Part shown: positions 1 through 64,000 of the stretch, piece by piece
How the letters are laid out: each line of letters opens with the position of its first letter
Position numbering within the stretch: position 1 is the stretch's first letter
NCBI GenBank assembly: GCA_017550625.1
Contig: JAFZOL010000039.1
Location: 23,211 to 87,210 of the forward strand
DNA: 64,000 bases
DNA from: Clostridia bacterium
GTDB lineage: Bacteria; Bacillota; Clostridia; Oscillospirales; Acutalibacteraceae
Reading direction: 5' to 3'
The notes under the pieces: model-generated
Databases searched by the model: none
What the model saw: the letters and a program-made list of their open reading frames with translations, nothing else
Told to the model about the DNA's origin: nothing
Program-made: the position numbers and the translations under genes

Positions 1-1570
1 TGGACGTGCGGTGGATGATATAGGGGTTCTTCTTGGAGCCGTCGCGGTCGGTATACTCCATGCCGAATTTCTCGGCGATCATCGGGTCGATCTGGATCGT
101 GATGAGCGTATCCTCTTTGCCGAAGACGTTCTTGATCTGGATGTCGAGCTTCGGGCCGTAGAAGGCGGCCTCGCCGATGCCGATCTTGTAATTGATGCCG
201 AGGTGATCGAGGATGCGGCCCATCATGCCCTGGACCTTGTCCCAGTCCTCTTCGGTGCCGATATACTTTTCGCGGTCGTTCGGGTCCCACTGCGAGAAGC
301 GGTAGGATACGTCGTCATACAGGCCCACGGCCTTGAGCATAAAGATCGCGAGCTCGAGGCAGGACTTGAACTCGTCCTCGAGCTGCTCGGGCGTGCACAT
401 GAGGTGGCCCTCGCTGATCGTGAACTGCCTGACACGGATGAGGCCGTGCATTTCGCCGGAGTCTTCATTCCGGAAGAGCGTGGAGGTCTCGTCATACCTG
501 AGCGGCAGGTCGCGGTAGGAGCGCGCGCGGTTGAGGTACGCCTGATACTGGAACGGGCAGGTCATGGGACGCAGGGCGAAGCATTCCTTCGACTCGTCGT
601 AGGGATCGCCGAGAACGAACATGCCGTCGAGATAATGGTCCCAGTGGCCGGAGATCTTATAGAGCTCGCGCTTGGCCATATAGGGCGTTTTCGTGAGCTG
701 CCAGCCGCGCTTGGCCTCTTCGTCCTCGACGAAGCGGGAAAGGGTCTGGATGACTTTCGCGCCTTTCGGCAACAGGATCGGCAGGCCCTGGCCGATGTAG
801 TCGACCGTGGTGAAGTATTCGAGCTCGCGGCCGAGCTTGTTATGGTCGCGTTTTTTGGCCTCCTCGAGCATCGTGAGGTGCGCCTCGAGCTCGCTCGCCT
901 TCGGGAAGGCGGTGCCGTAGACGCGGCAGAGCATCTTGTTTTTGGAGTCGCCGTGCCAGTAGGCGCCCGTGGCCGAGGTGAGCTTGAAGGCCTTGATCAC
1001 GCCCGTGGACGGGATGTGCGGGCCGGCGCAGAGCTCGACGAACTCGCCCTGCTTATAAAAGCTGATGGGCTCGCCCTTGTCGGCGTGGGCGGAGATGAGC
1101 TCGATCTTATAGGGCTCGTTTTTCTCTTCGTAGAGCTTGATCGCCTCTTCGGGTGAAAGCTCGAAGCGCTCGAGCTTCAGATCTTCTTTCACGATCTTTT
1201 TCATCTCGGCCTCGATCTTTTCAAGGTCTTCTGGCGAGAAGGCGGGCTCTATGTCGAAATCATAGTAGAAGCCGTTGTCGATGGCGGGGCCGATGGCAAG
1301 CTTCGCGTTCGGATACAGGCGCTTGACCGCCTGCGCGAGCACGTGGGAAGCCGTGTGGCGGAACGCCTTTTTGCCCTCGTCGTCGTCAAAGGTGAGAAAT
1401 TCGACCGCGCAGTCCTTTTCGATCGGGGTGCGAAGATCCTTCACTTCGCCGTCGATTTTGCACACGCACACGGCCTTGAAGAGCCCCGCGCCGAGACTTT
1501 TTGCGATCTCGAGGGCGGAGACGCCGCTCTCATACTGCCGGACGTCGTCTCTGAGTTTTACGTTTACCAT
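1..1570 (-). CDS. thrS: threonyl-tRNA synthetase (first ~523 codons; 3' end runs off the left window edge)
   Basis: Absent from the ORF track because it is truncated. Manual translation from ATG at 1570-1568 gives MVNVKLRDDVRQYESGVSALEIAKSLG...TASHVLAQAVKRLYPNAKLAIGPAIDNGFYYDF...RDHNKLGRELEYF...ALRPMTCPFQ...FRNEDSGEMHGLIRVRQFT (TGS, editing-type and class II core motifs). The + ORF 11..1156 is its antisense shadow. Confidence 0.95.
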   Translation of the reverse strand, partial: MVNVKLRDDVRQYESGVSALEIAKSLGAGLFKAVCVCKIDGEVKDLRTPIEKDCAVEFLTFDDDEGKKAFRHTASHVLAQAVKRLYPNAKLAIGPAIDNGFYYDFDIEPAFSPEDLEKIEAEMKKIVKEDLKLERFELSPEEAIKLYEEKNEPYKIELISAHADKGEPISFYKQGEFVELCAGPHIPSTGVIKAFKLTSATGAYWHGDSKNKMLCRVYGTAFPKASELEAHLTMLEEAKKRDHNKLGRELEYFTTVDYIGQGLPILLPKGAKVIQTLSRFVEDEEAKRGWQLTKTPYMAKRELYKISGHWDHYLDGMFVLGDPYDESKECFALRPMTCPFQYQAYLNRARSYRDLPLRYDETSTLFRNEDSGEMHGLIRVRQFTISEGHLMCTPEQLEDEFKSCLELAIFMLKAVGLYDDVSYRFSQWDPNDREKYIGTEEDWDKVQGMMGRILDHLGINYKIGIGEAAFYGPKLDIQIKNVFGKEDTLITIQIDPMIAEKFGMEYTDRDGSKKNPYIIHRTS

Positions 1571-1593
1571 AGCAAACCTTCCTTTCTTTGCGG

Positions 1594-1835
1594 GGTAAAA
1601 AAAGAACTTCACCCCAAACGTATTGGGATGAAGATGACTCTCCACGGTTCCACCCAAGTTGCAAACAGAGTTTGCCGCTCATTATGGCCTTAACGCGGCC
1701 GCACGTCCGCCCTTGGGCTTAAAGCTTTCGGGGGCTCTCGGGAGTGGTAGCAATCGGCGCACCGCCGGGCCGCTCGCAGCGTTTGCGGCCCTCTCTGGGG
1801 ACGATTTTTCGGCCGTTGCCTTCTCCGTCATCGAT
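1594..1835 (-). promoter_or_regulatory. T-box leader (threonine specifier ACC) with intrinsic terminator, upstream of thrS
   Basis: Minus-strand T-box sequence CAACUUGGGUGGAACCGUGGAG (complement of 1640-1661). It is followed by hairpin CAUCCCAA/UUGGGGUG and a U7 run (complement of 1597-1630). An upstream AGAGA box and GCUACCACUC place an ACC codon at the complement of 1746-1748. Confidence 0.85.
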
Positions 1836-1870
1836 TTTATACTCCTATTATATGCGCTTTTTCACAAAAG

Positions 1871-2392
1871 TCAAGTGCTTTTTTCGTACAATTCGCCGTA
1901 TTCGAGCGAAAACACCGGGCCGCCCTCGCTGCAAAACAAGGCCGCACGGTAAAAGCCGCAGGGCCAGGTAGCGCAGTGCAGCGAAAAGAGATCGGCGCCG
2001 CCGAGCCCCGTGCCGGCGGCGAGGGCGTCGAGATCGACGTCCGGGATGAAGACGGCGGCAAGGGCGAGCGAGAAGGCGCGGAAATCGTCGGCGGACGAAA
2101 CCGAGTCGCCGTCGAGCGCCAGCGTGACGCTTGTCAGAAGGCCGGTTTCATCCTCTTTAAAGGTGAGAAGCATATCATTTTCACGCGTGAAGCCGTAGTA
2201 GACATACCACGTGCCGTCCACGCGGAAGAGGTTTTCCTCCGAAAAGGCAAAGCGCGAATCCGTTTCGCCGAGGCGGAGGCTGAGTTCCGAATAGTCCATA
2301 CGCGCGTTGCGCGCGCACGCGCCCAGAAGCAGGCAGAGGACAAAAAGGGCGGCGGTTCGGCAGGATCTCATTTCATCACAACTTTTTTTCAT
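1871..2392 (-). CDS. hypothetical lipoprotein
   Basis: In-frame ATG at 2392 gives MKKSCDEMRSCRTAALFVLCLLLGAC, a signal peptide plus lipobox-like LGAC. No recognisable domain. The track start at 2476 is probably an over-extension. Confidence 0.6.
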   Translation of the reverse strand: MKKSCDEMRSCRTAALFVLCLLLGACARNARMDYSELSLRLGETDSRFAFSEENLFRVDGTWYVYYGFTRENDMLLTFKEDETGLLTSVTLALDGDSVSSADDFRAFSLALAAVFIPDVDLDALAAGTGLGGADLFSLHCATWPCGFYRAALFCSEGGPVFSLEYGELYEKST

Positions 2393-2479
2393 TTTTTTCG
2401 ATTTTTCTCTTTCCCTTTTATAATATATGTAGTATAATGAAAAATAGAACACTATACCCATGAGAAGGAGGCGCACCGT

Positions 2480-3511
2480 ATGGCATACGAACGAAACGAC
2501 GACCTGCCTGACATTTCAGGGATTTTCAATATAGACGACGATATGATCCCCTCGAAGATCATCGAGAAGCCCGTTCAGAGAAAGCCCGTGAGCGGCACGG
2601 GCACCGCGCCCGCGAACAGCCGCAGAAAAGGCCAGAGGCCCGAGCCGATCCTTTTGCAGCAGCAGACGGCGAAGGAAGAGCAGCGCGCCTATCAGGGCAT
2701 CAGCTCCGAGGCGCACAGGCGCACCGTGTCGAAACGCAAGGAGCAGCAGAAAAAGCTGTTCCGCCGCAGGCTCATCCTGTTCGGCGCGGCGGTGGCGCTG
2801 GTGGCGGCGCTCGTGATCGCGATCGCGGTGTGGGTGTCAATAAAGAACCGTCCGCACGTGGTGATCACGCCCGTTCAGAGAGGCAGTTTTTCGGATACCT
2901 ATGAAGCCAACGCCATTATCTATACCGAGGTGACCGACGTCGGCGAGAGCCGCACCTACGCGGTGTTCGTGGACAACCGCTACGACCGCGAGACCTCGGC
3001 GCTCAAGACCGGCCTTGCCGCAGAGATCCGCATCTCGGACGAGGTGACGGTGACCGGGCGGCTGGTGTATATCCGACCGAACGAGGAGACGACCTCGCCG
3101 ATCGTGTCGCTGCTCGTGAGCTTACTGCCCGACACCGACTACGAGCCCTCGAACAACACCGTGATCATGGTGTATCTCGACGACGCGGACTCCGCGCCCG
3201 AAAACGCGACCGTGAAGGTGTTCATCAAAACCAACGAACAGGATAACGTGGTGATCGTGCCCCTCAGCCTCGTGCAGGACCCCGACGGCGAGCCGTATCT
3301 CTGGGTGTATAAGAGCTTCGGCAAGAAGCTCGTGAAAACGCCCGTGGAGCTCGGCTCCCGCTCGAAGGACGGCAACGTGGTCGTCACGAAAGGCGTGTCC
3401 GCCGGAACGCCCATCGTGTGCGAGGGCGACTTCGAAGCGATGGAAGACGGCATGAAAGTGAACGCCGAAGAACAAAGCACGGAATCCGGAGCGGCCGACG
3501 CCGCGCGGTGA
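2480..3511 (+). CDS. HlyD/efflux-adaptor-like membrane-anchored protein (barrel-sandwich/beta-barrel part only)
   Basis: RBS GAAGGAGG lies 9 nt upstream. It has a charged N-terminus, one TM helix (LILFGAAVALVAALVIAIAVWV), then an adaptor-like C-terminus (VKVFIKTNEQDNVVIVPLSLV...YLWVY...KLVKTPVELGSRSKDGNVVVTKGVSAGTPIV). Confidence 0.65.
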   Translation: MAYERNDDLPDISGIFNIDDDMIPSKIIEKPVQRKPVSGTGTAPANSRRKGQRPEPILLQQQTAKEEQRAYQGISSEAHRRTVSKRKEQQKKLFRRRLILFGAAVALVAALVIAIAVWVSIKNRPHVVITPVQRGSFSDTYEANAIIYTEVTDVGESRTYAVFVDNRYDRETSALKTGLAAEIRISDEVTVTGRLVYIRPNEETTSPIVSLLVSLLPDTDYEPSNNTVIMVYLDDADSAPENATVKVFIKTNEQDNVVIVPLSLVQDPDGEPYLWVYKSFGKKLVKTPVELGSRSKDGNVVVTKGVSAGTPIVCEGDFEAMEDGMKVNAEEQSTESGAADAAR

Positions 3512-3531
3512 TCCCCGAAAGGAGAAGAGAT

Positions 3532-5493
3532 ATGAAACTTCGCAGTCTTATCGTCATTCTGGCAGTCATCGCCGTCGTTTGTCTCTTCCCTGCCCTCGCT
3601 TTTGCCGAGGAAACGCCCGCCGAACCGGCGGCGCAGGAAGAGACGGCCGAAATCGCCCCGAGCGATTCGGTGTGCCACGTGCGCGGCGACGTTGACAGGG
3701 ACGGAAAGATCACGGCTTCGGACGCGCGCGCTGTGCTGCGCCTCGCCGTGGAGCTTGACGAGAGCGACGACTACACCGCCGTGGCCGCCGATTACGACAT
3801 GAACGGGAACCTCAGCGCCGGGGACGCGCGCTTCGTGCTGCGCGTGGCCGTGGGGCTCGATCCGAAGCCGGGGCATATCAGCACCGGGCGTGAGACGATC
3901 ACCGAGGCGACCTGTATGACCATCGGCACCGCGGGCAAGCACTGCGCCGTGTGCGGCTGCTATTATGACGTGGGCACCCTGCCCCGCGTGGACCACAAGT
4001 CCGGCGGCTGGATCCTGATCGTGCAGGCCACGTGCTCGTCCGAGGGCTATATGGTGCAGGAATGCGTGTATTGCGGTGAGGAGATCTCGTCGCGCACCGT
4101 GCCGATGCTTGAGCATGCCTACGACGCCGACCACCCCGTTTTCACGGAGGATAACCCCGACTGCACGAAGCTGCAGTATGTGGATTACGTTTGTATGAAC
4201 TGCGGCGCGAAGAAGCACACGCTTCGCTCGCCCTCGAAATATCACGATTATATCTGGATCGAGGCCCTCGCCCCCACCTGCACCACGCAGGGGCTTTTAG
4301 AGCAGCGGTGCAAGCGCTGCGATAAGGCGTCGGGCGAGCTGCAGGCCGAGCCCAGCCTCGGCGGGCATTCCCCCGTGTGGGTGACGGAAACCGAGCCCAA
4401 CGAAAACCTGCCCGGCCACCGCATTTATCGCTGCACGAAATGCCGCGAGGTGATCGAGGAAGAGGATATCCTGTATAAGCCCGGACCTCACCGCTTCGAC
4501 ATGCAGCACCCGGTGTTCCTTGACGAGAACCCCGACTGCACCGAGCTGCAGGAAGTGGAATACACCTGCCTTGACTGCGGCGAAAAGCGCGTGTCGCTGC
4601 GCCTGCCGTCGGCATCCCATAACTATACGTGGTTTGTGATCGACGAGCCCACCTGCACCAAGACCGGCGAGCAGGAAGAGCGCTGCGCGCGCTGCGAGCA
4701 GCTCTCGGGCAAGCCCAACGAGACGCTCGAAAAGCTGCCGCACGAATCCGCCGGCTGGACGCTGGTGGCCGAGGCGACCTGCTCGAGCGAAGGATTGCAG
4801 GAGGAATACTGCGCCGTGTGCGGCGAGCTGATCGGCACCAAGCGTCTGCCGAAGACCGCGCACGCGTATGACCGCGAGCATCCGCGCTTCGTGGACGAAG
4901 AGCCCGACTGCACCAAGCGCCAGAAGGTGGAGTATGCGTGCCTCAACTGCGGCGCGACGGTGCTGGAGGATTGGGAGCCGCTGGACGACCATCAGTTCGA
5001 CTGGGTGGCACACATCGAGCCCACCTGCACAGAAGAGGGCAGGGCGCACCGCGAATGCCTCGTGTGCGGCAAGATGAGCGCCTCGAACCTGACCCGCGTG
5101 CTGCCGCCGCTCGGCCACGACCCCGACTGGGAGCATATGCGCTTCCTTGACGAAAACCCCGACTGCACCGTCGCCCAGAAGGTGGAATGCGTGTGCCTGC
5201 GCTGCGGCGAGACCGTGGAGGTCGACTGGGAGCCGAAGGAAGCCCATGATTGGAAATGGATCGTCGAGATCGAACCCACCTGCACCGTCGACGGCAAGGA
5301 ATACGAGGCCTGCGCCGTGTGCGGCAAGCGCAAGAACGAGAACGTGTCGCGCGTGATCAACGCCCTCGGGCACGACCCCTATTGGGCGACGCTGTATCAG
5401 CCGACCGAGACCGAGCCCGGCCTTGAGATCTATCTCTGCCGCCGCTGCGGCGACGTGCTCGACCAGCGCGAGATCCCGGCGCTGACGCCGTAA
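3532..5493 (+). CDS. secreted dockerin-domain protein followed by ~13 tandem Cys-rich (C-x9-11-CxxC...H) modules
   Basis: ATG at 3532 with RBS AAAGGAGAAG. Signal peptide MKLRSLIVILAVIAVVCLFPALAFA. Dockerin duplicate DVDRDGKITASDARAVLRLAV / DYDMNGNLSAGDARFVLRVAV. Then 13 CxxC motifs, each preceded by PTC/ATC...G and followed by a His (e.g. HDYIWIEALAPTCTTQGLLEQRCKRCD). Confidence 0.85.
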   Translation: MKLRSLIVILAVIAVVCLFPALAFAEETPAEPAAQEETAEIAPSDSVCHVRGDVDRDGKITASDARAVLRLAVELDESDDYTAVAADYDMNGNLSAGDARFVLRVAVGLDPKPGHISTGRETITEATCMTIGTAGKHCAVCGCYYDVGTLPRVDHKSGGWILIVQATCSSEGYMVQECVYCGEEISSRTVPMLEHAYDADHPVFTEDNPDCTKLQYVDYVCMNCGAKKHTLRSPSKYHDYIWIEALAPTCTTQGLLEQRCKRCDKASGELQAEPSLGGHSPVWVTETEPNENLPGHRIYRCTKCREVIEEEDILYKPGPHRFDMQHPVFLDENPDCTELQEVEYTCLDCGEKRVSLRLPSASHNYTWFVIDEPTCTKTGEQEERCARCEQLSGKPNETLEKLPHESAGWTLVAEATCSSEGLQEEYCAVCGELIGTKRLPKTAHAYDREHPRFVDEEPDCTKRQKVEYACLNCGATVLEDWEPLDDHQFDWVAHIEPTCTEEGRAHRECLVCGKMSASNLTRVLPPLGHDPDWEHMRFLDENPDCTVAQKVECVCLRCGETVEVDWEPKEAHDWKWIVEIEPTCTVDGKEYEACAVCGKRKNENVSRVINALGHDPYWATLYQPTETEPGLEIYLCRRCGDVLDQREIPALTP

Positions 5494-5512
5494 ACGGAAA
5501 GACATAAAAATG

Positions 5513-5542
5513 ACCGCCCGTCGGATGACAGGCGGTTTTGTT
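5513..5542. terminator. intrinsic terminator between convergent genes
   Basis: ACCGCC-N12-GGCGGT followed by TTTGTT. Confidence 0.6.
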
Positions 5543-5558
5543 ATGTCAGGGATTCGGA

Positions 5559-6806
5559 TCAGTCGGCGCCGAAGGCTTCCTGCACCGCGTAATAGGCGGG
5601 CTTGGGATTGCCCTCGCCGTCCACGATGCCCCAGCCGGTCTCGACCGGGCAATCCTTCTGGCCGCAGACGTAGCAGTGGTCGGAGTCGTTCCACATATAG
5701 ATGAACGCGCCGATGCACCACGACAGGCTCTTCATCTCTTTGATGAGATAGGAGAAATAGGTGGCCTGGCCCTCGGGCGTGTGCGGGACGCCGTAGATGC
5801 CGGTGCCTTCGCTGAGTTCCCGGTAGATGTGGTTGGCGTATTCGCCCTTGAAGAGCAGGTTCCACTTTTCATCGTCGGAGAGGTTCGCGTAATACTCGTC
5901 GAACTCCTCTTTGAGGTCGGGGGGAAGACGGGAGATGAAGGTATCCACGTCGTTACGCACGTCCTCTTCGGAATCGAAGCCGTAGCTCTGCAGGATCTCT
6001 TTCTTCTCGGCGGCGGTCTTGGGCTCGCCGTAGCCGATATAGCCGAACTCGGTCATGAGGACGGGCTTTTTGGTCTCGATGCGGATGAGCTTGAGGGCCG
6101 CGAGATGGACGTTGATGTTCTTGACGATGTTCTCGAACGAGCCGAAATAGAGGTCCACGCCCACGTAGTCGCAGTATTTGTGGTATTCTTTCATGAGCGG
6201 CGGGAGCTTGAGCACACCGTCGGGACCGCCGAGGTTGTAGCCGATGATGACGTCGCCGCGGATCGGATACATGGCTTCGAGCTGCACGCCGATGAAGCGC
6301 GCGGCCTCTTCAAGCGTGAAGGGCTCGGTGAAGCGGTCGACGCCCATTTCGTTGGTGATCTGGAAGCCGCTCGCGATATCGCGGAGGTCGTTCATCAGGA
6401 AAACGGCGATCTCCTGAATGCCCTTGAGGCCCTCTTCGGTGCGGCAGTCGAGGCCGTAGCCGAGGTATTTATTGGGATAGGGCGTGATCGCGAACACCTT
6501 GATGCCGTGTCTGACGTAGCGCTTCATCTCGGCCTTCCAATCCTTATAGTGCTGCGAGATGTTGCCGTTCAGGTCATAGGGGAACGGGATGTCCTCGCGG
6601 ATCCAGCCGATGTTCGCGTCGAGGATCATATCGTAGTCCTCTTCGGGATGACAGACGCCGGCGATGAAGCCGCCGACCTGCTCTTTGACCTTTTTGGGGG
6701 TCTGGTCGACGGGGTTCGTGAACATGCCGAGCATGCCCGAAAGCCAGGGCGTGATCAGCGCGAGCAGAAGACCCAGAGATTTCGAAAGCCAAAGGGGCAG
6801 CTGCAT
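5559..6806 (-). CDS. clan GH-A (TIM-barrel) glycoside hydrolase-like protein with N-terminal membrane anchor/signal
   Basis: ATG at 6806 is preceded by AGAGGAGA; the track start at 6824 is a TTG inside that RBS region. NEMG (acid/base-like) and MTEFGY (nucleophile-like) motifs have the spacing typical of GH5-like enzymes. Family not assignable by eye. Confidence 0.6.
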   Translation of the reverse strand: MQLPLWLSKSLGLLLALITPWLSGMLGMFTNPVDQTPKKVKEQVGGFIAGVCHPEEDYDMILDANIGWIREDIPFPYDLNGNISQHYKDWKAEMKRYVRHGIKVFAITPYPNKYLGYGLDCRTEEGLKGIQEIAVFLMNDLRDIASGFQITNEMGVDRFTEPFTLEEAARFIGVQLEAMYPIRGDVIIGYNLGGPDGVLKLPPLMKEYHKYCDYVGVDLYFGSFENIVKNINVHLAALKLIRIETKKPVLMTEFGYIGYGEPKTAAEKKEILQSYGFDSEEDVRNDVDTFISRLPPDLKEEFDEYYANLSDDEKWNLLFKGEYANHIYRELSEGTGIYGVPHTPEGQATYFSYLIKEMKSLSWCIGAFIYMWNDSDHCYVCGQKDCPVETGWGIVDGEGNPKPAYYAVQEAFGAD

Positions 6807-6913
6807 AAAACGATCTCCTCTCAATATATAGATTTACAGTATAATTAAAGCACAAACAATGGGACGTGTCAACTGTAAAGCTATGAGCAAACTATGAATA
6901 AAAATCAGATATT

Positions 6914-9001
6914 CTATGAACCGAAATCAAATGCCGCCTGCCCGTCGCTGAGGCGTATCACGGCCGAAAACGGCTTGCCCGTTTTCGACACGAAGCCCGA
7001 GAGCTTTTCGGTCGCGCCGGACAACAGAAGGGCGCGCACCTCGGCGAAGGTGAAGGGGCGGCCGCAGAGGACAATGGGCACCGACAGGGGGCAGCCTGAC
7101 TCTTTGTGCTCGCACTCAAAGCGGTAGCGCCCGCGCGTCACCTTGCCGCCGCACAGGGGGCAGACGCTGACGCTCTCGCCGTAAAAACCGGTGTAGGCGG
7201 GGCTTGCAGCGTCGTTGACCTCGCGCGTGAACACCTCGGTGATCTCGGCCTCGGCGAGCTTTACCGCCTCGTTCACGGTCATCTCGCCCCGGTAGACGCG
7301 CTTGAGCGCCTTGCCGAGCGACGAGGTCTTATATTTATCCATCGAGATCTGCATGTCGACGAGCGACTCAATGAGGAACCTGCCGCCGGGCAGGATGCGG
7401 TAGACGTCCTTTTTGAGCTCGATATACTTGCTTTTGATCGCGTTGTCGATGATGCCGGTGCGCGTGGCCTCGGTGCCGAGCTCAAGGCCCTCGAAGATCG
7501 CGCGGTATTCTTCGCGGTCGTCGTCGGTCTCGGCGGCCTTTTTCTCGTCGCGGAACGGGTTTTTGAGATAGTTGTTGAGCGTTTCGATCGTGTAGTGCTT
7601 CGGCGGCGAGGTCTCTTTTTCCTTCGGCTGAAAGTCGATATTGATCTGATCGCCGACGTTCACGTTCGGCAGCAGCTTGTCGGAGCGCGGCGAGTCGTCG
7701 AATTTCGTCCAGCCGGGGGTGAGGATCACGGTGCCCTTGACGGTGAAATCCTCGTATTTGCCGACGCGCACGGTCATTTCGGTTTTCTGCGCGACGCAAT
7801 CCTCGGCGCAGAACACCATCACGAAGCGCCGGAGAACTGCCGAATAGACGAGCTTTTCGCGATCGGTCAGCTTATCGGGAGAAGGGAGCTTGTAGGTCGG
7901 CGTGAGGGCGGAGTGGGATTCGATCTTCGAGTCGTCGAAGATCGTTTTTTTATCCTTGAACACGACGGGATAGCCGAGCCCCTTCACGTTTTCGAGGATC
8001 TTTTTCACCTTGTCCTTCTCGGCGGTAGCGAGATATTCGGAGTTCGTGCGGGGATAGGTGAGGTACCCCGCCTCGTAGAGCTTCTGGACGATCGCGAGGG
8101 ATTCGTCCATCGACATCTTATATTTCTTGCCGAGAAAGTTCTGGAGCTTCGAGAGCGAATAGAGCTTGCCGGGGTTGAGCGTTTCTTTTTTCGACTTTTT
8201 GTCAACTACCACGGCGCCGGCGGCGTTCATAAGAGCGGCGGCCTTTTCGGCGCGTGCGGGATTGTCGGGGCTGAACTTATATTTCGACGTGAGCGTCACC
8301 TCGACGCCGTCGGTCTCGGCGGAAGAGACCAGCGCGAGATATTTCTCGGGCGTGAAGCGCTCGATCTCAAGGTCGCGGTCGTAGATCGCCTTCACGATGG
8401 GCACGATCACCCTGCCGACGCGCAGCAGCGCCCCGGTTTTGAGCGTGGAAAAGCGCGTGAGGTTCACGCCGTAGAGCCAGTCGATGTAGGTGCGGGCGAA
8501 GCCCTCGTTCGCAAGCGGGTCGTAGGCGGAATCGGGCTGCATGTCGGACAGGGCGGCGCGGATGGTCTCGTCCGTCTGGTCCGGCAGCCAGAGGCGTTTG
8601 ACGGGCTTGTCGACGCCCGCCTCGGCGATGCATTGGCGCACGATGATCTCGCCCTCGCGGTCGGCGTCGCCCGCGTTGACGATCTTGTCCACGTCGTCGC
8701 GGGAGATGAGGGCCTTGATGACCTCGAACTGCCGCTTCGCGCCCGCGTCGGTCTGCTTGTTGTCGTCCCTTTTCAGGCGATAACGGAAGGTTTCGGGATA
8801 ATACGGCAGGCCCTCGAGCGTCCATTTCTTTTCGGCGGAGCCCGTGTAATCCTCGATGTCGCACAGCGAAAACAGGTGGCCGAACGCCCACGTGACGAAG
8901 CAGCCCCTGCCCTCGAAATAGCCGGAGCGTTTCGTCATCTGCCCGATCGCGCCCGCGATATTGCGCGCGAGGCTCGGTTTTTCGGCGATGATGACCGTCA
9001 T
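6914..9001 (-). CDS. topB: DNA topoisomerase III with C-terminal zinc-ribbon region
   Basis: MTVIIAEKPSLARNIAGAIG (Toprim), WAFGHLFSL, DADREGEII, active-site region LYEAGYLTYPRTNSEYL, C-terminal CPLCGGKV...FECEHKESGCP. Confidence 0.92.
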   Translation of the reverse strand: MTVIIAEKPSLARNIAGAIGQMTKRSGYFEGRGCFVTWAFGHLFSLCDIEDYTGSAEKKWTLEGLPYYPETFRYRLKRDDNKQTDAGAKRQFEVIKALISRDDVDKIVNAGDADREGEIIVRQCIAEAGVDKPVKRLWLPDQTDETIRAALSDMQPDSAYDPLANEGFARTYIDWLYGVNLTRFSTLKTGALLRVGRVIVPIVKAIYDRDLEIERFTPEKYLALVSSAETDGVEVTLTSKYKFSPDNPARAEKAAALMNAAGAVVVDKKSKKETLNPGKLYSLSKLQNFLGKKYKMSMDESLAIVQKLYEAGYLTYPRTNSEYLATAEKDKVKKILENVKGLGYPVVFKDKKTIFDDSKIESHSALTPTYKLPSPDKLTDREKLVYSAVLRRFVMVFCAEDCVAQKTEMTVRVGKYEDFTVKGTVILTPGWTKFDDSPRSDKLLPNVNVGDQINIDFQPKEKETSPPKHYTIETLNNYLKNPFRDEKKAAETDDDREEYRAIFEGLELGTEATRTGIIDNAIKSKYIELKKDVYRILPGGRFLIESLVDMQISMDKYKTSSLGKALKRVYRGEMTVNEAVKLAEAEITEVFTREVNDAASPAYTGFYGESVSVCPLCGGKVTRGRYRFECEHKESGCPLSVPIVLCGRPFTFAEVRALLLSGATEKLSGFVSKTGKPFSAVIRLSDGQAAFDFGS

Positions 9002-9876
9002 GCGTTCTCACCCGCTTTCGCCTCGGCCTCGGCCTCGCGTCTGAGCTCGGCGAGGTACCTTTCGCGCGCGACGCGCTTTTTTTCGGCGCGGTTGTAGAGG
9101 ATCTTTTCGTCGTGGGCGCGTTTGCGCGCGGCCTTGAAACGATTAAGGCGGCTTTGGTAGCCGCTGCGGACCGCTGCCGAATAGGCGGCGTAGACGTGAT
9201 AGTTTTCGAGCCGGTCTTCGGGCGTCACAAGCCGCTCGCCGCTGAAAAAGCCGAATTCGCGCCTTAAATGCGGCGTTACGAGGGCGTAGGTGCCGATGGG
9301 CGTGAGCACGTCGCGGGGCAGCTCGGATTTGAGGTCGTCGAGCGTGCGGCACACGGCGGTCTTTTTGAAATAATAGGCGTGCAGGTGGAAAACGGTGCGC
9401 CCGAGCCCCAAAACGCTGCCGAGCAGCAGGCCGCAGACGAAGGGCACGGGCACGCCCTCTTTGCGGTCGAACTCTTCAGGCCCGACGTAAGAGAGCACGC
9501 AGAGATCCCCCCGGTGCCAGAAGAGCTCCGCCTTGCCCGGGAAGCACGAAGCGACGGCGGCGAGGTCTTCGGGCGCAACGAAGCAGCGCGGCGACACGCG
9601 CGCCGAGAGGTTCATCTTGACCGCCACGCCGACGAAGAGCCACAAAAGCTTTTCGTCCGACACGGTGACCGCGATATGGCCGTGCCACGGCACGCGGGCG
9701 ATGGGCGTGACGCGCACGACGCCTTCATCCGGACGGAACTCAGCCCCGCCGGAGAGCGCCCCGATGAAGGCCGCGGCTTCACGCAGCTTTTTTTCTTTTC
9801 TGAGATCGTAGGGGATCTCGGTCGGTTCGCCAGACGCGAGCGCCGCGGCGAGCATATCCACAGCCGTGTTGAGCAT
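8998..9876 (-). CDS. hypothetical protein, translationally coupled to topB
   Basis: 292 aa. ATG with RBS GGGGAGGG, and its stop overlaps the topB start (ATGA). No motif recognised. Basic coiled C-terminus (KRAHDEKILYNRAEKKRVARERYLAELRREAEAEAKA). Confidence 0.65.
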   Translation of the reverse strand: MLNTAVDMLAAALASGEPTEIPYDLRKEKKLREAAAFIGALSGGAEFRPDEGVVRVTPIARVPWHGHIAVTVSDEKLLWLFVGVAVKMNLSARVSPRCFVAPEDLAAVASCFPGKAELFWHRGDLCVLSYVGPEEFDRKEGVPVPFVCGLLLGSVLGLGRTVFHLHAYYFKKTAVCRTLDDLKSELPRDVLTPIGTYALVTPHLRREFGFFSGERLVTPEDRLENYHVYAAYSAAVRSGYQSRLNRFKAARKRAHDEKILYNRAEKKRVARERYLAELRREAEAEAKAGENA

Positions 9877-10002
9877 GGGTCCCTCCCCGCGCCGGAAAAC
9901 GGCGCGTAAAAAAGCAGATTTCGATTTTTATTTTAATATAAAACGGCGCGTTCGTCAAGATGGAACAAATAACATAAGGAAGAAAAAGGAAGAAAGGAAG
10001 CC

Positions 10003-10031
10003 TTTACTTGACGCGCCGGGGATGGTAAAAT
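10003..10031 (+). promoter_or_regulatory. sigma-A-type promoter of the alpha-galactosidase gene
   Basis: TTTACT-17 nt-TAAAAT, followed by RBS AAAAGGAGG and ATG at 10052. Confidence 0.5.
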
Positions 10032-10051
10032 GAAGAAAAGGAGGCGGTTTC

Positions 10052-11737
10052 ATGAAGATCGGGAATACGCTTAAAAAGAAGGGGCTGTGCCCCGTGTGCA
10101 CCGCGAAACGGCTTATGCGCGGGGTGAAGCTCAACGACAGGGAAAACGCCCCCTGCCCCGCCGACGCGAGCCCCACGCCGCCGATGGGCTGGGCGAGCTG
10201 GAACCTGTTCGGGCGCAACGTGACGGAGGAAATCATCATAGAGACCGCCGACGCGATGAAGGCGCTGGGGCTTTCGGATTTCGGCTACAAGTATCTCAAC
10301 GTGGACGACTGCTGGATGAGCTCGATGCGCGACGGAAACGGCCGATTGCAGGGCGACCTGAACGCCTTTCCGTCCGGCATCGGGGCGCTCGTGAAGGCCG
10401 TGAACGAACGCGGGCTCAAAATGGGGCTCTATACGTCGAACGGGACCTTTACGTGCGAGGACCTGCCGTCGTCGCTCTATCACGAGCGCACGGACGCCGA
10501 GACCTTTGCCGAATGGGGGATCGAGTATTTCAAATACGACTTCTGCCACAACGTGCCGATCCCAACGCGCGCGCCGGAGCTCAGGGGCATTTGGGTCGGG
10601 CGCGCCGGCGAACCGGCGTTTCTCACGCGCGGCGTCGGCGACGCGGAGCTCAGAGGGAGCGCCGAGATTCTGACGGATTCGACGCTTTCGGGCGACAGGC
10701 GCTATATCTCGGGGCTCGACACCGGGAACGGACAGATCGCGTTTTACGGGATAAACGCACCTGAGGACGGCGACTACGTGCTGACGCTCCTATTGCGCAA
10801 GGCGGGGAATTACGAAAAGTACGGCGAGATCACGGTAAACGGCGAGAACACGGTCTCACTTCGTTTTCCGCCCACGCGCGGCAAGCCGCACGACGGCAGG
10901 CTGCAGACGGCCGTGACGCTCAAAAAGGGCAATAACAGCCTGCTGATCAGGAATCCGATCGGCTCGCGCATGGATTCCGCGGCGCGGCAGTACCGCGACA
11001 TGGGAAAGGAACTCCGGCGCGCCGCAGAGCTTCAGGCGGAAAAAGAGGGGCGGGACGTGAAGCCCATCTGCTTTTCGATCTGCGAGTGGGGCCTCAACCG
11101 CCCGTGGAAATGGGGCGCCTCCGCCGGGAATCTGTGGCGCACGACACCCGACATCCGCCCGACGTGGAGCAGCATCGTGGGCATCTACGAGTGGAACGTC
11201 CGGCTTTGGAAATACGCGGGCGTGGGGCATTATAACGACCCCGATATGCTCGAGGTGGGCAACGGCGACCTCACCGAAAACGAGAACCGCGCCCACTTTA
11301 CGCTGTGGTGCATGATGGCGAGCCCCCTGATCCTCGGCAACGACCTGAGGAAGCTATTGGACGGCGAGGGACGCGTGAAGGCCGATGACCCGGTTTACCG
11401 GATCATCACGAACCGCGACGTGATCGCCCTCGACCGGGATACGCTCTGCGCGCCGTGCAGACGGATCTCGAAGCCCGGGCTCGTTGACGTGCTCGTGAAG
11501 CCCCTTGCGGGCGGCGACGTCGCCGTCTGCGTGTTCAACAAGGGGAAAAAGCCCGCCAAGGGCGGCTTTTCGCTCAGCGAGATCGCCGCGCTCCCCTATT
11601 CCGGGCTGCCGAAAGCGGGGAGCTACCGGCTGACGGACCTTTGGGACAAGACGGCGTTCGTGAGCGACGGCGGCCGGATCGAACGCACGGTCCCCGGCAG
11701 GGACGTATTAGTGTTCCGCGTCAGCGCGGAAAAATAA
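10052..11737 (+). CDS. GH27 alpha-galactosidase with ~140-aa beta-sandwich (CBM-like) insertion in the catalytic domain
   Basis: PPMGWASWNLF, YLNVDDCWM, FKYDFC (nucleophile region), ICEWG, NDPDMLEVGNG. About 175 aa separate KYDFC from CEWG, versus about 35 aa in the paralog at 42388..43518. Confidence 0.88.
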   Translation: MKIGNTLKKKGLCPVCTAKRLMRGVKLNDRENAPCPADASPTPPMGWASWNLFGRNVTEEIIIETADAMKALGLSDFGYKYLNVDDCWMSSMRDGNGRLQGDLNAFPSGIGALVKAVNERGLKMGLYTSNGTFTCEDLPSSLYHERTDAETFAEWGIEYFKYDFCHNVPIPTRAPELRGIWVGRAGEPAFLTRGVGDAELRGSAEILTDSTLSGDRRYISGLDTGNGQIAFYGINAPEDGDYVLTLLLRKAGNYEKYGEITVNGENTVSLRFPPTRGKPHDGRLQTAVTLKKGNNSLLIRNPIGSRMDSAARQYRDMGKELRRAAELQAEKEGRDVKPICFSICEWGLNRPWKWGASAGNLWRTTPDIRPTWSSIVGIYEWNVRLWKYAGVGHYNDPDMLEVGNGDLTENENRAHFTLWCMMASPLILGNDLRKLLDGEGRVKADDPVYRIITNRDVIALDRDTLCAPCRRISKPGLVDVLVKPLAGGDVAVCVFNKGKKPAKGGFSLSEIAALPYSGLPKAGSYRLTDLWDKTAFVSDGGRIERTVPGRDVLVFRVSAEK

Positions 11738-11750
11738 AAAAGACGCAAAA

Positions 11751-11785
11751 AAACGCCCGTGGATTCCACGGGCGTTTCGTTTGTT
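11751..11785. terminator. bidirectional intrinsic terminator
   Basis: AAACGCCCGTGG-ATT-CCACGGGCGTTT, flanked by an A-run and T-rich tail, between convergent genes. Confidence 0.75.
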
Positions 11786-11791
11786 CGGAGA

Positions 11792-14110
11792 TTATTCCGC
11801 GGCGGGCGCTTCGGCGACAGCTTCGACGGCCTCTTCGACCTTCTCGGCAGCCTCTTCGGCGACGGCTTCGACGGCCTCTTCGACGGCGGCGGGCGCTTCC
11901 TCAACGGCAGCTTCCACAGCCTCGGCAGCCTTTTCGACAGCGGCGGGCGCCTCTTCGACGGCGGCGGGCGCCTCTTCGACGGCGGCAACGGCCTCTTCGA
12001 CGGCGGCGGGCGCCTCTTCGACGGTCTCTTCAGCCTTCGCTTCGGCGGCCTTGGCCTTCGCGATCATTTCGTCGATCGAAAGGACGGCGGGACCTTCTTC
12101 CACGCGGGGACGCTCTTCTCTGGGCTTTCTCTCGGGCGGGGGAAGAAGGGCCTTGATGGAGAGGGAGATCCTCTTCTTCTCAAAGTCGATATCGGTGATC
12201 TTGACCTTCACCTCGTCGCCGATGGACAGCACGTCCTGCGGCTTCTCGATGCGCTCGTTGGCGATCTGGGAGATGTGGATCAGGCCTTCCATTCTCGGGA
12301 AGATCTCGGCGAACGCGCCGAAGGTGGTCATGCGCACGATGCGCACGGTGATCTCGCTGCCGACGGGATAGTCGCGGCGCAGGATCTCCCACGGGTTATC
12401 CTCGATCTTCTTGTAGCCGAGAGAGATCTTCTTCTTCTCGGTGTCGAGACCCTTGATGTAGACCTCAACGGTGTCGCCCACGTTCACGACCTCGCTCGGA
12501 TGCTTGATGCGCTTCCAGGAGAGCTCGGTGCGGTGGATCATGCCGTCAACACCGGGGGCGAGCTCGACGAACGCGCCGTAATCGGTGAGGGACTTGACGG
12601 TGCCGGTATACTTCTGGCCTTCGGCGGCCTCGGCCCAGAACTTTTCTTTGGCTTCTTTGCGCGCGGAGCGGGCTGCGTCACGGATGGAGCCCACGGCCCT
12701 GCGGCGGCGCTTGTCGATGTCGATGACGGTGAACTTGACCTCTTTGTTGAGCATGTCTTCAAGTCTGCCGTCTCTCGGCACGGTGGAAAGCGAAGCGGGC
12801 ACGAAAATGCGGATGCCGTTGGAGAAGACGATGAGACCCTTGCTGATCACCTCAACAACAGTTCCCTCAAGAATCGTCCCTTCCTTGTTCGCTTCAACAA
12901 TACCGTCCCAATACTTCACCGCGTCGTAACGCTTTTTGGAGAGCATGACCGTACCTTCGACGTCGTTGGTCTTCATGATGATGAGATTGAGCTCATCGCC
13001 GACCTTCAGCTCTTTCATGGGATCCGCCGTGGGATCGTCGGAATACTCGTCAAGCGGTACGTAACCGGTCTGCTTTCTGCCGATGTCAACCTGGATCTCG
13101 TTCGGTGCGATATGCATAACGGTACCAACGACTTTCTGATCGTTGTTCATGCTGCTGAGGGATTCCTCAAGAGCCTGCTCGAAGGACAGTTCTTCGGGTT
13201 CTGCAGCGACCTCGACCGGTTCCATGGTCTCGGCGGCTTCTGAGATGTTTTCAAGAATCTCGGACATTGTTTTGTTTACCTCCTTAATTGTACTATCCGG
13301 AGTGGACGCTCCGGCAGTAACTCCGATCGAACGGACGCCAGTAAAATCAATATTTTTTAGTTCTTCGGCGTTCTCGATAAGATACGTTTTCGTCTTCATA
13401 AGGCACAGGTGATACAGCTTTTGGGTGTTGGAGCTGTTGCGCCCGCCGATGACGATCATCATATCATTCTCTCCCGAGAGCTTTTCTGCCTCGGCTTGTC
13501 TGAGAGCGGTAGCGTTACATATTGTATCAAATAATTTCAGGTTTGTACAGTATTTTTTCGCAATTTTTTCGCATTTTTTAAATTCTTTTGCGTCGAAAGT
13601 CGTCTGGCTGACCATCGTGACGGGGGCATTGGACGGCAGGGCGCCGCTTTCGAGCAGGGTTTGGAGCTCTTCGGCCGACGCGACGACAAAATCGCGCGTG
13701 GAAACATAGCTCCGGATGCCCCGCACCTCGGGGTGGGAAGCGTCGCCCGCGATGAGGATGAGGTCGCCCGCGTCCGACGCTTTTTTCACGATCGCGTGGA
13801 TCTTTTTGACGAAGGGGCAGGTGACGTCGGCAAAGGCGATCCCGCTTTGTTCGATCTCGTCGCTCTCATCCCGCGTGACGCCGTGGGTGCGGATGAACAG
13901 GGTGCGCCCGGCGGGGCAGTCGGCGGGCGAAGACACGACCGAAACGCCCCGGTCCTCAAGCGAGCGGATAAAACCGGGGTTATGGATGAGCGGCCCGAGC
14001 GTGCAGGCCGCTTTGCCCGCGGCGAGGTGCGCCCCGAGCAGATTGACCGCGCGGTCCACGCCGAAGCAGAAGCCGGCGGTGGACGCGAGGGTGACGCGGA
14101 CCTCAGGCAT
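11792..14110 (-). CDS. ispH: bifunctional 4-hydroxy-3-methylbut-2-enyl diphosphate reductase (IspH/LytB) / ribosomal protein S1-like fusion
   Basis: N-terminal half is LytB-like ([35 protein letters not shown]). The C-terminal half has four S1 domains ([59 protein letters not shown]). ATG at 14110 with GGAGAAG upstream; the track start at 14143 is a TTG. Confidence 0.9.
11795..12061 (-). repeat. in-frame tandem low-complexity repeat encoding the [13 protein letters not shown] tail of IspH-S1
   Basis: Visible ~21-24-nt periodicity (cgcctcttcgacggcggcgggcg repeated). Translates to ...[48 protein letters not shown]... Confidence 0.85.
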
Positions 14111-14828
14111 CGGTATCTTCTCCGTAGGCTTCGTTCTCTTCAAGGATCTCGGCGGCTCTGAGCTTTGCCATCGCCTCGTGTGCGAGGGCGACGACGCGGG
14201 CGACCACCTCGTCGAACGGCACGCCGGTGGTGTCGACGATCACGGCGTCGTCGGCGGGCCTCAGGGGCGCGATCTCGCGGTGGGAATCCTGATAGTCCCG
14301 CTGGATGATCTCCTGCAGGAGGGTATCGAAATCCACGGGGGTGCCGCGCTGCTCGAGCTCTAAAAAGCGGCGGCGGGCGCGCTCTTCGGCCGAGGCGGTG
14401 AGAAAGATCTTGAGCCCGGCGTCGGGCAGCACCACAGTGCCGATGTCGCGGCCGTCCATGATGCAGTCGTTCTCTTTCGCGAGGGTGCGCTGCAGGTCGA
14501 ACAAAAAGGCGCGCACGGCGGGCACGGCGGACACGTCGGACGCTGCCATGCTGGCCTCGGGCAGGCGGATGGCCTTCGAAACGTCCTCGCCGTCGAGATA
14601 GACGTGCTGCTCGCCCTCGACGAAGCCGAGGGTGATGGTGATCTCGGGCAAAATGGCGGCGACGCCCTCACGGTCTTTCGTGTCGAGCCCGCGGCGGAGC
14701 GCCGCGACGCCGACCGCGCGGTAGAGCGCGCCGGTATCGACGTAAATGACGCCGAGCTCGGCCGCGGCCGCGCGCGAAACGGTGCTTTTGCCGGCGCCGG
14801 AGGGGCCGTCGATCGCAATATCAAGCAT
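14103..14828 (-). CDS. cmk: cytidylate kinase
   Basis: MLDIAIDGPSGAGKSTVSRAAAAELGVIYVDTGALYRAV. RBS AAAGGAG. The 3' end overlaps the ispH start by 8 nt. Confidence 0.93.
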   Translation of the reverse strand: MLDIAIDGPSGAGKSTVSRAAAAELGVIYVDTGALYRAVGVAALRRGLDTKDREGVAAILPEITITLGFVEGEQHVYLDGEDVSKAIRLPEASMAASDVSAVPAVRAFLFDLQRTLAKENDCIMDGRDIGTVVLPDAGLKIFLTASAEERARRRFLELEQRGTPVDFDTLLQEIIQRDYQDSHREIAPLRPADDAVIVDTTGVPFDEVVARVVALAHEAMAKLRAAEILEENEAYGEDTDA

Positions 14829-14861
14829 AATAAAACTCCTTTCGGAAATCAGATACGGTTT

Positions 14862-16106
14862 TTATTCGTCCGCGGCGGCGAGCCCGGCGGCGCGCCCCGT
14901 GGCAAAGGCGATCTGCAGGTTGAAGCCGCCGGTGTAGGCGTCCACGTCGAGGACCTCGCCCGCGAAATACAGGCCGCGCACCAGTTTGCTCTGCATGGTT
15001 TTCGGGTCCACCTCGCGCACGCTCACGCCGCCCGCGGTGACGACGCCCTCTTCGACCGGGCGGGTGCCGGAGATCGGGCTTTCGAGGTGCTTCAACAGAT
15101 ACCCGAGGTCGAGGCGCTGCTCGCGCGTGATCTTGTTGACCTGCACCGCGGGATCGACACCGGACAGGGTGACGATGACCGGCACGAGGGACGCGGGCAG
15201 AAGGGCGCGCAGGAGGTTCGGCAGCGTTTTGTTGGGCGCGGCGGCGAACTCGCGCAGCAAACGCGCGTCGAGCTTTTTCTCGTCGAGGGCGGGCTTTAAG
15301 TCGATCGAGAGGATATACTTTTTTTCGTTCATATCCCGCACGTGGGCGGAGGCGGAGAGGATCACGGGGCCGGACACGCCGAAATGCGTGAACAGAAGCT
15401 CGCCGAAGTCGGAATAGACCTCGCGGCGGGTGTTTGCGTCGGTGACCGTGATCGCGATATTTTTGAGGCTGAGGCCCTGCGCCTTGCGCCAGAGCGTTTC
15501 GGTGAGCTCGAGCGGGACGAGGGAGGGGTGCGGCGGCACGACGGCGTGGCCCGCGTCCGCCGCGAAGCGGTAGCCGTCGCCGGTGGAGCCGGTGAGCGGG
15601 TAGCTGACGCCCCCGGTGGCGACGATGACGGCGTCGGCGGCATAAAACGTGCCGTCGGCGGTCGTGACGCCCGTGACGGCGCCGTTTTCGGTCGCGATCG
15701 ATTGCACCTCGGCGCCGAAGACGCAGGTAACGCCGGTCTTTTTGAGATAGCGGGCCATGGCGTCCACGATATCGGACGCATTGTCGGACACCGGGAACAC
15801 GCGGTTGCCGCGCTCGATCTTGAGCGGCACGCCGAGGTTCTCGAAGAAATCGATCGTGTCGGCGGGCATGAAGCGCGAGAACGCGCCGTAGAGAAAGCGC
15901 GCGTTGCCGGGCACGTTGTCGAGCAGCTCGTTGAGGCTCGACAGGGCGTTCGTGACGTTGCAGCGCCCCTTGCCCGTGATCATGAGCTTGCGCCCGACCT
16001 TTTGATTCTTTTCAAGCAGCGTGACGGCGCATCCCTTCGCGGCGGCCGCGCCCGCGGCCATCATGCCTGCGGGGCCCGCGCCGATCACGACGACCCTGTT
16101 TGCCAT
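14862..16106 (-). CDS. NAD(P)/FAD-dependent oxidoreductase, HI0933/BaiN-like flavoprotein
   Basis: [25 protein letters not shown] dinucleotide-binding motif; KGRCNVTN; C-terminal [24 protein letters not shown] at 16106 is 8 nt after GGAGAG. Confidence 0.85.
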
Positions 16107-16242
16107 AGGCATCTCTCCTGACGGAAAAGATTGTAGCATATCGGTTCGCCTTTTACAAGAGGAAAAGAAAAATTGCCGCCGGACGACTAAACCGGCGAAA
16201 GCGGCAAATACTATCGGCAGAACGACCGAGGAGGGATCTGAG

Positions 16243-16584
16243 ATGACCGTGAGACGCGGCGACATCTATTTCGCGGACCTGAGCCCCGTGGTGGGCAGCG
16301 AGCAGGGCGGCGTGCGGCCCGTACTTATCATCCAGAACGACATGGGCAACCGCTACTCCCCCACCGTGATCGCGGCGGCGATCACGAGCAAGACGGACAA
16401 GGCCGACCTGCCGACGCATATCAGGGTAAGCTCCCTGTCGTCGGGGCTGACGCAGGATTCGGTGGTGCTGTTGGAGCAGATCCGCACCATCGACAAGCGC
16501 AGGCTCCGCGAGCACATGGGCGCGCTTTCGAAGACGGACATGCAGCGCGTGAACGACGCGATCGAAGTCAGCTTCGGGCTGTGA
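16243..16584 (+). CDS. mazF: MazF/PemK-family type II toxin endoribonuclease
   Basis: [33 protein letters not shown]...[11 protein letters not shown]...THI...[20 protein letters not shown] with RBS GAGGAGGG. The track start at 16021 is an over-extension. Confidence 0.9.
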
Positions 16585-16588
16585 AAAA

Positions 16589-16621
16589 CCGGCAGCCACG
16601 AGATGTGGCTGCCGGTGTGTT
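16589..16621. terminator. intrinsic terminator after mazF (bidirectional context)
   Basis: CCGGCAGCCAC-GAGAT-GTGGCTGCCGG then TGTGTT, with an A5 run upstream. Confidence 0.75.
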
Positions 16622-16640
16622 ATATTTGACAGATCGGCGG

Positions 16641-17996
16641 TCAGTCGATGACCGTGACGGTCACGTTCGTGCGGTACGCTGCCGCCTCGAAATCCGCCTC
16701 GTAATCGGACGAGATCTCATATTTGCCGTCGCGGCAGTCGGCGAGGAACGCCTCGTACTGCGCGCGGGTGAAGGTGTTCATGCGCCAGACCTTCGTCGGC
16801 AGGCAGACGCCGCCCTCTTCAACGCCGACGACCATGCCGCTCTCCGCGTAGTCGGCGGCCTTGCCCTCATAGCAGAGCTTGAGGGCGCTCTGGACCGCGC
16901 CGCAGAAATCCTTGCAGGCAGCAGTCATGAAACACTCGTAGTTATTCACGAAATCGGCGGAGTCGCAGCCGATCACGAGCTTATCCGCCGCTTCGGCCGC
17001 CGCGCGGATGGACTCCACGATGCCGCCGCCGCAGCTCATGATCGCCTCGGTGCCGCCCGCATACAATTCGCCGGCGAGCGCCTCGATCTCGGGGGATGCG
17101 CTGAAAAAGGCGTATTTCGTGGTGTATTTGAGTTCAACGGTGACGCCGAGCTCCTTCGCCGCGGCGTTGATGCCCTGCAGGTAGCCGAAGCCGTAGCGGT
17201 TGACGCCCGGGGACATTCCGCCGCCGCCGCCGTAAAAGCCGAGCTTCGTGAGGCCTTCTTTCACGGCTGCGTAGCCCGCGAGGAAGCCCGCGTGGTCCTC
17301 TTTGAAGGTCACGGGCAGCACGTTTTCGATCAGCGAGCCGTCACCGTCCGCGAGGGTGTAGCCGTCCATGAAGATGAACTGCACGTCCGGGTGCGCGGGG
17401 GCGACCTCGTTCAGGGCGACGTCGAACATAAAGCCCGCGACGACCACGATCTTCGCGCCGTTTTCGATTGCGGCGTTCAGCGCGGCGATATAGTCCGCGT
17501 CGTAAGCCTCCTCCGCGTTCTGCGGGATATAGTATTTGTAGGTTTTTCCGTTTTCGGAAGAAAAGCGCTTGACGCCGTTCCACGCGTCTTCGTTGAAGCC
17601 GTGATCCTTCACCTCAGCGGAATCGGAGACGTAGGCGATCTCGTAGACGCCGGTTTCGGACGCCGGTTCGTCGGGAATGGCGTCGTAGTCGAACCCTTCG
17701 TCGTAGGGCTCGGGTTCTTCCTCGGCAGGGGGCAGCTCCTCGAGGCCCACGGCGGCCCTGAGGATCAGGCGCGCGTCGGAGGCGGTGATCTTGTCGTCGC
17801 GGTCCGCGTCGGCAAGCTTTGTCTGCTCCGCGGTGAGCGTTTCAAGGTCCACGGCGGCGCGAAGCGCAAGGCGCGCGTCGGAGGCGGTCACCTTGCCGTC
17901 GCCGTCGATATCGCCGGCAAGCGCCGCCAGAGCGGCGGACGTGAGACTCAGGCACATGAGCGCCGCCAAAAGCAGCGCAAAGATCCGTTTTTTCAT
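16641..17996 (-). CDS. secreted BMP-family (PnrA/Med-like) substrate-binding protein with N-terminal dockerin
   Basis: Signal peptide MKKRIFALLLAALMCLSLTSAALA. Dockerin pair DIDGDGKVTASDARLALRAAV / DADRDDKITASDARLILRAAV. BMP-like core (DHGFNEDAWNGV, KIVVVAGFMF, FKEDHAGFLAGYAA, GGGGGMSPGVNRYGFGYLQG). Confidence 0.8.
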   Translation of the reverse strand: MKKRIFALLLAALMCLSLTSAALAALAGDIDGDGKVTASDARLALRAAVDLETLTAEQTKLADADRDDKITASDARLILRAAVGLEELPPAEEEPEPYDEGFDYDAIPDEPASETGVYEIAYVSDSAEVKDHGFNEDAWNGVKRFSSENGKTYKYYIPQNAEEAYDADYIAALNAAIENGAKIVVVAGFMFDVALNEVAPAHPDVQFIFMDGYTLADGDGSLIENVLPVTFKEDHAGFLAGYAAVKEGLTKLGFYGGGGGMSPGVNRYGFGYLQGINAAAKELGVTVELKYTTKYAFFSASPEIEALAGELYAGGTEAIMSCGGGIVESIRAAAEAADKLVIGCDSADFVNNYECFMTAACKDFCGAVQSALKLCYEGKAADYAESGMVVGVEEGGVCLPTKVWRMNTFTRAQYEAFLADCRDGKYEISSDYEADFEAAAYRTNVTVTVID

Positions 17997-18079
17997 AATA
18001 CGTTCCTCCCGTTTTTTGTTGGTTTCAGTGTAGCACGAAATGCGCAGGCTGTCAAGCGGCGGGGCGGGCGAAAAAAGTC

Positions 18080-18108
18080 TTTACTTTTCCCTTTCGGCAT
18101 TGTATAAT
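18080..18108 (+). promoter_or_regulatory. sigma-A-type promoter of the rubrerythrin gene
   Basis: TTTACT-17 nt-TATAAT. Confidence 0.55.
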
Positions 18109-18151
18109 GAAAAAGATGAGAATCATCAATTTTCGAAGGGAGACATACGTT

Positions 18152-18703
18152 ATGAAAAAATGGAAATGCCTTATCTGCGGCGAGATCGTGGAGAGCGATA
18201 CCCGCCCCGAGCAGTGCCCGCTTTGCAAAGCGCCCGGCGAGAAGTTCGTGGAGCTCGTTGAGACCGAAGAGCTGACCTGGGCCGCCGAGCACGTGCTGGG
18301 CGTCGGCAAGGACGCGCCCGAAGACATCATCGAGGGCCTTCGCTCCAACTTCCAGGGCGAATGCACCGAGGTGGGCATGTATCTCGCCATGACGAGAGTG
18401 GCCTATCGCGAGGGCTATGCCGAGATCGGCGCCTATTGGGAGAAGGCCGCGCTTGAAGAGGCCGAGCACGCCGCGAAATTCGCGGAGCTTTTGGGCGAGG
18501 TGCTGACCGATTCCACCAAGAAAAACCTTGAGATGCGCGTCGCCGCCGAGAACGGCGCCACCGCCGGCAAGTTCGAGCTCGCCAAGAAGGCGAAGGCCCT
18601 GAACCTTGACGCCATCCACGACACCGTGCACGAGATGGCCCGCGATGAAGCGAGACACGGCAAGGCATTCAAGGGCCTGCTTGACAGATATTTCGGAAAA
18701 TAA
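18152..18703 (+). CDS. reverse rubrerythrin (N-terminal rubredoxin-like CxxC...CxxC + ferritin-like diiron domain)
   Basis: [32 protein letters not shown], then [10 protein letters not shown]...EEAEHAAKF...[22 protein letters not shown]. The track start at 18107 lies inside the -10 box. Confidence 0.88.
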
Positions 18704-18721
18704 AAAAGGGAGGTAAGTCAA

Positions 18722-19105
18722 ATGGCACTCAATTTTAATAAAGACTCTGCTTTTAACCTCAAACAGATTCCTCTCGATAGTGTCAGAGGGGAATTAAATG
18801 GTTTGTTAATCCGTGATGAACAGTGCGTTATGGCTTTCCAAACTATGCGGGATCAGTTGGTTTTTACGAACAAACGTATTATTTCCATTGACGTTCAGGG
18901 AATCACAGGCAAAAGGAAATCCTTTGCATCTATGCCATACTCCAAGATCCAGTATTTTTCAATTCAGACTGCCGGATTCGCAGAGATTTTCCCCGATTCT
19001 GAACTGTATATTATGTTCAGCAACGGTGCCACAGCCTCTTTCGAATTCAAGGGAAATGTTGATATTGGTCAAATCGGAAGAATGATTTCTGAATTCGTTC
19101 TGTAA
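18722..19105 (+). CDS. bacterial PH-domain (bPH_2/YokE-like) protein on a low-GC islet
   Basis: 127 aa, RBS GGGAGG. The pattern LIRDEQCVMAFQTMRDQLVFTNKRIISIDVQGITGKRKSFASMPYSKIQYFSIQTAG...F is typical of bacterial PH domains. GC is clearly lower (~40%) than its surroundings. Confidence 0.7.
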   Translation: MALNFNKDSAFNLKQIPLDSVRGELNGLLIRDEQCVMAFQTMRDQLVFTNKRIISIDVQGITGKRKSFASMPYSKIQYFSIQTAGFAEIFPDSELYIMFSNGATASFEFKGNVDIGQIGRMISEFVL

Positions 19106-19373
19106 TGAATTCAAGAAAAGCTGAAGGAATAATCTGTCGAGTTACGCGCAGAGAAAGCAGTAAACCTATTCTTTTAGCTTAATTCTCTACTGTTTCAGCA
19201 GGACAGTGGTAAAAAGGGCATCAAAAAAAGAGAAGCAGTTCATCGCGAGCTGCTTTTCGTTTTTCAGAAAACATAAGAGTGGAATATGCCACGCGTTTAC
19301 CAAGGTTTTTCGAGTTCATAAATAATGCGCTTCACAAAAATCCGGCGAAATTTGCGGCAAGGGCTTTTTTTTC

Positions 19374-19402
19374 TTGCAAAAGCGTTTCCGGTGCGGTATA
19401 AT
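19374..19402 (+). promoter_or_regulatory. sigma-A-type promoter
   Basis: TTGCAA-17 nt-TATAAT. The track ORF start at 19374 is the TTG of this -35 box. Confidence 0.6.
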
Positions 19403-19433
19403 GAAAACGAAATCAAAAGAAAGGATGACGAAT

Positions 19434-19673
19434 ATGGATATTAAAGAAATGATCACTTCGCTCGTGCAGAAGATCACCGGCGACGGCAAGCTGCTGGAGA
19501 AGTTCAAGAAGGACCCGCTTGCCACGATCAAGGGGCTTGTGGGCGACAAGTTCTCGGGCGATCAGCTTTCGGCCATCGTGGAAGGCGTGAAGGCAAAGAT
19601 CAACCTCGACAACGCCTCGGGTCTGCTCGGCAAAGCCGGCGACGCCCTCGGCGGCCTGCTCGGCAAGAAATAA
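19434..19673 (+). CDS. small hypothetical protein (79 aa, helical, Gly-rich C-terminus)
   Basis: ATG at 19434 after AAAGGATGA. MDIKEMITSLVQKITGDGKLLEKFKKDPLATIKGLVGDKF...GLLGKAGDALGGLLGKK. Followed by a strong terminator. Confidence 0.6.
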   Translation: MDIKEMITSLVQKITGDGKLLEKFKKDPLATIKGLVGDKFSGDQLSAIVEGVKAKINLDNASGLLGKAGDALGGLLGKK

Positions 19674-19687
19674 TAATTCTGCAACAA

Positions 19688-19716
19688 AAAAACGCCTTCG
19701 CGAGAAGGCGTTTTTT
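19688..19716 (+). terminator. intrinsic terminator
   Basis: AACGCCTTC-GCGA-GAAGGCGTT followed by T6. Confidence 0.8.
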
Positions 19717-19757
19717 ATGTTTATAAGGCGTTTTTTGTTGCGAAGCCTCTCTCAAGG

Positions 19758-20180
19758 TCACATATAGCTGGCAAGAGAACCGAGCGCCGCGCCGAAAACG
19801 AGCCAGACGATCACGCCGAGGATGACGGAGACCAGCAGGGCGCAGAAATAGCCCCGCGCGTGGTTGCGGCGGTTGATGTTGCCGTCGCTGAGCGCGAACA
19901 CGATGAGGAAAATGAAGCCGATCAGCGGGATCGAATAGAGCAGCGTGTAGCCGAGATACGCCCACGGAGAGAGCGGACGGTATTCATACGGGATCTGGGT
20001 CGGCGTGGTGTAGACGCTCACACTGGGCGCGGCCCGGTATTGGCCGGCCTGCGCGTAAGGCGCGGGCTGGGACTGGTAATAAGCGCCGGCGTTGTTGAAG
20101 CTGCTGCCGCAGCTCTGGCAATAGGGGGCGGAATCGGCGTTGGGCGCGCCGCAGGTTGCGCAATTCTTCATGAGGCTCAT
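19758..20180 (-). CDS. zinc-ribbon domain membrane protein
   Basis: ATG at 20180 with RBS AAGAGAAAGG. MSLMKNCATCGAPNADSAPYCQSCG, a Q/P/Y-rich linker, then two TM helices. Confidence 0.7.
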   Translation of the reverse strand: MSLMKNCATCGAPNADSAPYCQSCGSSFNNAGAYYQSQPAPYAQAGQYRAAPSVSVYTTPTQIPYEYRPLSPWAYLGYTLLYSIPLIGFIFLIVFALSDGNINRRNHARGYFCALLVSVILGVIVWLVFGAALGSLASYM

Positions 20181-20281
20181 CCTTTCTCTTGTTGCCGGGC
20201 GGTGAGCCGCGGCTTCTGCCTTAAAGGATAGCACGCGGAAAGCGCGTTTGCAAGAAAAGGAACGAAACTGTAACTTATTGT

Positions 20282-20307
20282 AAAAAACGGGGGCGCGGTC
20301 AGCCCCC
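20282..20307 (-). terminator. intrinsic terminator at the end of the spoIIP unit
   Basis: Minus strand GGGGGC-TGACCGC-GCCCCC followed by GTTTTTT. It overlaps the stop of the 59-aa ORF. Confidence 0.55.
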
Positions 20308-20478
20308 GAACAGCGCGCCGAAGAAAGCGGGCAGGTCGTCGGCATAGACGAGAGACTCCGGCTCGCCGTGCCACACGCGCTCGGTGCCGGACGAGGCAAG
20401 ACCGAGGCCGAGCCAGAGAAAAAAGCCCGCCGTGAGCAGGATCTGCAAAATGAGATAGAAGGTCAGAAAGCGTTTCAC
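20299..20478 (-). CDS. possible small membrane protein (59 aa, GTG start)
   Basis: GTG lies 5 nt after AAAGGGGAG, directly downstream of spoIIP. VKRFLTFYLILQILLTAGFFLWLGLGLASSG... is one TM helix. Confidence 0.4.
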   Translation of the reverse strand: MKRFLTFYLILQILLTAGFFLWLGLGLASSGTERVWHGEPESLVYADDLPAFFGALFGG

Positions 20479-20495
20479 GCGCGCTCCCCTTTCAC

Positions 20496-21566
20496 TTAGG
20501 TTTCGGCGGAAGAGATCACGTCCGACAGCGCCTGCCCGATCATCCGCCCCGCGAGCACCGCCTCGGCGAGCGTGTTGGTGTCGCTGCCGAATTCGAGCAG
20601 CAGGGAGTTCGGCGTGAGATCCATATTGTAGCGGCGCCGGCAGAAAAACACCGGCCGCATGAGCCCCGGGTAGCGCGCTTCGGCCGCGTTTTGCAGGGCG
20701 AGCGCGAAGCGCAGATTCTCCTGCCAATTCGGGAAGGACGTCACATCGCCCTCTTCGGCGCCCGTGATGATCATGACCTGCGCGGCCTTTGCGCCGTCGA
20801 TCACGGCGGTAGGCTTGATGGCGGAGGAAGAATTGTTGTAAGTGGCGTCGCGGTGGACGTCGAGCGTGATGAGGATAGTCGGGTATTCGCGGAGATACGC
20901 TTCCACCGCCTCGCGCGAGCGGGCGTAGGCGCCGGTGTAGACGTCGTCGTAAACCGCCGTATCGTGGATCACGCCGATCCCGTTTTGTTCGAGCACGGCG
21001 GCAAGCTCGCTGCCGACGCGCACCACGCTTTCGTCCGGCGAGAGCGAACGCGACGCCTCATTGCCGTAGAAATAGCCGGTGGCCGCGCCGAGATACGCCT
21101 CGCTCGTGTGCGTGTGGAAGATGAGCACCGTGGGGGCGCTTTTGTTTTCGACCTCGAGGGCGGGGCCCTCTTCGATGAGCGCGGCGAAATCGGGGTCCTG
21201 CTCGTACGTGGCGTTTTTGACGCGCACCGCGCCCACGGCGTCGGTGGCGCCCTGGTCGCGGTAGAAGATCTCCTGCACCGTGCCGACGGGTTCGGCCGAG
21301 GCGTAGGCCGCCTTCGCTTCGCGCTCCTTTTCGAGCACGTCGGCGGGCGTATCAAAGAGGCTGTCCGGCGACGGAACAAAGGCGGAGGCGGGCGCGGACG
21401 AGGGCGCGGCAGACGGCGCGGGGGCGTCCGTTGCCGCCGGGGCGGACGGGACGGTCGTCGGCTCGCCGGAAGAGCGGGCCTTGTCCGCCGTGAAAAGAAA
21501 AACGAGCGTCGCGAGCAGCATCAGCGCCGAGAGCAGAAGCTCGCGGGCGGAGCAAAAGCGTTTCAT
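20496..21566 (-). CDS. spoIIP: stage II sporulation protein P
   Basis: N-terminal TM helix, a Pro/Ala-rich linker, then VLIFHTHTSEAY...LDVHRD...VMIITG. Confidence 0.85.
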   Translation of the reverse strand: MKRFCSARELLLSALMLLATLVFLFTADKARSSGEPTTVPSAPAATDAPAPSAAPSSAPASAFVPSPDSLFDTPADVLEKEREAKAAYASAEPVGTVQEIFYRDQGATDAVGAVRVKNATYEQDPDFAALIEEGPALEVENKSAPTVLIFHTHTSEAYLGAATGYFYGNEASRSLSPDESVVRVGSELAAVLEQNGIGVIHDTAVYDDVYTGAYARSREAVEAYLREYPTILITLDVHRDATYNNSSSAIKPTAVIDGAKAAQVMIITGAEEGDVTSFPNWQENLRFALALQNAAEARYPGLMRPVFFCRRRYNMDLTPNSLLLEFGSDTNTLAEAVLAGRMIGQALSDVISSAET

Positions 21567-21615
21567 AGCATCACCGCGTTATTCTATGCGCCGCGGCGGC
21601 TGGGTATGCTGGCGG

Positions 21616-22464
21616 TCATGCGAGGGACAGCAGCTCTTCGGGCGTGAGCGACGGCTGCAGCGCGAGATTGACCGCGAGCGAGAGAAAGCGCGCCGCAGAG
21701 TCGATCACGGCGTCGATATCGCGCGGGGTGACCATCATCGAGGCGAAGGGGCTGTCCGTGCCGGCGGGGGCCGTGCCGACGTCCCCGGCGAGGGTGAGGG
21801 CGTCCACGACCGTGGGCACGCCCACGGCGATGACCGGCACGCCGAGGGTCTTTTCACTCAGCGCCTTTCGCGCGTTGCCCACGCCCGCCCCGGGCTCGAC
21901 GCCGGCGGAGCTCAGCTGCACGTTGTTGCCGAGGCGCGTGACACTCCCCGCCGCGAGGGCGTCGACGGCGATCACGGCGGCGGGAGCGAACGAGCGCACC
22001 ACGCCCTTGACGATCTCGGACGCCTCGAGCCCCGTTTTGCCGCTCACCCCGGGCGTGAGCGCCGCGACAGAACGAAGCGAGGGCAGCTTTTCGAGGGCGT
22101 CCGGCGGCAGGTGGGCGGTGGCGAGCACCCCGGCGGCGGTCTTGGGACCGAGGGCGTCGGGCGTGACGGCGAGGTTGCCGAGCCCCACCACGAGCACGCG
22201 TCCCCTGTCGGGCAGAAGAGAAGTCAATAGGTCTGCAAGACGCCGCGTCTTTTCGCCGGTGAGGGACGATACGTCCGGGAAGGCGTCCGTTTCGAAGGTA
22301 TAATAGACGCCCTCGGGCTTGCCGAGCGCCCTGCCGGCGGCAGGCGTTCTGACCGTGATCTTCGTGGTTTTGCAGCCGTCGCCCGCCTCTTCACAAACGT
22401 CGACGCCCGCGCGTTCGGCCTGCCCGAGAGAAGCGTAGCGTTCGATCGCCATATCCGTGCGCAT
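21616..22464 (-). CDS. gpr: GPR endopeptidase (spore germination protease)
   Basis: MRTDMAIE..., GKPEGVYYTFE, VVGLGNLAVTPDALGP, VIAVDALA, GVPVIAVGVPTVVD. Sits divergent from rpsT as in Bacillus. Confidence 0.88.
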   Translation of the reverse strand: MRTDMAIERYASLGQAERAGVDVCEEAGDGCKTTKITVRTPAAGRALGKPEGVYYTFETDAFPDVSSLTGEKTRRLADLLTSLLPDRGRVLVVGLGNLAVTPDALGPKTAAGVLATAHLPPDALEKLPSLRSVAALTPGVSGKTGLEASEIVKGVVRSFAPAAVIAVDALAAGSVTRLGNNVQLSSAGVEPGAGVGNARKALSEKTLGVPVIAVGVPTVVDALTLAGDVGTAPAGTDSPFASMMVTPRDIDAVIDSAARFLSLAVNLALQPSLTPEELLSLA

Positions 22465-22611
22465 ACTCAGTCACTCCTTTCGCCTTATTGTGCGCTTAAA
22501 AGCGGAAAATAATCGAAAAAGAAACGAAATATTGTTTCAAAAGGGCTTGCAATTTAAACCGATTGATGATATGATAACAGAGAATATGAGTAATAAAAGG
22601 AGGTGGACCCC

Positions 22612-22878
22612 ATGCCCAATATCAAATCCGCGAAGAAGCGCGTTCTCGTGAACAAGACGAAGCACGACAGAAACAAGTCTCAGAATTCCGCGCTGAAGAC
22701 CGCGATCAAAAAGGCGAACGCCGCCGTGGAAAACGGCGATGCAGATAAAGAAGCCGCCGTGAAGGCCGCCCAGGCCAAGATCGACCGCGCCGTCGCGAAG
22801 GGCCTTATTCACAAGAATAACGCCGCGCACAAGAAGAGCGCTCTCGCCCTGAAGCTCAACAAATCCGACAACGCGTAA
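22612..22878 (+). CDS. rpsT: 30S ribosomal protein S20
   Basis: [48 protein letters not shown]. Confidence 0.95.
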
Positions 22879-22940
22879 CTTCTTTTCGAACGAACAGCGC
22901 CGTTATGACCCGAACGGCGCCCAAAAAACCGAAACGCACG

Positions 22941-22979
22941 GATGAACGGACCGTGTTCAACCGTTCACCCGCATTTTTT
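22941..22979 (+). terminator. intrinsic terminator after rpsT
   Basis: GATGAACGG-N11-CCGTTCACC, then GCATTTTTT. Confidence 0.6.
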
Positions 22980-22998
22980 GAAAGGACGGTATACCCGC

Positions 22999-23205
22999 AT
23001 GAATATTTCGAAAATCACCAAGATCCTGAAGATCGTTGGAATCATCATTGCCGTTGCCGCTGCGATCGCCGGTATTTGCGTTCTGGTGAAAAAGCTCGCC
23101 GCGAAGAAGCAGGAAGCGCTTGCCGAGCACCCCGAAGAGGAAGAGCTCCTTTCCGAAAACGTGGAAGAGGCAAAGGAAGAGTTTTCCGCCGAGGTCGTCG
23201 ACTGA
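22999..23205 (+). CDS. small membrane protein (68 aa) with acidic C-terminus
   Basis: ATG at 22999 after GAAAGGACGG. MNISKITKILKIVGIIIAVAAAIAGICVLV is a TM helix, followed by an E-rich tail. Confidence 0.5.
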   Translation: MNISKITKILKIVGIIIAVAAAIAGICVLVKKLAAKKQEALAEHPEEEELLSENVEEAKEEFSAEVVD

Positions 23206-23328
23206 GAGCATTCGGTCATTCATTTGAATAAATGAAATGAATGAAATGGGGCACCTGATGATCAGAGGCCCTTTTCATTTTCCGTACGGCGCGTTAGATT
23301 CCCGCGCCGATATAAAGGAGGCGAAGCG

Positions 23329-25131
23329 ATGAAAGCCCTTCAGATCGACCGCTGCTTCGCGCGGCGGGTCCGCTTTTACGACAAAAACGACCCCGCGGTG
23401 CCCGAAGCCCTGTCCGGCGCGCCGACCCCGCCGGATCTTGCCGGGATCGCCTGCCCGCTGCCCGCGCGGCGGCGGGACTATACCTGCATGGCGAAGACCG
23501 GCCGCGCCGTCTGGCTCGGTGCGGACAACGGCGTGACCCGCTATGAGGAGACGCCCGCCCGCGAAGTTGACCGGGTAACGTATTTCTCCGCCCTGCGGGA
23601 GCTGCCGGACAACCGCGTGCTGAATCTCATTGCGGATGAAACGGCAGACGACGCGGTGTGGGTGCTGACCGAAACGGGCGCAACCCGCATCCGGACGGAA
23701 TACGTCACCGCCGAGCAGAAGGCGGAAGAGCTGACGCGCGAGACGCTTTCATACGTTTCGCGGCGCGGCATGGTGAGCCAGCGCGAGCTGACCGCCGCCC
23801 GCGACCCGGCAAGCGCCGTCAACTACGGGCACTCGGACAACTCCGGCACCTTCACCGCGGCCTTCGCGGTGGGGGAACTCTGTAAATACGCGTGGTACAA
23901 GCGCACGCTCGGCGCGGACAACGAAAAGACCGTCGCCGCGAAAAAGAGCGCCGTGAGAAGCCTCGAGGCGTGCCTGCTCTTATGCTATATCCCCTGCCGA
24001 GGCGACGGCTTTGTGGCGCGCACGTATCTCGCGCCGCACGAGCCGATTCCGGAGGACGGGCTGTTTTACCGCATCGAAAACGGCAAGGCCACCTGCGTGG
24101 ACCTGCCGTTCGCCAGAGAACGCGGGATCGCGGGCAAGACGGTCGACGCCTCCGCCCCCATCCCGGAGCGGCTGACGAAGCTGTTCACGGACGAGGGGCA
24201 CACGCTCGACGGCCTCGTTTATAAAGGCGACACGAGCTCGGACGAGATCACGCACCATTTTCTGCTGTTCTATTTCGCGCATAAGATCCTCGGGGACGAG
24301 GAGCCCGAGCTCGATGCGTTGGTGAAGGACCGCGCCGAGGCGATCCTCGATCACATTCTGTCGCACGGCTGCACGATGTGCGAGTGCGACGGCCGCCCCA
24401 CCACGTGGGCGAGATGGGATATCCCCTATTTCCACACGCCGATCGGCTGGTCCGACGCGTGCCTCAACTCCGCGGAGCTTCTGATGTATCACAAGGTCGC
24501 GATGTTCGTGACCGGCAAGACCGAAAAGTACGCGGATTCATATTGGAAGCTCGCGATCGACGACGGCTACGCCGCCCTGACCGCGAAGCATGAGGCAAGG
24601 TTTTTCCTCTCGTCGCTGACTTCGGGGCGCGAAGAGGTGGAAGAGCTGATGTACGGCGACAACGCCCTCGCGACCTGCGCCTACTGGCTGCTCGTGACGC
24701 TCGAGGACGACGAGAACCTGAAGGCGATCTATAAAAACGGCTACCGAGGCTGGGACCTCACGTTCCGGCGCGAGCACAACCCGTTTTACGATTTCCCGTA
24801 CGCATTGTGCTTCCCGGACGCGGAACTCGACAGAGACAAGCTCACAGACTGGTTCCGCCGCACCGACGTGACGCGCCTTGCGTGCAGCGTGAGCGTGAGC
24901 GAGCGCAAGGACGTGCCCAAACGCATCCGCATGAGTGGCGAGGAGGAGACGAGCTGCCTTCTGATGCCCGACGAGCGTGCCGTGAGCAAATACGACCGCA
25001 ATCCCTTCGCTTATCTCAATACGCATAACGACCGGGGCGAGTATCTCGTGGAGAGCTGCTACGTGTATACCTGCGCCTACTGGCTCGGCAAATATTTCGG
25101 CCTGATCGCCGACGGGGAGGGAGAAGCATGA
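23329..25131 (+). CDS. hypothetical cytoplasmic protein, possibly (alpha/alpha)6-toroid glycosidase-like
   Basis: 600 aa. RBS AAAGGAGG at 8 nt. No signal peptide. The C-terminal two thirds has repeated helical-hairpin character (SDNSGTFTAAFA, GDTSSDEITHHFLLFYF, NSAELLMYH, ATCAYWLL, YTCAYWLGKYF). No catalytic motif recognised. Confidence 0.6.
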   Translation: MKALQIDRCFARRVRFYDKNDPAVPEALSGAPTPPDLAGIACPLPARRRDYTCMAKTGRAVWLGADNGVTRYEETPAREVDRVTYFSALRELPDNRVLNLIADETADDAVWVLTETGATRIRTEYVTAEQKAEELTRETLSYVSRRGMVSQRELTAARDPASAVNYGHSDNSGTFTAAFAVGELCKYAWYKRTLGADNEKTVAAKKSAVRSLEACLLLCYIPCRGDGFVARTYLAPHEPIPEDGLFYRIENGKATCVDLPFARERGIAGKTVDASAPIPERLTKLFTDEGHTLDGLVYKGDTSSDEITHHFLLFYFAHKILGDEEPELDALVKDRAEAILDHILSHGCTMCECDGRPTTWARWDIPYFHTPIGWSDACLNSAELLMYHKVAMFVTGKTEKYADSYWKLAIDDGYAALTAKHEARFFLSSLTSGREEVEELMYGDNALATCAYWLLVTLEDDENLKAIYKNGYRGWDLTFRREHNPFYDFPYALCFPDAELDRDKLTDWFRRTDVTRLACSVSVSERKDVPKRIRMSGEEETSCLLMPDERAVSKYDRNPFAYLNTHNDRGEYLVESCYVYTCAYWLGKYFGLIADGEGEA

Positions 25132-25964
25132 AAGGCATTCGACTGATCGACGTGAACCGCGTGGCCGACTGCATGCCCGACGCGCCGCGCACGGATTTCG
25201 CGTTCGCGGACTGCGTGTATCCGCGTTTTATCCAGGTGCTGCGCAAACTCGGAAAAACGGGCGTGCTGTTCACCGACCCGCTCGCCGACCCCGGCGAGGA
25301 CCTGCCGCGGCTTTGCATCCTTGAGGACATCGACTGCTCGAAGGTGCTCGCCTACCGCAGTTCCCTGCCCGTGATCCGCAGCCGGTTCGACGCCCTGCCG
25401 CTCATCCGCCGCGCGCGCGAAGAAGCCGAGGACGCGGAATATCCCGTGATCCTTTTCTATGCCGAGGCGCTGCTGGAGGACGACGGCGGTATGCCGTTTC
25501 TGCGCGGCGTGGCGGACGGCGACGCGGACGTGCGCTTCTCGGACCCGGACGGGTATTTCAGGGAGCTGACGGAGATCATGCCCGACCTGCCGCTCGTGCG
25601 GCTCGACCCGAAGAAAAAATACGCCGTGCCTGCTTCGGCGCCGGACGCGATCCGCCTCGACGACGAGGGGCCGACGACGTTTCTGCCTGCCGAGAACATC
25701 ATGTACGGGCCGTATCTCCCCTATACCGTCAGCGCGCCGAACGTGCGCCCGTCCATACTGTCAAAGGTGCAGCTCTCGGAGGGCAGGACGCTGCTGATCC
25801 TCATTGAGACCGAGGGAAAAGAGACCGAATGCGACGTAATTTGCGAAGCGCAGGATTTCGCGTTCAGGGCCCTGTTTGCGCCGTATGAAATGAAGGTGTT
25901 CAGCGTGGACACCGCCACCGGGCGCGTGACCGAGACGGACCTCAGGGACGTGCCGGAAGAATAA
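25128..25964 (+). CDS. hypothetical protein, translationally coupled to the preceding gene
   Basis: 278 aa. ATGA start/stop overlap, RBS GGGGAGGGAG. No recognisable motif. Confidence 0.6.
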   Translation: MKGIRLIDVNRVADCMPDAPRTDFAFADCVYPRFIQVLRKLGKTGVLFTDPLADPGEDLPRLCILEDIDCSKVLAYRSSLPVIRSRFDALPLIRRAREEAEDAEYPVILFYAEALLEDDGGMPFLRGVADGDADVRFSDPDGYFRELTEIMPDLPLVRLDPKKKYAVPASAPDAIRLDDEGPTTFLPAENIMYGPYLPYTVSAPNVRPSILSKVQLSEGRTLLILIETEGKETECDVICEAQDFAFRALFAPYEMKVFSVDTATGRVTETDLRDVPEE

Positions 25965-25978
25965 CATAAACAAAAAAA

Positions 25979-26014
25979 GAGCTGCCGCAGGGACACCCCT
26001 GCGGCAGCTTTTTG
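25979..26014. terminator. bidirectional intrinsic terminator
   Basis: GCTGCCGCAGGG-ACAC-CCCTGCGGCAGC flanked by A7 and T5. Confidence 0.85.
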
Positions 26015-26027
26015 CGTATGCGGGTTT

Positions 26028-27035
26028 TCAGATCTTGATGCGGTCGAGGTTTTCCATGCAGGATTTCTCTTCGCCGGCCTCGATAGCCTTGATGAAATCG
26101 TAGATCTGCTGGTTGACGGGCGTGGGCACGCCGGCCTTTTTGCCCTGCTCGATGATGTAGCCGTTGAAGATGTCGATCTCGGTCTTCTCGCCGCGGTCGA
26201 GCGCCTGCAACGTGGAGGGGCGCACGTCGCCGAAGCGCTTGCCGACCACGCCGGTGACGGCGGCGCAGACCTTTTTGAACCACTTGGCTTCGCTCAGGAT
26301 CAGAAGGTTATAGTTGAGGACCTTGGCGTAGGGCGGGACGTGCATGCCGAGCTTTTTGGCCACGAACGTGCCCTCGCGCGCGATCTCGAGGAAGATCGCT
26401 TTGGCCTTGTCGGACTTCATCATCACGCCCACGGTCTGGCCGGTGAGCGGCGCGATGGAGTTGATGCAGGAGTTGACGATCAGCTTCGAATAGAGGTATT
26501 CGTCGATGTTCTTGACGGCCTTGGTGGGCAGCAGATTGTTGTAGATCGAAGCGAGCTCGGCGATCTGCTGGTCCATGCGGCCGTTGAGGCGGCCGATCTT
26601 GAGCTCGCCGGAGGACGTGACGTTGATCACGCCGTCGGGCTGCAGGGTGGCGCCGAAGCCGATCATGCAGCCGACCGTGCGGTTCTTGCCCACGACCTCG
26701 GCAAGGCGGCCGGTGCAGATGCCGTTCTGCATCGACACGAACAGGCCGTTCTCCTTCACCACGGGCAGGTAGGCTCTCGCCACGGCCTGCAGGGCGAAAA
26801 ACTTGGTGGCGATGATGCACACGTCGTAAAGCGTGTCGATCTCGGAAACGTCGGTATACACCGTCAGCTTCTGGCAGTGGTCGCCGAGCGCGCCCGTAAG
26901 CTTGAGGCCCTCGGTGCGGATCTTTTCGGCGCGTTCTTTGTTCGCCTCGGCGATCTCGATGTCAACGCCGTGCTCTTTGAGCATCACGGCGGTGGTGCCG
27001 CCGATGGAACCGGCGCCGACCAGCAAAATCTTCAT
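26028..27035 (-). CDS. ketopantoate reductase (ApbA/PanE) family oxidoreductase
   Basis: MKILLVGAGSIGGTTAVMLKEHG Rossmann motif. Size and layout fit the ApbA family. Confidence 0.75.
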   Translation of the reverse strand: MKILLVGAGSIGGTTAVMLKEHGVDIEIAEANKERAEKIRTEGLKLTGALGDHCQKLTVYTDVSEIDTLYDVCIIATKFFALQAVARAYLPVVKENGLFVSMQNGICTGRLAEVVGKNRTVGCMIGFGATLQPDGVINVTSSGELKIGRLNGRMDQQIAELASIYNNLLPTKAVKNIDEYLYSKLIVNSCINSIAPLTGQTVGVMMKSDKAKAIFLEIAREGTFVAKKLGMHVPPYAKVLNYNLLILSEAKWFKKVCAAVTGVVGKRFGDVRPSTLQALDRGEKTEIDIFNGYIIEQGKKAGVPTPVNQQIYDFIKAIEAGEEKSCMENLDRIKI

Positions 27036-27077
27036 ACTCTTTTCTCTCCTTCTTTTTTAATCGCAAGGGTTTGTTTG

Positions 27078-28520
27078 TTAATACGCGACGCCCCACATCA
27101 CCATGTGCTTCGCGGGTTTGCCGCAGCACACGCAGACGTCGGAAAGCTGCTCCTGCGCGAAGGGGATGCAGCGCGAGCCGACGCCCGTGAGCTCCTTGAC
27201 CTTGTCTTCGCATGCCTCTTCGCCGCACCACATGGCCTCGACGAAGCCGTCGCCGTGCGCGGAAAGGTTTTCTTTGATCTCGTCGATCGACGTGCAGCGG
27301 TAGGTGCGGTTCTCCATGTTGGCCTTTGCCTTGTCGTAAAGGCCCTGACCGACGGCGTCGAGCAGACGCGCGACTTCGTTTTCGAGGTCGTCGAGCGACA
27401 CGAAAGTCTTTTCGCGGTTGTCGCGGCGCACGAGCACGCACTGGTTGTTTTCGATATCCTTGGGGCCGATCTCGAGACGGAGCGGCACGCCCTTCATCTC
27501 GTATTCGGAGAACTTCCAGCCCGGGGAGTTATCGGAGTAATCGGCCTTCACGCGGAAGCACTTTTTAAGGCGAGAAACAAGCTCTTCGGCCTTTTCGCGC
27601 ACGCCGGGCTTATGCATGGCGATGGGGATCACGACGACCTGCGTCGGCGCGACCTTCGGCGGGAGCACGAGGCCGTTGTTGTCGCCGTGCGACATGATGA
27701 TTGCGCCGATGAGGCGCGTGGTGACGCCCCAGGAGGTCTGGTGGACGTATTGGAGCTTATTCTCGCGGTCGGCGAACTGGATGCCGAACGCGCGGGCGAA
27801 CCCATCGCCGAAATAGTGGGAGGTGCCCGCCTGCAGGGCCTTGCCGTCGTGCATCAGCGCCTCGATGGCATAGGTGGCCTCGGCGCCGGCGAACTTGTCG
27901 CTTTCGGTCTTTCTGCCCTTGACGACGGGCATGTTGAGCACGTTTTCGCAGAAATCGGCGTAGACCTCGAGCATCTGCTCGGTCTCTTTGACGGCCTCTT
28001 CGGCGGTCTCGTGGATCGTGTGCCCCTCCTGCCACAGGAACTCGCGGGTGCGAAGGAAGGGACGCGTGGTCTTCTCCCACCGCACGACCGAGCACCACTG
28101 GTTATAGAGCTTGGGCAGGTCGCGCCAGGAGTGTACGGCGTTGGCATAGTGCTCGCAGAACAGCGTTTCGCTGGTGGGGCGCACGCACAGCCTCTCCTGC
28201 AGCGGCTCGCTGCCGCCGTGGGTGACCCACGCCACCTCGGGCGCGAAGCCCTCGACGTGGTCCTTTTCTTTCTGCAGAAGGGATTCGGGGATGAACATCG
28301 GCATGTAGACGTTCTCGTGGCCGAGCTCTTTGAAGCGCTCGTCGAGCTGCTTCTGGATGAGCTCCCAGATCGCGTAGCCGTAGGGCTTGATGACCATGCA
28401 GCCCTTGACGCCGGAGTAGTCCACGAGGTCGGCCTTGATGACGACGTCGGTATACCACTTGGCGAAATCCTCTTCCATCGAGGTGATGGCGTCCACCATT
28501 TTTTTGTTATTGTCAGCCAT
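27078..28520 (-). CDS. proS: prolyl-tRNA synthetase (archaeal/eukaryote-like short type)
   Basis: [53 protein letters not shown]...[23 protein letters not shown]...C-terminal zinc-binding CVCCG. ATG at 28520; the track start at 28544 is a TTG. Confidence 0.92.
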
Positions 28521-28548
28521 AGGAAAAACCTCTCTATAAACCAAAAAC

Positions 28549-28845
28549 GGGGATACAAGGCGCCCTCACTTAGGGATTTATATGCCGCAGCGGCGCACTT
28601 ATTTGTGAAATACTTCGTTGCAGGGGTCGGATATCCGTCAGGATCATCCGACCCCTGCGCCTTGTCTTTCGCAAAAACTGCATCCGCTGCGGTGCGATGC
28701 AGTTTTCTCGCCGGCTATTTTTTGTTCGAACAATCTGAACGGCAGGGGATAATCCTGGCGGATATCCCCTGCCGGGCAGGCAGTTCGGGCGGAAAAGAGC
28801 GGCGAAAAACCATGTAAATCCCTAAGTGAGGGCGCCTAAATCCCC
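28549..28845 (-). repeat. nested inverted-repeat mosaic element (long copy) between ftsZ and proS
   Basis: Terminal inverted repeats at 28549-28580 and 28815-28845 share a 22-nt perfect core (GGCGCCCTCACTTAGGGATTTA) plus GGGGAT. Three perfect internal hairpins lie at 28620-28658 (13 bp), 28678-28702 (7 bp, A5/T4 flanks) and 28741-28773 (11 bp). The ends are homologous to 43588-43671 in reverse orientation. Confidence 0.85.
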
Positions 28846-28862
28846 GTGATATTGGTTTTTGC

Positions 28863-29951
28863 TTATTTGTTCTTGAACATATTGAAGATATCGGAGATAT
28901 CGTCGTCGAGCGAATTTTCTTCTTTCTGGGGCTTGGCCTGAGGCATCTGGACGATGACCGGCTCTTCCTTCTTCTCCTGCGGGCGGGGGTTGTTGCTGGT
29001 GCCGAAGCCCGTGGCGATGACGGTGACGACGATCTCGTCGTCGAGCTGCGGATCGGTGGTGACGCCGAAGATGATGTTCGCGTCGTCGGACGCGGCGTTC
29101 TTCACGATCGTGGCGGCGGTGTCGACGTCGTCCAGCGTGATGTCGGCGGAGCCGGCGATCAGGATGATCACGCCCTTGGCGCCCTGGATGGTGGTCTCAA
29201 GCAGCGGGCTGGAGATCGCGGCGTTGGCGGCAGCCTCGGCCTTTTCTTTGCCCTGCGCTCTGCCCACGCCCATATGCGCGTGGCCCGCGTCCTTCATGAC
29301 GGAGGTGACGTCGGCGAAGTCGAGGTTGATGATGCCGGGGATCTTGATGAGCTCGGCGATCGACTTGACGCCCTGACGGAGCACGTCGTCGGCGACCGAG
29401 AAAGCGTTGAGCAGGGTGATCTTTTGATCGGAGACGAGCTTCAGACGCTCGTTCGGGATCACGATGAGGCTGTCGACGTGCTGGGCGAGCTCGGCGATGC
29501 CGGCCTCGGCCTGCTGCATGCGGCGCTTGCCCTCGAACTCGAAGGGCTTGGACACGATGCCCACGGTAAGGATGCCCTTATCTTTGGCGAGCTGCGCGAT
29601 CACGGGAGCCGCGCCCGTGCCGGTGCCGCCGCCCATGCCGGCGGTGATGAACACCATGTCGGTGCCCTGCAGCACTTCGTTGATGACCTCGAGGCTCTCT
29701 TCGGCGGCGCGCTTGCCGATGGCGGGATCGCCGCCGGCGCCCTGCCCGAAGGTGGCCTTTTCGCCGATCTGGATCTTGGTGGGGGCCTTGGACCCGATCA
29801 GGATCTGCTTATCGGTGTTCACGGCGATGAACTCAACGCCCTGCACGCCCGAATCGACCATGCGGTTGACGGCGTTTCCGCCGCCGCCGCCCACGCCGAC
29901 GACTTTGATCTGGGTCACAAGATCATATTCAGTAGACATTTCAAATCCCAT
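28863..29951 (-). CDS. ftsZ: cell division protein FtsZ
   Basis: [51 protein letters not shown] at 7 nt. Confidence 0.96.
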
Positions 29952-30091
29952 ATTTTTATCCTCCGAACCGATATTTTACGTATTTTATTTGATTGTCCCG
30001 TTTAGTTTATCACACATTATACGAAATTTCAAGTATAAAATAGATATTTATTTTTCTTTTTCAGCGCGGGAGCGGCGCCCGGCGGTTTTCT

Positions 30092-31153
30092 TTACCAGTC
30101 CTCGTCCTCGTCTTCGTCGTCATAGTCGTAATCGTAGTCGTCATCATAATCGTAATCGTAATCGTCATCGTCGTAGTCGTAGTCATAATCGTAGTCGTCA
30201 TCGTAATCGTCGTCCGCGCCGTCTTCGCCGGTCTGTTCGCCGTTTTCGGCCGCCTCGTAGGAGGCGCGCTCCTCAGGCGTGAGCGACTCGAGGAATTTCG
30301 CCCTTCGCGCGGCCTCTTTCGAGGCTTCGATCGCGTTCTGGCTGCGCACGATGGCCTTGTTGCCGTAGGTGAGGTCCACGACCTGCTTGGGGGCGTTGGC
30401 GCCGTTCTTTTTGAGCACGTCTTCGATCGTGGCCCTGCCGAAATCGAGCTTATCTTTGATCTTCGAAAGGCTGCCGAAGCGGACGTTGATGAAGAAGTTC
30501 ACCTCCACCACAACGTCGGTCAGGTCGTTGAGGTCGTAGGCCGTGACGTTCGTGAAGCCGTGCGCCTCGAACGCCGACACGAGATCGGTGAGGTGGCCGA
30601 GGAACTCGTCGTCCTCGAAGCTTACAGTCTGGCCGGGTACGGCCTCGGTGACGTTGGAGCCGTAGACGACGGCCGTGTAGTCCGCGATGCGCGAAACGCC
30701 CGTCTGCAGCACCTTGCCCTCGGAATTGAGCAGCACGTAGCCGCCGCCGGTCTCGACCGCGAGGGTGGCCTTCGTGTATTCCACCGTGATGACGACTTCG
30801 TCGGGGATGTGGCGTTTGACGGTCACCTTGCCGATATAGGGCAGCGCCTTTTTGATGCGAGCCGCGACAGCGTCGCCGTTGAGGAGCAGCAGGCTTTCGT
30901 CCTCCTTGATCCCGGCGGCGGCCTCGATCTCGGCGTTCGAATAGCGGATCGCCTCGTTCACGACGGTGACCTTTTTCGCCTTGAAGAAGAAAATGGAAAA
31001 CACCGCCCCGATGATCAGGATGAGGAGCATGAGCAGCAGGCCGAGCCGGATCTCGGCACGGCGTTTTTTCTGCTTGCGGCGGTCGGCGCCGCTTTTCATG
31101 CGTTCGGTTTTCGTGCGCTCGACGTTATTATCGTTTTTCTTTTCCCGTTTCAT
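30092..31153 (-). CDS. ftsQ: FtsQ/DivIB-type cell division protein (POTRA) with acidic Asp/Tyr tail
   Basis: Basic N-terminus, one TM helix, then the POTRA-like KKVTVVNEAIRYSNAEIEAAAGIKEDESLLLLNGDAVAARIKKALPYIGKVTVKRHIPDEVVITV. Positioned between murA and ftsZ. Confidence 0.8.
   Translation of the reverse strand: MKREKKNDNNVERTKTERMKSGADRRKQKKRRAEIRLGLLLMLLILIIGAVFSIFFFKAKKVTVVNEAIRYSNAEIEAAAGIKEDESLLLLNGDAVAARIKKALPYIGKVTVKRHIPDEVVITVEYTKATLAVETGGGYVLLNSEGKVLQTGVSRIADYTAVVYGSNVTEAVPGQTVSFEDDEFLGHLTDLVSAFEAHGFTNVTAYDLNDLTDVVVEVNFFINVRFGSLSKIKDKLDFGRATIEDVLKKNGANAPKQVVDLTYGNKAIVRSQNAIEASKEAARRAKFLESLTPEERASYEAAENGEQTGEDGADDDYDDDYDYDYDYDDDDYDYDYDDDYDYDYDDEDEDEDW
30095..30217 (-). repeat. coding microsatellite-like GAY/TAY repeat (DDDYDDDYDYDYDYDDDDYDYDYDDDYDYDYDDEDEDEDW)
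   Basis: Direct reading of gtcgta/gtcata hexamer runs at the 3' end of ftsQ. Confidence 0.9.
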
Positions 31154-32410
31154 TCAGTCCATCCTTCTGATATCGGCCCCGAGGGCGCCGAGCGTTGTTT
31201 CAATGTGTTCATAGCCTCTGTCGATGAGGCGCGCGCCGGAAACGCGGCTCTCCCCTGCCGCCGCAAGCGCGGCGAGCACGAGGGCCGCCCCGCCCCTGAG
31301 GTCGGGCGATTCGGCGCACGCGGGATGATACCGATCCACCCCTTCGATCACGGCGGTGCGCGCGTCGGTGCGGATCTTCGCGCCGAAGCGCGTGAGCTCC
31401 GCGACGTATTTATAGCGGCTTTCGAAGATCGTTTCGATCATCACGGACGTGCCTTTGCTGAGGCCCAGCATCGCCGTGAACGGCGCCTGGATATCGGTGG
31501 GAAAGCCGGGGTAAGGCATCGTGCGCACGGTTCCGACGGAAGTCGGGCGTTTCGCCGCGGTGACGGCGACGCTCGTTTCGTCGGTCAGTATCCTGCAGCC
31601 GGTGCGCTCAAGCAGCTCCGGCACGGGACCGAGGTGCCCCGGGATGAGGTCGGTGACCCGCACGCTCCCGCCCGTGATCGCGCCCGCGAGCAAGAAAGTG
31701 GCGGCGGCGATGCGGTCGGGGATGATCTTATGGCGGGTCGGCCGCAGACGCGTAACGCCGCGGATACGGACCGAGGAGCCGCCCGCGCCGCGCACGTCGG
31801 CGCCCATGGCGTTGAGAAAATCGGCGAGATCGCTGATCTCGGGTTCGCGCGCCGCGTTTTCGATGTTCGTTTCGCCCTTGGCGAGCACGGCCGCGAGCAT
31901 GGCGTTTTCGGTCGCGCCGACGCTCGGGAACGAGAGGTGGAGCGTGGCGCCCGTAAGCCCCGACGGGGCTTCGCAGCGGATGACGCCCGCCTCGTGCGTG
32001 ATTTTGGCTCCGAGGCGTTCGATGGCGTAGAGATGCAGATCGACGGGCCTTTGCCCGATCTCGCACCCACCGGGCGCCGAGATCTCGGCACGGCCGGTGC
32101 GCGACAGCAGCGCACCGAGGAAGATGAAGGACGAGCGCATCTCGCGCATCAATTCTTCTGGCACGGCGCCTGCAATTTCGCCGCCGGCGTCGACGCTCAG
32201 TTCGTTTCCGCGCAGGGTGCAAATTGCGCCGAGGTGCCTGAGGATCCGGACGCTGCTTTCGACGTCCGCGATCGCGGGCACGCCTTCGATCACCGTTTCG
32301 CCGGGCACGAGCAGGCTCGCGGCCAGCACCGGCAGGGCGCTGTTTTTCGCGCCGGGACATCTGAGCTCCCCGTAAAGCGGCCTGCCGCCGCGGATGAGCA
32401 ACGTGTTCAT
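31154..32410 (-). CDS. murA: UDP-N-acetylglucosamine 1-carboxyvinyltransferase
   Basis: MNTLLIRGGRPLYGELRCPGAKNSALPVLAASLL...GGCEIGQRPVDLH...DLRGGAALVLAALAA. ATG at 32410; the track start at 32458 is an extension. Confidence 0.92.
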   Translation of the reverse strand: MNTLLIRGGRPLYGELRCPGAKNSALPVLAASLLVPGETVIEGVPAIADVESSVRILRHLGAICTLRGNELSVDAGGEIAGAVPEELMREMRSSFIFLGALLSRTGRAEISAPGGCEIGQRPVDLHLYAIERLGAKITHEAGVIRCEAPSGLTGATLHLSFPSVGATENAMLAAVLAKGETNIENAAREPEISDLADFLNAMGADVRGAGGSSVRIRGVTRLRPTRHKIIPDRIAAATFLLAGAITGGSVRVTDLIPGHLGPVPELLERTGCRILTDETSVAVTAAKRPTSVGTVRTMPYPGFPTDIQAPFTAMLGLSKGTSVMIETIFESRYKYVAELTRFGAKIRTDARTAVIEGVDRYHPACAESPDLRGGAALVLAALAAAGESRVSGARLIDRGYEHIETTLGALGADIRRMD

Positions 32411-32471
32411 TCGATCAGCCCTTTCATAGCGTTCGGTGTATTCTATGAAAGGGGGCAAGGCCGGGTGAAAG

Positions 32472-33581
32472 TCAGATCAGCGCGAGGATTTGTTCGAGGA
32501 TACGCTCTTTGGCGTCGGTGACCGCCATGTTGCGCGCGTTCAGTCCGATCGTTCTGAAGCGGGCGGGGTCGTTCAGGAGGTCCCGCACGATGCCGATCAG
32601 GGTGTCGGGCTTCAGGTCCTTCTGCTCGATCACGATCGCGGCGTTCTGCTCCGCGAGCGCCATGGCGTTGTGGTATTGGTGGTTTTCGGACACGTAGGGC
32701 GACGGGATCAGCACGCTTGCCTTGCCGAGCGCCTGGATCTCGGCGAGCGACGACGCGCCCGCGCGGCTGATCACGAGGTCGGCGGCGGCCATGCATTCCG
32801 CCATGTCGTAGATATATTCGCTCACGCGGCGTTTCTCCGTCACGAGCGCGAGGCCTTTTTCTTTGAGGAGGTCGGGCACAAAGGTGCCGAGCTGCCCGTA
32901 GCCGTGGATGAAATAAACGTTTTCGGTTTCGAACGCGGGCATCAGCTCGCACATGGCGCGGTTGATGCTCTCGGCGCCGAGCGACCCGCCGGTGGCGAGC
33001 ACCACGGGCATGCCGGCGGGGATGCCGAGCTTTTGACGCGCCTCTTCCCTGTCCGCAGCCATCAGCTCGGCGCGCACCGGCAGGCCGGTGAGCACGGGCT
33101 CGCGTTTGGCTTTCAGGCGCGGGGCGGCGTTCATCGAGGTGAGCATCACGGCGTCGGCGTATTTCGACAGGGCGATGTTCGTTTTGCCCGGGAAGGCGTT
33201 CTGCTCGTGGATCGCGGTCTTGATGCCCATCTTGTGCGCGGTACGCACCACGGGGCCGCTGACGTAGCCGCCGAAGCCGACCACGACGTCGGGCTTGAAT
33301 TCCTTCAGGATCTTCTTGCACTGGCCCGTGACGAACAGCAGCTTTTTGAGCGTGCCGAGGTTATAAATGACGTTGCGGGGCGTGAACGAGCGCTGGAAGC
33401 CGCTGATCTCGATGGAGGCGAAATCAAAGCCCGCCTTCGGCACCAAAGTGGATTCCATTTTGTCCTTCGTACCGATGAACAGGATCGAAGCGTCCGGATA
33501 CCGGCTTTTGAGCAGGCCCGCCACCGACAGCGCGGGGTTGATGTGCCCGCCGGTGCCGCCCGCCGCGAATACGACGCGCAT
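32472..33581 (-). CDS. murG: undecaprenyldiphospho-muramoylpentapeptide beta-N-acetylglucosaminyltransferase
   Basis: MRVVFAAGGTGGHINPALSVA... RBS AGGAGG. The track ORF continues upstream to 34190 only as an out-of-frame overlap with ftsW. Confidence 0.92.
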   Translation of the reverse strand: MRVVFAAGGTGGHINPALSVAGLLKSRYPDASILFIGTKDKMESTLVPKAGFDFASIEISGFQRSFTPRNVIYNLGTLKKLLFVTGQCKKILKEFKPDVVVGFGGYVSGPVVRTAHKMGIKTAIHEQNAFPGKTNIALSKYADAVMLTSMNAAPRLKAKREPVLTGLPVRAELMAADREEARQKLGIPAGMPVVLATGGSLGAESINRAMCELMPAFETENVYFIHGYGQLGTFVPDLLKEKGLALVTEKRRVSEYIYDMAECMAAADLVISRAGASSLAEIQALGKASVLIPSPYVSENHQYHNAMALAEQNAAIVIEQKDLKPDTLIGIVRDLLNDPARFRTIGLNARNMAVTDAKERILEQILALI

Positions 33582-33586
33582 AATCG

Positions 33587-34810
33587 TTACCTCCTGATTT
33601 TTGACCGTCTTGAAATGCTGAGCACGAAGCCCATTTCCGCGAGGTTCACGAGCATGGCCGTGCCGCCGTAAGAGAAGAACGGGAACGGGATGCCCGTGTT
33701 CGGGATCGAGTCGGTGGCGACCAGGATGTTCAATACGACCTGGATGCCGACCTGGAACACCACGCCCATGGCGACCAAAGCTCCGTAGCGGTCGGGGCAG
33801 TTGATGCCGATCACGACGCCGCGCCAGATGAGCAGGCCGAACAGGATGAGGATGATGCCCGCGCCAACGACGCCGATCTCTTCGACCACGATCGAGAAGA
33901 TCATGTCGTTCTGCGGCTCGGACACGTAAAGGTGCTTGAGCGTGGACTGGCCGATGCCCTTGCCGAAGAGCCCGCCGGAGCCGATGGCGTAGAGCGCCTG
34001 GTTGACCTGCCAGCGCGCGCCGAGCGGATCGTAATCTTTGTTCTGCCACGCGTAGATGCGGTCCTGCATGTAGCCCTTGAGCAGGTCGGTGTTGAACACG
34101 ATGAAGATCACGAGCGCCGCCGCGAGGATGCCGGCGACGAACCATTTGCCGCGCACCTCGCCGAGATAGAGCATCACGACGCCGATGCAAACGATCAGGA
34201 TCGTGCCGGACAGATGGCTGCCTGCGATCACGAGGCCCGCGTAGATGACGATCACCATTCCCATGAGCAGGATCGCGCGCACGGAGTAGTTAAGAACGGG
34301 TTTGTTGAAGGTCTCGTTGACTTTACGCGCGATGTTGCTCTGTAAAGGTTTTTTGTTTACAATCGCTTCGTGGTATTTATCGAGCATACAGGCGAGCGTG
34401 AGGATCAGCGCGAACTTCGCGAGGTCCGACGGCTGGAACTGGAAACTGCCGATATAGATGTGCCGGTGCGTGCCGTTGTGCGCCGGCATGATGAGCGCCA
34501 CGCCGAGCAGCAGCCACGACACCGCCGTGCCGCCGAGGGCGAAGAGCACCTCGAACGTCTTGTAATTGATGCGCGAGATCACGTACATGACCGCGATGCC
34601 GAGCAAAACCCAGATAAACTGGCGTTTGAAATAAAACGCCGAGTCGTGGTTCTTCGTATACTGATAGGCGTAAACGTAGCTCGCGGAATAGAGCATGATG
34701 AGACCGATCACGAGGATCGCCATCAGAAACGCGAAAAAGAGGATGTCGATGCCGCCGTCCACGTTGAATACTTTGCGGATCTGTTTCGCGATGCCTTTTT
34801 TTTGTGCCAT
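33587..34810 (-). CDS. ftsW: FtsW/RodA/SpoVE-family peptidoglycan glycosyltransferase
   Basis: A protein of about ten TM helices with the SEDS C-terminal signature PNTGIPFPFFSYGGTAM. Confidence 0.9.
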   Translation of the reverse strand: MAQKKGIAKQIRKVFNVDGGIDILFFAFLMAILVIGLIMLYSASYVYAYQYTKNHDSAFYFKRQFIWVLLGIAVMYVISRINYKTFEVLFALGGTAVSWLLLGVALIMPAHNGTHRHIYIGSFQFQPSDLAKFALILTLACMLDKYHEAIVNKKPLQSNIARKVNETFNKPVLNYSVRAILLMGMVIVIYAGLVIAGSHLSGTILIVCIGVVMLYLGEVRGKWFVAGILAAALVIFIVFNTDLLKGYMQDRIYAWQNKDYDPLGARWQVNQALYAIGSGGLFGKGIGQSTLKHLYVSEPQNDMIFSIVVEEIGVVGAGIILILFGLLIWRGVVIGINCPDRYGALVAMGVVFQVGIQVVLNILVATDSIPNTGIPFPFFSYGGTAMLVNLAEMGFVLSISRRSKIRR

Positions 34811-34851
34811 GGGTGCTTCCTCCGAGGGTCAGATGTGTAAAGGGAACGGCT

Positions 34852-35889
34852 TTACGTTAAATGCGGCTGCCCGAAATAAAACAGGGCGACGGCGGCGGCT
34901 GCGCCGAGCAGGGTGACGAGCGAAAACACGACGCAGAGCTTCTTTTCGCTCCAGCCGCCGAGCTCGTAATGGTGGTGGATGGGCGCCATGCGGAACAGTT
35001 TTTTGCCGTGATGGGTCTTGATATAGATAATCTGCAGCACGTCGGAGCCGAACTCCGCCACGTAGATCACGCCGATCAGCAAGATCGCCCAGGGGGCGTC
35101 GAGGGCGTAGGCCATGGTGCATACCATGCCGCCGAGGAAGAGGGAGCCGACGTCCCCCATCATGACCTTGGCGGGGTTCCAGTTCCACATGAGGTAGCCC
35201 GCCAGCGCGCCGAATTGAGCGGCGGCAACGATGCTGACGCCCGTGAACTTATAGATCGCGGCGGACACCGCGAAGCCGACGCAGATGACGCTTGTGACGC
35301 TGGCGCAAAGGCCGTCGGCCCCGTCGAGGAAGTTCGCGGCGTTGACCGTGCAGTAGATCGCGATCACGCCGACGACCCAGAAGACGATGCGGCTGTTGAA
35401 CACGCCGTTATAATACGGGATGAACATGGAAGTATCCTGAAACGACACCGAGGTGAGAAAGCCGGCGATGCAAAGCAGCTGCAGCACGGTCTTCTGGAGC
35501 TCGGTGAGGCCGAGGTTGCGCTTTTTGACGACCTTGATGTAGTCGTCGATGAAACCGATGAGGGCGAAGCCGAGGCTCATGAGAAGGCCCGCGAAGATCT
35601 TCACGTATCTCGCGTTGCGCTTTATGTCGTCCGCTTCGGCGATGAGGTCGGCGCCTCTGAAATGCGCCGTGAGGAGCGTTGCCGCGAGCGCGACCGCGAA
35701 GCCCGTGATGATCAGCACGCCGCCCATGGTGGGCGTGCCCTGCTTCTTTTTATGCCACGAGGGGCCGATATCGAGGATCGTCTGCCCGAAATGGAGCTTT
35801 CTCAGCCACGGGATCACGACGAAGCCAAGCAGGTAAGAGACCGCGAAGCCGATCGAAACGCTCATCACGATTGCCACCCAGAGTTTCAT
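34852..35889 (-). CDS. mraY: phospho-N-acetylmuramoyl-pentapeptide transferase
   Basis: HKKKQGTPTMGGVLI, NAANFLDGADGL, GDVGSLFLGG, APIHHHYE. Confidence 0.95.
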   Translation of the reverse strand: MKLWVAIVMSVSIGFAVSYLLGFVVIPWLRKLHFGQTILDIGPSWHKKKQGTPTMGGVLIITGFAVALAATLLTAHFRGADLIAEADDIKRNARYVKIFAGLLMSLGFALIGFIDDYIKVVKKRNLGLTELQKTVLQLLCIAGFLTSVSFQDTSMFIPYYNGVFNSRIVFWVVGVIAIYCTVNAANFLDGADGLCASVTSVICVGFAVSAAIYKFTGVSIVAAAQFGALAGYLMWNWNPAKVMMGDVGSLFLGGMVCTMAYALDAPWAILLIGVIYVAEFGSDVLQIIYIKTHHGKKLFRMAPIHHHYELGGWSEKKLCVVFSLVTLLGAAAAVALFYFGQPHLT

Positions 35890-35990
35890 GCCATCAAATC
35901 CTTTCTCATATGCCCGCTAAGGGGCGGAAAACGCGGCGCGCCGCGTGTCAGTCTAATATTTTTATACCATTAATATATGAAACGAGCCTG

Positions 35991-37409
35991 TCAGAGCGAG
36001 CGCACGGTATCGGCGTCGGAAAAGGGGATCTCTTCGTCGCCGACGACCTGCGTTTTTTCGCTCCCCTTGCCCGCGATCAGCACCGTGTCGCCGGGGTTTG
36101 CCTTGTTAAGCGACAGCGCGATGGCGCGCCTGCGGTCCGGCTCGCGGAAGACGTTTTTCTTACTGCGGATGCCTTTGAGGATGTCCGCGATGATCGCGTC
36201 GGGATCTTCGTGCCGCGGATTGTCGGACGTGAGGATCACCGCGTCGGCGTAAAGCGCCGCGACCCTGCCCATGACCGGGCGTTTCGAGGGGTCCCTGTCC
36301 CCTCCCGCGCCGAATACGGCGATGAGCCTGCCGGTGCACGAGGGCCGGAGCGCCTGTAAGATCGCCGAGAGCGCCTCGGGCGTGTGGGCGAAGTCGACGC
36401 AAACGGTGACGCCGTTTTTGCGGAGAAGCTCGGCGCGTCCCGGCGGGGCCGGCAGGGTTTCGGTCAGCTGGACCAGCCGGTCGGGGTCCGCCCCCGCGAG
36501 CTCGCAGGCCGCGAGCGCAGCCAGGGCGTTATAGACCGAGAACATGCCCGGAGCGTTGAGCCTCGCTTTATAGGCCTTTTTGCCGTTGAAATAGAGAAAA
36601 CCGGAACCGAAGCCCTCGAAGCGGACGTTTCGCGCCGAGAAATCGCTGAGCACGGCGCGTGCGGAATAGAGATACGTTTTCGTGCCGTCCGCCCGGAACA
36701 GCGGGGCGTAGGCGTCGTCGGCGTTGACGAGCATCGTATCGCTCAGCGCCGTAAGGCGGCTCTTCGCTTCGGCGAGGCGCGCCGGCGTGCGGTGGTAATC
36801 GAGATGGTCGCCGCCGACGTTCGTGAACACACCGACCGAAAAGCGCGCGCCGTGGACCCGGTATTGGTCGAGCGCCATCGAGGACACCTCGGCCGCGCAG
36901 GCCGTATGGCCTCTGTCCGCCGCCTTTTTGAGCGCTCCGAAAAAGAGGTCCGCGCCGGGCGTGGTGAAACCCGTGGGCGAAAGCCCTTCGCCGACGTCGA
37001 CGCCCTCGGTGCCGACGTAGGCGCACCTTTCGCCGCAGGCGTTCAGGAGACTGCGGATGTACCACGCCGTGGTGGTCTTGCCGTTGGTGCCGGTGACGCC
37101 GATGAGCTTTAGGCGTCGGTCGGGCCTGCCGTTTATCACGCAGGCGAGCTTTGAATACGAGAGACGGACGTTTTCGGTGACGACCGTTTCGGGGAGCCCG
37201 AGCGGGCTTTCGGAGAGAAAGGCCGCCGCGCCCAGCCGTTTCGCTTCGTTTGCGAGCGACGTGCCGCGCGCGTTCGCGCCGTCGATACACACGAACAGAG
37301 CGCCCGGGACGACCCGTTCGAGGCGGTCGGTGACCGCTGTGATCTCGGTTTCGGTATCGGTTTCGTTCGAGGGGATACCGGCCTCGTGGAGCAAGAAACG
37401 CAGATCCAA
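35991..37409 (-). CDS. murE: UDP-N-acetylmuramoyl-L-alanyl-D-glutamate--2,6-diaminopimelate ligase
   Basis: GVTGTNGKTTTA P-loop, and the DNPR motif (TSDNPRHEDP) typical of meso-DAP-adding MurE. Confidence 0.9.
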   Translation of the reverse strand: MDLRFLLHEAGIPSNETDTETEITAVTDRLERVVPGALFVCIDGANARGTSLANEAKRLGAAAFLSESPLGLPETVVTENVRLSYSKLACVINGRPDRRLKLIGVTGTNGKTTTAWYIRSLLNACGERCAYVGTEGVDVGEGLSPTGFTTPGADLFFGALKKAADRGHTACAAEVSSMALDQYRVHGARFSVGVFTNVGGDHLDYHRTPARLAEAKSRLTALSDTMLVNADDAYAPLFRADGTKTYLYSARAVLSDFSARNVRFEGFGSGFLYFNGKKAYKARLNAPGMFSVYNALAALAACELAGADPDRLVQLTETLPAPPGRAELLRKNGVTVCVDFAHTPEALSAILQALRPSCTGRLIAVFGAGGDRDPSKRPVMGRVAALYADAVILTSDNPRHEDPDAIIADILKGIRSKKNVFREPDRRRAIALSLNKANPGDTVLIAGKGSEKTQVVGDEEIPFSDADTVRSL

Positions 37410-37459
37410 GAAAGCAACCTCCGGATTTGGATTTCTTTCTCTCTCACACCTTCATTGCT

Positions 37460-39700
37460 TTAATCGTGGACGCCGCTGGTGGTGCGGAACGACACCGTGA
37501 TCACGCTGCCGCTCTCGCGCGTTTCGCCCTCGGGGACGTCCTGTTTGTACGCGATGACCGTGCTCTCGCCCGAGGCGGAGCCGGAGATGCGGATGTTGAG
37601 GCCCGCGCCGACCGCGATGCGGTTCGCCTGCGACACCGTCATGCCCGAGAAGTCGGGCACGACGCTCATCTCTTTCTCGAGATTGTTCTGCGTGTAGAGC
37701 ACCACGACGCCGTTGACCGGGGTGATGATGCGGGCGTTCGGCACCTGGGCGACAACGGTCTGGCCCTCGCCGATCACGCGCACGGTGTATTCGTAGCCCT
37801 CTTTCGCGAGCTCCTCTTTCGCCTCTTCGACCGGCATGCCGACGACGGAGGGCAGCGGGGCGGTCTTGACGGCGAACTCGCCGTCGCCGTAGGACGGCTC
37901 GACGCCGAGATAGGTGAGGGTCTTTTCGATGACCTCGCCCGCCACGGGCGCCGCGATGACGCCGCCGGAGTAGTTCGCGCCCTGCGGTTCGTCGATGACG
38001 ATGACCACGCTCACGCGCGGATTGTTGACCGGCGCAAAGCCGGCGAAGGAGCCGATATAGGTGTCGTCCTTGGCGCCGATCTTTTCGGAGGTACCGGTCT
38101 TGCCCGCCACGTGATAGCCCGCCACGTAGGCGTTTTTGCCGGTGCCGTCCTTCACGACGTCTTCCATCCAAGAAGCCACGGTTGCCGCGGTGCTGGGCGA
38201 GATGACCTGCCGCTTGACCGTGGGCTGGGTCACGGAAATCGGATTGCCGTCGCCGTCGAGGATCTTGGCGACCACGTAGGGCTGCATGAGCCTGCCGCCG
38301 TTGCCGATCGCCGAGACCGCCGTGACGGTTTGAAGGGGCGTAATGTTGATCGACTGGCCGAACGAGGAGGACGCAAGGTCGGACAGCGTGAAGGACACGG
38401 CGGGGTCGTGATAGGTCACGCCCACGGCCGGGGAGCCCTCGCCCGGGAGGTCCACGCCCGTTTTTTCGGTGAAGCCGAAGGCCTGGAAGTATTTGAAATA
38501 GAGCTCCTGCCCCATCATCTGGCCGACGGTGACGGCGAAGGTGTTGCAGGAATTGACGAGCAGCGTGCGCGGCGTTTCATAGCCGTGGCCGGTGGGATTG
38601 AAGTCCTTGATGCTGCGGTTTGCGATGTTGATCGTGCCCACGCAATAGTATTCGGTGTTCTCGTCGATCACGCCCTCTTCGTAGGCGCCCGAGACGAGGA
38701 AGACCTTGTAAACGGAGCCGGGGTAATAGAAGTCGGCGATGCTCTTGTTTTTCCACTGTTCCATGCGCGCCGCGGCGACGGGATCCTCTTTCTCGCTGTC
38801 AGTGCCGTTGACCTCGAAATAGTTCGTGAGCTGCGGATAGAGGACGTCGAAGGGCGAATTGGGATCGTAATCCGGCAGGTTCGCCATCGCGAGGATCGCG
38901 CCGGTCTGGGTATCCATCACGATGCCGTAGACGTTGCGCGCGCCGGTATCGTCGAGCGCCGTGGCGAGGGCGTTTTCGAGGATGGTCTGGATCTCGTTGT
39001 CGATCGTGAGCACGAGGGAGCTGCCCTGCCGCGCCTCGTAGGTCACCTCATAGGCGTTGTCGAGCTCGAGCTGATAGGAGTCCTTCGCCGTGATGATGCG
39101 CCCGTTGGTGCCGGTGAGCGTGGCGTCGTAGAGATATTCGAGCCCGTAGAGGCCGTTGCCGTCGGTGCCCGTGAAGCCGATTACGGTGGAGGCAAGGCTG
39201 CTGCCGGGATAATAGCGCTTGGTGTCGGGGTCGACGAAGATGACCTCGGTGAGCTTGTTCTCGCGCACCTGTTCGAGCAGGGCGGTTTTTTCCCGATATT
39301 CGATCTCGCCCTTGATCTTGAGGTAGCCGTAGTTGGCGTTTTTGTCGATGCGCCGCGCGAGGTCCACCACGTCGAGCCCGAGGGTGTCGCTGAGCACCGA
39401 CAGCACCTTCGTGCGGTTGGCCTCGGTGACGCGGGCGGGGTTGATGTAGCACAGCCACACCGACGCGCTCTGCGCGAGCACGTTCATGTTCGCGTCGTAG
39501 ATCGTGCCGCGCGACGCCGTGATCGTGGTGTCGCTCAGCTGCTGCGCCTCGGCCTTTTCGCGGTATTCATCTCCCTTGACGACGGCGATATATGCGATAC
39601 GCAGAAAACAGGCCAGAAAAGCGATCACGGCGATGAGGATCATCACGATCACACCGCGGCGCGCCGCAAGCCCGGTGCTGCGCATTTCGTCCTTCTTCAA
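37460..39700 (-). CDS. class B penicillin-binding protein (PBP2B/SpoVD-type) with two C-terminal PASTA domains
   Basis: N-terminal TM helix, PBP dimerisation domain, transpeptidase motifs (PGSVYK, SCN, KTGT), then two PASTA-like repeats. TTG at 39700 is 7 nt after AAAGGAGG; an alternative ATG is at 39685. Confidence 0.9.
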   Translation of the reverse strand: MKKDEMRSTGLAARRGVIVMILIAVIAFLACFLRIAYIAVVKGDEYREKAEAQQLSDTTITASRGTIYDANMNVLAQSASVWLCYINPARVTEANRTKVLSVLSDTLGLDVVDLARRIDKNANYGYLKIKGEIEYREKTALLEQVRENKLTEVIFVDPDTKRYYPGSSLASTVIGFTGTDGNGLYGLEYLYDATLTGTNGRIITAKDSYQLELDNAYEVTYEARQGSSLVLTIDNEIQTILENALATALDDTGARNVYGIVMDTQTGAILAMANLPDYDPNSPFDVLYPQLTNYFEVNGTDSEKEDPVAAARMEQWKNKSIADFYYPGSVYKVFLVSGAYEEGVIDENTEYYCVGTINIANRSIKDFNPTGHGYETPRTLLVNSCNTFAVTVGQMMGQELYFKYFQAFGFTEKTGVDLPGEGSPAVGVTYHDPAVSFTLSDLASSSFGQSINITPLQTVTAVSAIGNGGRLMQPYVVAKILDGDGNPISVTQPTVKRQVISPSTAATVASWMEDVVKDGTGKNAYVAGYHVAGKTGTSEKIGAKDDTYIGSFAGFAPVNNPRVSVVIVIDEPQGANYSGGVIAAPVAGEVIEKTLTYLGVEPSYGDGEFAVKTAPLPSVVGMPVEEAKEELAKEGYEYTVRVIGEGQTVVAQVPNARIITPVNGVVVLYTQNNLEKEMSVVPDFSGMTVSQANRIAVGAGLNIRISGSASGESTVIAYKQDVPEGETRESGSVITVSFRTTSGVHD

Positions 39701-39744
39701 CCCGATTCCTCCTTTAAATTTCAAGTTATAGTTTATTTTATATT

Positions 39745-39774
39745 TATAAAGGAAAGGGCGAAAACGATTCGCCC
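39745..39774 (-). terminator. terminator-like hairpin inside the dcw cluster (between ftsL and pbp)
   Basis: Minus strand GGGCGAA-UCGUU-UUCGCCC followed by UUUCCUUU. It could act as an attenuator. Confidence 0.45.
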
Positions 39775-39844
39775 TGTCATTTCAGTCCATTCTATGCCGC
39801 GGCGCACGCAAAAATGCCGCAGCAAAAATCGGGCGGCCCGAAGG

Positions 39845-40336
39845 TCACCCGAAAATATCCCAGAAGCTGCCGCTCTCTTCGGAGTAGATCACGCCCTCTT
39901 CGCCCGACAGATCGATGTATTCGATCTGATAGCTCTCGAGCTTTTTCATGCCGAGGATCTTGGTGGCGTATTCTTCGACCTCGCTGATGCTGATGTAATT
40001 GCTCAGCACCGAGCTCAGGCGCACGTTTTCGCTTTTGGCGACATTGATCTCATTTTCGATCTCGTTGATCTGCCGGTTGATCTCGTATTTGCGGGCGCCG
40101 ACGCTGATCTGCGCGCAGAGCACGGCGAGCAGCACGGCGGCGACGACGAAGATCTTTACGCTCTTGCCCGCGTTTCTGCGGGTCTCCTGCTGCGCCCGGC
40201 GCCGGGGATTCGGCAATACCTTGACGAGCGGCTGTTCTTTCTTTTCTTCCCTTTTCGGCGCCGCGTTGGAGCGCAGCACCGGGCGTTCTTCAAACATATC
40301 AAAGGCGTAACCGACGCCGTAGCTTGCAGCCGCCAT
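39845..40336 (-). CDS. ftsL: FtsL-like cell division protein
   Basis: Position between rsmH and pbp. A single TM helix (IFVVAAVLLAVLCAQISV) followed by a coiled coil (YEINRQINEIENEINVAKSENVRL). Confidence 0.7.
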   Translation of the reverse strand: MAAASYGVGYAFDMFEERPVLRSNAAPKREEKKEQPLVKVLPNPRRRAQQETRRNAGKSVKIFVVAAVLLAVLCAQISVGARKYEINRQINEIENEINVAKSENVRLSSVLSNYISISEVEEYATKILGMKKLESYQIEYIDLSGEEGVIYSEESGSFWDIFG

Positions 40337-40371
40337 CTTTATCCCCCTGTCTTTCCTTTCGTGAACGCCTG

Positions 40372-41316
40372 TTAAACGGAGGCGTTATCCGGTTCTTTCA
40401 GTTTTCTGATGCTGCGAAGCCGTGCGGAACGGCTTCTGGGATTCTCGGCGAGCTCCGCTTCGCCCGGGGCGACGCCCCTGTTCGTAAGCTCCCCCGCCGG
40501 GGTCTTGCCGCAGGTGCACACCGGGAAGTACGGCGGGCACGTGCAGCCCTGCGTGAGCGCGCGGAACGCGTTTTTCACGATCCTGTCTTCAAGCGAGTGG
40601 AAGGTGATGACGCTGAGCACGCCGCCGACCTTGAGCGAGCGGAACATCGCGTTGACTGCTTCGTCAAGGTAATCGAGTTCGCCGTTCACCTCGATGCGGA
40701 TCGCCTGGAACGTGCGCCGTGCCGGATGGCCGTCGCGCCGCATTTTCGCGGGGATCGCGGACTTGACGATCTCGGCAAGCTCGAGCGTGGTTCCGATCGG
40801 GCGCTTCGAGCGCTCCGCCGCGATGCGCCGCGCGACCGAGGGCGCGCATTTTTCTTCGCCGTAGGCGTAAAGGATGCGCCTGAGATCGGCCTCGGAATAG
40901 GTATTCACCACGTCGTAGGCGCTTTTGCCCTCGCGGCTCATGCGCATGTCGAGGGGCGCGTCGGTGTGAAAAGAAAATCCCCTTTCGGGTGTATCGAGCT
41001 GATGGGAGCTGACCCCGAGGTCGGCGAGCACGCCGTTGAAGCCCTCGGGCGCATACTGTTCGCGGATCTCGGCGATCTTCAGAAAGTTTTCGTGCACCAC
41101 CGTGACGTTGGGCTTGTCCCGGAACCGTTCGGTGAGCGCCTCGATCGCGTCGGGATCGCGGTCGATCGAATAAAGCCTGCCAGTTGTCAGCTTTTCGGCG
41201 ATCGCGGCGCTGTGGCCGCCGCCGCCCGCCGTGCAGTCGGCATAGACGCCGTCGGGCACGATCTCGAGCGAATCGATCGTTTCACGGAACAGGACGGGCA
41301 CGTGGCTGAATTCCAT
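40372..41316 (-). CDS. rsmH: 16S rRNA (cytosine1402-N4)-methyltransferase
   Basis: HVPVL..., DCTAGGGGHS, DLGVSSHQLD, GGVLSVITFHSLEDRIVK. Confidence 0.95.
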   Translation of the reverse strand: MEFSHVPVLFRETIDSLEIVPDGVYADCTAGGGGHSAAIAEKLTTGRLYSIDRDPDAIEALTERFRDKPNVTVVHENFLKIAEIREQYAPEGFNGVLADLGVSSHQLDTPERGFSFHTDAPLDMRMSREGKSAYDVVNTYSEADLRRILYAYGEEKCAPSVARRIAAERSKRPIGTTLELAEIVKSAIPAKMRRDGHPARRTFQAIRIEVNGELDYLDEAVNAMFRSLKVGGVLSVITFHSLEDRIVKNAFRALTQGCTCPPYFPVCTCGKTPAGELTNRGVAPGEAELAENPRSRSARLRSIRKLKEPDNASV

Positions 41317-41330
41317 GAAAGCCGCCTTTC

Positions 41331-41753
41331 TCAGAACGCGATCTCGGGATAGTCGCCGACCGCGAGCTCCGCCTTTTCGCCGACGTTTTTGCGGTAGGCC
41401 GCCTTATCCCACAGTTCGATGCGGTTGCCCGCGCCGAGCACCACGACCTCTTCTTTGAGCCCCGCGTGCTCGATGCACTCAGCGGGCACGACCAGACGGC
41501 CGCTGCGGTCGAGCGAGGCGGGCGTGGCGTCGGAATAGAAGCGGCGGACAAGAAGCCTGCCCTCATCCGTTTTCGTGAGCGCCGCCAGAGGCTGGGTGAT
41601 CTGCTCGAAGGTGGACTGGTCGTAAATGAACAGGCACCCTTCGTTCGCCTTATACAGGATGATCTCGCTGCCGAGCGGCTCGCGGAAGCGGGACGGCAGG
41701 ATCACGCGGTTCGACGCGTCAAGGGTATAGTCATATTCACCGAAGTACGCCAT
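41331..41753 (-). CDS. mraZ: transcriptional regulator MraZ
   Basis: MAYFGEYDYTLDASNRVILPSRFRE...DRSGRLVVPAECIEHAGL has two SpoVT/AbrB-like halves. The track start at 41876 is the TTG of the promoter -35 box. Confidence 0.92.
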   Translation of the reverse strand: MAYFGEYDYTLDASNRVILPSRFREPLGSEIILYKANEGCLFIYDQSTFEQITQPLAALTKTDEGRLLVRRFYSDATPASLDRSGRLVVPAECIEHAGLKEEVVVLGAGNRIELWDKAAYRKNVGEKAELAVGDYPEIAF

Positions 41754-41847
41754 TTTGCTCCGCTCCTTTCCGCTTTTGCTCTCCGTTTTGCTACATTTTC
41801 GTGCAGTTTCATGGATTTTCTCGGCATTTCTCTCCGTTGTGAACCTT

Positions 41848-41876
41848 ATTATAAAACATGGAAACGAAAAAATCAA
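41848..41876 (-). promoter_or_regulatory. sigma-A-type promoter of the mraZ/dcw operon
   Basis: Minus strand TTGATT-17 nt-TATAAT, about 90 nt upstream of the mraZ ATG. Confidence 0.65.
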
Positions 41877-42112
41877 TAGCTTTTTTCAAAAAAAACAGAA
41901 AATTTTTCGCTGTTTTTTTGAATTAAGACTATTTTAAGCAACGCCCTATATACTGTGAAGCGTAGACGGCGGGAAGCCGTCCCTGAGATCGAACGCTACC
42001 TCGTTTTTCTTCATAAATTATCTCCTCAAAGCAGACGCGCCGGGTGCTCCCCGGCGCGTTTGCTTTGTAAAGGTTTTTTGCTCCGCCGGGCCCCGTTTCG
42101 CCCCCGGGAGAA

Positions 42113-42148
42113 CATAAAAAGGACCGAAGTGTGAACTCCGGTCCTTTT
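42113..42148 (-). terminator. intrinsic terminator after the GH27/zinc-ribbon operon
   Basis: Minus strand AAAGGACCG-N12-CGGTCCUUUUU. Confidence 0.7.
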
Positions 42149-42154
42149 CTTCTT

Positions 42155-42391
42155 TTATTCACGCCGATCGGTGTCTTCGGGCAAAGGCGGCTCCCCTTCC
42201 GCCGGGAACAGCGTGCAGCCCGCCCGCTGGAAGCTGCGGATCATGCCGAGCGCCGTTTCGCGGGACATCCGGAAGTAATTTGCCGTACAGGCGAGGCAGC
42301 GCTTCGGCTCGGCGCCGCGGTTGACGAGCTTTTTGTAAAAGCCCGCGTCCCAGACGTCCAGCTCTTTGCCGCAGACTTCACACGTTGTCAT
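42155..42391 (-). CDS. small CxxC...CxxC zinc-ribbon-like protein (78 aa)
   Basis: MTTCEVCGKELDVWDAGFYKKLVNRGAEPKRCLACTANYF. Its start overlaps the stop of the upstream alpha-galactosidase (ATGA). Confidence 0.6.
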   Translation of the reverse strand: MTTCEVCGKELDVWDAGFYKKLVNRGAEPKRCLACTANYFRMSRETALGMIRSFQRAGCTLFPAEGEPPLPEDTDRRE

Positions 42392-43518
42392 GCGTCGACG
42401 ATCTCGGCGAGGTAGACCGCGCAGTCGTGCGCGTCAAGATCGACGTAGACGCTCTCTTTGCGCACGCCCTCGTCTTCGCCCGCGAGGGCGTTGAAGAGCC
42501 TGAGGCCCTTGCCCACGTTCACCGGGATGCCGAGGTTTTCGAGCGGCATCCACGTGCGGCAGGGCTCGTCGCGGAAGTTCGTGAACAGAAGGGCGAGCCG
42601 GTTGTCGCTGAGCACTCTGGCGTAGACGTTGCGGTAGTTGTCGCTCTCGTACTGGGCGATGAAGGGCGGGCGGCCCTCTTCGTCCTGATTGATGCGCAGA
42701 AGATGCTTGTTCGTAACGAGCTTCAGCGTTACGTCGTTGATATTTCGCACGTCGCAGCCGAGCATGAGCGGCGCGGCGAACATGCACCAGAGCGAGAACT
42801 GGAGCTTATATTCCGTGTCGGTGCAGCCGGTGGAGCCGACGTTGCCCCTGGAATACATGCCGACCGTGAGCATGTCGATATCGTTGAAGCAGCCGGGTGC
42901 GGAATAGACGAAGTTGTCGAGCTGGCTCAGAAAGATATCGCGGAACGACACGAAGTTGTCGCAGATGTCGCCGGTGGAGCGGTACATGCCCGCGCCCGTG
43001 GAGCGGATCCATTTGTGCACGTCGTCGCAGCCCCAGTTGCAGGCGGAGAGCAGGATATCCCTGCCGCTGCTTCTGAGCGCCATGCTCATCTTGCGGTAAA
43101 GCAGCGGCCCGTATTCGTGCCTGGGCTTGTAGCAGTAGTCGTATTTGAGGAAGTCCGCGCCGTAGTCGGCAAAGGTCTTTGCGTCGAGGTATTCGTGGTC
43201 GAACGAGCCGGGATAGTCGGCACAGGTACGCACGCCCGCGCAGGAATACATGCCGAATTTGAGTCCCTTTTCGTGGACGTAGTCGCTCACGGCCTTCATC
43301 CCCTGCGGGAATTTGACGGGATCGGGCACGATGCGGTCCGTCTCGGGGTCGCGCTGCCGCTCGGACCAGCAGTCGTCGATGACGAGGTATTCGTAGCCCG
43401 CGTCGCGAAGGCCCTTTTCGACCATCGCGTCGGCGGTCTGTTTGATCATGTCGGCCGAGATGTTCTCGCCGAAGGTGTTCCACGTGTTGAAGCCCATGGG
43501 CGGTTTTTTCGGATACAT
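42388..43518 (-). CDS. GH27 alpha-galactosidase (compact, cytoplasmic)
   Basis: MYPKKPPMGFNTWNTF, YLVIDDCW, LKYDYC, SACNWG, FNDIDMLTVG. RBS GGAGGA. The track start at 43575 is a TTG extension. Confidence 0.9.
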   Translation of the reverse strand: MYPKKPPMGFNTWNTFGENISADMIKQTADAMVEKGLRDAGYEYLVIDDCWSERQRDPETDRIVPDPVKFPQGMKAVSDYVHEKGLKFGMYSCAGVRTCADYPGSFDHEYLDAKTFADYGADFLKYDYCYKPRHEYGPLLYRKMSMALRSSGRDILLSACNWGCDDVHKWIRSTGAGMYRSTGDICDNFVSFRDIFLSQLDNFVYSAPGCFNDIDMLTVGMYSRGNVGSTGCTDTEYKLQFSLWCMFAAPLMLGCDVRNINDVTLKLVTNKHLLRINQDEEGRPPFIAQYESDNYRNVYARVLSDNRLALLFTNFRDEPCRTWMPLENLGIPVNVGKGLRLFNALAGEDEGVRKESVYVDLDAHDCAVYLAEIVDA

Positions 43519-43587
43519 AAGACGTCCTCCTTTTGTTGTTAGTCCCAGTATACCACGCCGCCCGGCGCGTTGCAAGAGGCGCGCGCG

Positions 43588-43671
43588 TTTTAGGTGTCCT
43601 CACTTAGGGATTTACATGGTTTTTTGCAAATAAGTGCGCCGCTGCGGCATATTAATCCCCAAGTGAGGGCG
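43588..43671 (+). repeat. short copy of the inverted-repeat element seen at 28549-28845
   Basis: TTTAGGTGTCCTCACTTAGGGATTTACATGGTTTTTTGCAAATAAGTGCGCCGCTGCGGCATATTAATCCCCAAGTGAGGGCG. The 15-bp arms are CCTCACTTAGGGATT / AATCCCCAAGTGAGG. It aligns end to end with the reverse complement of the two ends of the 28.6-kb copy. Confidence 0.85.
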
Positions 43672-43679
43672 ACGTTCGC

Positions 43680-43707
43680 TTGACTTTTGCCGCGATTGGG
43701 TTATAAT
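43680..43707 (+). promoter_or_regulatory. sigma-A-type promoter of the mrp-like gene
   Basis: TTGACT-16 nt-TATAAT, immediately after the repeat element. Confidence 0.6.
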
Positions 43708-43739
43708 AGGAAGGAAATCAAAAAGACGGAGTGAATAAT

Positions 43740-44552
43740 ATGAGCTGCAACAACGACTGCGCGAACTGCGCCTCGAAATGCGACAAGGCCGATTTCCGCG
43801 AGCCCCAGAACGCGATGTCCGATATCAAGAACGTGATCGCCGTGGTATCCGGCAAGGGGGGCGTGGGCAAGAGCCTCGTGACTTCCCTTCTCGCTGTGTA
43901 CGCGCGGCGCGAGGGCTTTGAGACCGCCGTGATCGACGCCGATATCACGGGGCCGTCGATCCCGAAGGCTTTCGGCATCCGCGCGAAGGCCGAAGGGAAC
44001 GACCTCGGCATCATGCCCGCCTTCACCGCCACCGGCATCAAGCTGATGAGCCTCAACCTCCTGCTCGAGGACGAGGGCGCGCCCGTGGTGTGGCGCGGAC
44101 CCGTGATCGCGGGCGCGGTGAAGCAGTTCTGGACCGACGTGGTGTGGAACGACGTGGACTATATGTTCGTGGACATGCCGCCCGGCACCGGCGACGTGCC
44201 GCTGACCGTGTTCCAGAGCCTGCCCGTGAAGGGCATCGTGATCGTGACCTCCCCGCAGGAGCTCGTGGGCATGATCGTGAGCAAGGCCATCCGCATGGCG
44301 AACCTGATGGACATCCCGGTGCTCGGCGTGGTGGAGAACTTCTCGTACTTCGAGTGCCCCGACTGCGGCAAGCGCCACGAGATCTACGGGCCGTCGCACC
44401 TCGACGAGATCGCGAAGGAGTTCGGCATCGGCCTGACCGCCCGCCTGCCCGTCAACCCGAAGTTCGCCGCCGCGGCGGACAAGGGCATGCTGGAGCTCGC
44501 CGACGTGCCGGAGATGGAGGAATTCGCGAAAAAGCTGCTGGAGATCAAATAA
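43740..44552 (+). CDS. Mrp/NBP35/ApbC-family iron-sulfur cluster carrier ATPase
   Basis: N-terminal Cys cluster (CNNDCANCASKC), deviant Walker A VVSGKGGVGKS, and CPDCG near the C-terminus. ATG at 43740; a GTG at 43731 is also possible. Confidence 0.88.
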   Translation: MSCNNDCANCASKCDKADFREPQNAMSDIKNVIAVVSGKGGVGKSLVTSLLAVYARREGFETAVIDADITGPSIPKAFGIRAKAEGNDLGIMPAFTATGIKLMSLNLLLEDEGAPVVWRGPVIAGAVKQFWTDVVWNDVDYMFVDMPPGTGDVPLTVFQSLPVKGIVIVTSPQELVGMIVSKAIRMANLMDIPVLGVVENFSYFECPDCGKRHEIYGPSHLDEIAKEFGIGLTARLPVNPKFAAAADKGMLELADVPEMEEFAKKLLEIK

Positions 44553-44564
44553 GCAAAAAAAGAT

Positions 44565-44600
44565 ACAGCCGGTTCCCGATTGGGGACCGGCTGTTGTTTT
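44565..44600. terminator. bidirectional intrinsic terminator
   Basis: ACAGCCGGTTCCC-GATT-GGGGACCGGCTGT, then TGTTTT, with an A7 run upstream. Confidence 0.8.
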
Positions 44601-44608
44601 ATATAGCC

Positions 44609-46087
44609 TCAGCAGAAGGGGTTCTCGGTGGGATACGGCAGCGTTTTCGGGCGGTTATAGGCGATATCGCCGACGCCGAGGAAGCGGAAGACCTCGAACA
44701 GCGCCTTGCCGTAATGGCCGAACGCGACCGCGCCGTGGTGCGGGAAGTGCTTTTCGATCAGCACGTGGCGGTAGAAGCGGCCCATTTCGGGGATCGCGAA
44801 CACGCCGATGCCGCCGAACGAGCCCGTGGGCACGTCGAGCACCTCGCCCTGGGCGATGTAGCTGCGAAGCACGCCCTCGCTGTCGCACTGCAGACGGAAG
44901 AACGTGATATCGCCCGCCGCGATGTCGCCCTCGAGCGTGCCGCGGGTGAAGTCGGGCTCGCTGCCGGCGGGCTCGAGCAGGCGGTGCTGGATGAGCTGGT
45001 ATTTGACCGCGCGGTCGGAGCACATCTTGCACGCGGGCGTGTTGCCGCAGTGGAAGCCCATGAACGTATCGGTAAGGGCGTAGGGAGCGGCGCCCCTGAT
45101 CTTTTCGTCATAGAGCGACGCGGGCACCGAGTTGTTGATGTCGAGCAGCGTCACGGCGTCGCCGGACACGCACGCGCCGATATATTCGCTCAAAGCGCCG
45201 TAGATATCCACCTCGCACGCGACCGGGATGCCGCGGGACGCAAGACGGGAGTTGACGTAGCAGGGCTCGAAGCCGAACTGCTCGGGGAACGCGGGCCAGC
45301 ATTTGTCGGCAAAGGCGACGTATTCCCGCGCGCCTTTGTGCTGTTCCGCCCAGTCGAGGAGGGTGAGCTCGAACTGCGCCATGCGGGGCAGCATGGCGGG
45401 ATAGGAGTTGCCCGACGCGCCGAGCTCGGCGGCCATATCCTCGCACACCGCGGGGATGCGGGGGTCGTTCGCGTGGGCCTTATACGCTACGAGAAGGTCG
45501 AGCTCGCTGTTCTCTTCGATCTCGACGCCGAGCTCGTAAAGGCCCTTGATCGGGGCGTTGCAGGCAAAGAAATCCTGCGGGCGCGGGCCGAAGGTGATGA
45601 TCTTGAGGTTTTTGACGCCGATCACGGCGCGCGCCACGGGCACGAAGTCGGCGATCATGGCCGCGATGTCGGCCGCCGTGCCGACCGGATAAGCCGGGAT
45701 ATAGGCGGCGATCTTGCGCATGGCGAGGTTATACGAGCAGTTGAGCATGCCGCAATAGGCGTCGCCGCGGCCGTTGATGAGGTCGCCGTCGCCCTCGGCG
45801 GCAGCCACGAACATGGTCGGGCCGTCGAAGTTCTTCGCGATCAGCGTCTCGGGCGTTTCGGGGCCGAAGTTGCCGAGGAACACCACGAGGGCGTTGCAGC
45901 CGGCGGCCTTGACGTCAGCCACGGCCTTGAGCATATCCGCCTCGTTCTCCACGGTGACGGGGCATTCGTAGAGCCCGTTTTCGCACAGCGAGGCGATCGC
46001 GGCGCGGCGCTTCACGGACAGCTCGATGGGAAAGCAGTCGCGGCTGACGGCGATGAGGCCGAGCCGGACTTCGGGGATGTTTTTCAT
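44609..46087 (-). CDS. L-fucose/L-arabinose isomerase-family sugar isomerase
   Basis: 492 aa. The N-terminal layout RLGLIAVSRDCFP...GCNALVVFLGNFGPE and the size fit FucI-like isomerases. Coupled (ATGA) to the upstream sugar kinase gene. Substrate unknown. Confidence 0.7.
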   Translation of the reverse strand: MKNIPEVRLGLIAVSRDCFPIELSVKRRAAIASLCENGLYECPVTVENEADMLKAVADVKAAGCNALVVFLGNFGPETPETLIAKNFDGPTMFVAAAEGDGDLINGRGDAYCGMLNCSYNLAMRKIAAYIPAYPVGTAADIAAMIADFVPVARAVIGVKNLKIITFGPRPQDFFACNAPIKGLYELGVEIEENSELDLLVAYKAHANDPRIPAVCEDMAAELGASGNSYPAMLPRMAQFELTLLDWAEQHKGAREYVAFADKCWPAFPEQFGFEPCYVNSRLASRGIPVACEVDIYGALSEYIGACVSGDAVTLLDINNSVPASLYDEKIRGAAPYALTDTFMGFHCGNTPACKMCSDRAVKYQLIQHRLLEPAGSEPDFTRGTLEGDIAAGDITFFRLQCDSEGVLRSYIAQGEVLDVPTGSFGGIGVFAIPEMGRFYRHVLIEKHFPHHGAVAFGHYGKALFEVFRFLGVGDIAYNRPKTLPYPTENPFC

Positions 46088-47496
46088 ACGGTTTCCTCCT
46101 TATAGAACGCTTTGAGCATCGGATACAGGGTTTTGTATTTCTCGTATTTCGCGGCGTATTGCGCGGCGAAATCGGGGTCGGGGGTTATCGTGGAACGGAC
46201 CGACGGCGTGACGGCGAAGGGAGCCCCCGCCGCCGCCGCGGCCAGCGCCGCCGCGCCGAGGGCGGGGCCTTCGGCGTCGATCACGCTGAGCTTCACGTTC
46301 AGCACATTTGATAAGATTTCCATCCACGTGCGGCTCTTCGCGCCGCCGCCGCAGACCGTGGCCTCGGTCACCTTGCCGGGGCAGAGCGCGAGGCAGTCGC
46401 GGATCGCGAACGACACGCCCTCGAACACCGCGTGGGCGAGATCGAGGCGCGTAGCGGCGTGGGTGAGCCCCAGGAACGCGCCGCGCACGTCGCCGTCGTT
46501 ATGCGGGCAGCGCTCGCCCGAGAGATAAGGCATGAAAAACACGCCGTTTTCGGGGCGGGGCGGCTGCTCCCATTCGCCGTAGTCCGCGCAGAGAATATCT
46601 TCGGTGAGCCATTTGTTCGCGGACGCCGCGGTGAGGATGCAGCCCATCAGGTGCCAGCGGCCGTTGGCGTGGCAGAACGAGTGGAGGGCGGGGTTGGCGG
46701 TGAAGACGTATTCGTCGGTCGGCAAAAAGACGGTGCCGCTGGTGCCGAGCGAGACGTTGCACTGCCCCGCCCGCACGGTGCCGGTGCCGACCGCTGCCGC
46801 GGCGTTGTCGCCCGCGCCCGCCGCCACGACGGCACTGAGGCCGAAAAGCCGGGTTACGCCGATCGCGTCGGCGCTCTCGTATACGCGCGGGAGCATCGAT
46901 TCGTCGATGCCGAGGACTTGGAGCATCGGGGCGGACCAGCGGCGGTGCGCCACGTCGAAATACAGCGTGCCCGAGGCGTCGCTCACGTCGGTGGCGAACG
47001 CACCGGTCAGCTTATAATTGATATAATCTTTGGGCAGGCAGATCTTTTCGCAGCGGGCGAAAACGTCGGGCTCGTGCTTTTTGACCCACAAAATCTTCGG
47101 GGCGGTGAAGCCCGCGAAGGCGATGTTGCCGGTCTCGCGCTGCAAAAAATCCTTGCCGATCTCTTCGTTGAGGTAACGCGTTTCGGCCTCGGTGCGCGTG
47201 TCGTTCCACAAAATCGCGGGACGCAGGACCTCGCCCTGCGCGTCGAGCATCACGAGGCCGTGCATCTGACCGCCGACGCCGATCCCCTTTACATCCGTGC
47301 GGTCGACGCCGCAGAGCAGCTTTTCCATGCCGCGGCAGACGCCCTGCCACCAGTCTTCGGGGTTCTGCTCGCTCCAGTGCGGGTGCGGGTAAGAGATCGG
47401 ATAGGCTTCGGACACGCTTTTGACGACGGCGCCGGAGGCGTCCGTCAGCGTGAGCTTCACGGCGGAGGTGCCGAGATCGATGCCGATATAATACAT
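46084..47496 (-). CDS. xylB: FGGY-family carbohydrate kinase, xylulokinase-like
   Basis: MYYIGIDLGTSAVKLTL...HWSEQNPEDWW...GAGDNAAAAVGTG...GGGAKS. ATG at 47496 is 5 nt after AGAGGTGG. Confidence 0.85.
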   Translation of the reverse strand: MYYIGIDLGTSAVKLTLTDASGAVVKSVSEAYPISYPHPHWSEQNPEDWWQGVCRGMEKLLCGVDRTDVKGIGVGGQMHGLVMLDAQGEVLRPAILWNDTRTEAETRYLNEEIGKDFLQRETGNIAFAGFTAPKILWVKKHEPDVFARCEKICLPKDYINYKLTGAFATDVSDASGTLYFDVAHRRWSAPMLQVLGIDESMLPRVYESADAIGVTRLFGLSAVVAAGAGDNAAAAVGTGTVRAGQCNVSLGTSGTVFLPTDEYVFTANPALHSFCHANGRWHLMGCILTAASANKWLTEDILCADYGEWEQPPRPENGVFFMPYLSGERCPHNDGDVRGAFLGLTHAATRLDLAHAVFEGVSFAIRDCLALCPGKVTEATVCGGGAKSRTWMEILSNVLNVKLSVIDAEGPALGAAALAAAAAGAPFAVTPSVRSTITPDPDFAAQYAAKYEKYKTLYPMLKAFYKEETV

Positions 47497-47526
47497 GGGA
47501 TCCACCTCTTGCTTCTTTCTTCTTTT

Positions 47527-47555
47527 ATCATAGTAAAAAACGCGCCGGTTTGCAA
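47527..47555 (-). promoter_or_regulatory. sigma-A-type promoter of the kinase/isomerase operon
   Basis: Minus strand TTGCAA-17 nt-TATGAT. Confidence 0.55.
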
Positions 47556-47565
47556 GAGAAAAGAT

Positions 47566-47597
47566 GAAAAAAGCCGTTCTTCCGAACGGCTTTTTTT
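47566..47597. terminator. bidirectional intrinsic terminator
   Basis: A6-AGCCGTTC-TTCC-GAACGGCT-T7. Confidence 0.8.
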
Positions 47598-47598
47598 G

Positions 47599-47679
47599 TT
47601 ATTGCTGCGCCATGACGGGCAGCCAGTTGAGGAGCAGGACGTAAAACGCCTTGATGACTGCGATCAGCCGTTCGAACAT
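47599..47679 (-). CDS. possible 26-aa hydrophobic micropeptide
   Basis: Below the ORF-track size cut-off. AAGAGG RBS, then ATG: MFERLIAVIKAFYVLLLNWLPVMAQQ. It lies between the PNPOx-like gene stop and the terminator. Confidence 0.3.
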   Translation of the reverse strand: MFERLIAVIKAFYVLLLNWLPVMAQQ

Positions 47680-47697
47680 GTTTTTCGCCTCTTTTCG

Positions 47698-48093
47698 TCA
47701 TTCCACCGTTTCGGGCGGGGCGGTGAAGGAATAGCGCGTACAGACCGGGTCCTCGAGGTACAGCACTTCAAAGAGGCCGTCGTTCGCCGCGTACATGCGC
47801 CTCAGACCCTCGTTCTGTTCGAGCATCGCCTCGCGCGCCTTGGGGCGGTCGTCGCGCCGGAGCTTCGCCGACAGGCGGATCCACGTGGTCTCGTTTTCCA
47901 TGCCGCAGATCTCGACCTCCGGGTGCGCGAGCATCTGTTTGAAGCAGGGTTTGGTGTTGTTGGTGCAGAGATAGACCTTGCCCTCATATTCCGCCGCCGC
48001 GCCGAAGGGGCGCACGCGCGGGCAGCCGGCGTCGTCGACCGTGGCGACGTAAAACACGCCGGTGCTGCGAAGGGCTTCAAGGATCGCGTTCAT
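47698..48093 (-). CDS. pyridoxamine 5'-phosphate oxidase-like FMN-binding protein
   Basis: 131 aa. FYVATVDDAGCPRVRPFG...VYLCTNNTKPCFKQM...VEICG shows the split-barrel pattern. Confidence 0.75.
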   Translation of the reverse strand: MNAILEALRSTGVFYVATVDDAGCPRVRPFGAAAEYEGKVYLCTNNTKPCFKQMLAHPEVEICGMENETTWIRLSAKLRRDDRPKAREAMLEQNEGLRRMYAANDGLFEVLYLEDPVCTRYSFTAPPETVE

Positions 48094-48117
48094 TTAATCA
48101 GCCTCCTGTTATTATGA

Positions 48118-49482
48118 TCAGTTCGTATCGTTCTGACGCTTCATGCGCCATTTGCGCAGGATGAGGGCGGGCACGATCAGCAGCACGCTGACGATCGCCG
48201 CGTAAAGGAAGATCTCGGGCACGGGCTTCGCGACCGTTTCGCCGTAGTCGTTGACGTACATGCCGAGCTCGTGCAGCCTGGAATAATGCTCGATGACCCT
48301 GGCGCCGATCCACGGGCCGATGACCATGGGCAGCAGGACGAAGAAGATCATCCGGACGCCCTGAAACGCGCCAACGCGGTCGGGCGGCGTGTTGTCGCGC
48401 ACCGCGGCGCTGATGATGATGCCGAACATCAGCATGCCGAGGCCGTAGACAGCGAGGCCCAAAGCGAACGAGAAGATGGTTTTCATCGGGTAAGCGATGG
48501 CGAAGCCCGCGATCTCGAGCACGACGGCCGGAATCAGGAACGGGTCGCGCCCCAGTTTGTCGGTCAGCCTGCCGAAGGCGATCACCGCGAGCACGAAGAG
48601 GATGAGCCCGGCGACGAGGGCGGCGAGCAGCAGCGGCTTGCCCGTAAGCACGGAAATCGCGTTATTGAAATCGAAATTGAGGCAGTGCTGGATGTAGATG
48701 AAGAGATAGGGCATGACGACCTGCTGGGCGACGCCGGCGATGCACTGGGCGGCAAGCAGGACGTAAAGGCGCTTGTTCTCTTTCACGACCGAGGGACGGA
48801 AGCCGTAGACGAGGTTTTTGAAGTAGCCGCCCTTGGTCGGTTCGAGGTTCGCGGGCTCTTTGAGCGTAAAGAGGCCGACGACGCCGCTCACGACCACGAG
48901 CGCGCCGAGGCCGATGAAGCAGGCGGGATACCCGAGCGCCGTGACGCCCGCACCGAAGCCCACCGTGACGAGAAGCGTGGCGGCGAGCGGCAGCATGGAG
49001 TTGACGCTCTCGACCGAGCCGCGGTTCGTTTCGTCCGTGGAGTCGGTCAGCCACGCGTTGAACGCGGCGTCGTTGCAGGTGGAGCCCATGAAGGTCATCA
49101 CGCAGTCCATCACGATCACGAGGGTCACCGTGACCGCCGCCACGCCTGCGGCGCCGAGCGACGGCAAAATTTTCATCACGTTTTCACGCGAGATGAACGC
49201 GAAGGCTGTGACCGTGACGCCCCACAGGATGTAGCCGATGCTGATCAGGGGCTTGCGCCGCCCGAGGCGGTCGCTGAGCGCGCCCATCACGAAGGTGGTG
49301 AGCACGGCGGTGACGGCGCTCGCCGCGACCATCGCGTTGATGTCGTTCGGGGTGCCGCCGATGTAATTGTAGAGGAACGTGTTGAAATACATGTTCTCCA
49401 CGTTCCACGCGAGCTGGCCCATGAACCCGAACAGAATCAGGTTGAACCAGACGCGTTTCGTCAGCTTCGTTCGTTCCATCAT
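48118..49482 (-). CDS. MFS/GPH-type transporter
   Basis: About 12 TM helices. The loop motif GALSDRLGRRKP is typical of MFS. Confidence 0.8.
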   Translation of the reverse strand: MMERTKLTKRVWFNLILFGFMGQLAWNVENMYFNTFLYNYIGGTPNDINAMVAASAVTAVLTTFVMGALSDRLGRRKPLISIGYILWGVTVTAFAFISRENVMKILPSLGAAGVAAVTVTLVIVMDCVMTFMGSTCNDAAFNAWLTDSTDETNRGSVESVNSMLPLAATLLVTVGFGAGVTALGYPACFIGLGALVVVSGVVGLFTLKEPANLEPTKGGYFKNLVYGFRPSVVKENKRLYVLLAAQCIAGVAQQVVMPYLFIYIQHCLNFDFNNAISVLTGKPLLLAALVAGLILFVLAVIAFGRLTDKLGRDPFLIPAVVLEIAGFAIAYPMKTIFSFALGLAVYGLGMLMFGIIISAAVRDNTPPDRVGAFQGVRMIFFVLLPMVIGPWIGARVIEHYSRLHELGMYVNDYGETVAKPVPEIFLYAAIVSVLLIVPALILRKWRMKRQNDTN

Positions 49483-49503
49483 ATATCCTCCGTTTCAGAG
49501 AGT

Positions 49504-51240
49504 TCAGCCGAGCGACGCGGCCATGTCGGCGAAGCGCGCCAAAAGCTCTTTTTCGCGCGGTTCGTCGTTTTCGGTCACGTCGACCAGCGCCTCGGCCTCG
49601 TGATACAGGGTTTCCTGCCCGGGCGTGAGCGTGTGCCCGTCGAGGAGATACGCGCGCACCTTCGGCAGGTCGCGGCGCAGCAGGTCCTTGAGGTTCCTGG
49701 CGCCGTTGAACTGCGGGAAATAGGGCGTTTTCGCGGGGTCGGCGCAGTCGGATACCGTTTCGATCTGCCCGAGCGCGAGGCGCAGCGCGAGGCGCAGCAC
49801 GGTGTTGTTATATTCGAGCTCGTGCTTCTGCCGCAGGAAGAACCACGAGCGGTCGGCGAAGGGGGCGTCGGTGAGGTCGAGGGAGCCATCCGGCGAGAGG
49901 ACCCTGCCGGGGGCTGGTTCGTGGCGCTGCCCGGGTGGGACGGCCGTCACGCCCGGGGAGGTGGACGAGATCTCGATGAGCTCGTCGCTGTTGGCGGTAT
50001 CGGCCCCGCGCAGGAGCCCCAGAATGCCGCGGTTCGGCGACGCCTCGCCGTAACGAAGGCCGTAGCCGGAGATGAAGCTGAGCCCCACGCCGGAGGCCTG
50101 CTGCGCCTCGAGACGGGCGATCACGCTCTCCTCGGCGGCGGCGTAGGCGTCGGCCTCGGCGCGCGCGTTGGCGATTTCGATCCGCTCGCGGATCGCCCGG
50201 TATTTTTCGGGCGGCAGGAGCGCCAGGAGCGACGGGGCGGGGAAAATGATCTCGCGCACGAAGGCGTGAAGCACCGCGCCGAGCATACCCGAGAGGGCGT
50301 CGGCGGAGAAGATTTTCAGAAGCGGGCGCGCGCGCTCTTCGGCGTTTTTGCCGAACATCTGGCCGATAAGCCCGTGCTCGATCAGGTCGCCCGGTTCGGC
50401 GATGAACGCGCGGTCGACGAGCGACGCCATCACCCCCGTGCCGCGCCAGCAGCCCACGATGCTGACCACACGCCGCACGTGGTGGTCGGCGGGATCGGGA
50501 TACCGCGCGAGATACGCGCTCACGACGCTGGCGCCCATGCTCATCGGCACGAGCACGACCTTGTCCGCGCCCACGGTGTTCTCTTTGAGCGCGGTCTCGA
50601 TGAAGGCGTGCAGCTCTTCGACGTTGCGCGAAGTGAAGGTGCAGGGGCGGTAATTGAAGCAGTAGAGATAGTCTTCGTAGGCTTTGCCGAGGGCCTCTTC
50701 GGCGGCGTCCTCGCAGGGGACGGAGCGGTAGAAGCGCCATTTGGCGCGGCTGAAAACCTGCCCGTCGGCGCGTTTTGCCGCGGGATAGCGCGAGAACGGC
50801 ACGGGATAGCGCGGCGTGATCACGCGCGGGTCGGCGTCGCCGTTGGCGTCGATGCGGTTGAGCGCGAAGAACGCGCGCACGAGCCCGCCAGCGGTTTTGT
50901 CGGAGAGGCGGTTTTTCTTCGTCAGCGCGCTCCCGACGAGCGAGACCGCCGCCCCGGCGAGGGCGCGGCGGCCGGCGTGCGTGCGAAGGCCCTCTTTCGC
51001 GTTGAAGGCGAAGAGGTTCCACGACGAGAGCTCTTTTTCTTCTTCCACGAGGGGGGCGTAGTTCTCGTAATCGCCGAGAGCCCCGCGTTTGAACGCGCCG
51101 GGGCGCAGGAGCTTTTTCGGGAACAGATAGGAAAAGGACTGCCCGATGCCGGTGACGAAGACGATGAGGCTCGGGGTATCCTCGGTGAACGCGTGATTGC
51201 GCGCGTCGGCGGGGCGCGGGGATCCGGTCGTGTCAGCCAT
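49504..51240 (-). CDS. alpha/beta-hydrolase (lipase/LCAT-like) protein
   Basis: 578 aa. IVFVTGIGQS and a nucleophile-elbow-like VLVPMSMGASV. No signal peptide. Confidence 0.55.
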   Translation of the reverse strand: MADTTGSPRPADARNHAFTEDTPSLIVFVTGIGQSFSYLFPKKLLRPGAFKRGALGDYENYAPLVEEEKELSSWNLFAFNAKEGLRTHAGRRALAGAAVSLVGSALTKKNRLSDKTAGGLVRAFFALNRIDANGDADPRVITPRYPVPFSRYPAAKRADGQVFSRAKWRFYRSVPCEDAAEEALGKAYEDYLYCFNYRPCTFTSRNVEELHAFIETALKENTVGADKVVLVPMSMGASVVSAYLARYPDPADHHVRRVVSIVGCWRGTGVMASLVDRAFIAEPGDLIEHGLIGQMFGKNAEERARPLLKIFSADALSGMLGAVLHAFVREIIFPAPSLLALLPPEKYRAIRERIEIANARAEADAYAAAEESVIARLEAQQASGVGLSFISGYGLRYGEASPNRGILGLLRGADTANSDELIEISSTSPGVTAVPPGQRHEPAPGRVLSPDGSLDLTDAPFADRSWFFLRQKHELEYNNTVLRLALRLALGQIETVSDCADPAKTPYFPQFNGARNLKDLLRRDLPKVRAYLLDGHTLTPGQETLYHEAEALVDVTENDEPREKELLARFADMAASLG

Positions 51241-51273
51241 AAGGGTGTTTCCTTTCGGGTTATTCGCGGGGGA

Positions 51274-52419
51274 TCAGCGGCGTTTCGCCGCCTTTATAAG
51301 CGCCGCCGCGCCACCGAGGGCGCCGGCGATCGCGAGAGAGCTGAGGGTCATGTATTTCGGTTTGGCGCACTCGTCCGCGTCCCACAGGTACCGGGCGCGG
51401 GCGAGGGGGCTTTTTCCGCAGAGGTCGTCGTAGGTATACCACGCCGTGTCGAAGGCGTCGGCATCCTGCCGCAGGGTGAAAAGTCGCACGCCCCTGAGGC
51501 GGCTGCCGTAGCAGCGGAAGGAGGCGGCGGCGCTTTGGATGAAGCGCACGCCCTCATACTCGCCGTCGAAGCAGTTGCGATGGTCGTGGCCCGACACGAC
51601 GGCGCGCACGTCGTTTTTCGCGCGGATCATATCGAACAGGCCGTGGTCGTCGGTGCAGGGAGAGATCGCCTCGCCGAGCGTGCCCGTGGCCTTGCTTTCG
51701 TCCAGCCGGACGAAGCCGCCGCCGTCTTTGATCGCGCCGGGGTCGGTCTCTTCGCAGGGCACGGTGAGGCCCCGCATGGCGGGCAGCGGGACGTGCAGGA
51801 ACATGAGCGAAGGCACGTTCTCGCCGCCGTTCGCGGCTTTTAGTTCGCCGGTCACGCGGGCATACCAGTCGACGGTCGCCTGTTTTATCTCCCAATGCTG
51901 GCCCGTTTCGTCGTTCCACGCGCTGTCGAGCAGCCAGAGGTTCCACGCCGTTCTGCCGTCGGCGGTGACGAGCGGGATGTTATACGTATCTTCGTCGACG
52001 GACGGATCGGTTTCGTTCATCGGCAGGCAGGAGGCGTAGGCGCGGTACAGGGCGAACTGCTCTTCGCGCGGGACGTCGTTCATGTCGTCGTGGTTGCCGT
52101 AGATCATCGCGAACGGGATATGCCGTTCGTCCGCCTGCCGCAGGATGTGCGCGAGCGAGCGGCGCATCTGCCGCAGCGTGAACGCGGGGCGGCCGATGTC
52201 GGTGATCCGCATGGGGCCGACGTCGAGCAGGTGGTTGCCGAGCGTGCTGTCGCCGGTAAACAGGATGAGATCGGGATCGAGCGTATCGTAGGCCGCGGCG
52301 AGCATGCGGAGCATCGAGCGGCGCGGATGCACAAGGTCCTGCGGGTCGCTGACCTGCAGGACGCGGAACGTGCCGTCGGGGCGGAAGCGCATCTCATTGG
52401 GGTTTTTCAACGGCGTCAC
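51274..52419 (-). CDS. calcineurin-like metallophosphoesterase with C-terminal hydrophobic tail
   Basis: VLQVSDPQD, LFTGDS, IYGNHDD, FLHVPL, VSGHDHRN motifs. The tail is LSSLAIAGALGGAAALIKAAKRR. Confidence 0.8.
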   Translation of the reverse strand: MTPLKNPNEMRFRPDGTFRVLQVSDPQDLVHPRRSMLRMLAAAYDTLDPDLILFTGDSTLGNHLLDVGPMRITDIGRPAFTLRQMRRSLAHILRQADERHIPFAMIYGNHDDMNDVPREEQFALYRAYASCLPMNETDPSVDEDTYNIPLVTADGRTAWNLWLLDSAWNDETGQHWEIKQATVDWYARVTGELKAANGGENVPSLMFLHVPLPAMRGLTVPCEETDPGAIKDGGGFVRLDESKATGTLGEAISPCTDDHGLFDMIRAKNDVRAVVSGHDHRNCFDGEYEGVRFIQSAAASFRCYGSRLRGVRLFTLRQDADAFDTAWYTYDDLCGKSPLARARYLWDADECAKPKYMTLSSLAIAGALGGAAALIKAAKRR

Positions 52420-53984
52420 TCCCCTGCTCTTTCTTCGTCCGCTTTGCGCGTGATCTCAACGGCGGCCGCGGCGCGGCGCTCGTTGAGCTCTTTGTACATC
52501 CGGTCGCGCTCGTCCTTGTCGATCTTGAACCAGAACATCGGGACCATGCTCGAAAGCACGAGGAAGGCCGGGATGATCGTGGCCATGGCGAAGATCCAAC
52601 GCTGCGCGCGCTCGGGCTGCTGACGCCCCTCGGTGTAGGCGGTCTGGTCGTAGCCGACCCAATCTTTATACCGCGGCTGCAAGACGCCGTTGATGCGCGA
52701 CGGGATCTTGGTGATGAAGGCGCTGGCGGCGGAAAGCGTAGCTTCGTTGCGGCAGCCGCACTTCCATTCGAGATAGTCGTTGCACTCGTTGCGGATCTCG
52801 TTGTTCGAAACGCTCTTCACGCCCCAGAAGGTGGCGTAGATGATCTCCCACACCGCGGTGACGGGCAGCATGGCCCAACGGTCCTTGAACAGGCGCTCGC
52901 CCTTTTTGTTTTTCAGGAACATGCCGTAGAAGAACAGCGGGATGTAGAAGCTCTTGGCGAAGACCTGGCTGACCATATAGAGCGTGCGCGTGGAGAAGCG
53001 CGCGGCGAGTTTGTTGTAATTCGCGAAGCCGATGGGCTGGAAGAAGAACGACGGGATGCCCGCGATCGTCTCAAACGTGGTCCAGTTGAGCACCTGGCGG
53101 TAATAGTCGTTCGTGGTAAGGCCCGTGCCGAACGAGCCGAGGGCGTTCGAGAGCATGTAGATGAGCACCGGGCGGTTCGTGAGCACGATGCGCATGCTGT
53201 CACGAAGGCGCGGGCGCTCGATCTTCTGCTGCACGCGCTCTTTCGCGATGGTGGAATACCACACGAACACGAGGCCCGACGTGAGCGCCGTGACCGGGCC
53301 TACGACCATCAGCGAGCGGCGGATCATCACGTGCGTGCCCTTTTCGGCGGTCTTGACGATGCCGTTTTTGATGAAGTCGAGCAAAAACTCCACGAGGATG
53401 TCGGGCAGACGGGAATAGATGATGCTGAAATAGCTCGACATCGCGAGCAGGCGCCGTCGGTCGGACGGATAGGGCGTGATCGTGGAGAGATAGCCGTCGA
53501 TCGCCACGTTGCGGATATTGCCGAAGAACTCAAGCGACATGTCGATGAGGGCGAACGCAAAGAACTTGGGCAGATAGGATTTGTCGTCCACGTGCGCCTG
53601 CGAGAAGAACAGCGGCAGCAGCCAGTAGAGCGTGGACAGCAGCGAGAACGCGAGCCCGCCGCCGAGCAGGTGCGGCACGAACTTGCCCCAGCGCGTACGC
53701 GTTTTTTCGATGATGCCGCCCACGAGGAAATCGTCCACGATATCCCAGATGCCGGCGAAGAAATTATAGCGGGACTGGAGCGGCAGGCTGATCTTCAGGA
53801 TGCTGTCGTTGAACAGCTCCTTATGCCCGTCGATATTGAAATTGCGGCTGCCGTCGAAGAACATATAGCCGACCGTCTGCTTGCCGCTGAGCACGCGGCG
53901 GTCCTCACCCGCAAGTTTGGCGAGCTTCGCGCTGAGATCTTCCTGTTCGGAGCCCTCGGACGCGATATGATTGAGTTCGTCCAC
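52416..53984 (-). CDS. GPH-family (glycoside-pentoside-hexuronide-like) transporter
   Basis: GTG at 53984 is 8 nt after AAAGGAGG; the track extension to 54089 contains the promoter. WDIVDDFLVGGIIEKTRTRWGKFVP is the GPH loop-2/3 signature. About 12 TM helices. The stop overlaps the next gene (4 nt). Confidence 0.78.
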   Translation of the reverse strand: MDELNHIASEGSEQEDLSAKLAKLAGEDRRVLSGKQTVGYMFFDGSRNFNIDGHKELFNDSILKISLPLQSRYNFFAGIWDIVDDFLVGGIIEKTRTRWGKFVPHLLGGGLAFSLLSTLYWLLPLFFSQAHVDDKSYLPKFFAFALIDMSLEFFGNIRNVAIDGYLSTITPYPSDRRRLLAMSSYFSIIYSRLPDILVEFLLDFIKNGIVKTAEKGTHVMIRRSLMVVGPVTALTSGLVFVWYSTIAKERVQQKIERPRLRDSMRIVLTNRPVLIYMLSNALGSFGTGLTTNDYYRQVLNWTTFETIAGIPSFFFQPIGFANYNKLAARFSTRTLYMVSQVFAKSFYIPLFFYGMFLKNKKGERLFKDRWAMLPVTAVWEIIYATFWGVKSVSNNEIRNECNDYLEWKCGCRNEATLSAASAFITKIPSRINGVLQPRYKDWVGYDQTAYTEGRQQPERAQRWIFAMATIIPAFLVLSSMVPMFWFKIDKDERDRMYKELNERRAAAAVEITRKADEERAGE

Positions 53985-54021
53985 GAGAGCGCCTCCTTTC
54001 GGTAATAAAAATCCATAATTG

Positions 54022-54050
54022 ATTATAGCAGAACGCACAGCCCCGCGCAA
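54022..54050 (-). promoter_or_regulatory. sigma-A-type promoter of the transporter/phosphoesterase/hydrolase operon
   Basis: Minus strand TTGCGC-17 nt-TATAAT. Confidence 0.55.
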
Positions 54051-54145
54051 GAGGCAGAGCGCATCGGGCGGAAGACTGTCATTTCGCACAAAAAAGAGTG
54101 CCGGAATCTGTGAAGAACTACAGACGCTCCCCTCCCCGCGCCAAT

Positions 54146-54174
54146 GAAAAAGCCGGACGGGAGATCCGTCCGGC
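54146..54174 (-). terminator. intrinsic terminator after the S8 protease gene
   Basis: Minus strand GCCGGACGG-AUCUC-CCGUCCGGC followed by UUUUUC. Confidence 0.8.
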
Positions 54175-54194
54175 GCGTATGGAGTCCGGCCCGA

Positions 54195-57100
54195 TCAGCC
54201 GAACAGGTGTTGGAAGAAATAGATGATGCGGTGGAAGAAGCCGATGATCGCCCCGAAGAAGCCGGTGTGCACCTCGCCGCAGAGCTTGCAGCGGTCCGGG
54301 CCCCTGAGGTCGGCGCTGCATCTGTCGCAATAGCCGTCGCCGTTATTGTCGGCGTGGCCGAGCGGCTCGGTGAACGTCATATCAGTGTCGCCGCAAGTTT
54401 CACAGGTCCTGACCGTCCAGCCGTTCGTGGTGCAGGTCGGATCGTTGTGGTCGGTCACTACGTACCGGTGCGCTGTTTTCGGCACCGTGCGCAGCTCCGT
54501 GAAGCGCTGATCGCAGTATTTGCAGAAGTCACCCTCAAGGCCCGTCGCGGTGCAGGAAGGCTCCTGTACGGTGCGGGTCTCGAACTCGTGCTCGCCGGTC
54601 GCCGGCAGGATCACGTGACGGTAATAGCTGCAATATCTACAGCGGATATCGTAGCTGCCGTCATCCACGCAGGTCGGTTCGAACCGGTTATTCTCATACA
54701 GAGAGTGTTCCTTTATCGGAATGATCTCTTCGGGCCCGAGCCGCGCGCCGCAAACGGAGCAGATCTGCACCTTTCTGCCCTCGTTATTGCAGGTGGCACC
54801 TCTGACGGTATAGGTCTCCGAAGACGGATGCGCGCAGGGCTCGCCGAACGCGGGCATGCCGTTTTCATCTGTCGTCCACGAAAGAGCCGGGGCGTCGGGA
54901 ACGGAATAAAACTTGTTGAAGTTCTTAAGATAGATGCCGTTCAGATACTCCAGAACGGTCCAGCCGGACGAGGTCGTCAGGGTCGTATCGAAGCTGCTCA
55001 CGCTGCTGAGCTGGCAATAGCCCTCGGTTATGATCCCCTGCGAACAGGAGGTGTCGAGCCAGAACACGTCCTGGCACGTCGCCTGCCGGAACCTGCCGAT
55101 CGCGCAGGCTGTTTGCGTGGCGGAGACGCTGCCGTAGCTGACGCACCTGTAAAGCGCGAAGGTGTTTGCGTTGTGAAAACTGTTGACGGCAGCGATGCCG
55201 GAAGCGCACGCGTTAACGGAGCCCGAACCGCCCGCCGTGATCTCACCCGCATTCAGGCAGTTATATACCCTGCCTTCGCAGGATGTGACGACGCCGGCGA
55301 GGGAGACGACCATCGTGCTGCTGTAAACATAGGATGGCTTCTCCGCAACGCGGCCGTAGTTGATGCAGTTCGCGATCACGCCGTCCTCGTTCCGGTTGCC
55401 GACGCACACGCCCGCGAGGTACCACACGCCTTCGATCGTGCCGTAGTTCACGCAGAGGTTCACAACGCCCGTGTTGCCGCCGACCACGCCGGCCGCGCAG
55501 GCGTATTTCGAATCGATCGCCATCCGGTTCACACAGCGCAGCACCTTGCCGTCGCTGCGCGCTACGACCCCGGCGTAGTATTTTTGCGAGCTGCCGGATC
55601 GAGACAGCTGTCTGAGCGTGCCGCCCGCGATCTCACAGTCCTGCACGGTGCCGCCCACGAGCAGCCGCGCGCACAGCGCCGCTGCCTCATAGTCGGAGTT
55701 GAGCGAAAGATTGACGTTATCGAGCACCGTGTTCTGGATCACGCCGCCGCCCGCCAAGACGCCGAAGAGACCGAACACGCTTTGGTTCGCGTTCGAGTAA
55801 TCGGTCGCCGTAAGGCCGCTGACGGTGTGGTTCTGTCCGTCGAAAACGCCGCGGAAAAACTGAGGCGCAGTGGAGGCGGAAATCGGCTCCCACGTGGAGA
55901 AGCCCGAAATATCGATATCGTTTTCGAGCAGCACCGTGCGCCCCGCGAAGTCGTCGATGCCGCGGTTGACGAGGCGCGCGAGCTCGTGCAGCTCTTCGGG
56001 CGTGCGGATGCGCAGCGGGGAGCCCGTTTTCGAATACCAGGCCCCGGCCGCGAGCACGTGGACCGTGAGTTCGGCGGTCTTACCGCCCGCCGCGGCGGTC
56101 ACGACCGTGTCGCCCTCGTTAAGCGCCGTGAGCACGCCGTCGGGGCCGACCGTTGCCACCGTCGGGTCGGAGGAGGTCCACGTCACGTCCGCGTTCCCGT
56201 TCATGTTCAGCGGCAGCGAAAGGCTCTCGCCCACGATGGCGCCGACGGCTTCCGTTTCGAACCAGAGGAAGAAGTCGTCCGACTCGAAGACCCCCTCGAG
56301 CGGGATGGGCATGTCGTTTTCGACGCCCCAGAGGTAGCAGACGTCACCCTTCAGGCCGTTATACCGGAACGCGTAAGCGTTCAGTTTGTCCGTAAGCAGC
56401 TCGCCCTCTGCGGTGAGCAATGCGTCGTCGAAGTTCGTGACCTCGGGATTGTTCGCCTTCTGCGGAGCGTCGCCCTGAATTGCCTGACTTGCAAAGCGGA
56501 GGCTGTAGGCGCCGGTCCTGTCCCAGCAGTTTTCATAGAGCGTATAGCCCGAGGTGTGCGCCATGGAATAGCGCGCGCGCCCGTAGCTGACGCAGTTGAT
56601 CATGGCGGAGATGTTGTCGATATCAAGGGGATGCTCCTGCTCCGGCTCGTCCTCGCCGTCGCCGTCGCCGCCGTCGTCGTCCGCCGCCTCGGCCGTGTAG
56701 GTCACCATGTCGACATCCCAGTTGGAGATGAGGCACACGAGACCTGCCGACACCACGCTGTCAACGTCGCCGAGGTTCACGCAGTTGATGAACTGCGAGC
56801 CGTAAACGCTCAACGCGGCAATACCGCCCGCGAAGACGCCGCTGCCGGTGACGTGGGCGGCGTTGACGCAGTTCGAGACCGTGCAGGTGTAGGCGCTGGC
56901 CGCAATGCCGCCGACGTCGTTCAGACGGCACTCGACCGTGCCGCTCACACGGCAGTCGTCGATCACGGTCTCCTGCGCGAGGGCGCAGATGCCGGAAATG
57001 ACCGACATGCCGGAGATGTCCGCGTCCACGAGGCGAACGCCGCGGATCTCGGAGCGGTAGGCGGAGGCGAACAGGCCGTAATACCGGCCGTCGCCGTGAT

Positions 57101-59210
57101 AAAGCTCTTCATAGCGCGTTGTCAGGCCCACGATCGGCACGCGGTTGGCGTTGAAGCTGCCCCGGAAGATCCTGCCCGGATCGGCGAGCGCAAGCCCGAT
57201 GGGGATCCAGCTGTAGCCGGAGAGATCGATGGCGGGCGTGCCTTCGGGGATCGTGATCGTTTTGCCCTCGAAGCTTTCGAGATAATAGTTGCTCACGATC
57301 GAGAATTCATAAAGCTCGCGGGCGTTCGTGATCGTGAGATCCGTCGCGTCGGGCGAATACCAGTCGCCGATCTCGCGCACCGTGACGTGCACCTCGGCGG
57401 TCGCCTCGTTCGGCGTGCCCTCGGCAGCCTTGAGCGTTATAGTCGCCGTGCCGAGCGCAATAGGCTCGAGAACGCCGTCCGTGCCGACGCGCGCGACGGT
57501 CTCGTTATCGGATGAATAAGAAACGGTGAAGCCGTGGCTGACTCGGTGGGGGATCAGGAGACGCACGCCGAGATAAGCGTCCACCTCGGGATAGAGCGCC
57601 GTGACGGTGACGGGCGAAACGCGCACCTCGCACGTGTCGGTAAAGCCGCCTGCCGCCGCCGTGATCACGGCCGTGCCGGACGTGTGCGCCGTGAGCGTGC
57701 CGTCGGCAGCGACCGAAACGACGCCGGGCGCGGAGGACGTGAACGTCACCGCCGCCGCGGACGCCGCGGTCAGGAGGTATGTCTGCCCGGGATACATCTC
57801 GAGCTCCGTTTCGCCGAGAGCGAGCTCCGTCAGTCCCGTGGCCGGGATATTGGAGGCGCACAGCAGGTTGCCGATATAGCGCGGCGTGGAGAGTGGCTTC
57901 GCCGCAGCCTGCAAAATGCGCAGCACCGCGTCGCAGGTATAGCCCGGGTACAGCGATTTCAGGCAAGCCGCCACGGCCGCTACGTGCGGAGAAGCCATCG
58001 AGGTGCCGTTGAGCTGCTTGTAATCCTGGCCGTCCGCCGCAGAAGCGGGCACAGCGGACAGGATACCGACGCCGGGCGCGGCGATATCCACCGCGTCGCC
58101 GAAGTTCGAGAAGCTCGCGCGCTTGTTCTGATTGTCCGTCGCGCCCACCGTGATGGCGGACGCCACGTTCGCCGGCGAAAAGCTGCCGGCGTCTCTCTGG
58201 TTGTTGCCCGCGGCCACGCACACCACGACCCCGGCGGCCGTCGCATCGTTGATCGCTTCCTCATAAATCGGGTTGACGCCCTCGCCGCCGAGCGAGAGGT
58301 TCATAACGTCCGCGCCCTGTTCGATGGCGTAGCGGATGCCGAGGAAGACCGTGGAATCCGTGCCGAAGCCGCTTTGGGTCAGCACCTTCACGGGCAGGAT
58401 TTTCACGGTGTCGGGCGTGCCGTCGACCACGGTGCCCGCCACGTGCGTGCCGTGATAGTGGTCGTCGGTGGCGTCGTCGTCGTTATTGGCAAAGTCGTAA
58501 TCGTCATCCGTCAGCACGCGCGACGCGAGGAAAGGATGCGTGAGAAGCACGCCGGTGTCGATCACCGCGACCGTGACGTCGTGAAGCGGCAGGTCGCCGA
58601 GATAGCCGAGGAACGAGTCGATCCCGACGTAGCTCTCACCGTAGCCCCACGAAAGGTGGGATGTTGTTTGTGCGGCTTCACACGTGCTCACAACGCGGTC
58701 GGGCGCGACGTATACGACGCCGGGCTGTGTTTCAAGCGCCTCTTCGGCGGCGCGGGCGGCGTTTTCGGTCGCATATTGAAGGAGCGTAAGACCGTGATAG
58801 CCCGAAACGCGCGCAATAGCGCCGTGATCGTCGGTCACTTCGCCCTTGACGATGAGGCGGCGCGTCTGATAAGGCCTCGAGAGCACCACGCCCTCGCGCC
58901 CTTCGGTGACCGTGTAGCCCTCGTCCTCAAACGCGCTGAGCGCCGCCCGGTCGACGGTCCCGACGGCGGCATTCACCGAGCCGATCGAGTGAGAGCCGTT
59001 GAGCTCCTCATACGTGACGACGCGGTCGGGTTCGAGCTCGCCGTCGTAGGTCTTTTGCATATCATAGACGAGCGATGCGAACGACATGAGTGAAAGCCCG
59101 TCTTCAGGCTGCGCCTTCGCACGCCCGGCGACGGCTTCGGCGCCCGGCGACATGACTCCGACGAGAAGCAGCAGGGAAAGGATCATGCTGAAAAGCTTGC
59201 GGCGTTTCAT
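54195..59210 (-). CDS. giant secreted subtilisin-like (S8) serine protease with Ig-like (Big_2-type) domains, duplicated GLUG-like beta-helix modules, Cys-rich C-x9-11-CxxC modules and a hydrophobic C-terminal tail
   Basis: ATG at 59210. Signal peptide MKRRKLFSMILSLLLLVGVMSPGAEA. Catalytic triad motifs VAVIDTGV, HGTHVAGT, GTSMASPHVA. Ig-like domains (FTSSAPGVVSVAADGTLTAHTSGTAVITAAAG and others). Repeats of the type C[VIL]N.G.[VI] with GGIAA. Six CxxC modules in the last ~250 aa. Tail GFFGAIIGFFHRIIYFFQHLFG. Confidence 0.88.
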   Translation of the reverse strand: MKRRKLFSMILSLLLLVGVMSPGAEAVAGRAKAQPEDGLSLMSFASLVYDMQKTYDGELEPDRVVTYEELNGSHSIGSVNAAVGTVDRAALSAFEDEGYTVTEGREGVVLSRPYQTRRLIVKGEVTDDHGAIARVSGYHGLTLLQYATENAARAAEEALETQPGVVYVAPDRVVSTCEAAQTTSHLSWGYGESYVGIDSFLGYLGDLPLHDVTVAVIDTGVLLTHPFLASRVLTDDDYDFANNDDDATDDHYHGTHVAGTVVDGTPDTVKILPVKVLTQSGFGTDSTVFLGIRYAIEQGADVMNLSLGGEGVNPIYEEAINDATAAGVVVCVAAGNNQRDAGSFSPANVASAITVGATDNQNKRASFSNFGDAVDIAAPGVGILSAVPASAADGQDYKQLNGTSMASPHVAAVAACLKSLYPGYTCDAVLRILQAAAKPLSTPRYIGNLLCASNIPATGLTELALGETELEMYPGQTYLLTAASAAAVTFTSSAPGVVSVAADGTLTAHTSGTAVITAAAGGFTDTCEVRVSPVTVTALYPEVDAYLGVRLLIPHRVSHGFTVSYSSDNETVARVGTDGVLEPIALGTATITLKAAEGTPNEATAEVHVTVREIGDWYSPDATDLTITNARELYEFSIVSNYYLESFEGKTITIPEGTPAIDLSGYSWIPIGLALADPGRIFRGSFNANRVPIVGLTTRYEELYHGDGRYYGLFASAYRSEIRGVRLVDADISGMSVISGICALAQETVIDDCRVSGTVECRLNDVGGIAASAYTCTVSNCVNAAHVTGSGVFAGGIAALSVYGSQFINCVNLGDVDSVVSAGLVCLISNWDVDMVTYTAEAADDDGGDGDGEDEPEQEHPLDIDNISAMINCVSYGRARYSMAHTSGYTLYENCWDRTGAYSLRFASQAIQGDAPQKANNPEVTNFDDALLTAEGELLTDKLNAYAFRYNGLKGDVCYLWGVENDMPIPLEGVFESDDFFLWFETEAVGAIVGESLSLPLNMNGNADVTWTSSDPTVATVGPDGVLTALNEGDTVVTAAAGGKTAELTVHVLAAGAWYSKTGSPLRIRTPEELHELARLVNRGIDDFAGRTVLLENDIDISGFSTWEPISASTAPQFFRGVFDGQNHTVSGLTATDYSNANQSVFGLFGVLAGGGVIQNTVLDNVNLSLNSDYEAAALCARLLVGGTVQDCEIAGGTLRQLSRSGSSQKYYAGVVARSDGKVLRCVNRMAIDSKYACAAGVVGGNTGVVNLCVNYGTIEGVWYLAGVCVGNRNEDGVIANCINYGRVAEKPSYVYSSTMVVSLAGVVTSCEGRVYNCLNAGEITAGGSGSVNACASGIAAVNSFHNANTFALYRCVSYGSVSATQTACAIGRFRQATCQDVFWLDTSCSQGIITEGYCQLSSVSSFDTTLTTSSGWTVLEYLNGIYLKNFNKFYSVPDAPALSWTTDENGMPAFGEPCAHPSSETYTVRGATCNNEGRKVQICSVCGARLGPEEIIPIKEHSLYENNRFEPTCVDDGSYDIRCRYCSYYRHVILPATGEHEFETRTVQEPSCTATGLEGDFCKYCDQRFTELRTVPKTAHRYVVTDHNDPTCTTNGWTVRTCETCGDTDMTFTEPLGHADNNGDGYCDRCSADLRGPDRCKLCGEVHTGFFGAIIGFFHRIIYFFQHLFG

Positions 59211-59249
59211 AGGGATTCCTCCGGTTTTTTGGTGCATTTTACCAGTCTT

Positions 59250-59278
59250 ATTATATAGAAAGCGTGTAATTTTGTCAA
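59250..59278 (-). promoter_or_regulatory. consensus sigma-A promoter of the S8 protease gene
   Basis: Minus strand TTGACA-17 nt-TATAAT. Confidence 0.7.
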
Positions 59279-59302
59279 GTTGTATTTATCTGAAGCGGTC
59301 GC

Positions 59303-59331
59303 TTGCTTTCCCGCGGGGGACGTGGTAGAAT
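59303..59331 (+). promoter_or_regulatory. sigma-A-type promoter (extended -10) of the M48-like gene
   Basis: TTGCTT-17 nt (ending TGG)-TAGAAT. Confidence 0.55.
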
Positions 59332-59363
59332 TGGAGAAAAAGCGGCGGAAGGAGGAAAGACGG

Positions 59364-59918
59364 TTGGAGTATGAAGTGATCAGGAGCAATCGGAAGACGA
59401 CGGCGCTGCAGATCAAAGACGGAAAGCTCATCGTGCGCGCACCGTTCAGGGCGAGCGACGCCCAAATACAGCGCTTCGTGGAGAATAACCGGCGCTGGAT
59501 CGAAACGCACCTCGAAAAGGCCGCGGCACGGGCGAAGGCCGCCGAAAACGTGCCGAAGCTGACGCCCGACGAGATCGCCGCACTCGCGAAGAAAGCCGCC
59601 GAGACGATCCCGCAGCGGGTGGCGTTTTACGCGGCGAAGGTGGGCGTGACCTACGGCAGGATCACGATCCGCAAACAGAGATCGCGCTGGGGCAGCTGCA
59701 GCGCAAAGGGCAACCTCAATTTCAACTGCCTGCTCATGCTCGCGCCCCCGGAGGTGCTCGACGGCGTGATCGTGCACGAGCTGTGCCACCGGAAGGAAAT
59801 GAACCACTCGGCGCGGTTCTACGCCGAGGTGCGGCGGGTACTGCCGGACTACGACGCGCGAAACAAATGGCTCAAAGAGAACGGCGAGACACTGATGGCA
59901 AGGCTCGGAGAAAAGTGA
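59364..59918 (+). CDS. YgjP/DUF45-like (M48/SprT-type) zinc metallopeptidase
   Basis: HELCHRKEMNHSARF is the HExxH motif. N-terminal EVIRSNRKTTALQIKDGKLIVRAPF fits the YgjP layout. TTG start at 59364 lies 7-8 nt after GGAAGGAGGAAAG. Confidence 0.8.
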   Translation: MEYEVIRSNRKTTALQIKDGKLIVRAPFRASDAQIQRFVENNRRWIETHLEKAAARAKAAENVPKLTPDEIAALAKKAAETIPQRVAFYAAKVGVTYGRITIRKQRSRWGSCSAKGNLNFNCLLMLAPPEVLDGVIVHELCHRKEMNHSARFYAEVRRVLPDYDARNKWLKENGETLMARLGEK

Positions 59919-59920
59919 GA

Positions 59921-59996
59921 TCCGTCCTTCGGACGGGTGAAATCGCCTGCGGCGGTGAAATCCCCGAGGGGTGAAATCCGCCTGCGGCGGGTGAAG
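59921..59996 (+). repeat. array of four short stem-loops, each followed by GTGAA(A/G)
   Basis: TCCGTCC-TTCG-GACGG GTGAAA / TCGCC-TGCG-GCG GTGAAA / TCCCC-GAG-GGG TGAAA / TCCGCC-TGCG-GCGG GTGAAG. It lies directly after the stop codon at 59916-59918. Confidence 0.8.
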
Positions 59997-60006
59997 AAAG
60001 AAAAAT

Positions 60007-60046
60007 ACGGACGATCCTAATTGAACAAGGGTCGTCCGTTTTTTTA
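60007..60046. terminator. bidirectional intrinsic terminator
   Basis: ACGGACGATCC-N11-GGGTCGTCCGT followed by T7, with an A5 run upstream. Confidence 0.8.
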
Positions 60047-60060
60047 TCGGAGAAGGTCGG

Positions 60061-60876
60061 TTATAGTTCGCCGTCGAGCCAGCGAAGGATGGCGGGGGCG
60101 TTCGTGAAGTCGCCGGTGAGGGCGTCGGCCCCGGCTTTGACGAGCCGGGCGCGCTTGACGGGGTTTACGCCGCGGCGCGTTTCTTCGTCCGTGGCGGCGC
60201 CGAGGGTGTAGGCGCCGCACTGCCGCCCGAGGCCGATCTCGACCTTGCCGTCGCCCGCCACAAGCAGCTCGCTGCCGGTGAAATTCTTTTCGGAGAACAG
60301 GGCTTTCAGCACCGCCTCTTTCGAGCAGGAAGCCTTACGCGCGGGCGCGCCGCGGATCTCGGTGAAATAGGGCGCCGCGCCGAGGACCTCGGCCTCGCGC
60401 AGGACGTCCGCGTGGTCGGTGCCGCTGGCGAGATACAGATCGATCCCGCGATCTTTAAGCGCGGCAAGGAACGCCAGAGAGCCCGCGACGAGGTAATCCT
60501 CGGGGTCGGCGCTCCCCTCTTCGAGGGCGCGCTTTTTGGCGTCGACACTGAGCATCAGGCGGCGGTTATATTCGTCCTTATAAAACCACGGGTCGCGGGA
60601 AACGCCGGTCAGCTCCTCAACGCGGGCAGCGAGCCACTGCATCTGGTAGACGGTCTGGATGCCGGTGGATTCGTCGATATAGCGGCGCACCTCTTCGGCG
60701 AGCGCGGCGTCCGGCGCTTTGCCCGGGGAGAGAAATTCGAGCATCATGGGGCCCATCACGCCCTCCCAGCCGCAGCGCAGGGTGGAAACCGTGCCGTCGA
60801 AATCGAACACGGCGGCGCGCACCGTGCCGCGCGGGACGCGATCCGGGTTCAGGATCTCGAAGGCGGGGCAGGTCAT
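60061..60876 (-). CDS. HAD-superfamily hydrolase (sugar-phosphate phosphatase candidate)
   Basis: AAVFDFDGTVS (DxDGT motif I), LASGTD, and GDGKVE near the C-terminus. The start overlaps the upstream kinase stop (ATGA). Confidence 0.8.
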   Translation of the reverse strand: MTCPAFEILNPDRVPRGTVRAAVFDFDGTVSTLRCGWEGVMGPMMLEFLSPGKAPDAALAEEVRRYIDESTGIQTVYQMQWLAARVEELTGVSRDPWFYKDEYNRRLMLSVDAKKRALEEGSADPEDYLVAGSLAFLAALKDRGIDLYLASGTDHADVLREAEVLGAAPYFTEIRGAPARKASCSKEAVLKALFSEKNFTGSELLVAGDGKVEIGLGRQCGAYTLGAATDEETRRGVNPVKRARLVKAGADALTGDFTNAPAILRWLDGEL

Positions 60877-61877
60877 TGTTCCCCCTCCCCGAAGCTCCGG
60901 TCGAACGCGCGCAGGATCTCGTCCGGCGACGCCGTGCCGGTGGCGCCGATCTTTTTGATTGTGACGGAAGAAGCGAGGTTCGCGAACGCGAGCGCCGTTT
61001 CGCCCGGCACGCCGGCGGCGTAGGCTGCCGCGAAGGCGGACAGGAACGTGTCGCCCGCGCCGACGATATCGACGGGCGGGGCGGTTTTAACGGCGGGCAC
61101 GCGCACGGCTTTGCCGTTTTCGCACCACACCGCCCCGCGTTCGCCGAGGGTGACAACGGCGGGCGCGCCGCTGCGGGCGGAGAGGGCCTTGGCCACGTCT
61201 TCGGGCGAACCGGAGAACCCGGGCAGCGCGGCGGCTGCCTCGCCCTCGTTCGGCTTGACGATCACGTGCCGGAACAGGGAAATATGGTCGTGGCTGTCGA
61301 CGACAACGGGCTTCGTTTTGCCGATTTCGGCGAGCGCATCAATGACGGCGGGCGACACCGCGCCGAACGATGTCTGGTCGCAGACCGCTACGACGTCGGC
61401 GCGTCCGGCGGCCGACCGGAGCGCGGACAGGATGCGGCGTTCGGCGGTCTCATCCGGGAAAGAGGTATTCTCGAAATCGAGACGCGGGGCCTCGTAGACC
61501 ACGTCGGAGTGCCCGTGCAGCATGGGCTTGCAGTAGCAGGGCGTGACGCGGTTTTCGTCCGTGACCACGCCCGAGAGATCCAGACCGAGCTCGGAGAGCA
61601 GGTTTTTCGTGATCGCACCGCGCCAGTCGCTGCCGAGGACGGTCACGGGCAGGACCGCGCCGACTTTCAGAGCGGCGAGGTTCGCCAGCACGTTTCCGCC
61701 GCCGCCGAGCGAATAGGTCTCTTTGCGCACGGGATACGGGTAATGCGGCGTCTCGTTCGACAGGCGGCTAAAGCGCATGTCGGCGTGCCAATAGGCGTCG
61801 AGGCACACGTCGCCGACCACGCAGACCGTGACGGAGCCGATTCTGTTGAGGATATCGGTGAGTTCGTTTCTGTCCAT
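60873..61877 (-). CDS. PfkB-family sugar(-phosphate) kinase, RfaE/HldE domain-I-like
   Basis: VCVVGDVCLDAYW...R.S.E.P...E..SLGGGGNVLANLAAL and DIVGAGDTFLSAF. Confidence 0.8.
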   Translation of the reverse strand: MDRNELTDILNRIGSVTVCVVGDVCLDAYWHADMRFSRLSNETPHYPYPVRKETYSLGGGGNVLANLAALKVGAVLPVTVLGSDWRGAITKNLLSELGLDLSGVVTDENRVTPCYCKPMLHGHSDVVYEAPRLDFENTSFPDETAERRILSALRSAAGRADVVAVCDQTSFGAVSPAVIDALAEIGKTKPVVVDSHDHISLFRHVIVKPNEGEAAAALPGFSGSPEDVAKALSARSGAPAVVTLGERGAVWCENGKAVRVPAVKTAPPVDIVGAGDTFLSAFAAAYAAGVPGETALAFANLASSVTIKKIGATGTASPDEILRAFDRSFGEGEQ

Positions 61878-61881
61878 GCGT

Positions 61882-62847
61882 TTACGCCTCCTCGGTAAGT
61901 CCGCGCAGGAGCGACGGCAGCGTTTCGAGATGGTTGCCGCAGATATAAAGCCCCGTGCCGCCGAGCGACGCCGGGCGGTTGATGACGTTTTTGCGCGGGC
62001 GGTAGTAGTATTCGTAGGTATCCTTGCCGACGTCCGATCTATAGTCCCCGAGGGGGATGATATCGAAGTTCGCGGTGGTGATGTTTTTGAGCATACGGCC
62101 CTGGTTGCGCGCGATCGAGAGGGCTTTGAGGAAGACCTCGGCCCCCGTGACCGCCGAGCCGACGTTCATGTGCACGCCCCTGGGATCGAGGGTGGTGATC
62201 GCATGGCAGAAGGCTTTGAAATCCCTGCCGCTCGCGCCGCCGATCGCGGCGAAATCCGCCTTCGGGTGCTGGTGGATGATGTCGGTGCCGATCGTGACGT
62301 GATAGGTCGCCGGCACGCCGAGTTTGTAGGCGCGGTAGAATACGCAGTCGTCGCGGTAGGGGAAGCGGTCGGGGCGGCGGTCCACGTAGTCGACGAGGCT
62401 CGCGCCGTAGCCGAGGCCGCGGGCATAGCCCTCGGCGATCGCCTCGTTCATCCACGCGCCGGTCTCTTCCCACATGCCGAAGGAGCCGTCCTCGATCGCG
62501 GTGGGCACGTGCTCGCTCGTGCCGCCGAGGTACGCCAGCTCAAAGTCATGGATCGAGCCCGCGCCGTTCGACGCCAGATGCGTGACGAAGCCGTCTTCGA
62601 TCAGGCGGATGAGATAGCGCGACAGGCCGCATTTTATAACGTGCGCGCCGTAGAACAGCGTCACGCCGCAGCCCGCTTCGCGGGCGGCTTTGATATTGCG
62701 GATCAGGATATCCATCTCTTCGCTGTGAAAGAGGTCGTCGTTCGCCGCGTCGGGGGTGCGCAGATTCTCCACCGTGACCAGATTGTGCCGGCCGCGGGCG
62801 GAAAAGGTTTTGTTTTTCGTAAGGTCGATCTCGGGCGGGATCAGCAT
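61882..62847 (-). CDS. deoxyhypusine-synthase-like (DHS-fold) protein of unknown function
   Basis: ATG at 62847 after AAAAGGAG. TLFYGAHVIKCGLSRYLIRLIEDGFVTHLASNGAGSIHDFELAYLG resembles the DHS block [51 protein letters not shown] recalled from eukaryotic DHS. The family call is tentative. Confidence 0.5.
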   Translation of the reverse strand: MLIPPEIDLTKNKTFSARGRHNLVTVENLRTPDAANDDLFHSEEMDILIRNIKAAREAGCGVTLFYGAHVIKCGLSRYLIRLIEDGFVTHLASNGAGSIHDFELAYLGGTSEHVPTAIEDGSFGMWEETGAWMNEAIAEGYARGLGYGASLVDYVDRRPDRFPYRDDCVFYRAYKLGVPATYHVTIGTDIIHQHPKADFAAIGGASGRDFKAFCHAITTLDPRGVHMNVGSAVTGAEVFLKALSIARNQGRMLKNITTANFDIIPLGDYRSDVGKDTYEYYYRPRKNVINRPASLGGTGLYICGNHLETLPSLLRGLTEEA

Positions 62848-62861
62848 AAGGCGGCTCCTTT

Positions 62862-63497
62862 TCATGCGCCGAAGAACCGGTCTTCGAGCGCTTGGCACAA
62901 AAAGTGATAAACGGGGAGCGTGAACTCCTGCACGTCCTTCGTTTCGCGGGCGGGGAGCTTGATAGTGACGTCGCAGAAGGGGTCGACCGCGCCGGGAGCC
63001 TCGCCCGTGATCGCGATCACCCTGAGCCCGCGCGCCTTCGCGGCCTCGGCGGCGAGCACCACGTTTTCGGAATTGCCGGAGGTGGTGAGCGCCAGCAGCA
63101 CGTCGCCGGGCCTGCCGTAGCCGTAAACCTGCTGGGCGAATACGAGGGCGGGGGAAACGTCGTTGACGAACGCGGAGATCAGCGACGTCTGGCTCACGAG
63201 AGAGATCGCGGGCAGCGCGCCCTGCAGCTTGCCGGCGAGCAGGTCCCCGTGCGGGAAACCGGCGAAAGAGGCGCGATCATCTTCGGGCAGGGGGCGCTTT
63301 TGCGTGAAGCCCTTCATGAGCTCGCCGACGATATGCTCGCAGTCCGCGGCGGAGCCGCCGTTGCCGCAAAGCAGCGCCTTGCCGCCGCCGAGATACGCCC
63401 CTTCGAGCACGGCGAAGGCGGCAGAGAGCCCCTCCCCCGCCCCGGCAAGGCAGGGGTATTTGAGAAGAAATGCGGATAAACGTGCCTGAAACGTCAC
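62862..63497 (-). CDS. gmhA: SIS-domain phosphoheptose isomerase (GmhA-like)
   Basis: LLCGNGGSAADCEHIVGEL, ISLVSQTSLISAFVND, LLALTTSGNSENVVLA, VIAITG. GTG start at 63497. The track start at 63560 is the TTG of the -35 box. Confidence 0.8.
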   Translation of the reverse strand: MTFQARLSAFLLKYPCLAGAGEGLSAAFAVLEGAYLGGGKALLCGNGGSAADCEHIVGELMKGFTQKRPLPEDDRASFAGFPHGDLLAGKLQGALPAISLVSQTSLISAFVNDVSPALVFAQQVYGYGRPGDVLLALTTSGNSENVVLAAEAAKARGLRVIAITGEAPGAVDPFCDVTIKLPARETKDVQEFTLPVYHFLCQALEDRFFGA

Positions 63498-63531
63498 GGC
63501 GATCACCCCGGTATGCGTTTTTTCTGTTTCT

Positions 63532-63560
63532 ATTATAGTTTTTCGGCACACGTGAGTCAA
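63532..63560 (-). promoter_or_regulatory. consensus sigma-A promoter of the gmhA operon
   Basis: Minus strand TTGACT-17 nt-TATAAT. Confidence 0.65.
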
Positions 63561-63730
63561 TAAGAAAAAACGGGAAATGTGCTTTTCGGGGAACGGATGT
63601 CATAGGGTTGTATGAATAAAGAGGACCGTCCGGCCGCGGGACGCCCGCCGCCGGGGTGTTTTGGTAAAATCACACAAAAACAGTACTGCAAATTCAGTCA
63701 ATTTGTCAGAAAGAAAATCTTGAAAAACAC

Positions 63731-63760
63731 TTGAAATGCGGTATAAAAATACATTATAAT
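63731..63760 (+). promoter_or_regulatory. sigma-A-type promoter
   Basis: TTGAAA-18 nt-TATAAT, 50 nt upstream of the ATG at 63810. Confidence 0.55.
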
Positions 63761-63809
63761 ACCTATGAGTATTTTGTGTTCCCATCAATTTTTGAAAAGG
63801 AATGATCTT

Positions 63810-64000
63810 ATGAAAAAAGTTCTGAGCATCATGCTTTCCCTGCTTCTGGTCATGGGCCTGTTCACGTTCGCTTTCGCCGAGGATGAACCCGCGGAAACGT
63901 GCGAGCACGTTTGGGGCGAATGGGTGGTCGACAGCGCCGCCGATTACCGCGTGACGGGGCATCACCACAGGACCTGCGAGGTCTGCGGCGAGACCGAGGA
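63810..64000 (+). CDS. secreted Cys-rich-module protein (5' fragment; continues past the right window edge)
   Basis: Not in the ORF track. MKKVLSIMLSLLLVMGLFTFAFAEDEPAETCEHVWGEWVVDSAADYRVTGHHHRTCEVCGETE... is a signal peptide followed by the same H-x-W...C-x2-C-G module as 3532..5493. Confidence 0.75.
   Translation, partial: MKKVLSIMLSLLLVMGLFTFAFAEDEPAETCEHVWGEWVVDSAADYRVTGHHHRTCEVCGETE

Follow-up and report, generated by a model that had tools for sequence, protein, structure and literature searches.

Within a 64,000-nucleotide stretch of DNA (hereafter, the window), we found a gene encoding a secreted 653-aa dockerin protein whose 13 Cys- and His-bearing modules are, with a probability of about 0.6, stapled by inter-module zinc into a stiff rod, which would serve as a stalk or fibril on a cohesin. 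The architecture, family membership and predicted fold of the protein and the ligand covariation are what we observed; we infer the metal, the rigidity, the cohesin partner and the role. A preliminary description of this DNA had put forward a secreted dockerin protein with about 13 tandem Cys-rich modules. In the product of the ORF at 3532-5493, a signal peptide and a duplicated dockerin are indeed followed by the module array, in which the modules are exactly 13 in number, CxxC-centred and ca. 40 aa long each (Table 1).

The start codon of the gene lies within a longer ORF (3418-5493, plus strand), and an identical 653-aa gene product has been called in public assemblies. The signal peptide is of the Sec type and ends with ...PALAFA followed by EE; the whole-protein AF2 model places an N-terminal helix at aa 2-23. 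A hairpin that begins 20 nt past the stop codon matches the terminator consensus and is likely a bidirectional terminator common to this gene and the convergent gene 5559-6824 (minus strand). Tandem Repeats Finder detected no DNA-level tandem repeat, which indicates that the modules are ancient and have drifted apart, and do not stem from a recent expansion.

Table 1. Features of the dockerin-module gene and of related loci, with positions in the window
Feature	Position	Strand	Residues (aa)	Ligands or basis
AGGAG ribosome-binding site	3520..3524	+		7 nt before ATG; read in sequence
Gene, secreted dockerin + 13-module protein	3532..5493 (stop included)	+	653 in total	ORF list, translation
Signal peptide, MKLRSLIVILAVIAVVCLFPALAFA/EE	3532..3606	+	1-25	Sequence features; putative cleavage site
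N-terminal dockerin, DVDRDGKITASDARAVLRLAV / DYDMNGNLSAGDARFVLRVAV	3676..3861	+	~49-110	Pfam, solved dockerins, AF2
Array of 13 Cys/His modules	3874..5490	+	115-653	HMM matches, subtype matrix, AF2
Module 1, type A	3874..3993	+	115-154	H115, C128, C138, C141
Module 2, type A	3994..4113	+	155-194	H155, C168, C178, C181
Module 3, type B	4114..4242	+	195-237	H195-x5-H201, C211, C221, C224
Module 4, type A	4243..4365	+	238-278	H238, C250, C260, C263
Module 5, type C, without Cys1	4366..4488	+	279-319	H279, H296, C301, C304
Module 6, type B	4489..4617	+	320-362	H320-x5-H326, C336, C346, C349
Module 7, type A	4618..4740	+	363-403	H363, C375, C385, C388
Module 8, type A	4741..4860	+	404-443	H404, C417, C427, C430
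Module 9, type B	4861..4989	+	444-486	H444-x5-H450, C460, C470, C473
Module 10, type A	4990..5115	+	487-528	H487, C499, C509, C512
Module 11, type B	5116..5244	+	529-571	H529-x5-H535, C545, C555, C558, plus C553
Module 12, type A	5245..5370	+	572-613	H572, C584, C594, C597
Module 13, type C, terminal, without Cys1	5371..5490	+	614-653	H614, C636, C639
GC-rich hairpin, T runs flanking on both strands	5513..5536			Pattern scan
Four modules of the 1680-aa S8 peptidase (gene 54195-59237)	54354..54839	-	1467-1628	HMM matches
Start of third secreted protein, cut by window end	63810..63998	+		Translation; HMM match 22 bits

Module bounds were set from the junction His up to the residue preceding the next junction His. 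Going by the identity matrix, three module subtypes succeed one another as A A B A C B A A B A B A C. Each of the 13 modules possesses a junction His and a CxxC, and Cys1 is present in 11 of them; accordingly, C-x9-C-x2-C is found in 11/13 modules and CxxC only in 2/13 (aa 301 and aa 636). The loss of Cys1 in module 13 is typical for the last module of arrays. In turn, module 6 stands at the sole internal junction without a preceding Cys1, so that a His2Cys2 site is predicted there. The pattern is not due to chance, as a profile rebuilt mainly on other proteins still scores 13/13 modules, with 15-44 bits each.

The N-terminal dockerin is composed of the segments DVDRDGKITASDAR-AVLRLAV and DYDMNGNLSAGDAR-FVLRVAV, i.e., two EF-hand-like Ca-loops with helices, and thereby shows the duplicated organization of type I dockerins (PF00404) of cellulosomes and amylosomes, in which a ~22-residue segment pairs a Ca-loop with a helix. 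Its score with the Pfam Dockerin_1 model is 22.8 bits (E=1e-4), which is 0.1 bit under the cut-off of 22.9; apart from dockerin and EF-hand, the whole 653-aa protein gave nothing in Pfam at E≤1. It also weakly matches solved dockerins (2ccl_B, 1ohz_B, 4uyp_B and R. bromii Amy16), and AF2 predicts helices at aa 62-72, 80-86 and 96-106, with block-mean pLDDT of about 89-95 for aa 51-110; Foldseek against the PDB with the whole-protein model brought no structural confirmation of the dockerin. A second dockerin of the window (16641-17996) reaches 33.3 bits with PF00404 and matches the first one at E=6e-16. In contrast to type I dockerins, which are usually C-terminal, the dockerin of the 653-aa protein is N-terminal, and its cargo is not a carbohydrate-active enzyme. 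As for cohesins, a phmmer search of the 64-kb window, translated in six frames, with four cohesin segments as queries found none; among related proteins, the module is combined with cohesins in some cases and with dockerins in others.

On sequence grounds, the module is a very large, unannotated family of gut-Firmicute surface-protein modules. Public data contain at least 75,744 clusters of proteins (at 50% identity) that its profile matches, and the module is therefore not lineage-specific, contrary to the earlier view of a lineage-expanded element. The module had also been regarded as nameless. We found that no Pfam or NCBIfam model covers it; yet, homologous modules of the IgA metallopeptidase IgAse are already called ZBD1/ZBD2 in a 2025 paper (PMC12237041). 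The 58 module segments gave scattered sub-threshold matches to 103 different Pfam models, and those of the window's own segment are far under the curated cut-offs (e.g., Zn_Ribbon_TF with 13.6 versus 29 bits); the sub-threshold zinc-finger and zinc-ribbon matches are due to the CxxCG knuckle. Among the 120 closest matches, the module number ranges from 1 to 21, and there are proteins in which 7-21 modules are combined with SLH, cohesin, dockerin, LRR, CAP, Big_2, PG-binding and peptidase domains. In many homologs the arrays sit between heads and anchors (SLH, dockerin, TM, LPXTG), and some members of the family exceed 7,000 residues in length. With the single 653-aa protein as query, no relative was retrieved among GTDB species representatives. 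The ortholog P0002 of this protein has 11 modules versus 13, with modules 10 and 11 absent. Identity to the ortholog amounts to 63% for module 5, 71% for module 6 and 63% for the dockerin; in total, modules 5, 6 and 13 are 55-71% identical between the orthologs and the shared A-type modules 30-52%.

The AF2 model of four modules (aa 147-326, 58-row alignment) has a mean pLDDT of 92.5. A- and C-type modules are predicted to form a three-stranded antiparallel up-and-down sheet (strands 11-18, 26-32 and 38-44), and B-type modules show two clear strands. The whole-protein AF2 model agrees with the three-stranded fold for 12/13 modules; pLDDT is low for module 11. In the four-module model, the junction His and the CxxC are located at one end of the sheet, and Cys1 together with the next junction His at the opposite one. 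According to DSSP, helices of four or more residues are absent from the module array in both AF2 models, and a 3-residue turn is present in the low-confidence module 11; the array is thus not a treble clef, where ligands come from a helix N-terminus. Foldseek against the PDB gave no match at E≤1e-3 for the four-module model (TM≤0.18) and merely spurious beta-repeat or propeller matches for the whole-protein model (TM≤0.1).

Column conservation over ~900 non-redundant modules is 89% for Cys1, 99% for Cys2, 97% for Cys3 and 97% for the Gly, and the junction His is found in 73% of alignment rows, with gaps in 24%. Metal ligands, Gly, Pro and Thr are the positions conserved family-wide, and the Cys/Cys/Cys/His set is likely a metal-ligand set. 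To this extent, the zinc-ribbon or treble-clef ligand set of the preliminary description is retained, while a self-contained ribbon or treble clef disagrees with the lack of a helix, with the one CxxC and with the covariation. A compensating His before Cys2 was not enriched inside Cys1-less modules (13.9% vs. 17.8%, p=0.4), so an intra-module site was dropped and the junction was tested instead. The covariation was drawn on about 1000 modules, with junction-cap counts de-duplicated at 60% identity and a cap taken as an extra [C/H]-x-H or H-x-C ligand. We found that a His is present in the junction window for 99.9% of modules that follow a Cys1-bearing module, and that Cys1 is kept in 96.6% of internal modules versus 63.9% of last-of-array ones (p=5e-37). 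An extra junction ligand accompanies 1.3% of modules when the previous one has Cys1 (n=523), 76% when the previous one is without it (n=25, p=2e-24) and 39% of first-of-array modules (n=151, p=3e-35). The compensating position takes Cys as well as His, an interchange typical of metal sites and not of disulfides.

The same relation is seen in individual proteins. In the ortholog pair, P0001 combines Cys1 with T-A-H, and P0002, in which module 8 is without Cys1, has H-V-H at the next junction. Both other first-of-array modules of the window carry caps, C-A-H at the start of the S8 peptidase tail array and C-E-H in the gene at 63810. Yet, the cap rule is not absolute: a recognisable cap is found in about 39-60% of first modules, and module 1 of the 653-aa protein has H137 and C143 as extras and no [C/H]-x-H cap. 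Also speaking against it, 64% of array-terminal modules retain Cys1, and B-type modules bear two His even with Cys1 available. Taken together, AF2 topology and covariation group Cys1 of module n with the junction His and CxxC of module n+1. From the strand topology and the covariation, it appears that the Cys3His site is probably built between modules and not inside one zinc ribbon.

The sole match of the four-module-segment profile among PDB sequences was 9qa6_A of IgAse (aa 849-978 and 1091-1142, E=1.4e-9); with the single 653-aa protein, phmmer gave E=1e-3, and module 12 is the stretch that matches. ZBD1 and ZBD2 were named in the Thomasclavelia ramosa enzyme (UniProt Q9AES2, PDB 9QA6 construct), for which an AlphaFold3 study independent of ours described three-stranded subdomains with putative tetrahedral His2Cys2 or Cys3His sites at the subdomain interfaces, extending ~110 Å per three subdomains, free of disulfides and dispensable for catalysis (PMC12237041). 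These domains are AI-predicted only and absent from the experimental maps, the deposited model stopping at N876, and the constructs were monodisperse only with a reducing agent (PMC12237041). The two systems share subdomains of ~35-45 aa that are predicted to fold as a three-stranded up-and-down sheet, with a CxxC knuckle besides the junction His and with predicted interface metal sites; both are extracellular, and disulfides are expected in neither. They differ in that IgAse possesses 3+2 modules flanking an Ig-like barrel, C-terminal to the metzincin and upstream of the sortase signal, whereas the 653-aa protein has 13 modules, an N-terminal dockerin and no enzyme. Also, Cys1 is replaced (ATAT) in IgAse, which makes its sites mostly His2Cys2, while those of the 653-aa protein are predicted to be mostly Cys3His. 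Literature on dockerin-zinc-ribbon proteins, Cys-rich dockerin repeats and structural-zinc rods yielded nothing besides the IgAse paper (PMC12237041).

In the model that we favor, the host would be an uncultured gut Clostridia bacterium (Acutalibacteraceae-like, as placed with the neighbouring topoisomerase), from which the protein would be exported by Sec, whereupon its N-terminal dockerin would attach it to a cell-surface scaffoldin by plugging into a cohesin. The 13 modules would make up the other ~540 residues, neighbours being joined by one tetrahedral metal ion, most probably Zn2+, with ligands from the single Cys at the turn between beta1 and beta2 of module n, the linker His and the beta2-beta3 CxxC knuckle of module n+1; a missing Cys1 would be replaced by a second His or Cys at the junction. 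The rod would be stiff, acidic and about 45-50 nm long if the ~37 Å per module of the IgAse model applies, and, as it would need no disulfides, it would fit a strict anaerobe. The array would probably function as a fibril, stalk or spacer, much like the arrays that some homologs carry between their anchor and either an enzyme or a binding domain. Such a role is suggested by the variation in module number (1-21 in homologs, 13 vs. 11 in orthologs) and by the placement of arrays between heads and anchors. A pure spacer role is unsatisfying for the 653-aa protein, since it has no distal head; the modules themselves would be its distal end, and the best-conserved ones (5, 6 and 13) may bear a binding surface.

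In an alternative reading, the array would serve first of all in adhesion or in the binding of a ligand (a glycan, a host protein or another cell), with stiffness being secondary and the dockerin displaying the payload. It is suggested by the lack of any other domain in the 653-aa protein, by the 6/120 closest homologs that consist of dockerin plus modules only, and by modules 5, 6 and 13 being as conserved between orthologs as the dockerin; protein binding was considered by the IgAse authors too (PMC12237041). However, the family-conserved positions are structural and the module number is freely variable, and we hold this reading to be somewhat doubtful as the primary function. It does not conflict with the zinc-staple model, and the two may hold together. 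Autonomous zinc ribbons or treble clefs, each with its own zinc and arranged like beads on a flexible string, are unlikely. They would agree with the three Cys and one His per repeat, with weak sub-threshold Pfam matches to zinc-ribbon, zf-CHY and rubredoxin-like models, and with the distant resemblance of one IgAse subdomain to the TFIIS zinc ribbon reported by its authors (PMC12237041). Yet, in the AF2 model Cys1 and CxxC of the same module are at opposite ends of a 7-8-residue strand pair, Cys1 is selectively lost in array-terminal modules, caps occur almost solely without a preceding Cys1, and the modules have no helix and one CxxC knuckle each. Classical zinc ribbons (TFIIS C-terminal domain, TFIIB) do share with the module the three-stranded antiparallel sheet and the CxxCG knuckle at a beta-turn, but they possess two CxxC knuckles and a self-contained zinc site within one domain. 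The module, in turn, has one knuckle plus a single Cys, no above-threshold Pfam match and a site probably completed, as modelled, by the neighbour module, and its family is extracellular, tandem and without nucleic-acid context.

It is very unlikely that the cysteines are disulfide-bonded or free, with no metal, forming knots like those of EGF or other extracellular Cys-rich repeats, although proteins outside the cytoplasm, such as this one, are usually stabilised by disulfides. The number of Cys per module is odd, the junction His is nearly invariant, and Cys and His are interchangeable. Moreover, the host lineage, Oscillospirales, is an obligately anaerobic gut lineage. The need of the IgAse constructs for a reducing agent speaks for reactive thiols, yet the IgAse structures and models are without disulfides (PMC12237041). 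Hardly credible at all is a role in redox chemistry, extracellular electron transfer or zinc storage, in which the array would be a chain of rubredoxin-like Fe or Zn centres; the thirteen predicted Cys-rich metal sites per protein and weak Pfam matches of some homologous segments to rubredoxin-like and desulforedoxin models could be quoted for it. Against it, Cys3His structural sites bind metal too tightly to act as a buffer, and the family is attached to unrelated enzymes and anchors. The centres would be ~35 Å apart (~110 Å per three subdomains, PMC12237041), far past the electron-tunnelling range, and electron-wire or Fe-S readings were rejected for this metal spacing. A RiPP or precursor peptide was set aside in view of the signal peptide and the dockerin.

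Calcium-binding EGF-like repeats, as in fibrillin, are small beta-rich modules that follow one another in long tandem series, and a metal at each inter-module junction stiffens the rod. This comparison was made by the IgAse authors too (PMC12237041). The fold of EGF-like repeats is unrelated, and they contain three disulfides and bind Ca2+ via acidic residues, whereas thiolate and imidazole ligands and no disulfides are expected in the 653-aa protein. Periscope proteins (SHIRT, Rib, G5-E of SasG/Aap; PMC9704523) likewise hold functional domains away from the cell surface by means of tandem repeats, whose number varies. Yet, their folds are unrelated, and their repeats are near-identical in DNA and vary by recombination, in contrast to the diverged modules of the dockerin protein; in Aap, the zinc-mediated contacts are inter-molecular, not intra-chain.

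Judged by public sequence data, the module ranks with the more abundant units from which gut Firmicutes build their surface proteins, and the one account of it in print is an AlphaFold-based aside in a paper on a protease (PMC12237041). Tentatively, tandem inter-module Cys3His/His2Cys2 zinc staples may represent a general route by which strictly anaerobic Firmicutes obtain long rigid extracellular rods without disulfides or isopeptide bonds, and, the staples being thiolate-zinc sites in this model, possibly a mechanically switchable one. If so, oxidation or host zinc sequestration could unstaple the rods, coupling surface architecture to gut oxygen and zinc. Should the zinc-staple model be true, its junctions would be extracellular structural metal sites of a new class, and they would explain the stiffening of surface stalks in anaerobes. 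The model would also help to annotate giant surface proteins now termed 'hypothetical', tens of thousands in number, among them SLH-anchored proteins, scaffoldins of the cellulosome/amylosome-like kind and peptidases such as the IgA protease. The covariation rule, which relates the [C/H]-x-H cap to Cys1 of the preceding module, offers a testable prediction and a basis for a family model.

The recurrence of the module in the tail of an S8 protease and in the gene starting at 63810, noted in the preliminary description, was borne out by HMM matches to four modules in the former and to one at the start of the latter. In the S8 peptidase, Pfam Peptidase_S8, Big-like and Big_2 domains are located upstream of the C-terminal modules in the same protein. 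The gene at 63810 encodes a signal peptide, followed by the cap and the first module (…TCEHVWGEW…HHHRTCEVCG). As for the hydrophobic C-terminal tail of the S8 protease, jackhmmer found no significant relatives among the 120 closest matches to the module protein; tails similar to it are visible by eye.

The dockerin gene (3532-5493, +) lies in an ORF spanning 3418-5493; an AGGAG at 3520-3524 stands ahead of its start codon, the ATG at 3532 (ORF list and sequence reading), and its identical 653-aa product is called in independent public assemblies. The preliminary description of a secreted dockerin protein with about 13 tandem Cys-rich modules holds: a signal peptide and a dockerin segment were found, and the region from aa 115 to the C-terminus divides into exactly 13 units, each 40-43 aa long and centred on CxxC. 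The spacing C-x9-C-x2-C is present in 11 of the 13 modules and CxxC alone, at aa 301 and 636, in the remaining modules. Pairwise comparison sorts the modules into subtypes A, B and C, which follow one another as A A B A C B A A B A B A C; as no DNA-level repeats were found in the array, it is ancient and diverged. The dockerin segment scores 22.8 bits against Pfam Dockerin_1 (cut-off 22.9), weakly matches solved dockerins in a sequence search and forms three helices in the AF2 model (block-mean pLDDT ~89-95 over aa 51-110).

Features of the dockerin protein and of related or adjacent loci in the window
Feature	Position	Strand	Remark
Sec signal peptide, typical	aa 1-25		
Short acidic linker	between signal peptide and dockerin		
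Dockerin, duplicated Ca-loop-plus-helix segment	aa ~49-110		
Upstream gene	2480-3511	+	stop 20 nt ahead of dockerin gene; position kept in two independent assemblies
GC-rich hairpin, T runs on both strands	5513-5536		3' of dockerin-gene stop codon
Second N-terminal dockerin protein, 451 aa	16641-17996	-	PF00404 33.3 bits; Bmp/PnrA-like PF02608 E=2e-31
Four modules	aa 1467-1628 of 1680-aa S8 peptidase, gene 54195-59237	-	profile matches
One module	start of truncated secreted protein beginning at 63810	+	translation, profile match

As had been presumed, the module has no curated family: neither Pfam nor NCBIfam holds a model for it. When 58 four-module segments drawn from many proteins were scanned against Pfam, matches were scattered over 103 zinc-finger, zinc-ribbon and rubredoxin-like models, most commonly zf-CHY (18/58 segments), and every match of the window's own segment lay far under the cut-off; what these models pick up is a generic CxxCG knuckle, which does not amount to membership of a family. 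A word-indexed search retrieved 174 relatives, which derive from Clostridia, Oscillospiraceae or Ruminococcaceae MAGs wherever a source name is given. In these the module is combined with dockerin, cohesin, SLH, BspA-type LRR, CAP, Big_2, FN3, PG-binding, YkuD, transglutaminase-like and S8 domains. An iterated HMM detected 1078 modules in 121 of 122 proteins (median 9 and maximum 21 per protein), while 1.84 billion cluster representatives, searched exhaustively with a profile, yielded 75,744 proteins at E<=1e-3, 51,521 at E<=1e-10 and 21,022 at E<=1e-30. Among them are proteins as long as 7,583 aa that match the profile in dozens of places. The counts thus reveal a very large unannotated family, and the proposed lineage-specific expansion has to be abandoned.

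The sole solved-structure sequence matched was 9qa6_A (E=1e-3 by phmmer, E=1.4e-9 by profile), which is the IgA metallopeptidase of Thomasclavelia ramosa. The paper on this enzyme names the homologous regions ZBD1 and ZBD2 and describes them from AlphaFold3 models as elongated strings of three-stranded up-and-down beta-sheet subdomains, ~110 A per three, with putative tetrahedral His2Cys2 or Cys3His zinc sites where subdomains meet; the ZBDs are not needed for catalysis, and the experimental maps end at residue 876, ahead of them (PMC12237041). Literature searches returned no other description of the module. Hence, although it was rightly said to lack a curated family, it is not nameless, and the window protein is a new member of this barely characterised ZBD kind, described in 2025 from prediction alone. 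Overall, the initial observation is confirmed and its interpretation is partly right, with three corrections.

For modules 2-5 (aa 147-326, with a 58-row alignment of four-module segments as input), AF2 gave a model of mean pLDDT 92.5 in which each module is a three-stranded sheet, with strands at, e.g., 11-18, 26-32 and 38-44 in A- or C-type modules and an irregular first strand in the B type. The whole-protein model (pLDDT 78.9) shows the same strand pattern in 12 of the 13 modules, together with the dockerin helices. Structure prediction, suggested earlier as a check, provides sheets; neither model has a credible PDB neighbour by Foldseek. In the model, the junction His just ahead of beta1 and the CxxC knuckle between beta2 and beta3 lie at the sheet 'bottom', while the 'top' holds Cys1, the lone first Cys, within the turn from beta1 to beta2, as well as the next junction His after beta3. 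An intra-module Cys3His site would be geometrically implausible, since its ligands fall at opposite sheet ends. From modelled topology and sequence statistics, the metal site is most likely inter-modular, with module n providing Cys1, module n+1 providing Cys2/Cys3 and the junction His completing the set.

Four independent lines of sequence data support such a site. Cys1 is present in 96.6% of modules with a following module vs 63.9% of array-terminal ones (p=5e-37), and terminal module 13 of the window protein lacks it. Where the previous module has Cys1, the junction carries a lone His, and an extra [C/H]-x-H or H-x-C occurs in just 1.3% (n=523 non-redundant); where the previous adjacent module lacks it, an extra junction ligand appears in 76% (n=25, p=2e-24). 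First-of-array modules carry the extra ligand in 39% of cases (n=151, p=3e-35), and the junction window contains two or more Cys/His in 60% of them. The compensating residue may be either Cys or His, as expected of a metal ligand and not of a disulfide partner. Module 8 of the ortholog P0002 (46-49% identity) has lost Cys1 and the next junction reads H-V-H, whereas in the window protein module 8 has Cys1 and T-A-H follows. There are exceptions to this pattern. B-type modules always contain H-x5-H; the junction between modules 5 and 6, the only internal one of the window protein without a preceding Cys1, is of this kind, and its site is predicted to be His2Cys2. Our first idea, that a same-module His makes up for a lost Cys1, was checked statistically and rejected. 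Another exception is module 1 of the window protein, which has no such extra-ligand cap but an extra His137 and Cys143.

Cys48 (window 3673-3675) lies 3-5 residues ahead of the first Ca2+ loop of the dockerin and is kept in five of six other N-terminal-dockerin homologs (P0002, P0004, P0007, P0009 and P0010, but not P0050). As the two ends of a dockerin lie near each other, Cys48 could conceivably be the missing fourth ligand of the module 1 site, stapling the dockerin to the rod.

The Cys3His ligand set noted initially is probably real, but its reading as an autonomous zinc ribbon or treble clef in each module is disfavoured by both the modelled topology and ligand covariation. Disulfide knots are likewise disfavoured, as the number of cysteines is odd, the His is invariant, Cys and His interchange and the lifestyle is anaerobic. 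The ~35 A between sites and the diversity of fusion partners speak against an electron wire or metal store.

Several observations fit a stiff stalk or spacer of a generic kind, with zinc in place of disulfides as its stabiliser, as the IgA metallopeptidase authors likewise propose (PMC12237041). Many homologs have the array interposed between an anchor and a functional head (dockerin, SLH, TM helix or LPXTG with S8 or other heads; TM helix with cohesin), module number varies strongly, even between orthologs (13 vs 11), and family-wide conservation falls on the putative ligands and on Gly, Pro and Thr. In the window protein the dockerin serves as anchor and the array forms the distal end, a 'dockerin plus modules only' design shared by five other homologs, and modules 5, 6 and 13 match the dockerin in ortholog conservation (55-71%). 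Part of the array may therefore act in binding, a credible alternative that is compatible with a stalk. The suggested search for cohesin genes found none within the 64-kb window. The second N-terminal dockerin protein fuses its dockerin to a Bmp/PnrA-like ABC-transporter substrate-binding domain; a solute-binding protein held by a dockerin instead of a lipid anchor is unusual and shows that this organism makes broad use of dockerin display, with N-terminal dockerins also carrying non-CAZyme cargo.

Both further occurrences of the module anticipated in the window, in the S8 protease tail and in the gene at 63810, were recovered, and both arrays begin with a cap (C-A-H and C-E-H, respectively). 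After the four modules, the S8 peptidase (C-terminal 52 aa, 54198-54353, -) ends with GHADNNGDGYCDRCSADLRGPDRCKLCGEVHTGFFGAIIGFFHRIIYFFQHLFG, in which a Cys/His cluster precedes an aromatic-rich hydrophobic or amphipathic helix. Judged by eye, the homologs P0014, P0033, P0043, P0040 and P0039 terminate in similar tails, so the tail may act in membrane anchoring or as a sorting signal; a jackhmmer search of the 120 homologs gave no significant relatives, and no NCBIfam or Pfam model covers the tail. Between the S8 catalytic and Big-like/Big_2 domains and the modules lie ~800 residues (aa ~600-1460) with no Pfam match, including two internally similar stretches rich in Gly/Ala/Val, with the look of beta-helix or other repeat regions.

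The upstream gene, which may be co-transcribed with the dockerin gene, encodes a 343-aa single-pass membrane protein whose C-terminal part shows weak similarity to periplasmic adaptor (membrane-fusion) proteins of RND/ABC efflux systems (TIGR01730, sub-threshold at 47.7 bits against 94.9). The convergent neighbour 5559-6824 (-; 421 aa) retains synteny with the dockerin gene and has no Pfam or NCBIfam match, as is the case for 11-1156 (+), 1871-2476 (-) and 8998-9876 (-); 11759-13243 (+) and 23329-25131 (+) are without Pfam matches. Apart from 5559-6824, some of these ORFs may be spurious, the sequence being high-GC. Housekeeping genes at 20496-21566 (-) and 32472-39724 (-) comprise SpoIIP and a dcw-type cluster (MurG-like glycosyltransferase, Mur ligase, PBP with PASTA domains), indicating a spore-forming Firmicute chromosome and not a mobile element. 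The host is an uncultured spore-forming gut Clostridia bacterium; the neighbouring topoisomerase shares 78% identity with the closest GTDB species representatives, and many related representatives are labelled Acutalibacteraceae.

Follow-up and report, generated by a model that had tools for sequence, protein, structure and literature searches.

The 342-nt spacer between ftsZ and proS in the window (the whole 64,000-nt stretch of DNA analysed here) very probably holds one copy of a non-coding, MITE-like, non-autonomous DNA transposon of ~280 bp, bounded by perfect 23-nt terminal inverted repeats (TIRs). The repeat family to which this copy belongs is previously undescribed, its hosts being uncultured rumen and gut Oscillospiraceae, and its preferred targets are the apices of GC-rich palindromes with A- and T-tract flanks, that is, of intrinsic terminators downstream of genes. 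The odd spacer is thereby explained as a recent insertion in a terminator loop and not as a regulatory leader.

An insertion in the loop of the ftsZ terminator

Both genes that flank the spacer, ftsZ (28863-29951) and proS (27078-28520), lie on the minus strand, and their products are identified as FtsZ and an archaeal-type ProRS with the support of the Pfam domains of proteins from public contigs that are identical to them. Searching for the exact FtsZ sequence brought up two public contigs. One of these, L040, matches the window at 99.5% identity and shares its 342-nt spacer, whereas the other, L041 (GCA_016280285.1), encodes an identical FtsZ and shares ~97.5% DNA identity with the window (97-98%), with an ftsZ-proS spacer of only 62 nt. 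Alignment and junction analysis showed that L041 is without exactly window positions 28558-28837. On the ftsZ strand, the L041 spacer reads ...CACGGGGAT-TTTGT-ATCCCCGT-TTTTTGG..., in which the hairpin ACGGGGAT-TTTGT-ATCCCCGT followed by TTTTT is a canonical intrinsic terminator (8-bp stem, 5-nt loop, T-tract; z = -3.7). The proS ATG is located ~25 nt beyond this terminator, the 62-nt spacer consisting of terminator and RBS. In the window, the 280-bp element, A-GGCGCC...GGCGCC-T, splits the loop of the ftsZ terminator at TT^TGT. The parts of the element and the adjoining host sequences are as follows.

28558..28837, minus strand: full-length element, 280 bp, exactly the bases missing from the empty allele L041; E = 4e-89 in an nhmmer search with the family profile
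28815..28837, minus strand: left TIR, AGGCGCCCTCACTTAGGGATTTA on the minus strand, then ...CATGG
28558..28580, plus strand: right TIR, AGGCGCCCTCACTTAGGGATTTA on the plus strand, then ...TATGCC
28704..28809, minus strand: arm 1, an imperfect hairpin of ~105 nt in the MFE fold, with the 28741-28773 hairpin as its apex
28585..28692, minus strand: arm 2, an imperfect hairpin of ~108 nt from the MFE fold and covariation, with the 28620-28658 hairpin as its apex
28674..28706, no strand assigned: AAAACTGCATC...GATGCAGTTTT hairpin, an alternative pairing that is perfect in the window copy only
28840..28847, minus strand: 5' half of the stem of the host ftsZ terminator (minus-strand sequence ACGGGGAT), which in L041 is contiguous with the other half
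28543..28554, minus strand: 3' half of the host ftsZ terminator stem with its T-tract, ATCCCCGT at 28554-28547 and the T-tract at 28546-28543 (with the stem T at 28547, TTTTT)

Read from left to right, the element lies on the minus strand, in the sense direction of ftsZ and proS. The preliminary description, which was made from the letters of the window, had recognized a 342-nt spacer with inverted repeats, and this is borne out: the TIRs are perfect over 23 nt and 96% complementary over 27 nt (28558-28584/28811-28837). It had placed the TIRs at 28549-28580 and 28815-28845, of which the core stands, but the outer GGGGAT/ATCCCC match (28547-28554/28840-28847) has to be given back to the host as the terminator stem, because the element sits in the loop of the terminator seen in L041. 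With the 280-bp element, the window copy has zero target duplication, with at most 1 nt of ambiguity, and thus no clean 2-bp repeat.

The three hairpins with perfect stems that had been listed between the TIRs are all present, at 28620-28658 (13 bp), 28674-28706 (11 bp including the A/T flanks) and 28741-28773 (11 bp), and the first and third are related as proposed, 28629-28649 being 90% complementary to 28747-28767. For the central hairpin, described as terminator-like, the perfect stem is real but is no feature of the family, since it is perfect in the window copy only: other copies have CTGCTTC...GGATGCAA at this position, the MFE fold puts these bases in arm 2, and in the family they pair with the right-end region as part of the long arm. 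The idea that the element carries its own bidirectional terminator (A5-hairpin-T4) was rejected on the same observation; a terminator-like apex is found in one subfamily only (Faecousia-type, see below).

The only ORF in the 280-bp element is 44 aa long, has a TTG start and lies on the plus strand, and the window, a dcw-cluster region, contains no evident transposase. Rfam searches at gathering and at permissive thresholds (to E <= 10), covering the window and five other loci, gave no match at the element, in agreement with the earlier failure to recognize any named RNA family. The earlier remark that many Firmicutes have a T-box at such a position does not apply here: because the empty allele consists of terminator and RBS, neither a T-box nor another leader is ancestral at this site. 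A T-box leader or other cis-regulatory RNA of proS was therefore rejected, given no Rfam match at E <= 10 and a 62-nt spacer in L041 without the element.

The short copy at 43.6 kb

The window contains the 17-mer core CCTCACTTAGGGATTTA in exact form four times, twice at 28.5 kb and twice at 43.6 kb, against 0.05 expected, and the family profile detects two copies only in the window. The second of these is a short copy, which had been placed at 43588-43671 and read as the two ends of the element fused to each other in the orientation opposite to that of the ftsZ-proS copy; this organization holds, with the limits now set at 43592-43674.

43592..43674, plus strand: short copy, 83 bp, left end (~36 nt) fused to right end (~45 nt), flanked by TT/TT
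43680-43707, plus strand: promoter-like TTGACT-16-TATAAT, near-consensus, starting 5 bp past the right end of the short copy

The promoter-like site is upstream of an Mrp/ParA-like gene (ATG at 43740). This adjoining site and the divergent genes place the short copy in a divergent promoter region, not in a terminator. Of the two readings offered earlier, a deletion derivative or the ends without cargo, the short copy is best taken as an internal-deletion derivative, because it retains a right-end segment whose pairing partner is missing. It is present also in L042 (662-743), with 6 positions different, while the 73 nt of spacer upstream of it have 1 difference; the window and L042 strains encode an identical alpha-galactosidase protein, and the L042 short copy is nearer to the family consensus TIR.

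A repeat family of uncultured Oscillospiraceae

We scanned one genome per species for the 17-mer core and obtained 19 genome matches, 13 of which were dismissed as chance matches in unrelated phyla, without the GGCGCC extension and without the interior. Real relatives were found in two MAGs, one of Faecousia sp. (L002, L006, L009 and L016) and the other the rumen 'Ruminococcaceae' RUG14159 (L001 and L017). With a pattern of 20 specified bases, 20 further loci were recovered from metagenome contigs, giving a total of ~30 copies in 26 loci (6 in the two MAGs, 20 in metagenome contigs). Identity to the window copy is 90-97%, and the flanks are unrelated, so that the proposed count of copies in related genomes did reveal many, at unrelated loci. 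The same TIR, with the family consensus R-GGCG(C/A)C-CTCACTTAGGGATTTA, is present in all copies.

The copies fall into two subfamilies, window-type and Faecousia-type, which are colinear (278-281 nt) and have in common only the TIRs and a few short motifs. Three size classes can be distinguished. Internal-deletion forms of 81-122 bp comprise the short copy of the window and L016, and the standard form is ~280 bp long. A form of ~470 bp, seen at five loci (L023, L024, L027, L037 and L039), contains an extra hairpin-rich module of ~190 nt at the junction of the two arms. This module (L023 5776-5965; L027 1101-1291) comprises about six small hairpins with perfect stems, is nested in the three-way junction and was never seen alone, and the ~470-bp variant has itself spread.

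Strains differ in the presence of the element, with empty alleles for both the ftsZ site and the L036 site, and such presence/absence among strains of one species indicates recent movement. By its features, the repeat is a MITE, a known kind of element: it is short and non-coding, has TIRs, and occupies many unrelated loci with presence/absence polymorphism. Many contigs break off within the element, as a multi-copy repeat would lead one to expect. In L035, the left flank is that of the L032 site and the right flank pairs with L039, and in L002 (3400-3700) the flank at the left end of the element, on the right side of the plus strand, pairs with L009. Both were dropped as examples of a copy with two flanks, because their flanks belong to different loci; the repeat thus causes chimeric joins and contig breaks in MAG and metagenome assemblies.

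Outside these genomes and contigs, blastn searches of plasmids with the element and with a 37-nt end gave nothing meaningful, a scan of viral contigs gave 0 matches, and a full-text search of the literature for the TIR sequence returned unrelated primer matches only.

Target sites and gene context

Twelve independent insertion sites were reconstructed, including three pairs of contig-end copies that share a half-stem in their flanks; several of these reconstructions join flanks from different contigs. Looking for target-site duplications, as had been suggested, we found a 2-bp direct repeat (TG, TT, AA or TC) in 10 of the 12 sites, one of them confirmed by an empty site. The exceptions are the window copy and L038; to accommodate a 2-bp duplication, each would have to lack one terminal base of the element, and the window copy additionally needs a one-T difference in the T-run of the empty allele. 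In 8/12 sites, the element is inserted within, or at, the apical loop of a strong hairpin composed of A-tract, stem and T-tract, and in L033 the insertion point is 3-4 nt to the side of a terminator hairpin.

Flanking proteins led to three further orthologous empty sites. In L043 and L044, the site of the L036 copy is empty and reads AAAAGCAGCTC-CGCT-GAGCTGC-TTTTT between convergent genes; the filled L036 allele is longer by 283 nt, and its junction microhomology, TGAG, corresponds to a 2-bp TG duplication around an A...T element. The TGA stop codon of a histidine-kinase gene (L036 3014-3016) is located within this terminator loop; it is rebuilt from the duplicated TG and the first base of the element, A, so that the histidine-kinase protein is unchanged. 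In L045, the counterpart of L038, the same hairpin (GCCGCGGGAG/CTCCCGCGGC) is present with a diverged loop, and L046 and L047, the counterparts of L032, have an intact hairpin, GAACGGCTGA-TTCG-TCAGCCGTTC-TTTT. Two other definitions of the boundaries were tried and discarded: a 3-bp duplication with ends at GGCGCC fails at L036, and an integron attC-like GTTRRRY boundary fits few junctions only.

Coding frames around the copies were called by a GC3/GC1>GC2 rule, which gives the correct frames for ftsZ and proS. A neighbouring gene could be called for 34 arms, and 25 of these face the 3' end of a gene, typically 14-35 nt from the stop codon, and these gene ends are faced by left and right ends of the element about equally (12 vs 13), with no orientation bias.

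A conserved three-way junction

In both subfamilies, the element folds into a three-way junction in which a TIR helix of ~23-26 bp closes two imperfect hairpin arms of ~100 nt each. As RNA, the whole ftsZ-proS spacer folds at -189.7 kcal/mol (z = -15.5 vs shuffles); the fold z of a Faecousia copy is -14.1, compared with the same -15.5 for the window copy. The pairing of arm 1 is maintained across copies and subfamilies.

Base pairs were counted on a stated structure, RNAalifold having given just one hairpin on the alignment, which contains partial rows. In eight full-length copies from the two subfamilies, 92.6% of cells are paired, compared with 39-47% when the partners are slid. The covariation that the preliminary description proposed to look for is present: changes on both sides occur in 38/112 pairs, against 6-13 in the slid controls and 29.0 +/- 2.6 in shuffles, none of which (0/500) reaches the observed 38. 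Within the window type alone, seven pairs have double changes. The sequence of the element thus changes by paired compensatory substitutions, not codon-wise. As the covariation comes from essentially two lineages, it speaks for maintained palindromy, not function. Mismatches of the G-U and A-C kinds are balanced (37 vs 27 cells; 18 vs 16 columns), without strand bias, so both strands support the fold to the same degree. This lack of strand asymmetry and the orientation-neutral insertion together point to a constraint on the fold that is DNA-level or strand-symmetric, not one imposed by a single-strand RNA function.

Alternative explanations

The reading of the spacer as local terminators plus a fortuitous repeat at two loci has practically no probability left and is refuted: a genuine host terminator at the site is all that speaks for it, whereas the four core matches far exceed expectation, ~30 homologous copies with 90-97% identity exist elsewhere, and the boundaries are precise when compared with the empty alleles. 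We consider it highly improbable that the element is a functional structured RNA (a 3'-UTR or terminator module, a leader of proS, or an sRNA that merely looks repetitive). Its location in the transcribed ftsZ-proS junction, the very stable fold with covariation, and the position of most copies just downstream of genes would all suit an RNA, but the element is absent from a strain with ~97.5% identity whose spacer is terminator and RBS, it occurs in both orientations relative to the upstream gene, and its G-U and A-C mismatches are balanced. Furthermore, no promoter-like site was found in the ftsZ-proS spacer, there is no Rfam or T-box match, and divergent genes flank the promoter region that harbours the short copy. 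The initial preference for a DNA-level element, MITE- or REP/BIME-like, over a conserved RNA is accordingly upheld by the copies, the empty sites, the duplications and the strand-symmetric fold.

Within the DNA-level readings, a palindrome of the REP/BIME/REPIN type, spread by a RAYT (HUH, single-strand) transposase that would act on the hairpin fold in single-stranded DNA, appears improbable. This possibility would account for an extragenic, strongly palindromic mosaic with nested hairpin modules, for hairpins kept by compensatory changes on both strands, for the window copy without a clean target duplication, and for targets that are themselves hairpins. However, the 2-bp duplication in 10/12 sites, verified by an empty site in one case, argues against it, as do the long perfect TIRs, which pair with each other and are not self-folding REP units of 20-40 nt with a GTAG-type head; in addition, no RAYT gene adjoins any copy in the loci examined, although this is a weak test. 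A remnant of an IS200/IS605 element, a PATE or an omega-RNA was likewise ruled out, by the perfect TIRs, the 2-bp duplication and the absence of a match to Rfam HEARO.

Proposed mobilization and relation to known elements

We propose that the MITE-like element is mobilized in trans by a DDE transposase that would cut its target with a 2-bp stagger and prefer near-palindromic or hairpin targets. Neither an autonomous element nor a transposase with these TIRs was found, and plasmids and viral contigs were without related sequence; a cognate IS would be expected to be bounded by RGGCGCCCTCACTTAGGGATTTA. In the transcript or in extruded DNA, the TIRs would pair, and the host terminator stem would re-form on the 23-bp TIR helix with the original U-tract directly after it. 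Because the paired TIRs would rebuild the host stem in this way, the insertion is predicted to be nearly neutral for ftsZ and proS, with ftsZ termination and proS read-through largely preserved, which would explain why it is tolerated beside an essential gene. Such neutrality may also be why terminator loops accumulate copies, and the loop preference could partly reflect the survival of harmless insertions instead of targeting. The conserved fold might have a role at the DNA level, for example, in transposase or cruciform recognition or in maintenance of the palindrome. A bolder version, which we regard as possible but rather unlikely, is that of a structure-recognizing 'stealth' transposon that is drawn to the apex of whatever terminator hairpin it meets, in cruciform or single-stranded form, with the three-way-junction fold selected both for mobility and for host termination, the TIR helix rebuilding the split terminator.

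Besides IS30, other families that make 2-bp duplications, among them IS630 and the IS5 subgroups ISL2 and IS427, may come into question. The closest described parallel to the window family is IS30-like behaviour: IS30 attacks its targets with a 2-bp stagger, produces 2-bp repeats and uses near-palindromic hot spots, inserting at the central 2 bp (PMC9333248). The likeness, to the 2-bp repeat in 10/12 sites and the hairpin apex in 8/12 sites of the window family, is one of behaviour, no candidate IS having been recovered. IS1630 of Mycoplasma fermentans, a member of the IS30 family, duplicates a whole inverted repeat, whereas the window family duplicates 2 bp. Insertion within extragenic GC-rich palindromes, at or near the symmetry axis, is shared with IS1397, ISKpn1, ISPpu9, ISPpu10 and ISRm22, of which ISPpu9 and ISPpu10 have 2-bp direct repeats and ISRm22 inserts on the palindrome axis (PMC1525189). 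Those elements, however, are autonomous, with one conserved REP sequence as target, whereas the window family is non-autonomous and targets hairpins of unrelated sequence, which suggests either that structure or composition is recognized or that selection acts once the element has inserted.

Correia/CREE elements of Neisseria, ERIC, RUP and the SPRITE elements of S. pneumoniae are, like the window family, short, non-coding, TIR-bounded and multi-copy (PMC10969869, PMC3184786). They also resemble it in their intergenic location with a bias to gene 3' ends, their long hairpins, their size variants arising by internal deletion or insertion, and their nesting; SPRITE is especially similar in its terminator-like structure at convergent gene ends. 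Unlike these elements, to which no sequence relation was found in the literature search with the TIR or in the plasmid searches, the window family sits inside pre-existing host terminator hairpins and is not merely terminator-like, has a three-way junction conserved with covariation between subfamilies, and resides in uncultured Oscillospiraceae. With REPIN/BIME, it shares an extragenic palindromic doublet, a long hairpin, compensatory changes that preserve pairing and a mosaic organization, but differs in its 2-bp target duplication, its long perfect TIRs, its size of ~280 bp and the lack of a known RAYT association.

Significance

What goes beyond a routine MITE is the repeated insertion in the loops of unrelated terminator hairpins and the conservation of the three-way-junction fold between subfamilies. 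The ends, size classes, fold and target preference are now defined for a new Oscillospiraceae repeat family, the copies of which provide strain-level presence/absence markers. For metagenomics, the family matters as a repeat that fragments MAG assemblies and makes chimeric contigs. The ftsZ-proS site is a natural experiment on the tolerance of a terminator hairpin for a structured insertion of 280 nt in its loop. If the preference for hairpin apices is enzymatic, the transposase would be an integrase guided by structure, which might find practical use.

Other features of the window and related contigs

In-frame tandem repeats of 12 nt and 21 nt are located inside minus-strand genes of the window (30093-30230 and 11787-12049). 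One of them is Tyr/Asp-rich (GAC/GAT/TAC/TAT codons, minus strand) and lies at the 3' end of the gene that immediately precedes ftsZ, a POTRA (FtsQ-like) gene, and the other is GC-rich and lies at the 3' end of a 783-aa ORF (11792-14143). Four divergent direct repeats of ~375 nt (4119-5286, plus strand; 61-71% identity) within a 691-aa ORF (3418-5493) indicate a protein of repeated Cys-containing domains. Among structured RNAs, a Gut-1 RNA (RF01706) was detected in the window at 59913-59982 on the plus strand (56.1 bits, E = 2e-8, above the gathering score), and a weaker Gut-1-like match (29.6 bits) was found in L023 (197-268, plus strand), a metagenome contig that also bears the repeat. In addition, the Faecousia contig L002 carries a ZMP/ZTP riboswitch (RF01750, 60.5 bits) at 2072-2152 on the minus strand, ~1.3 kb from a copy of the repeat.
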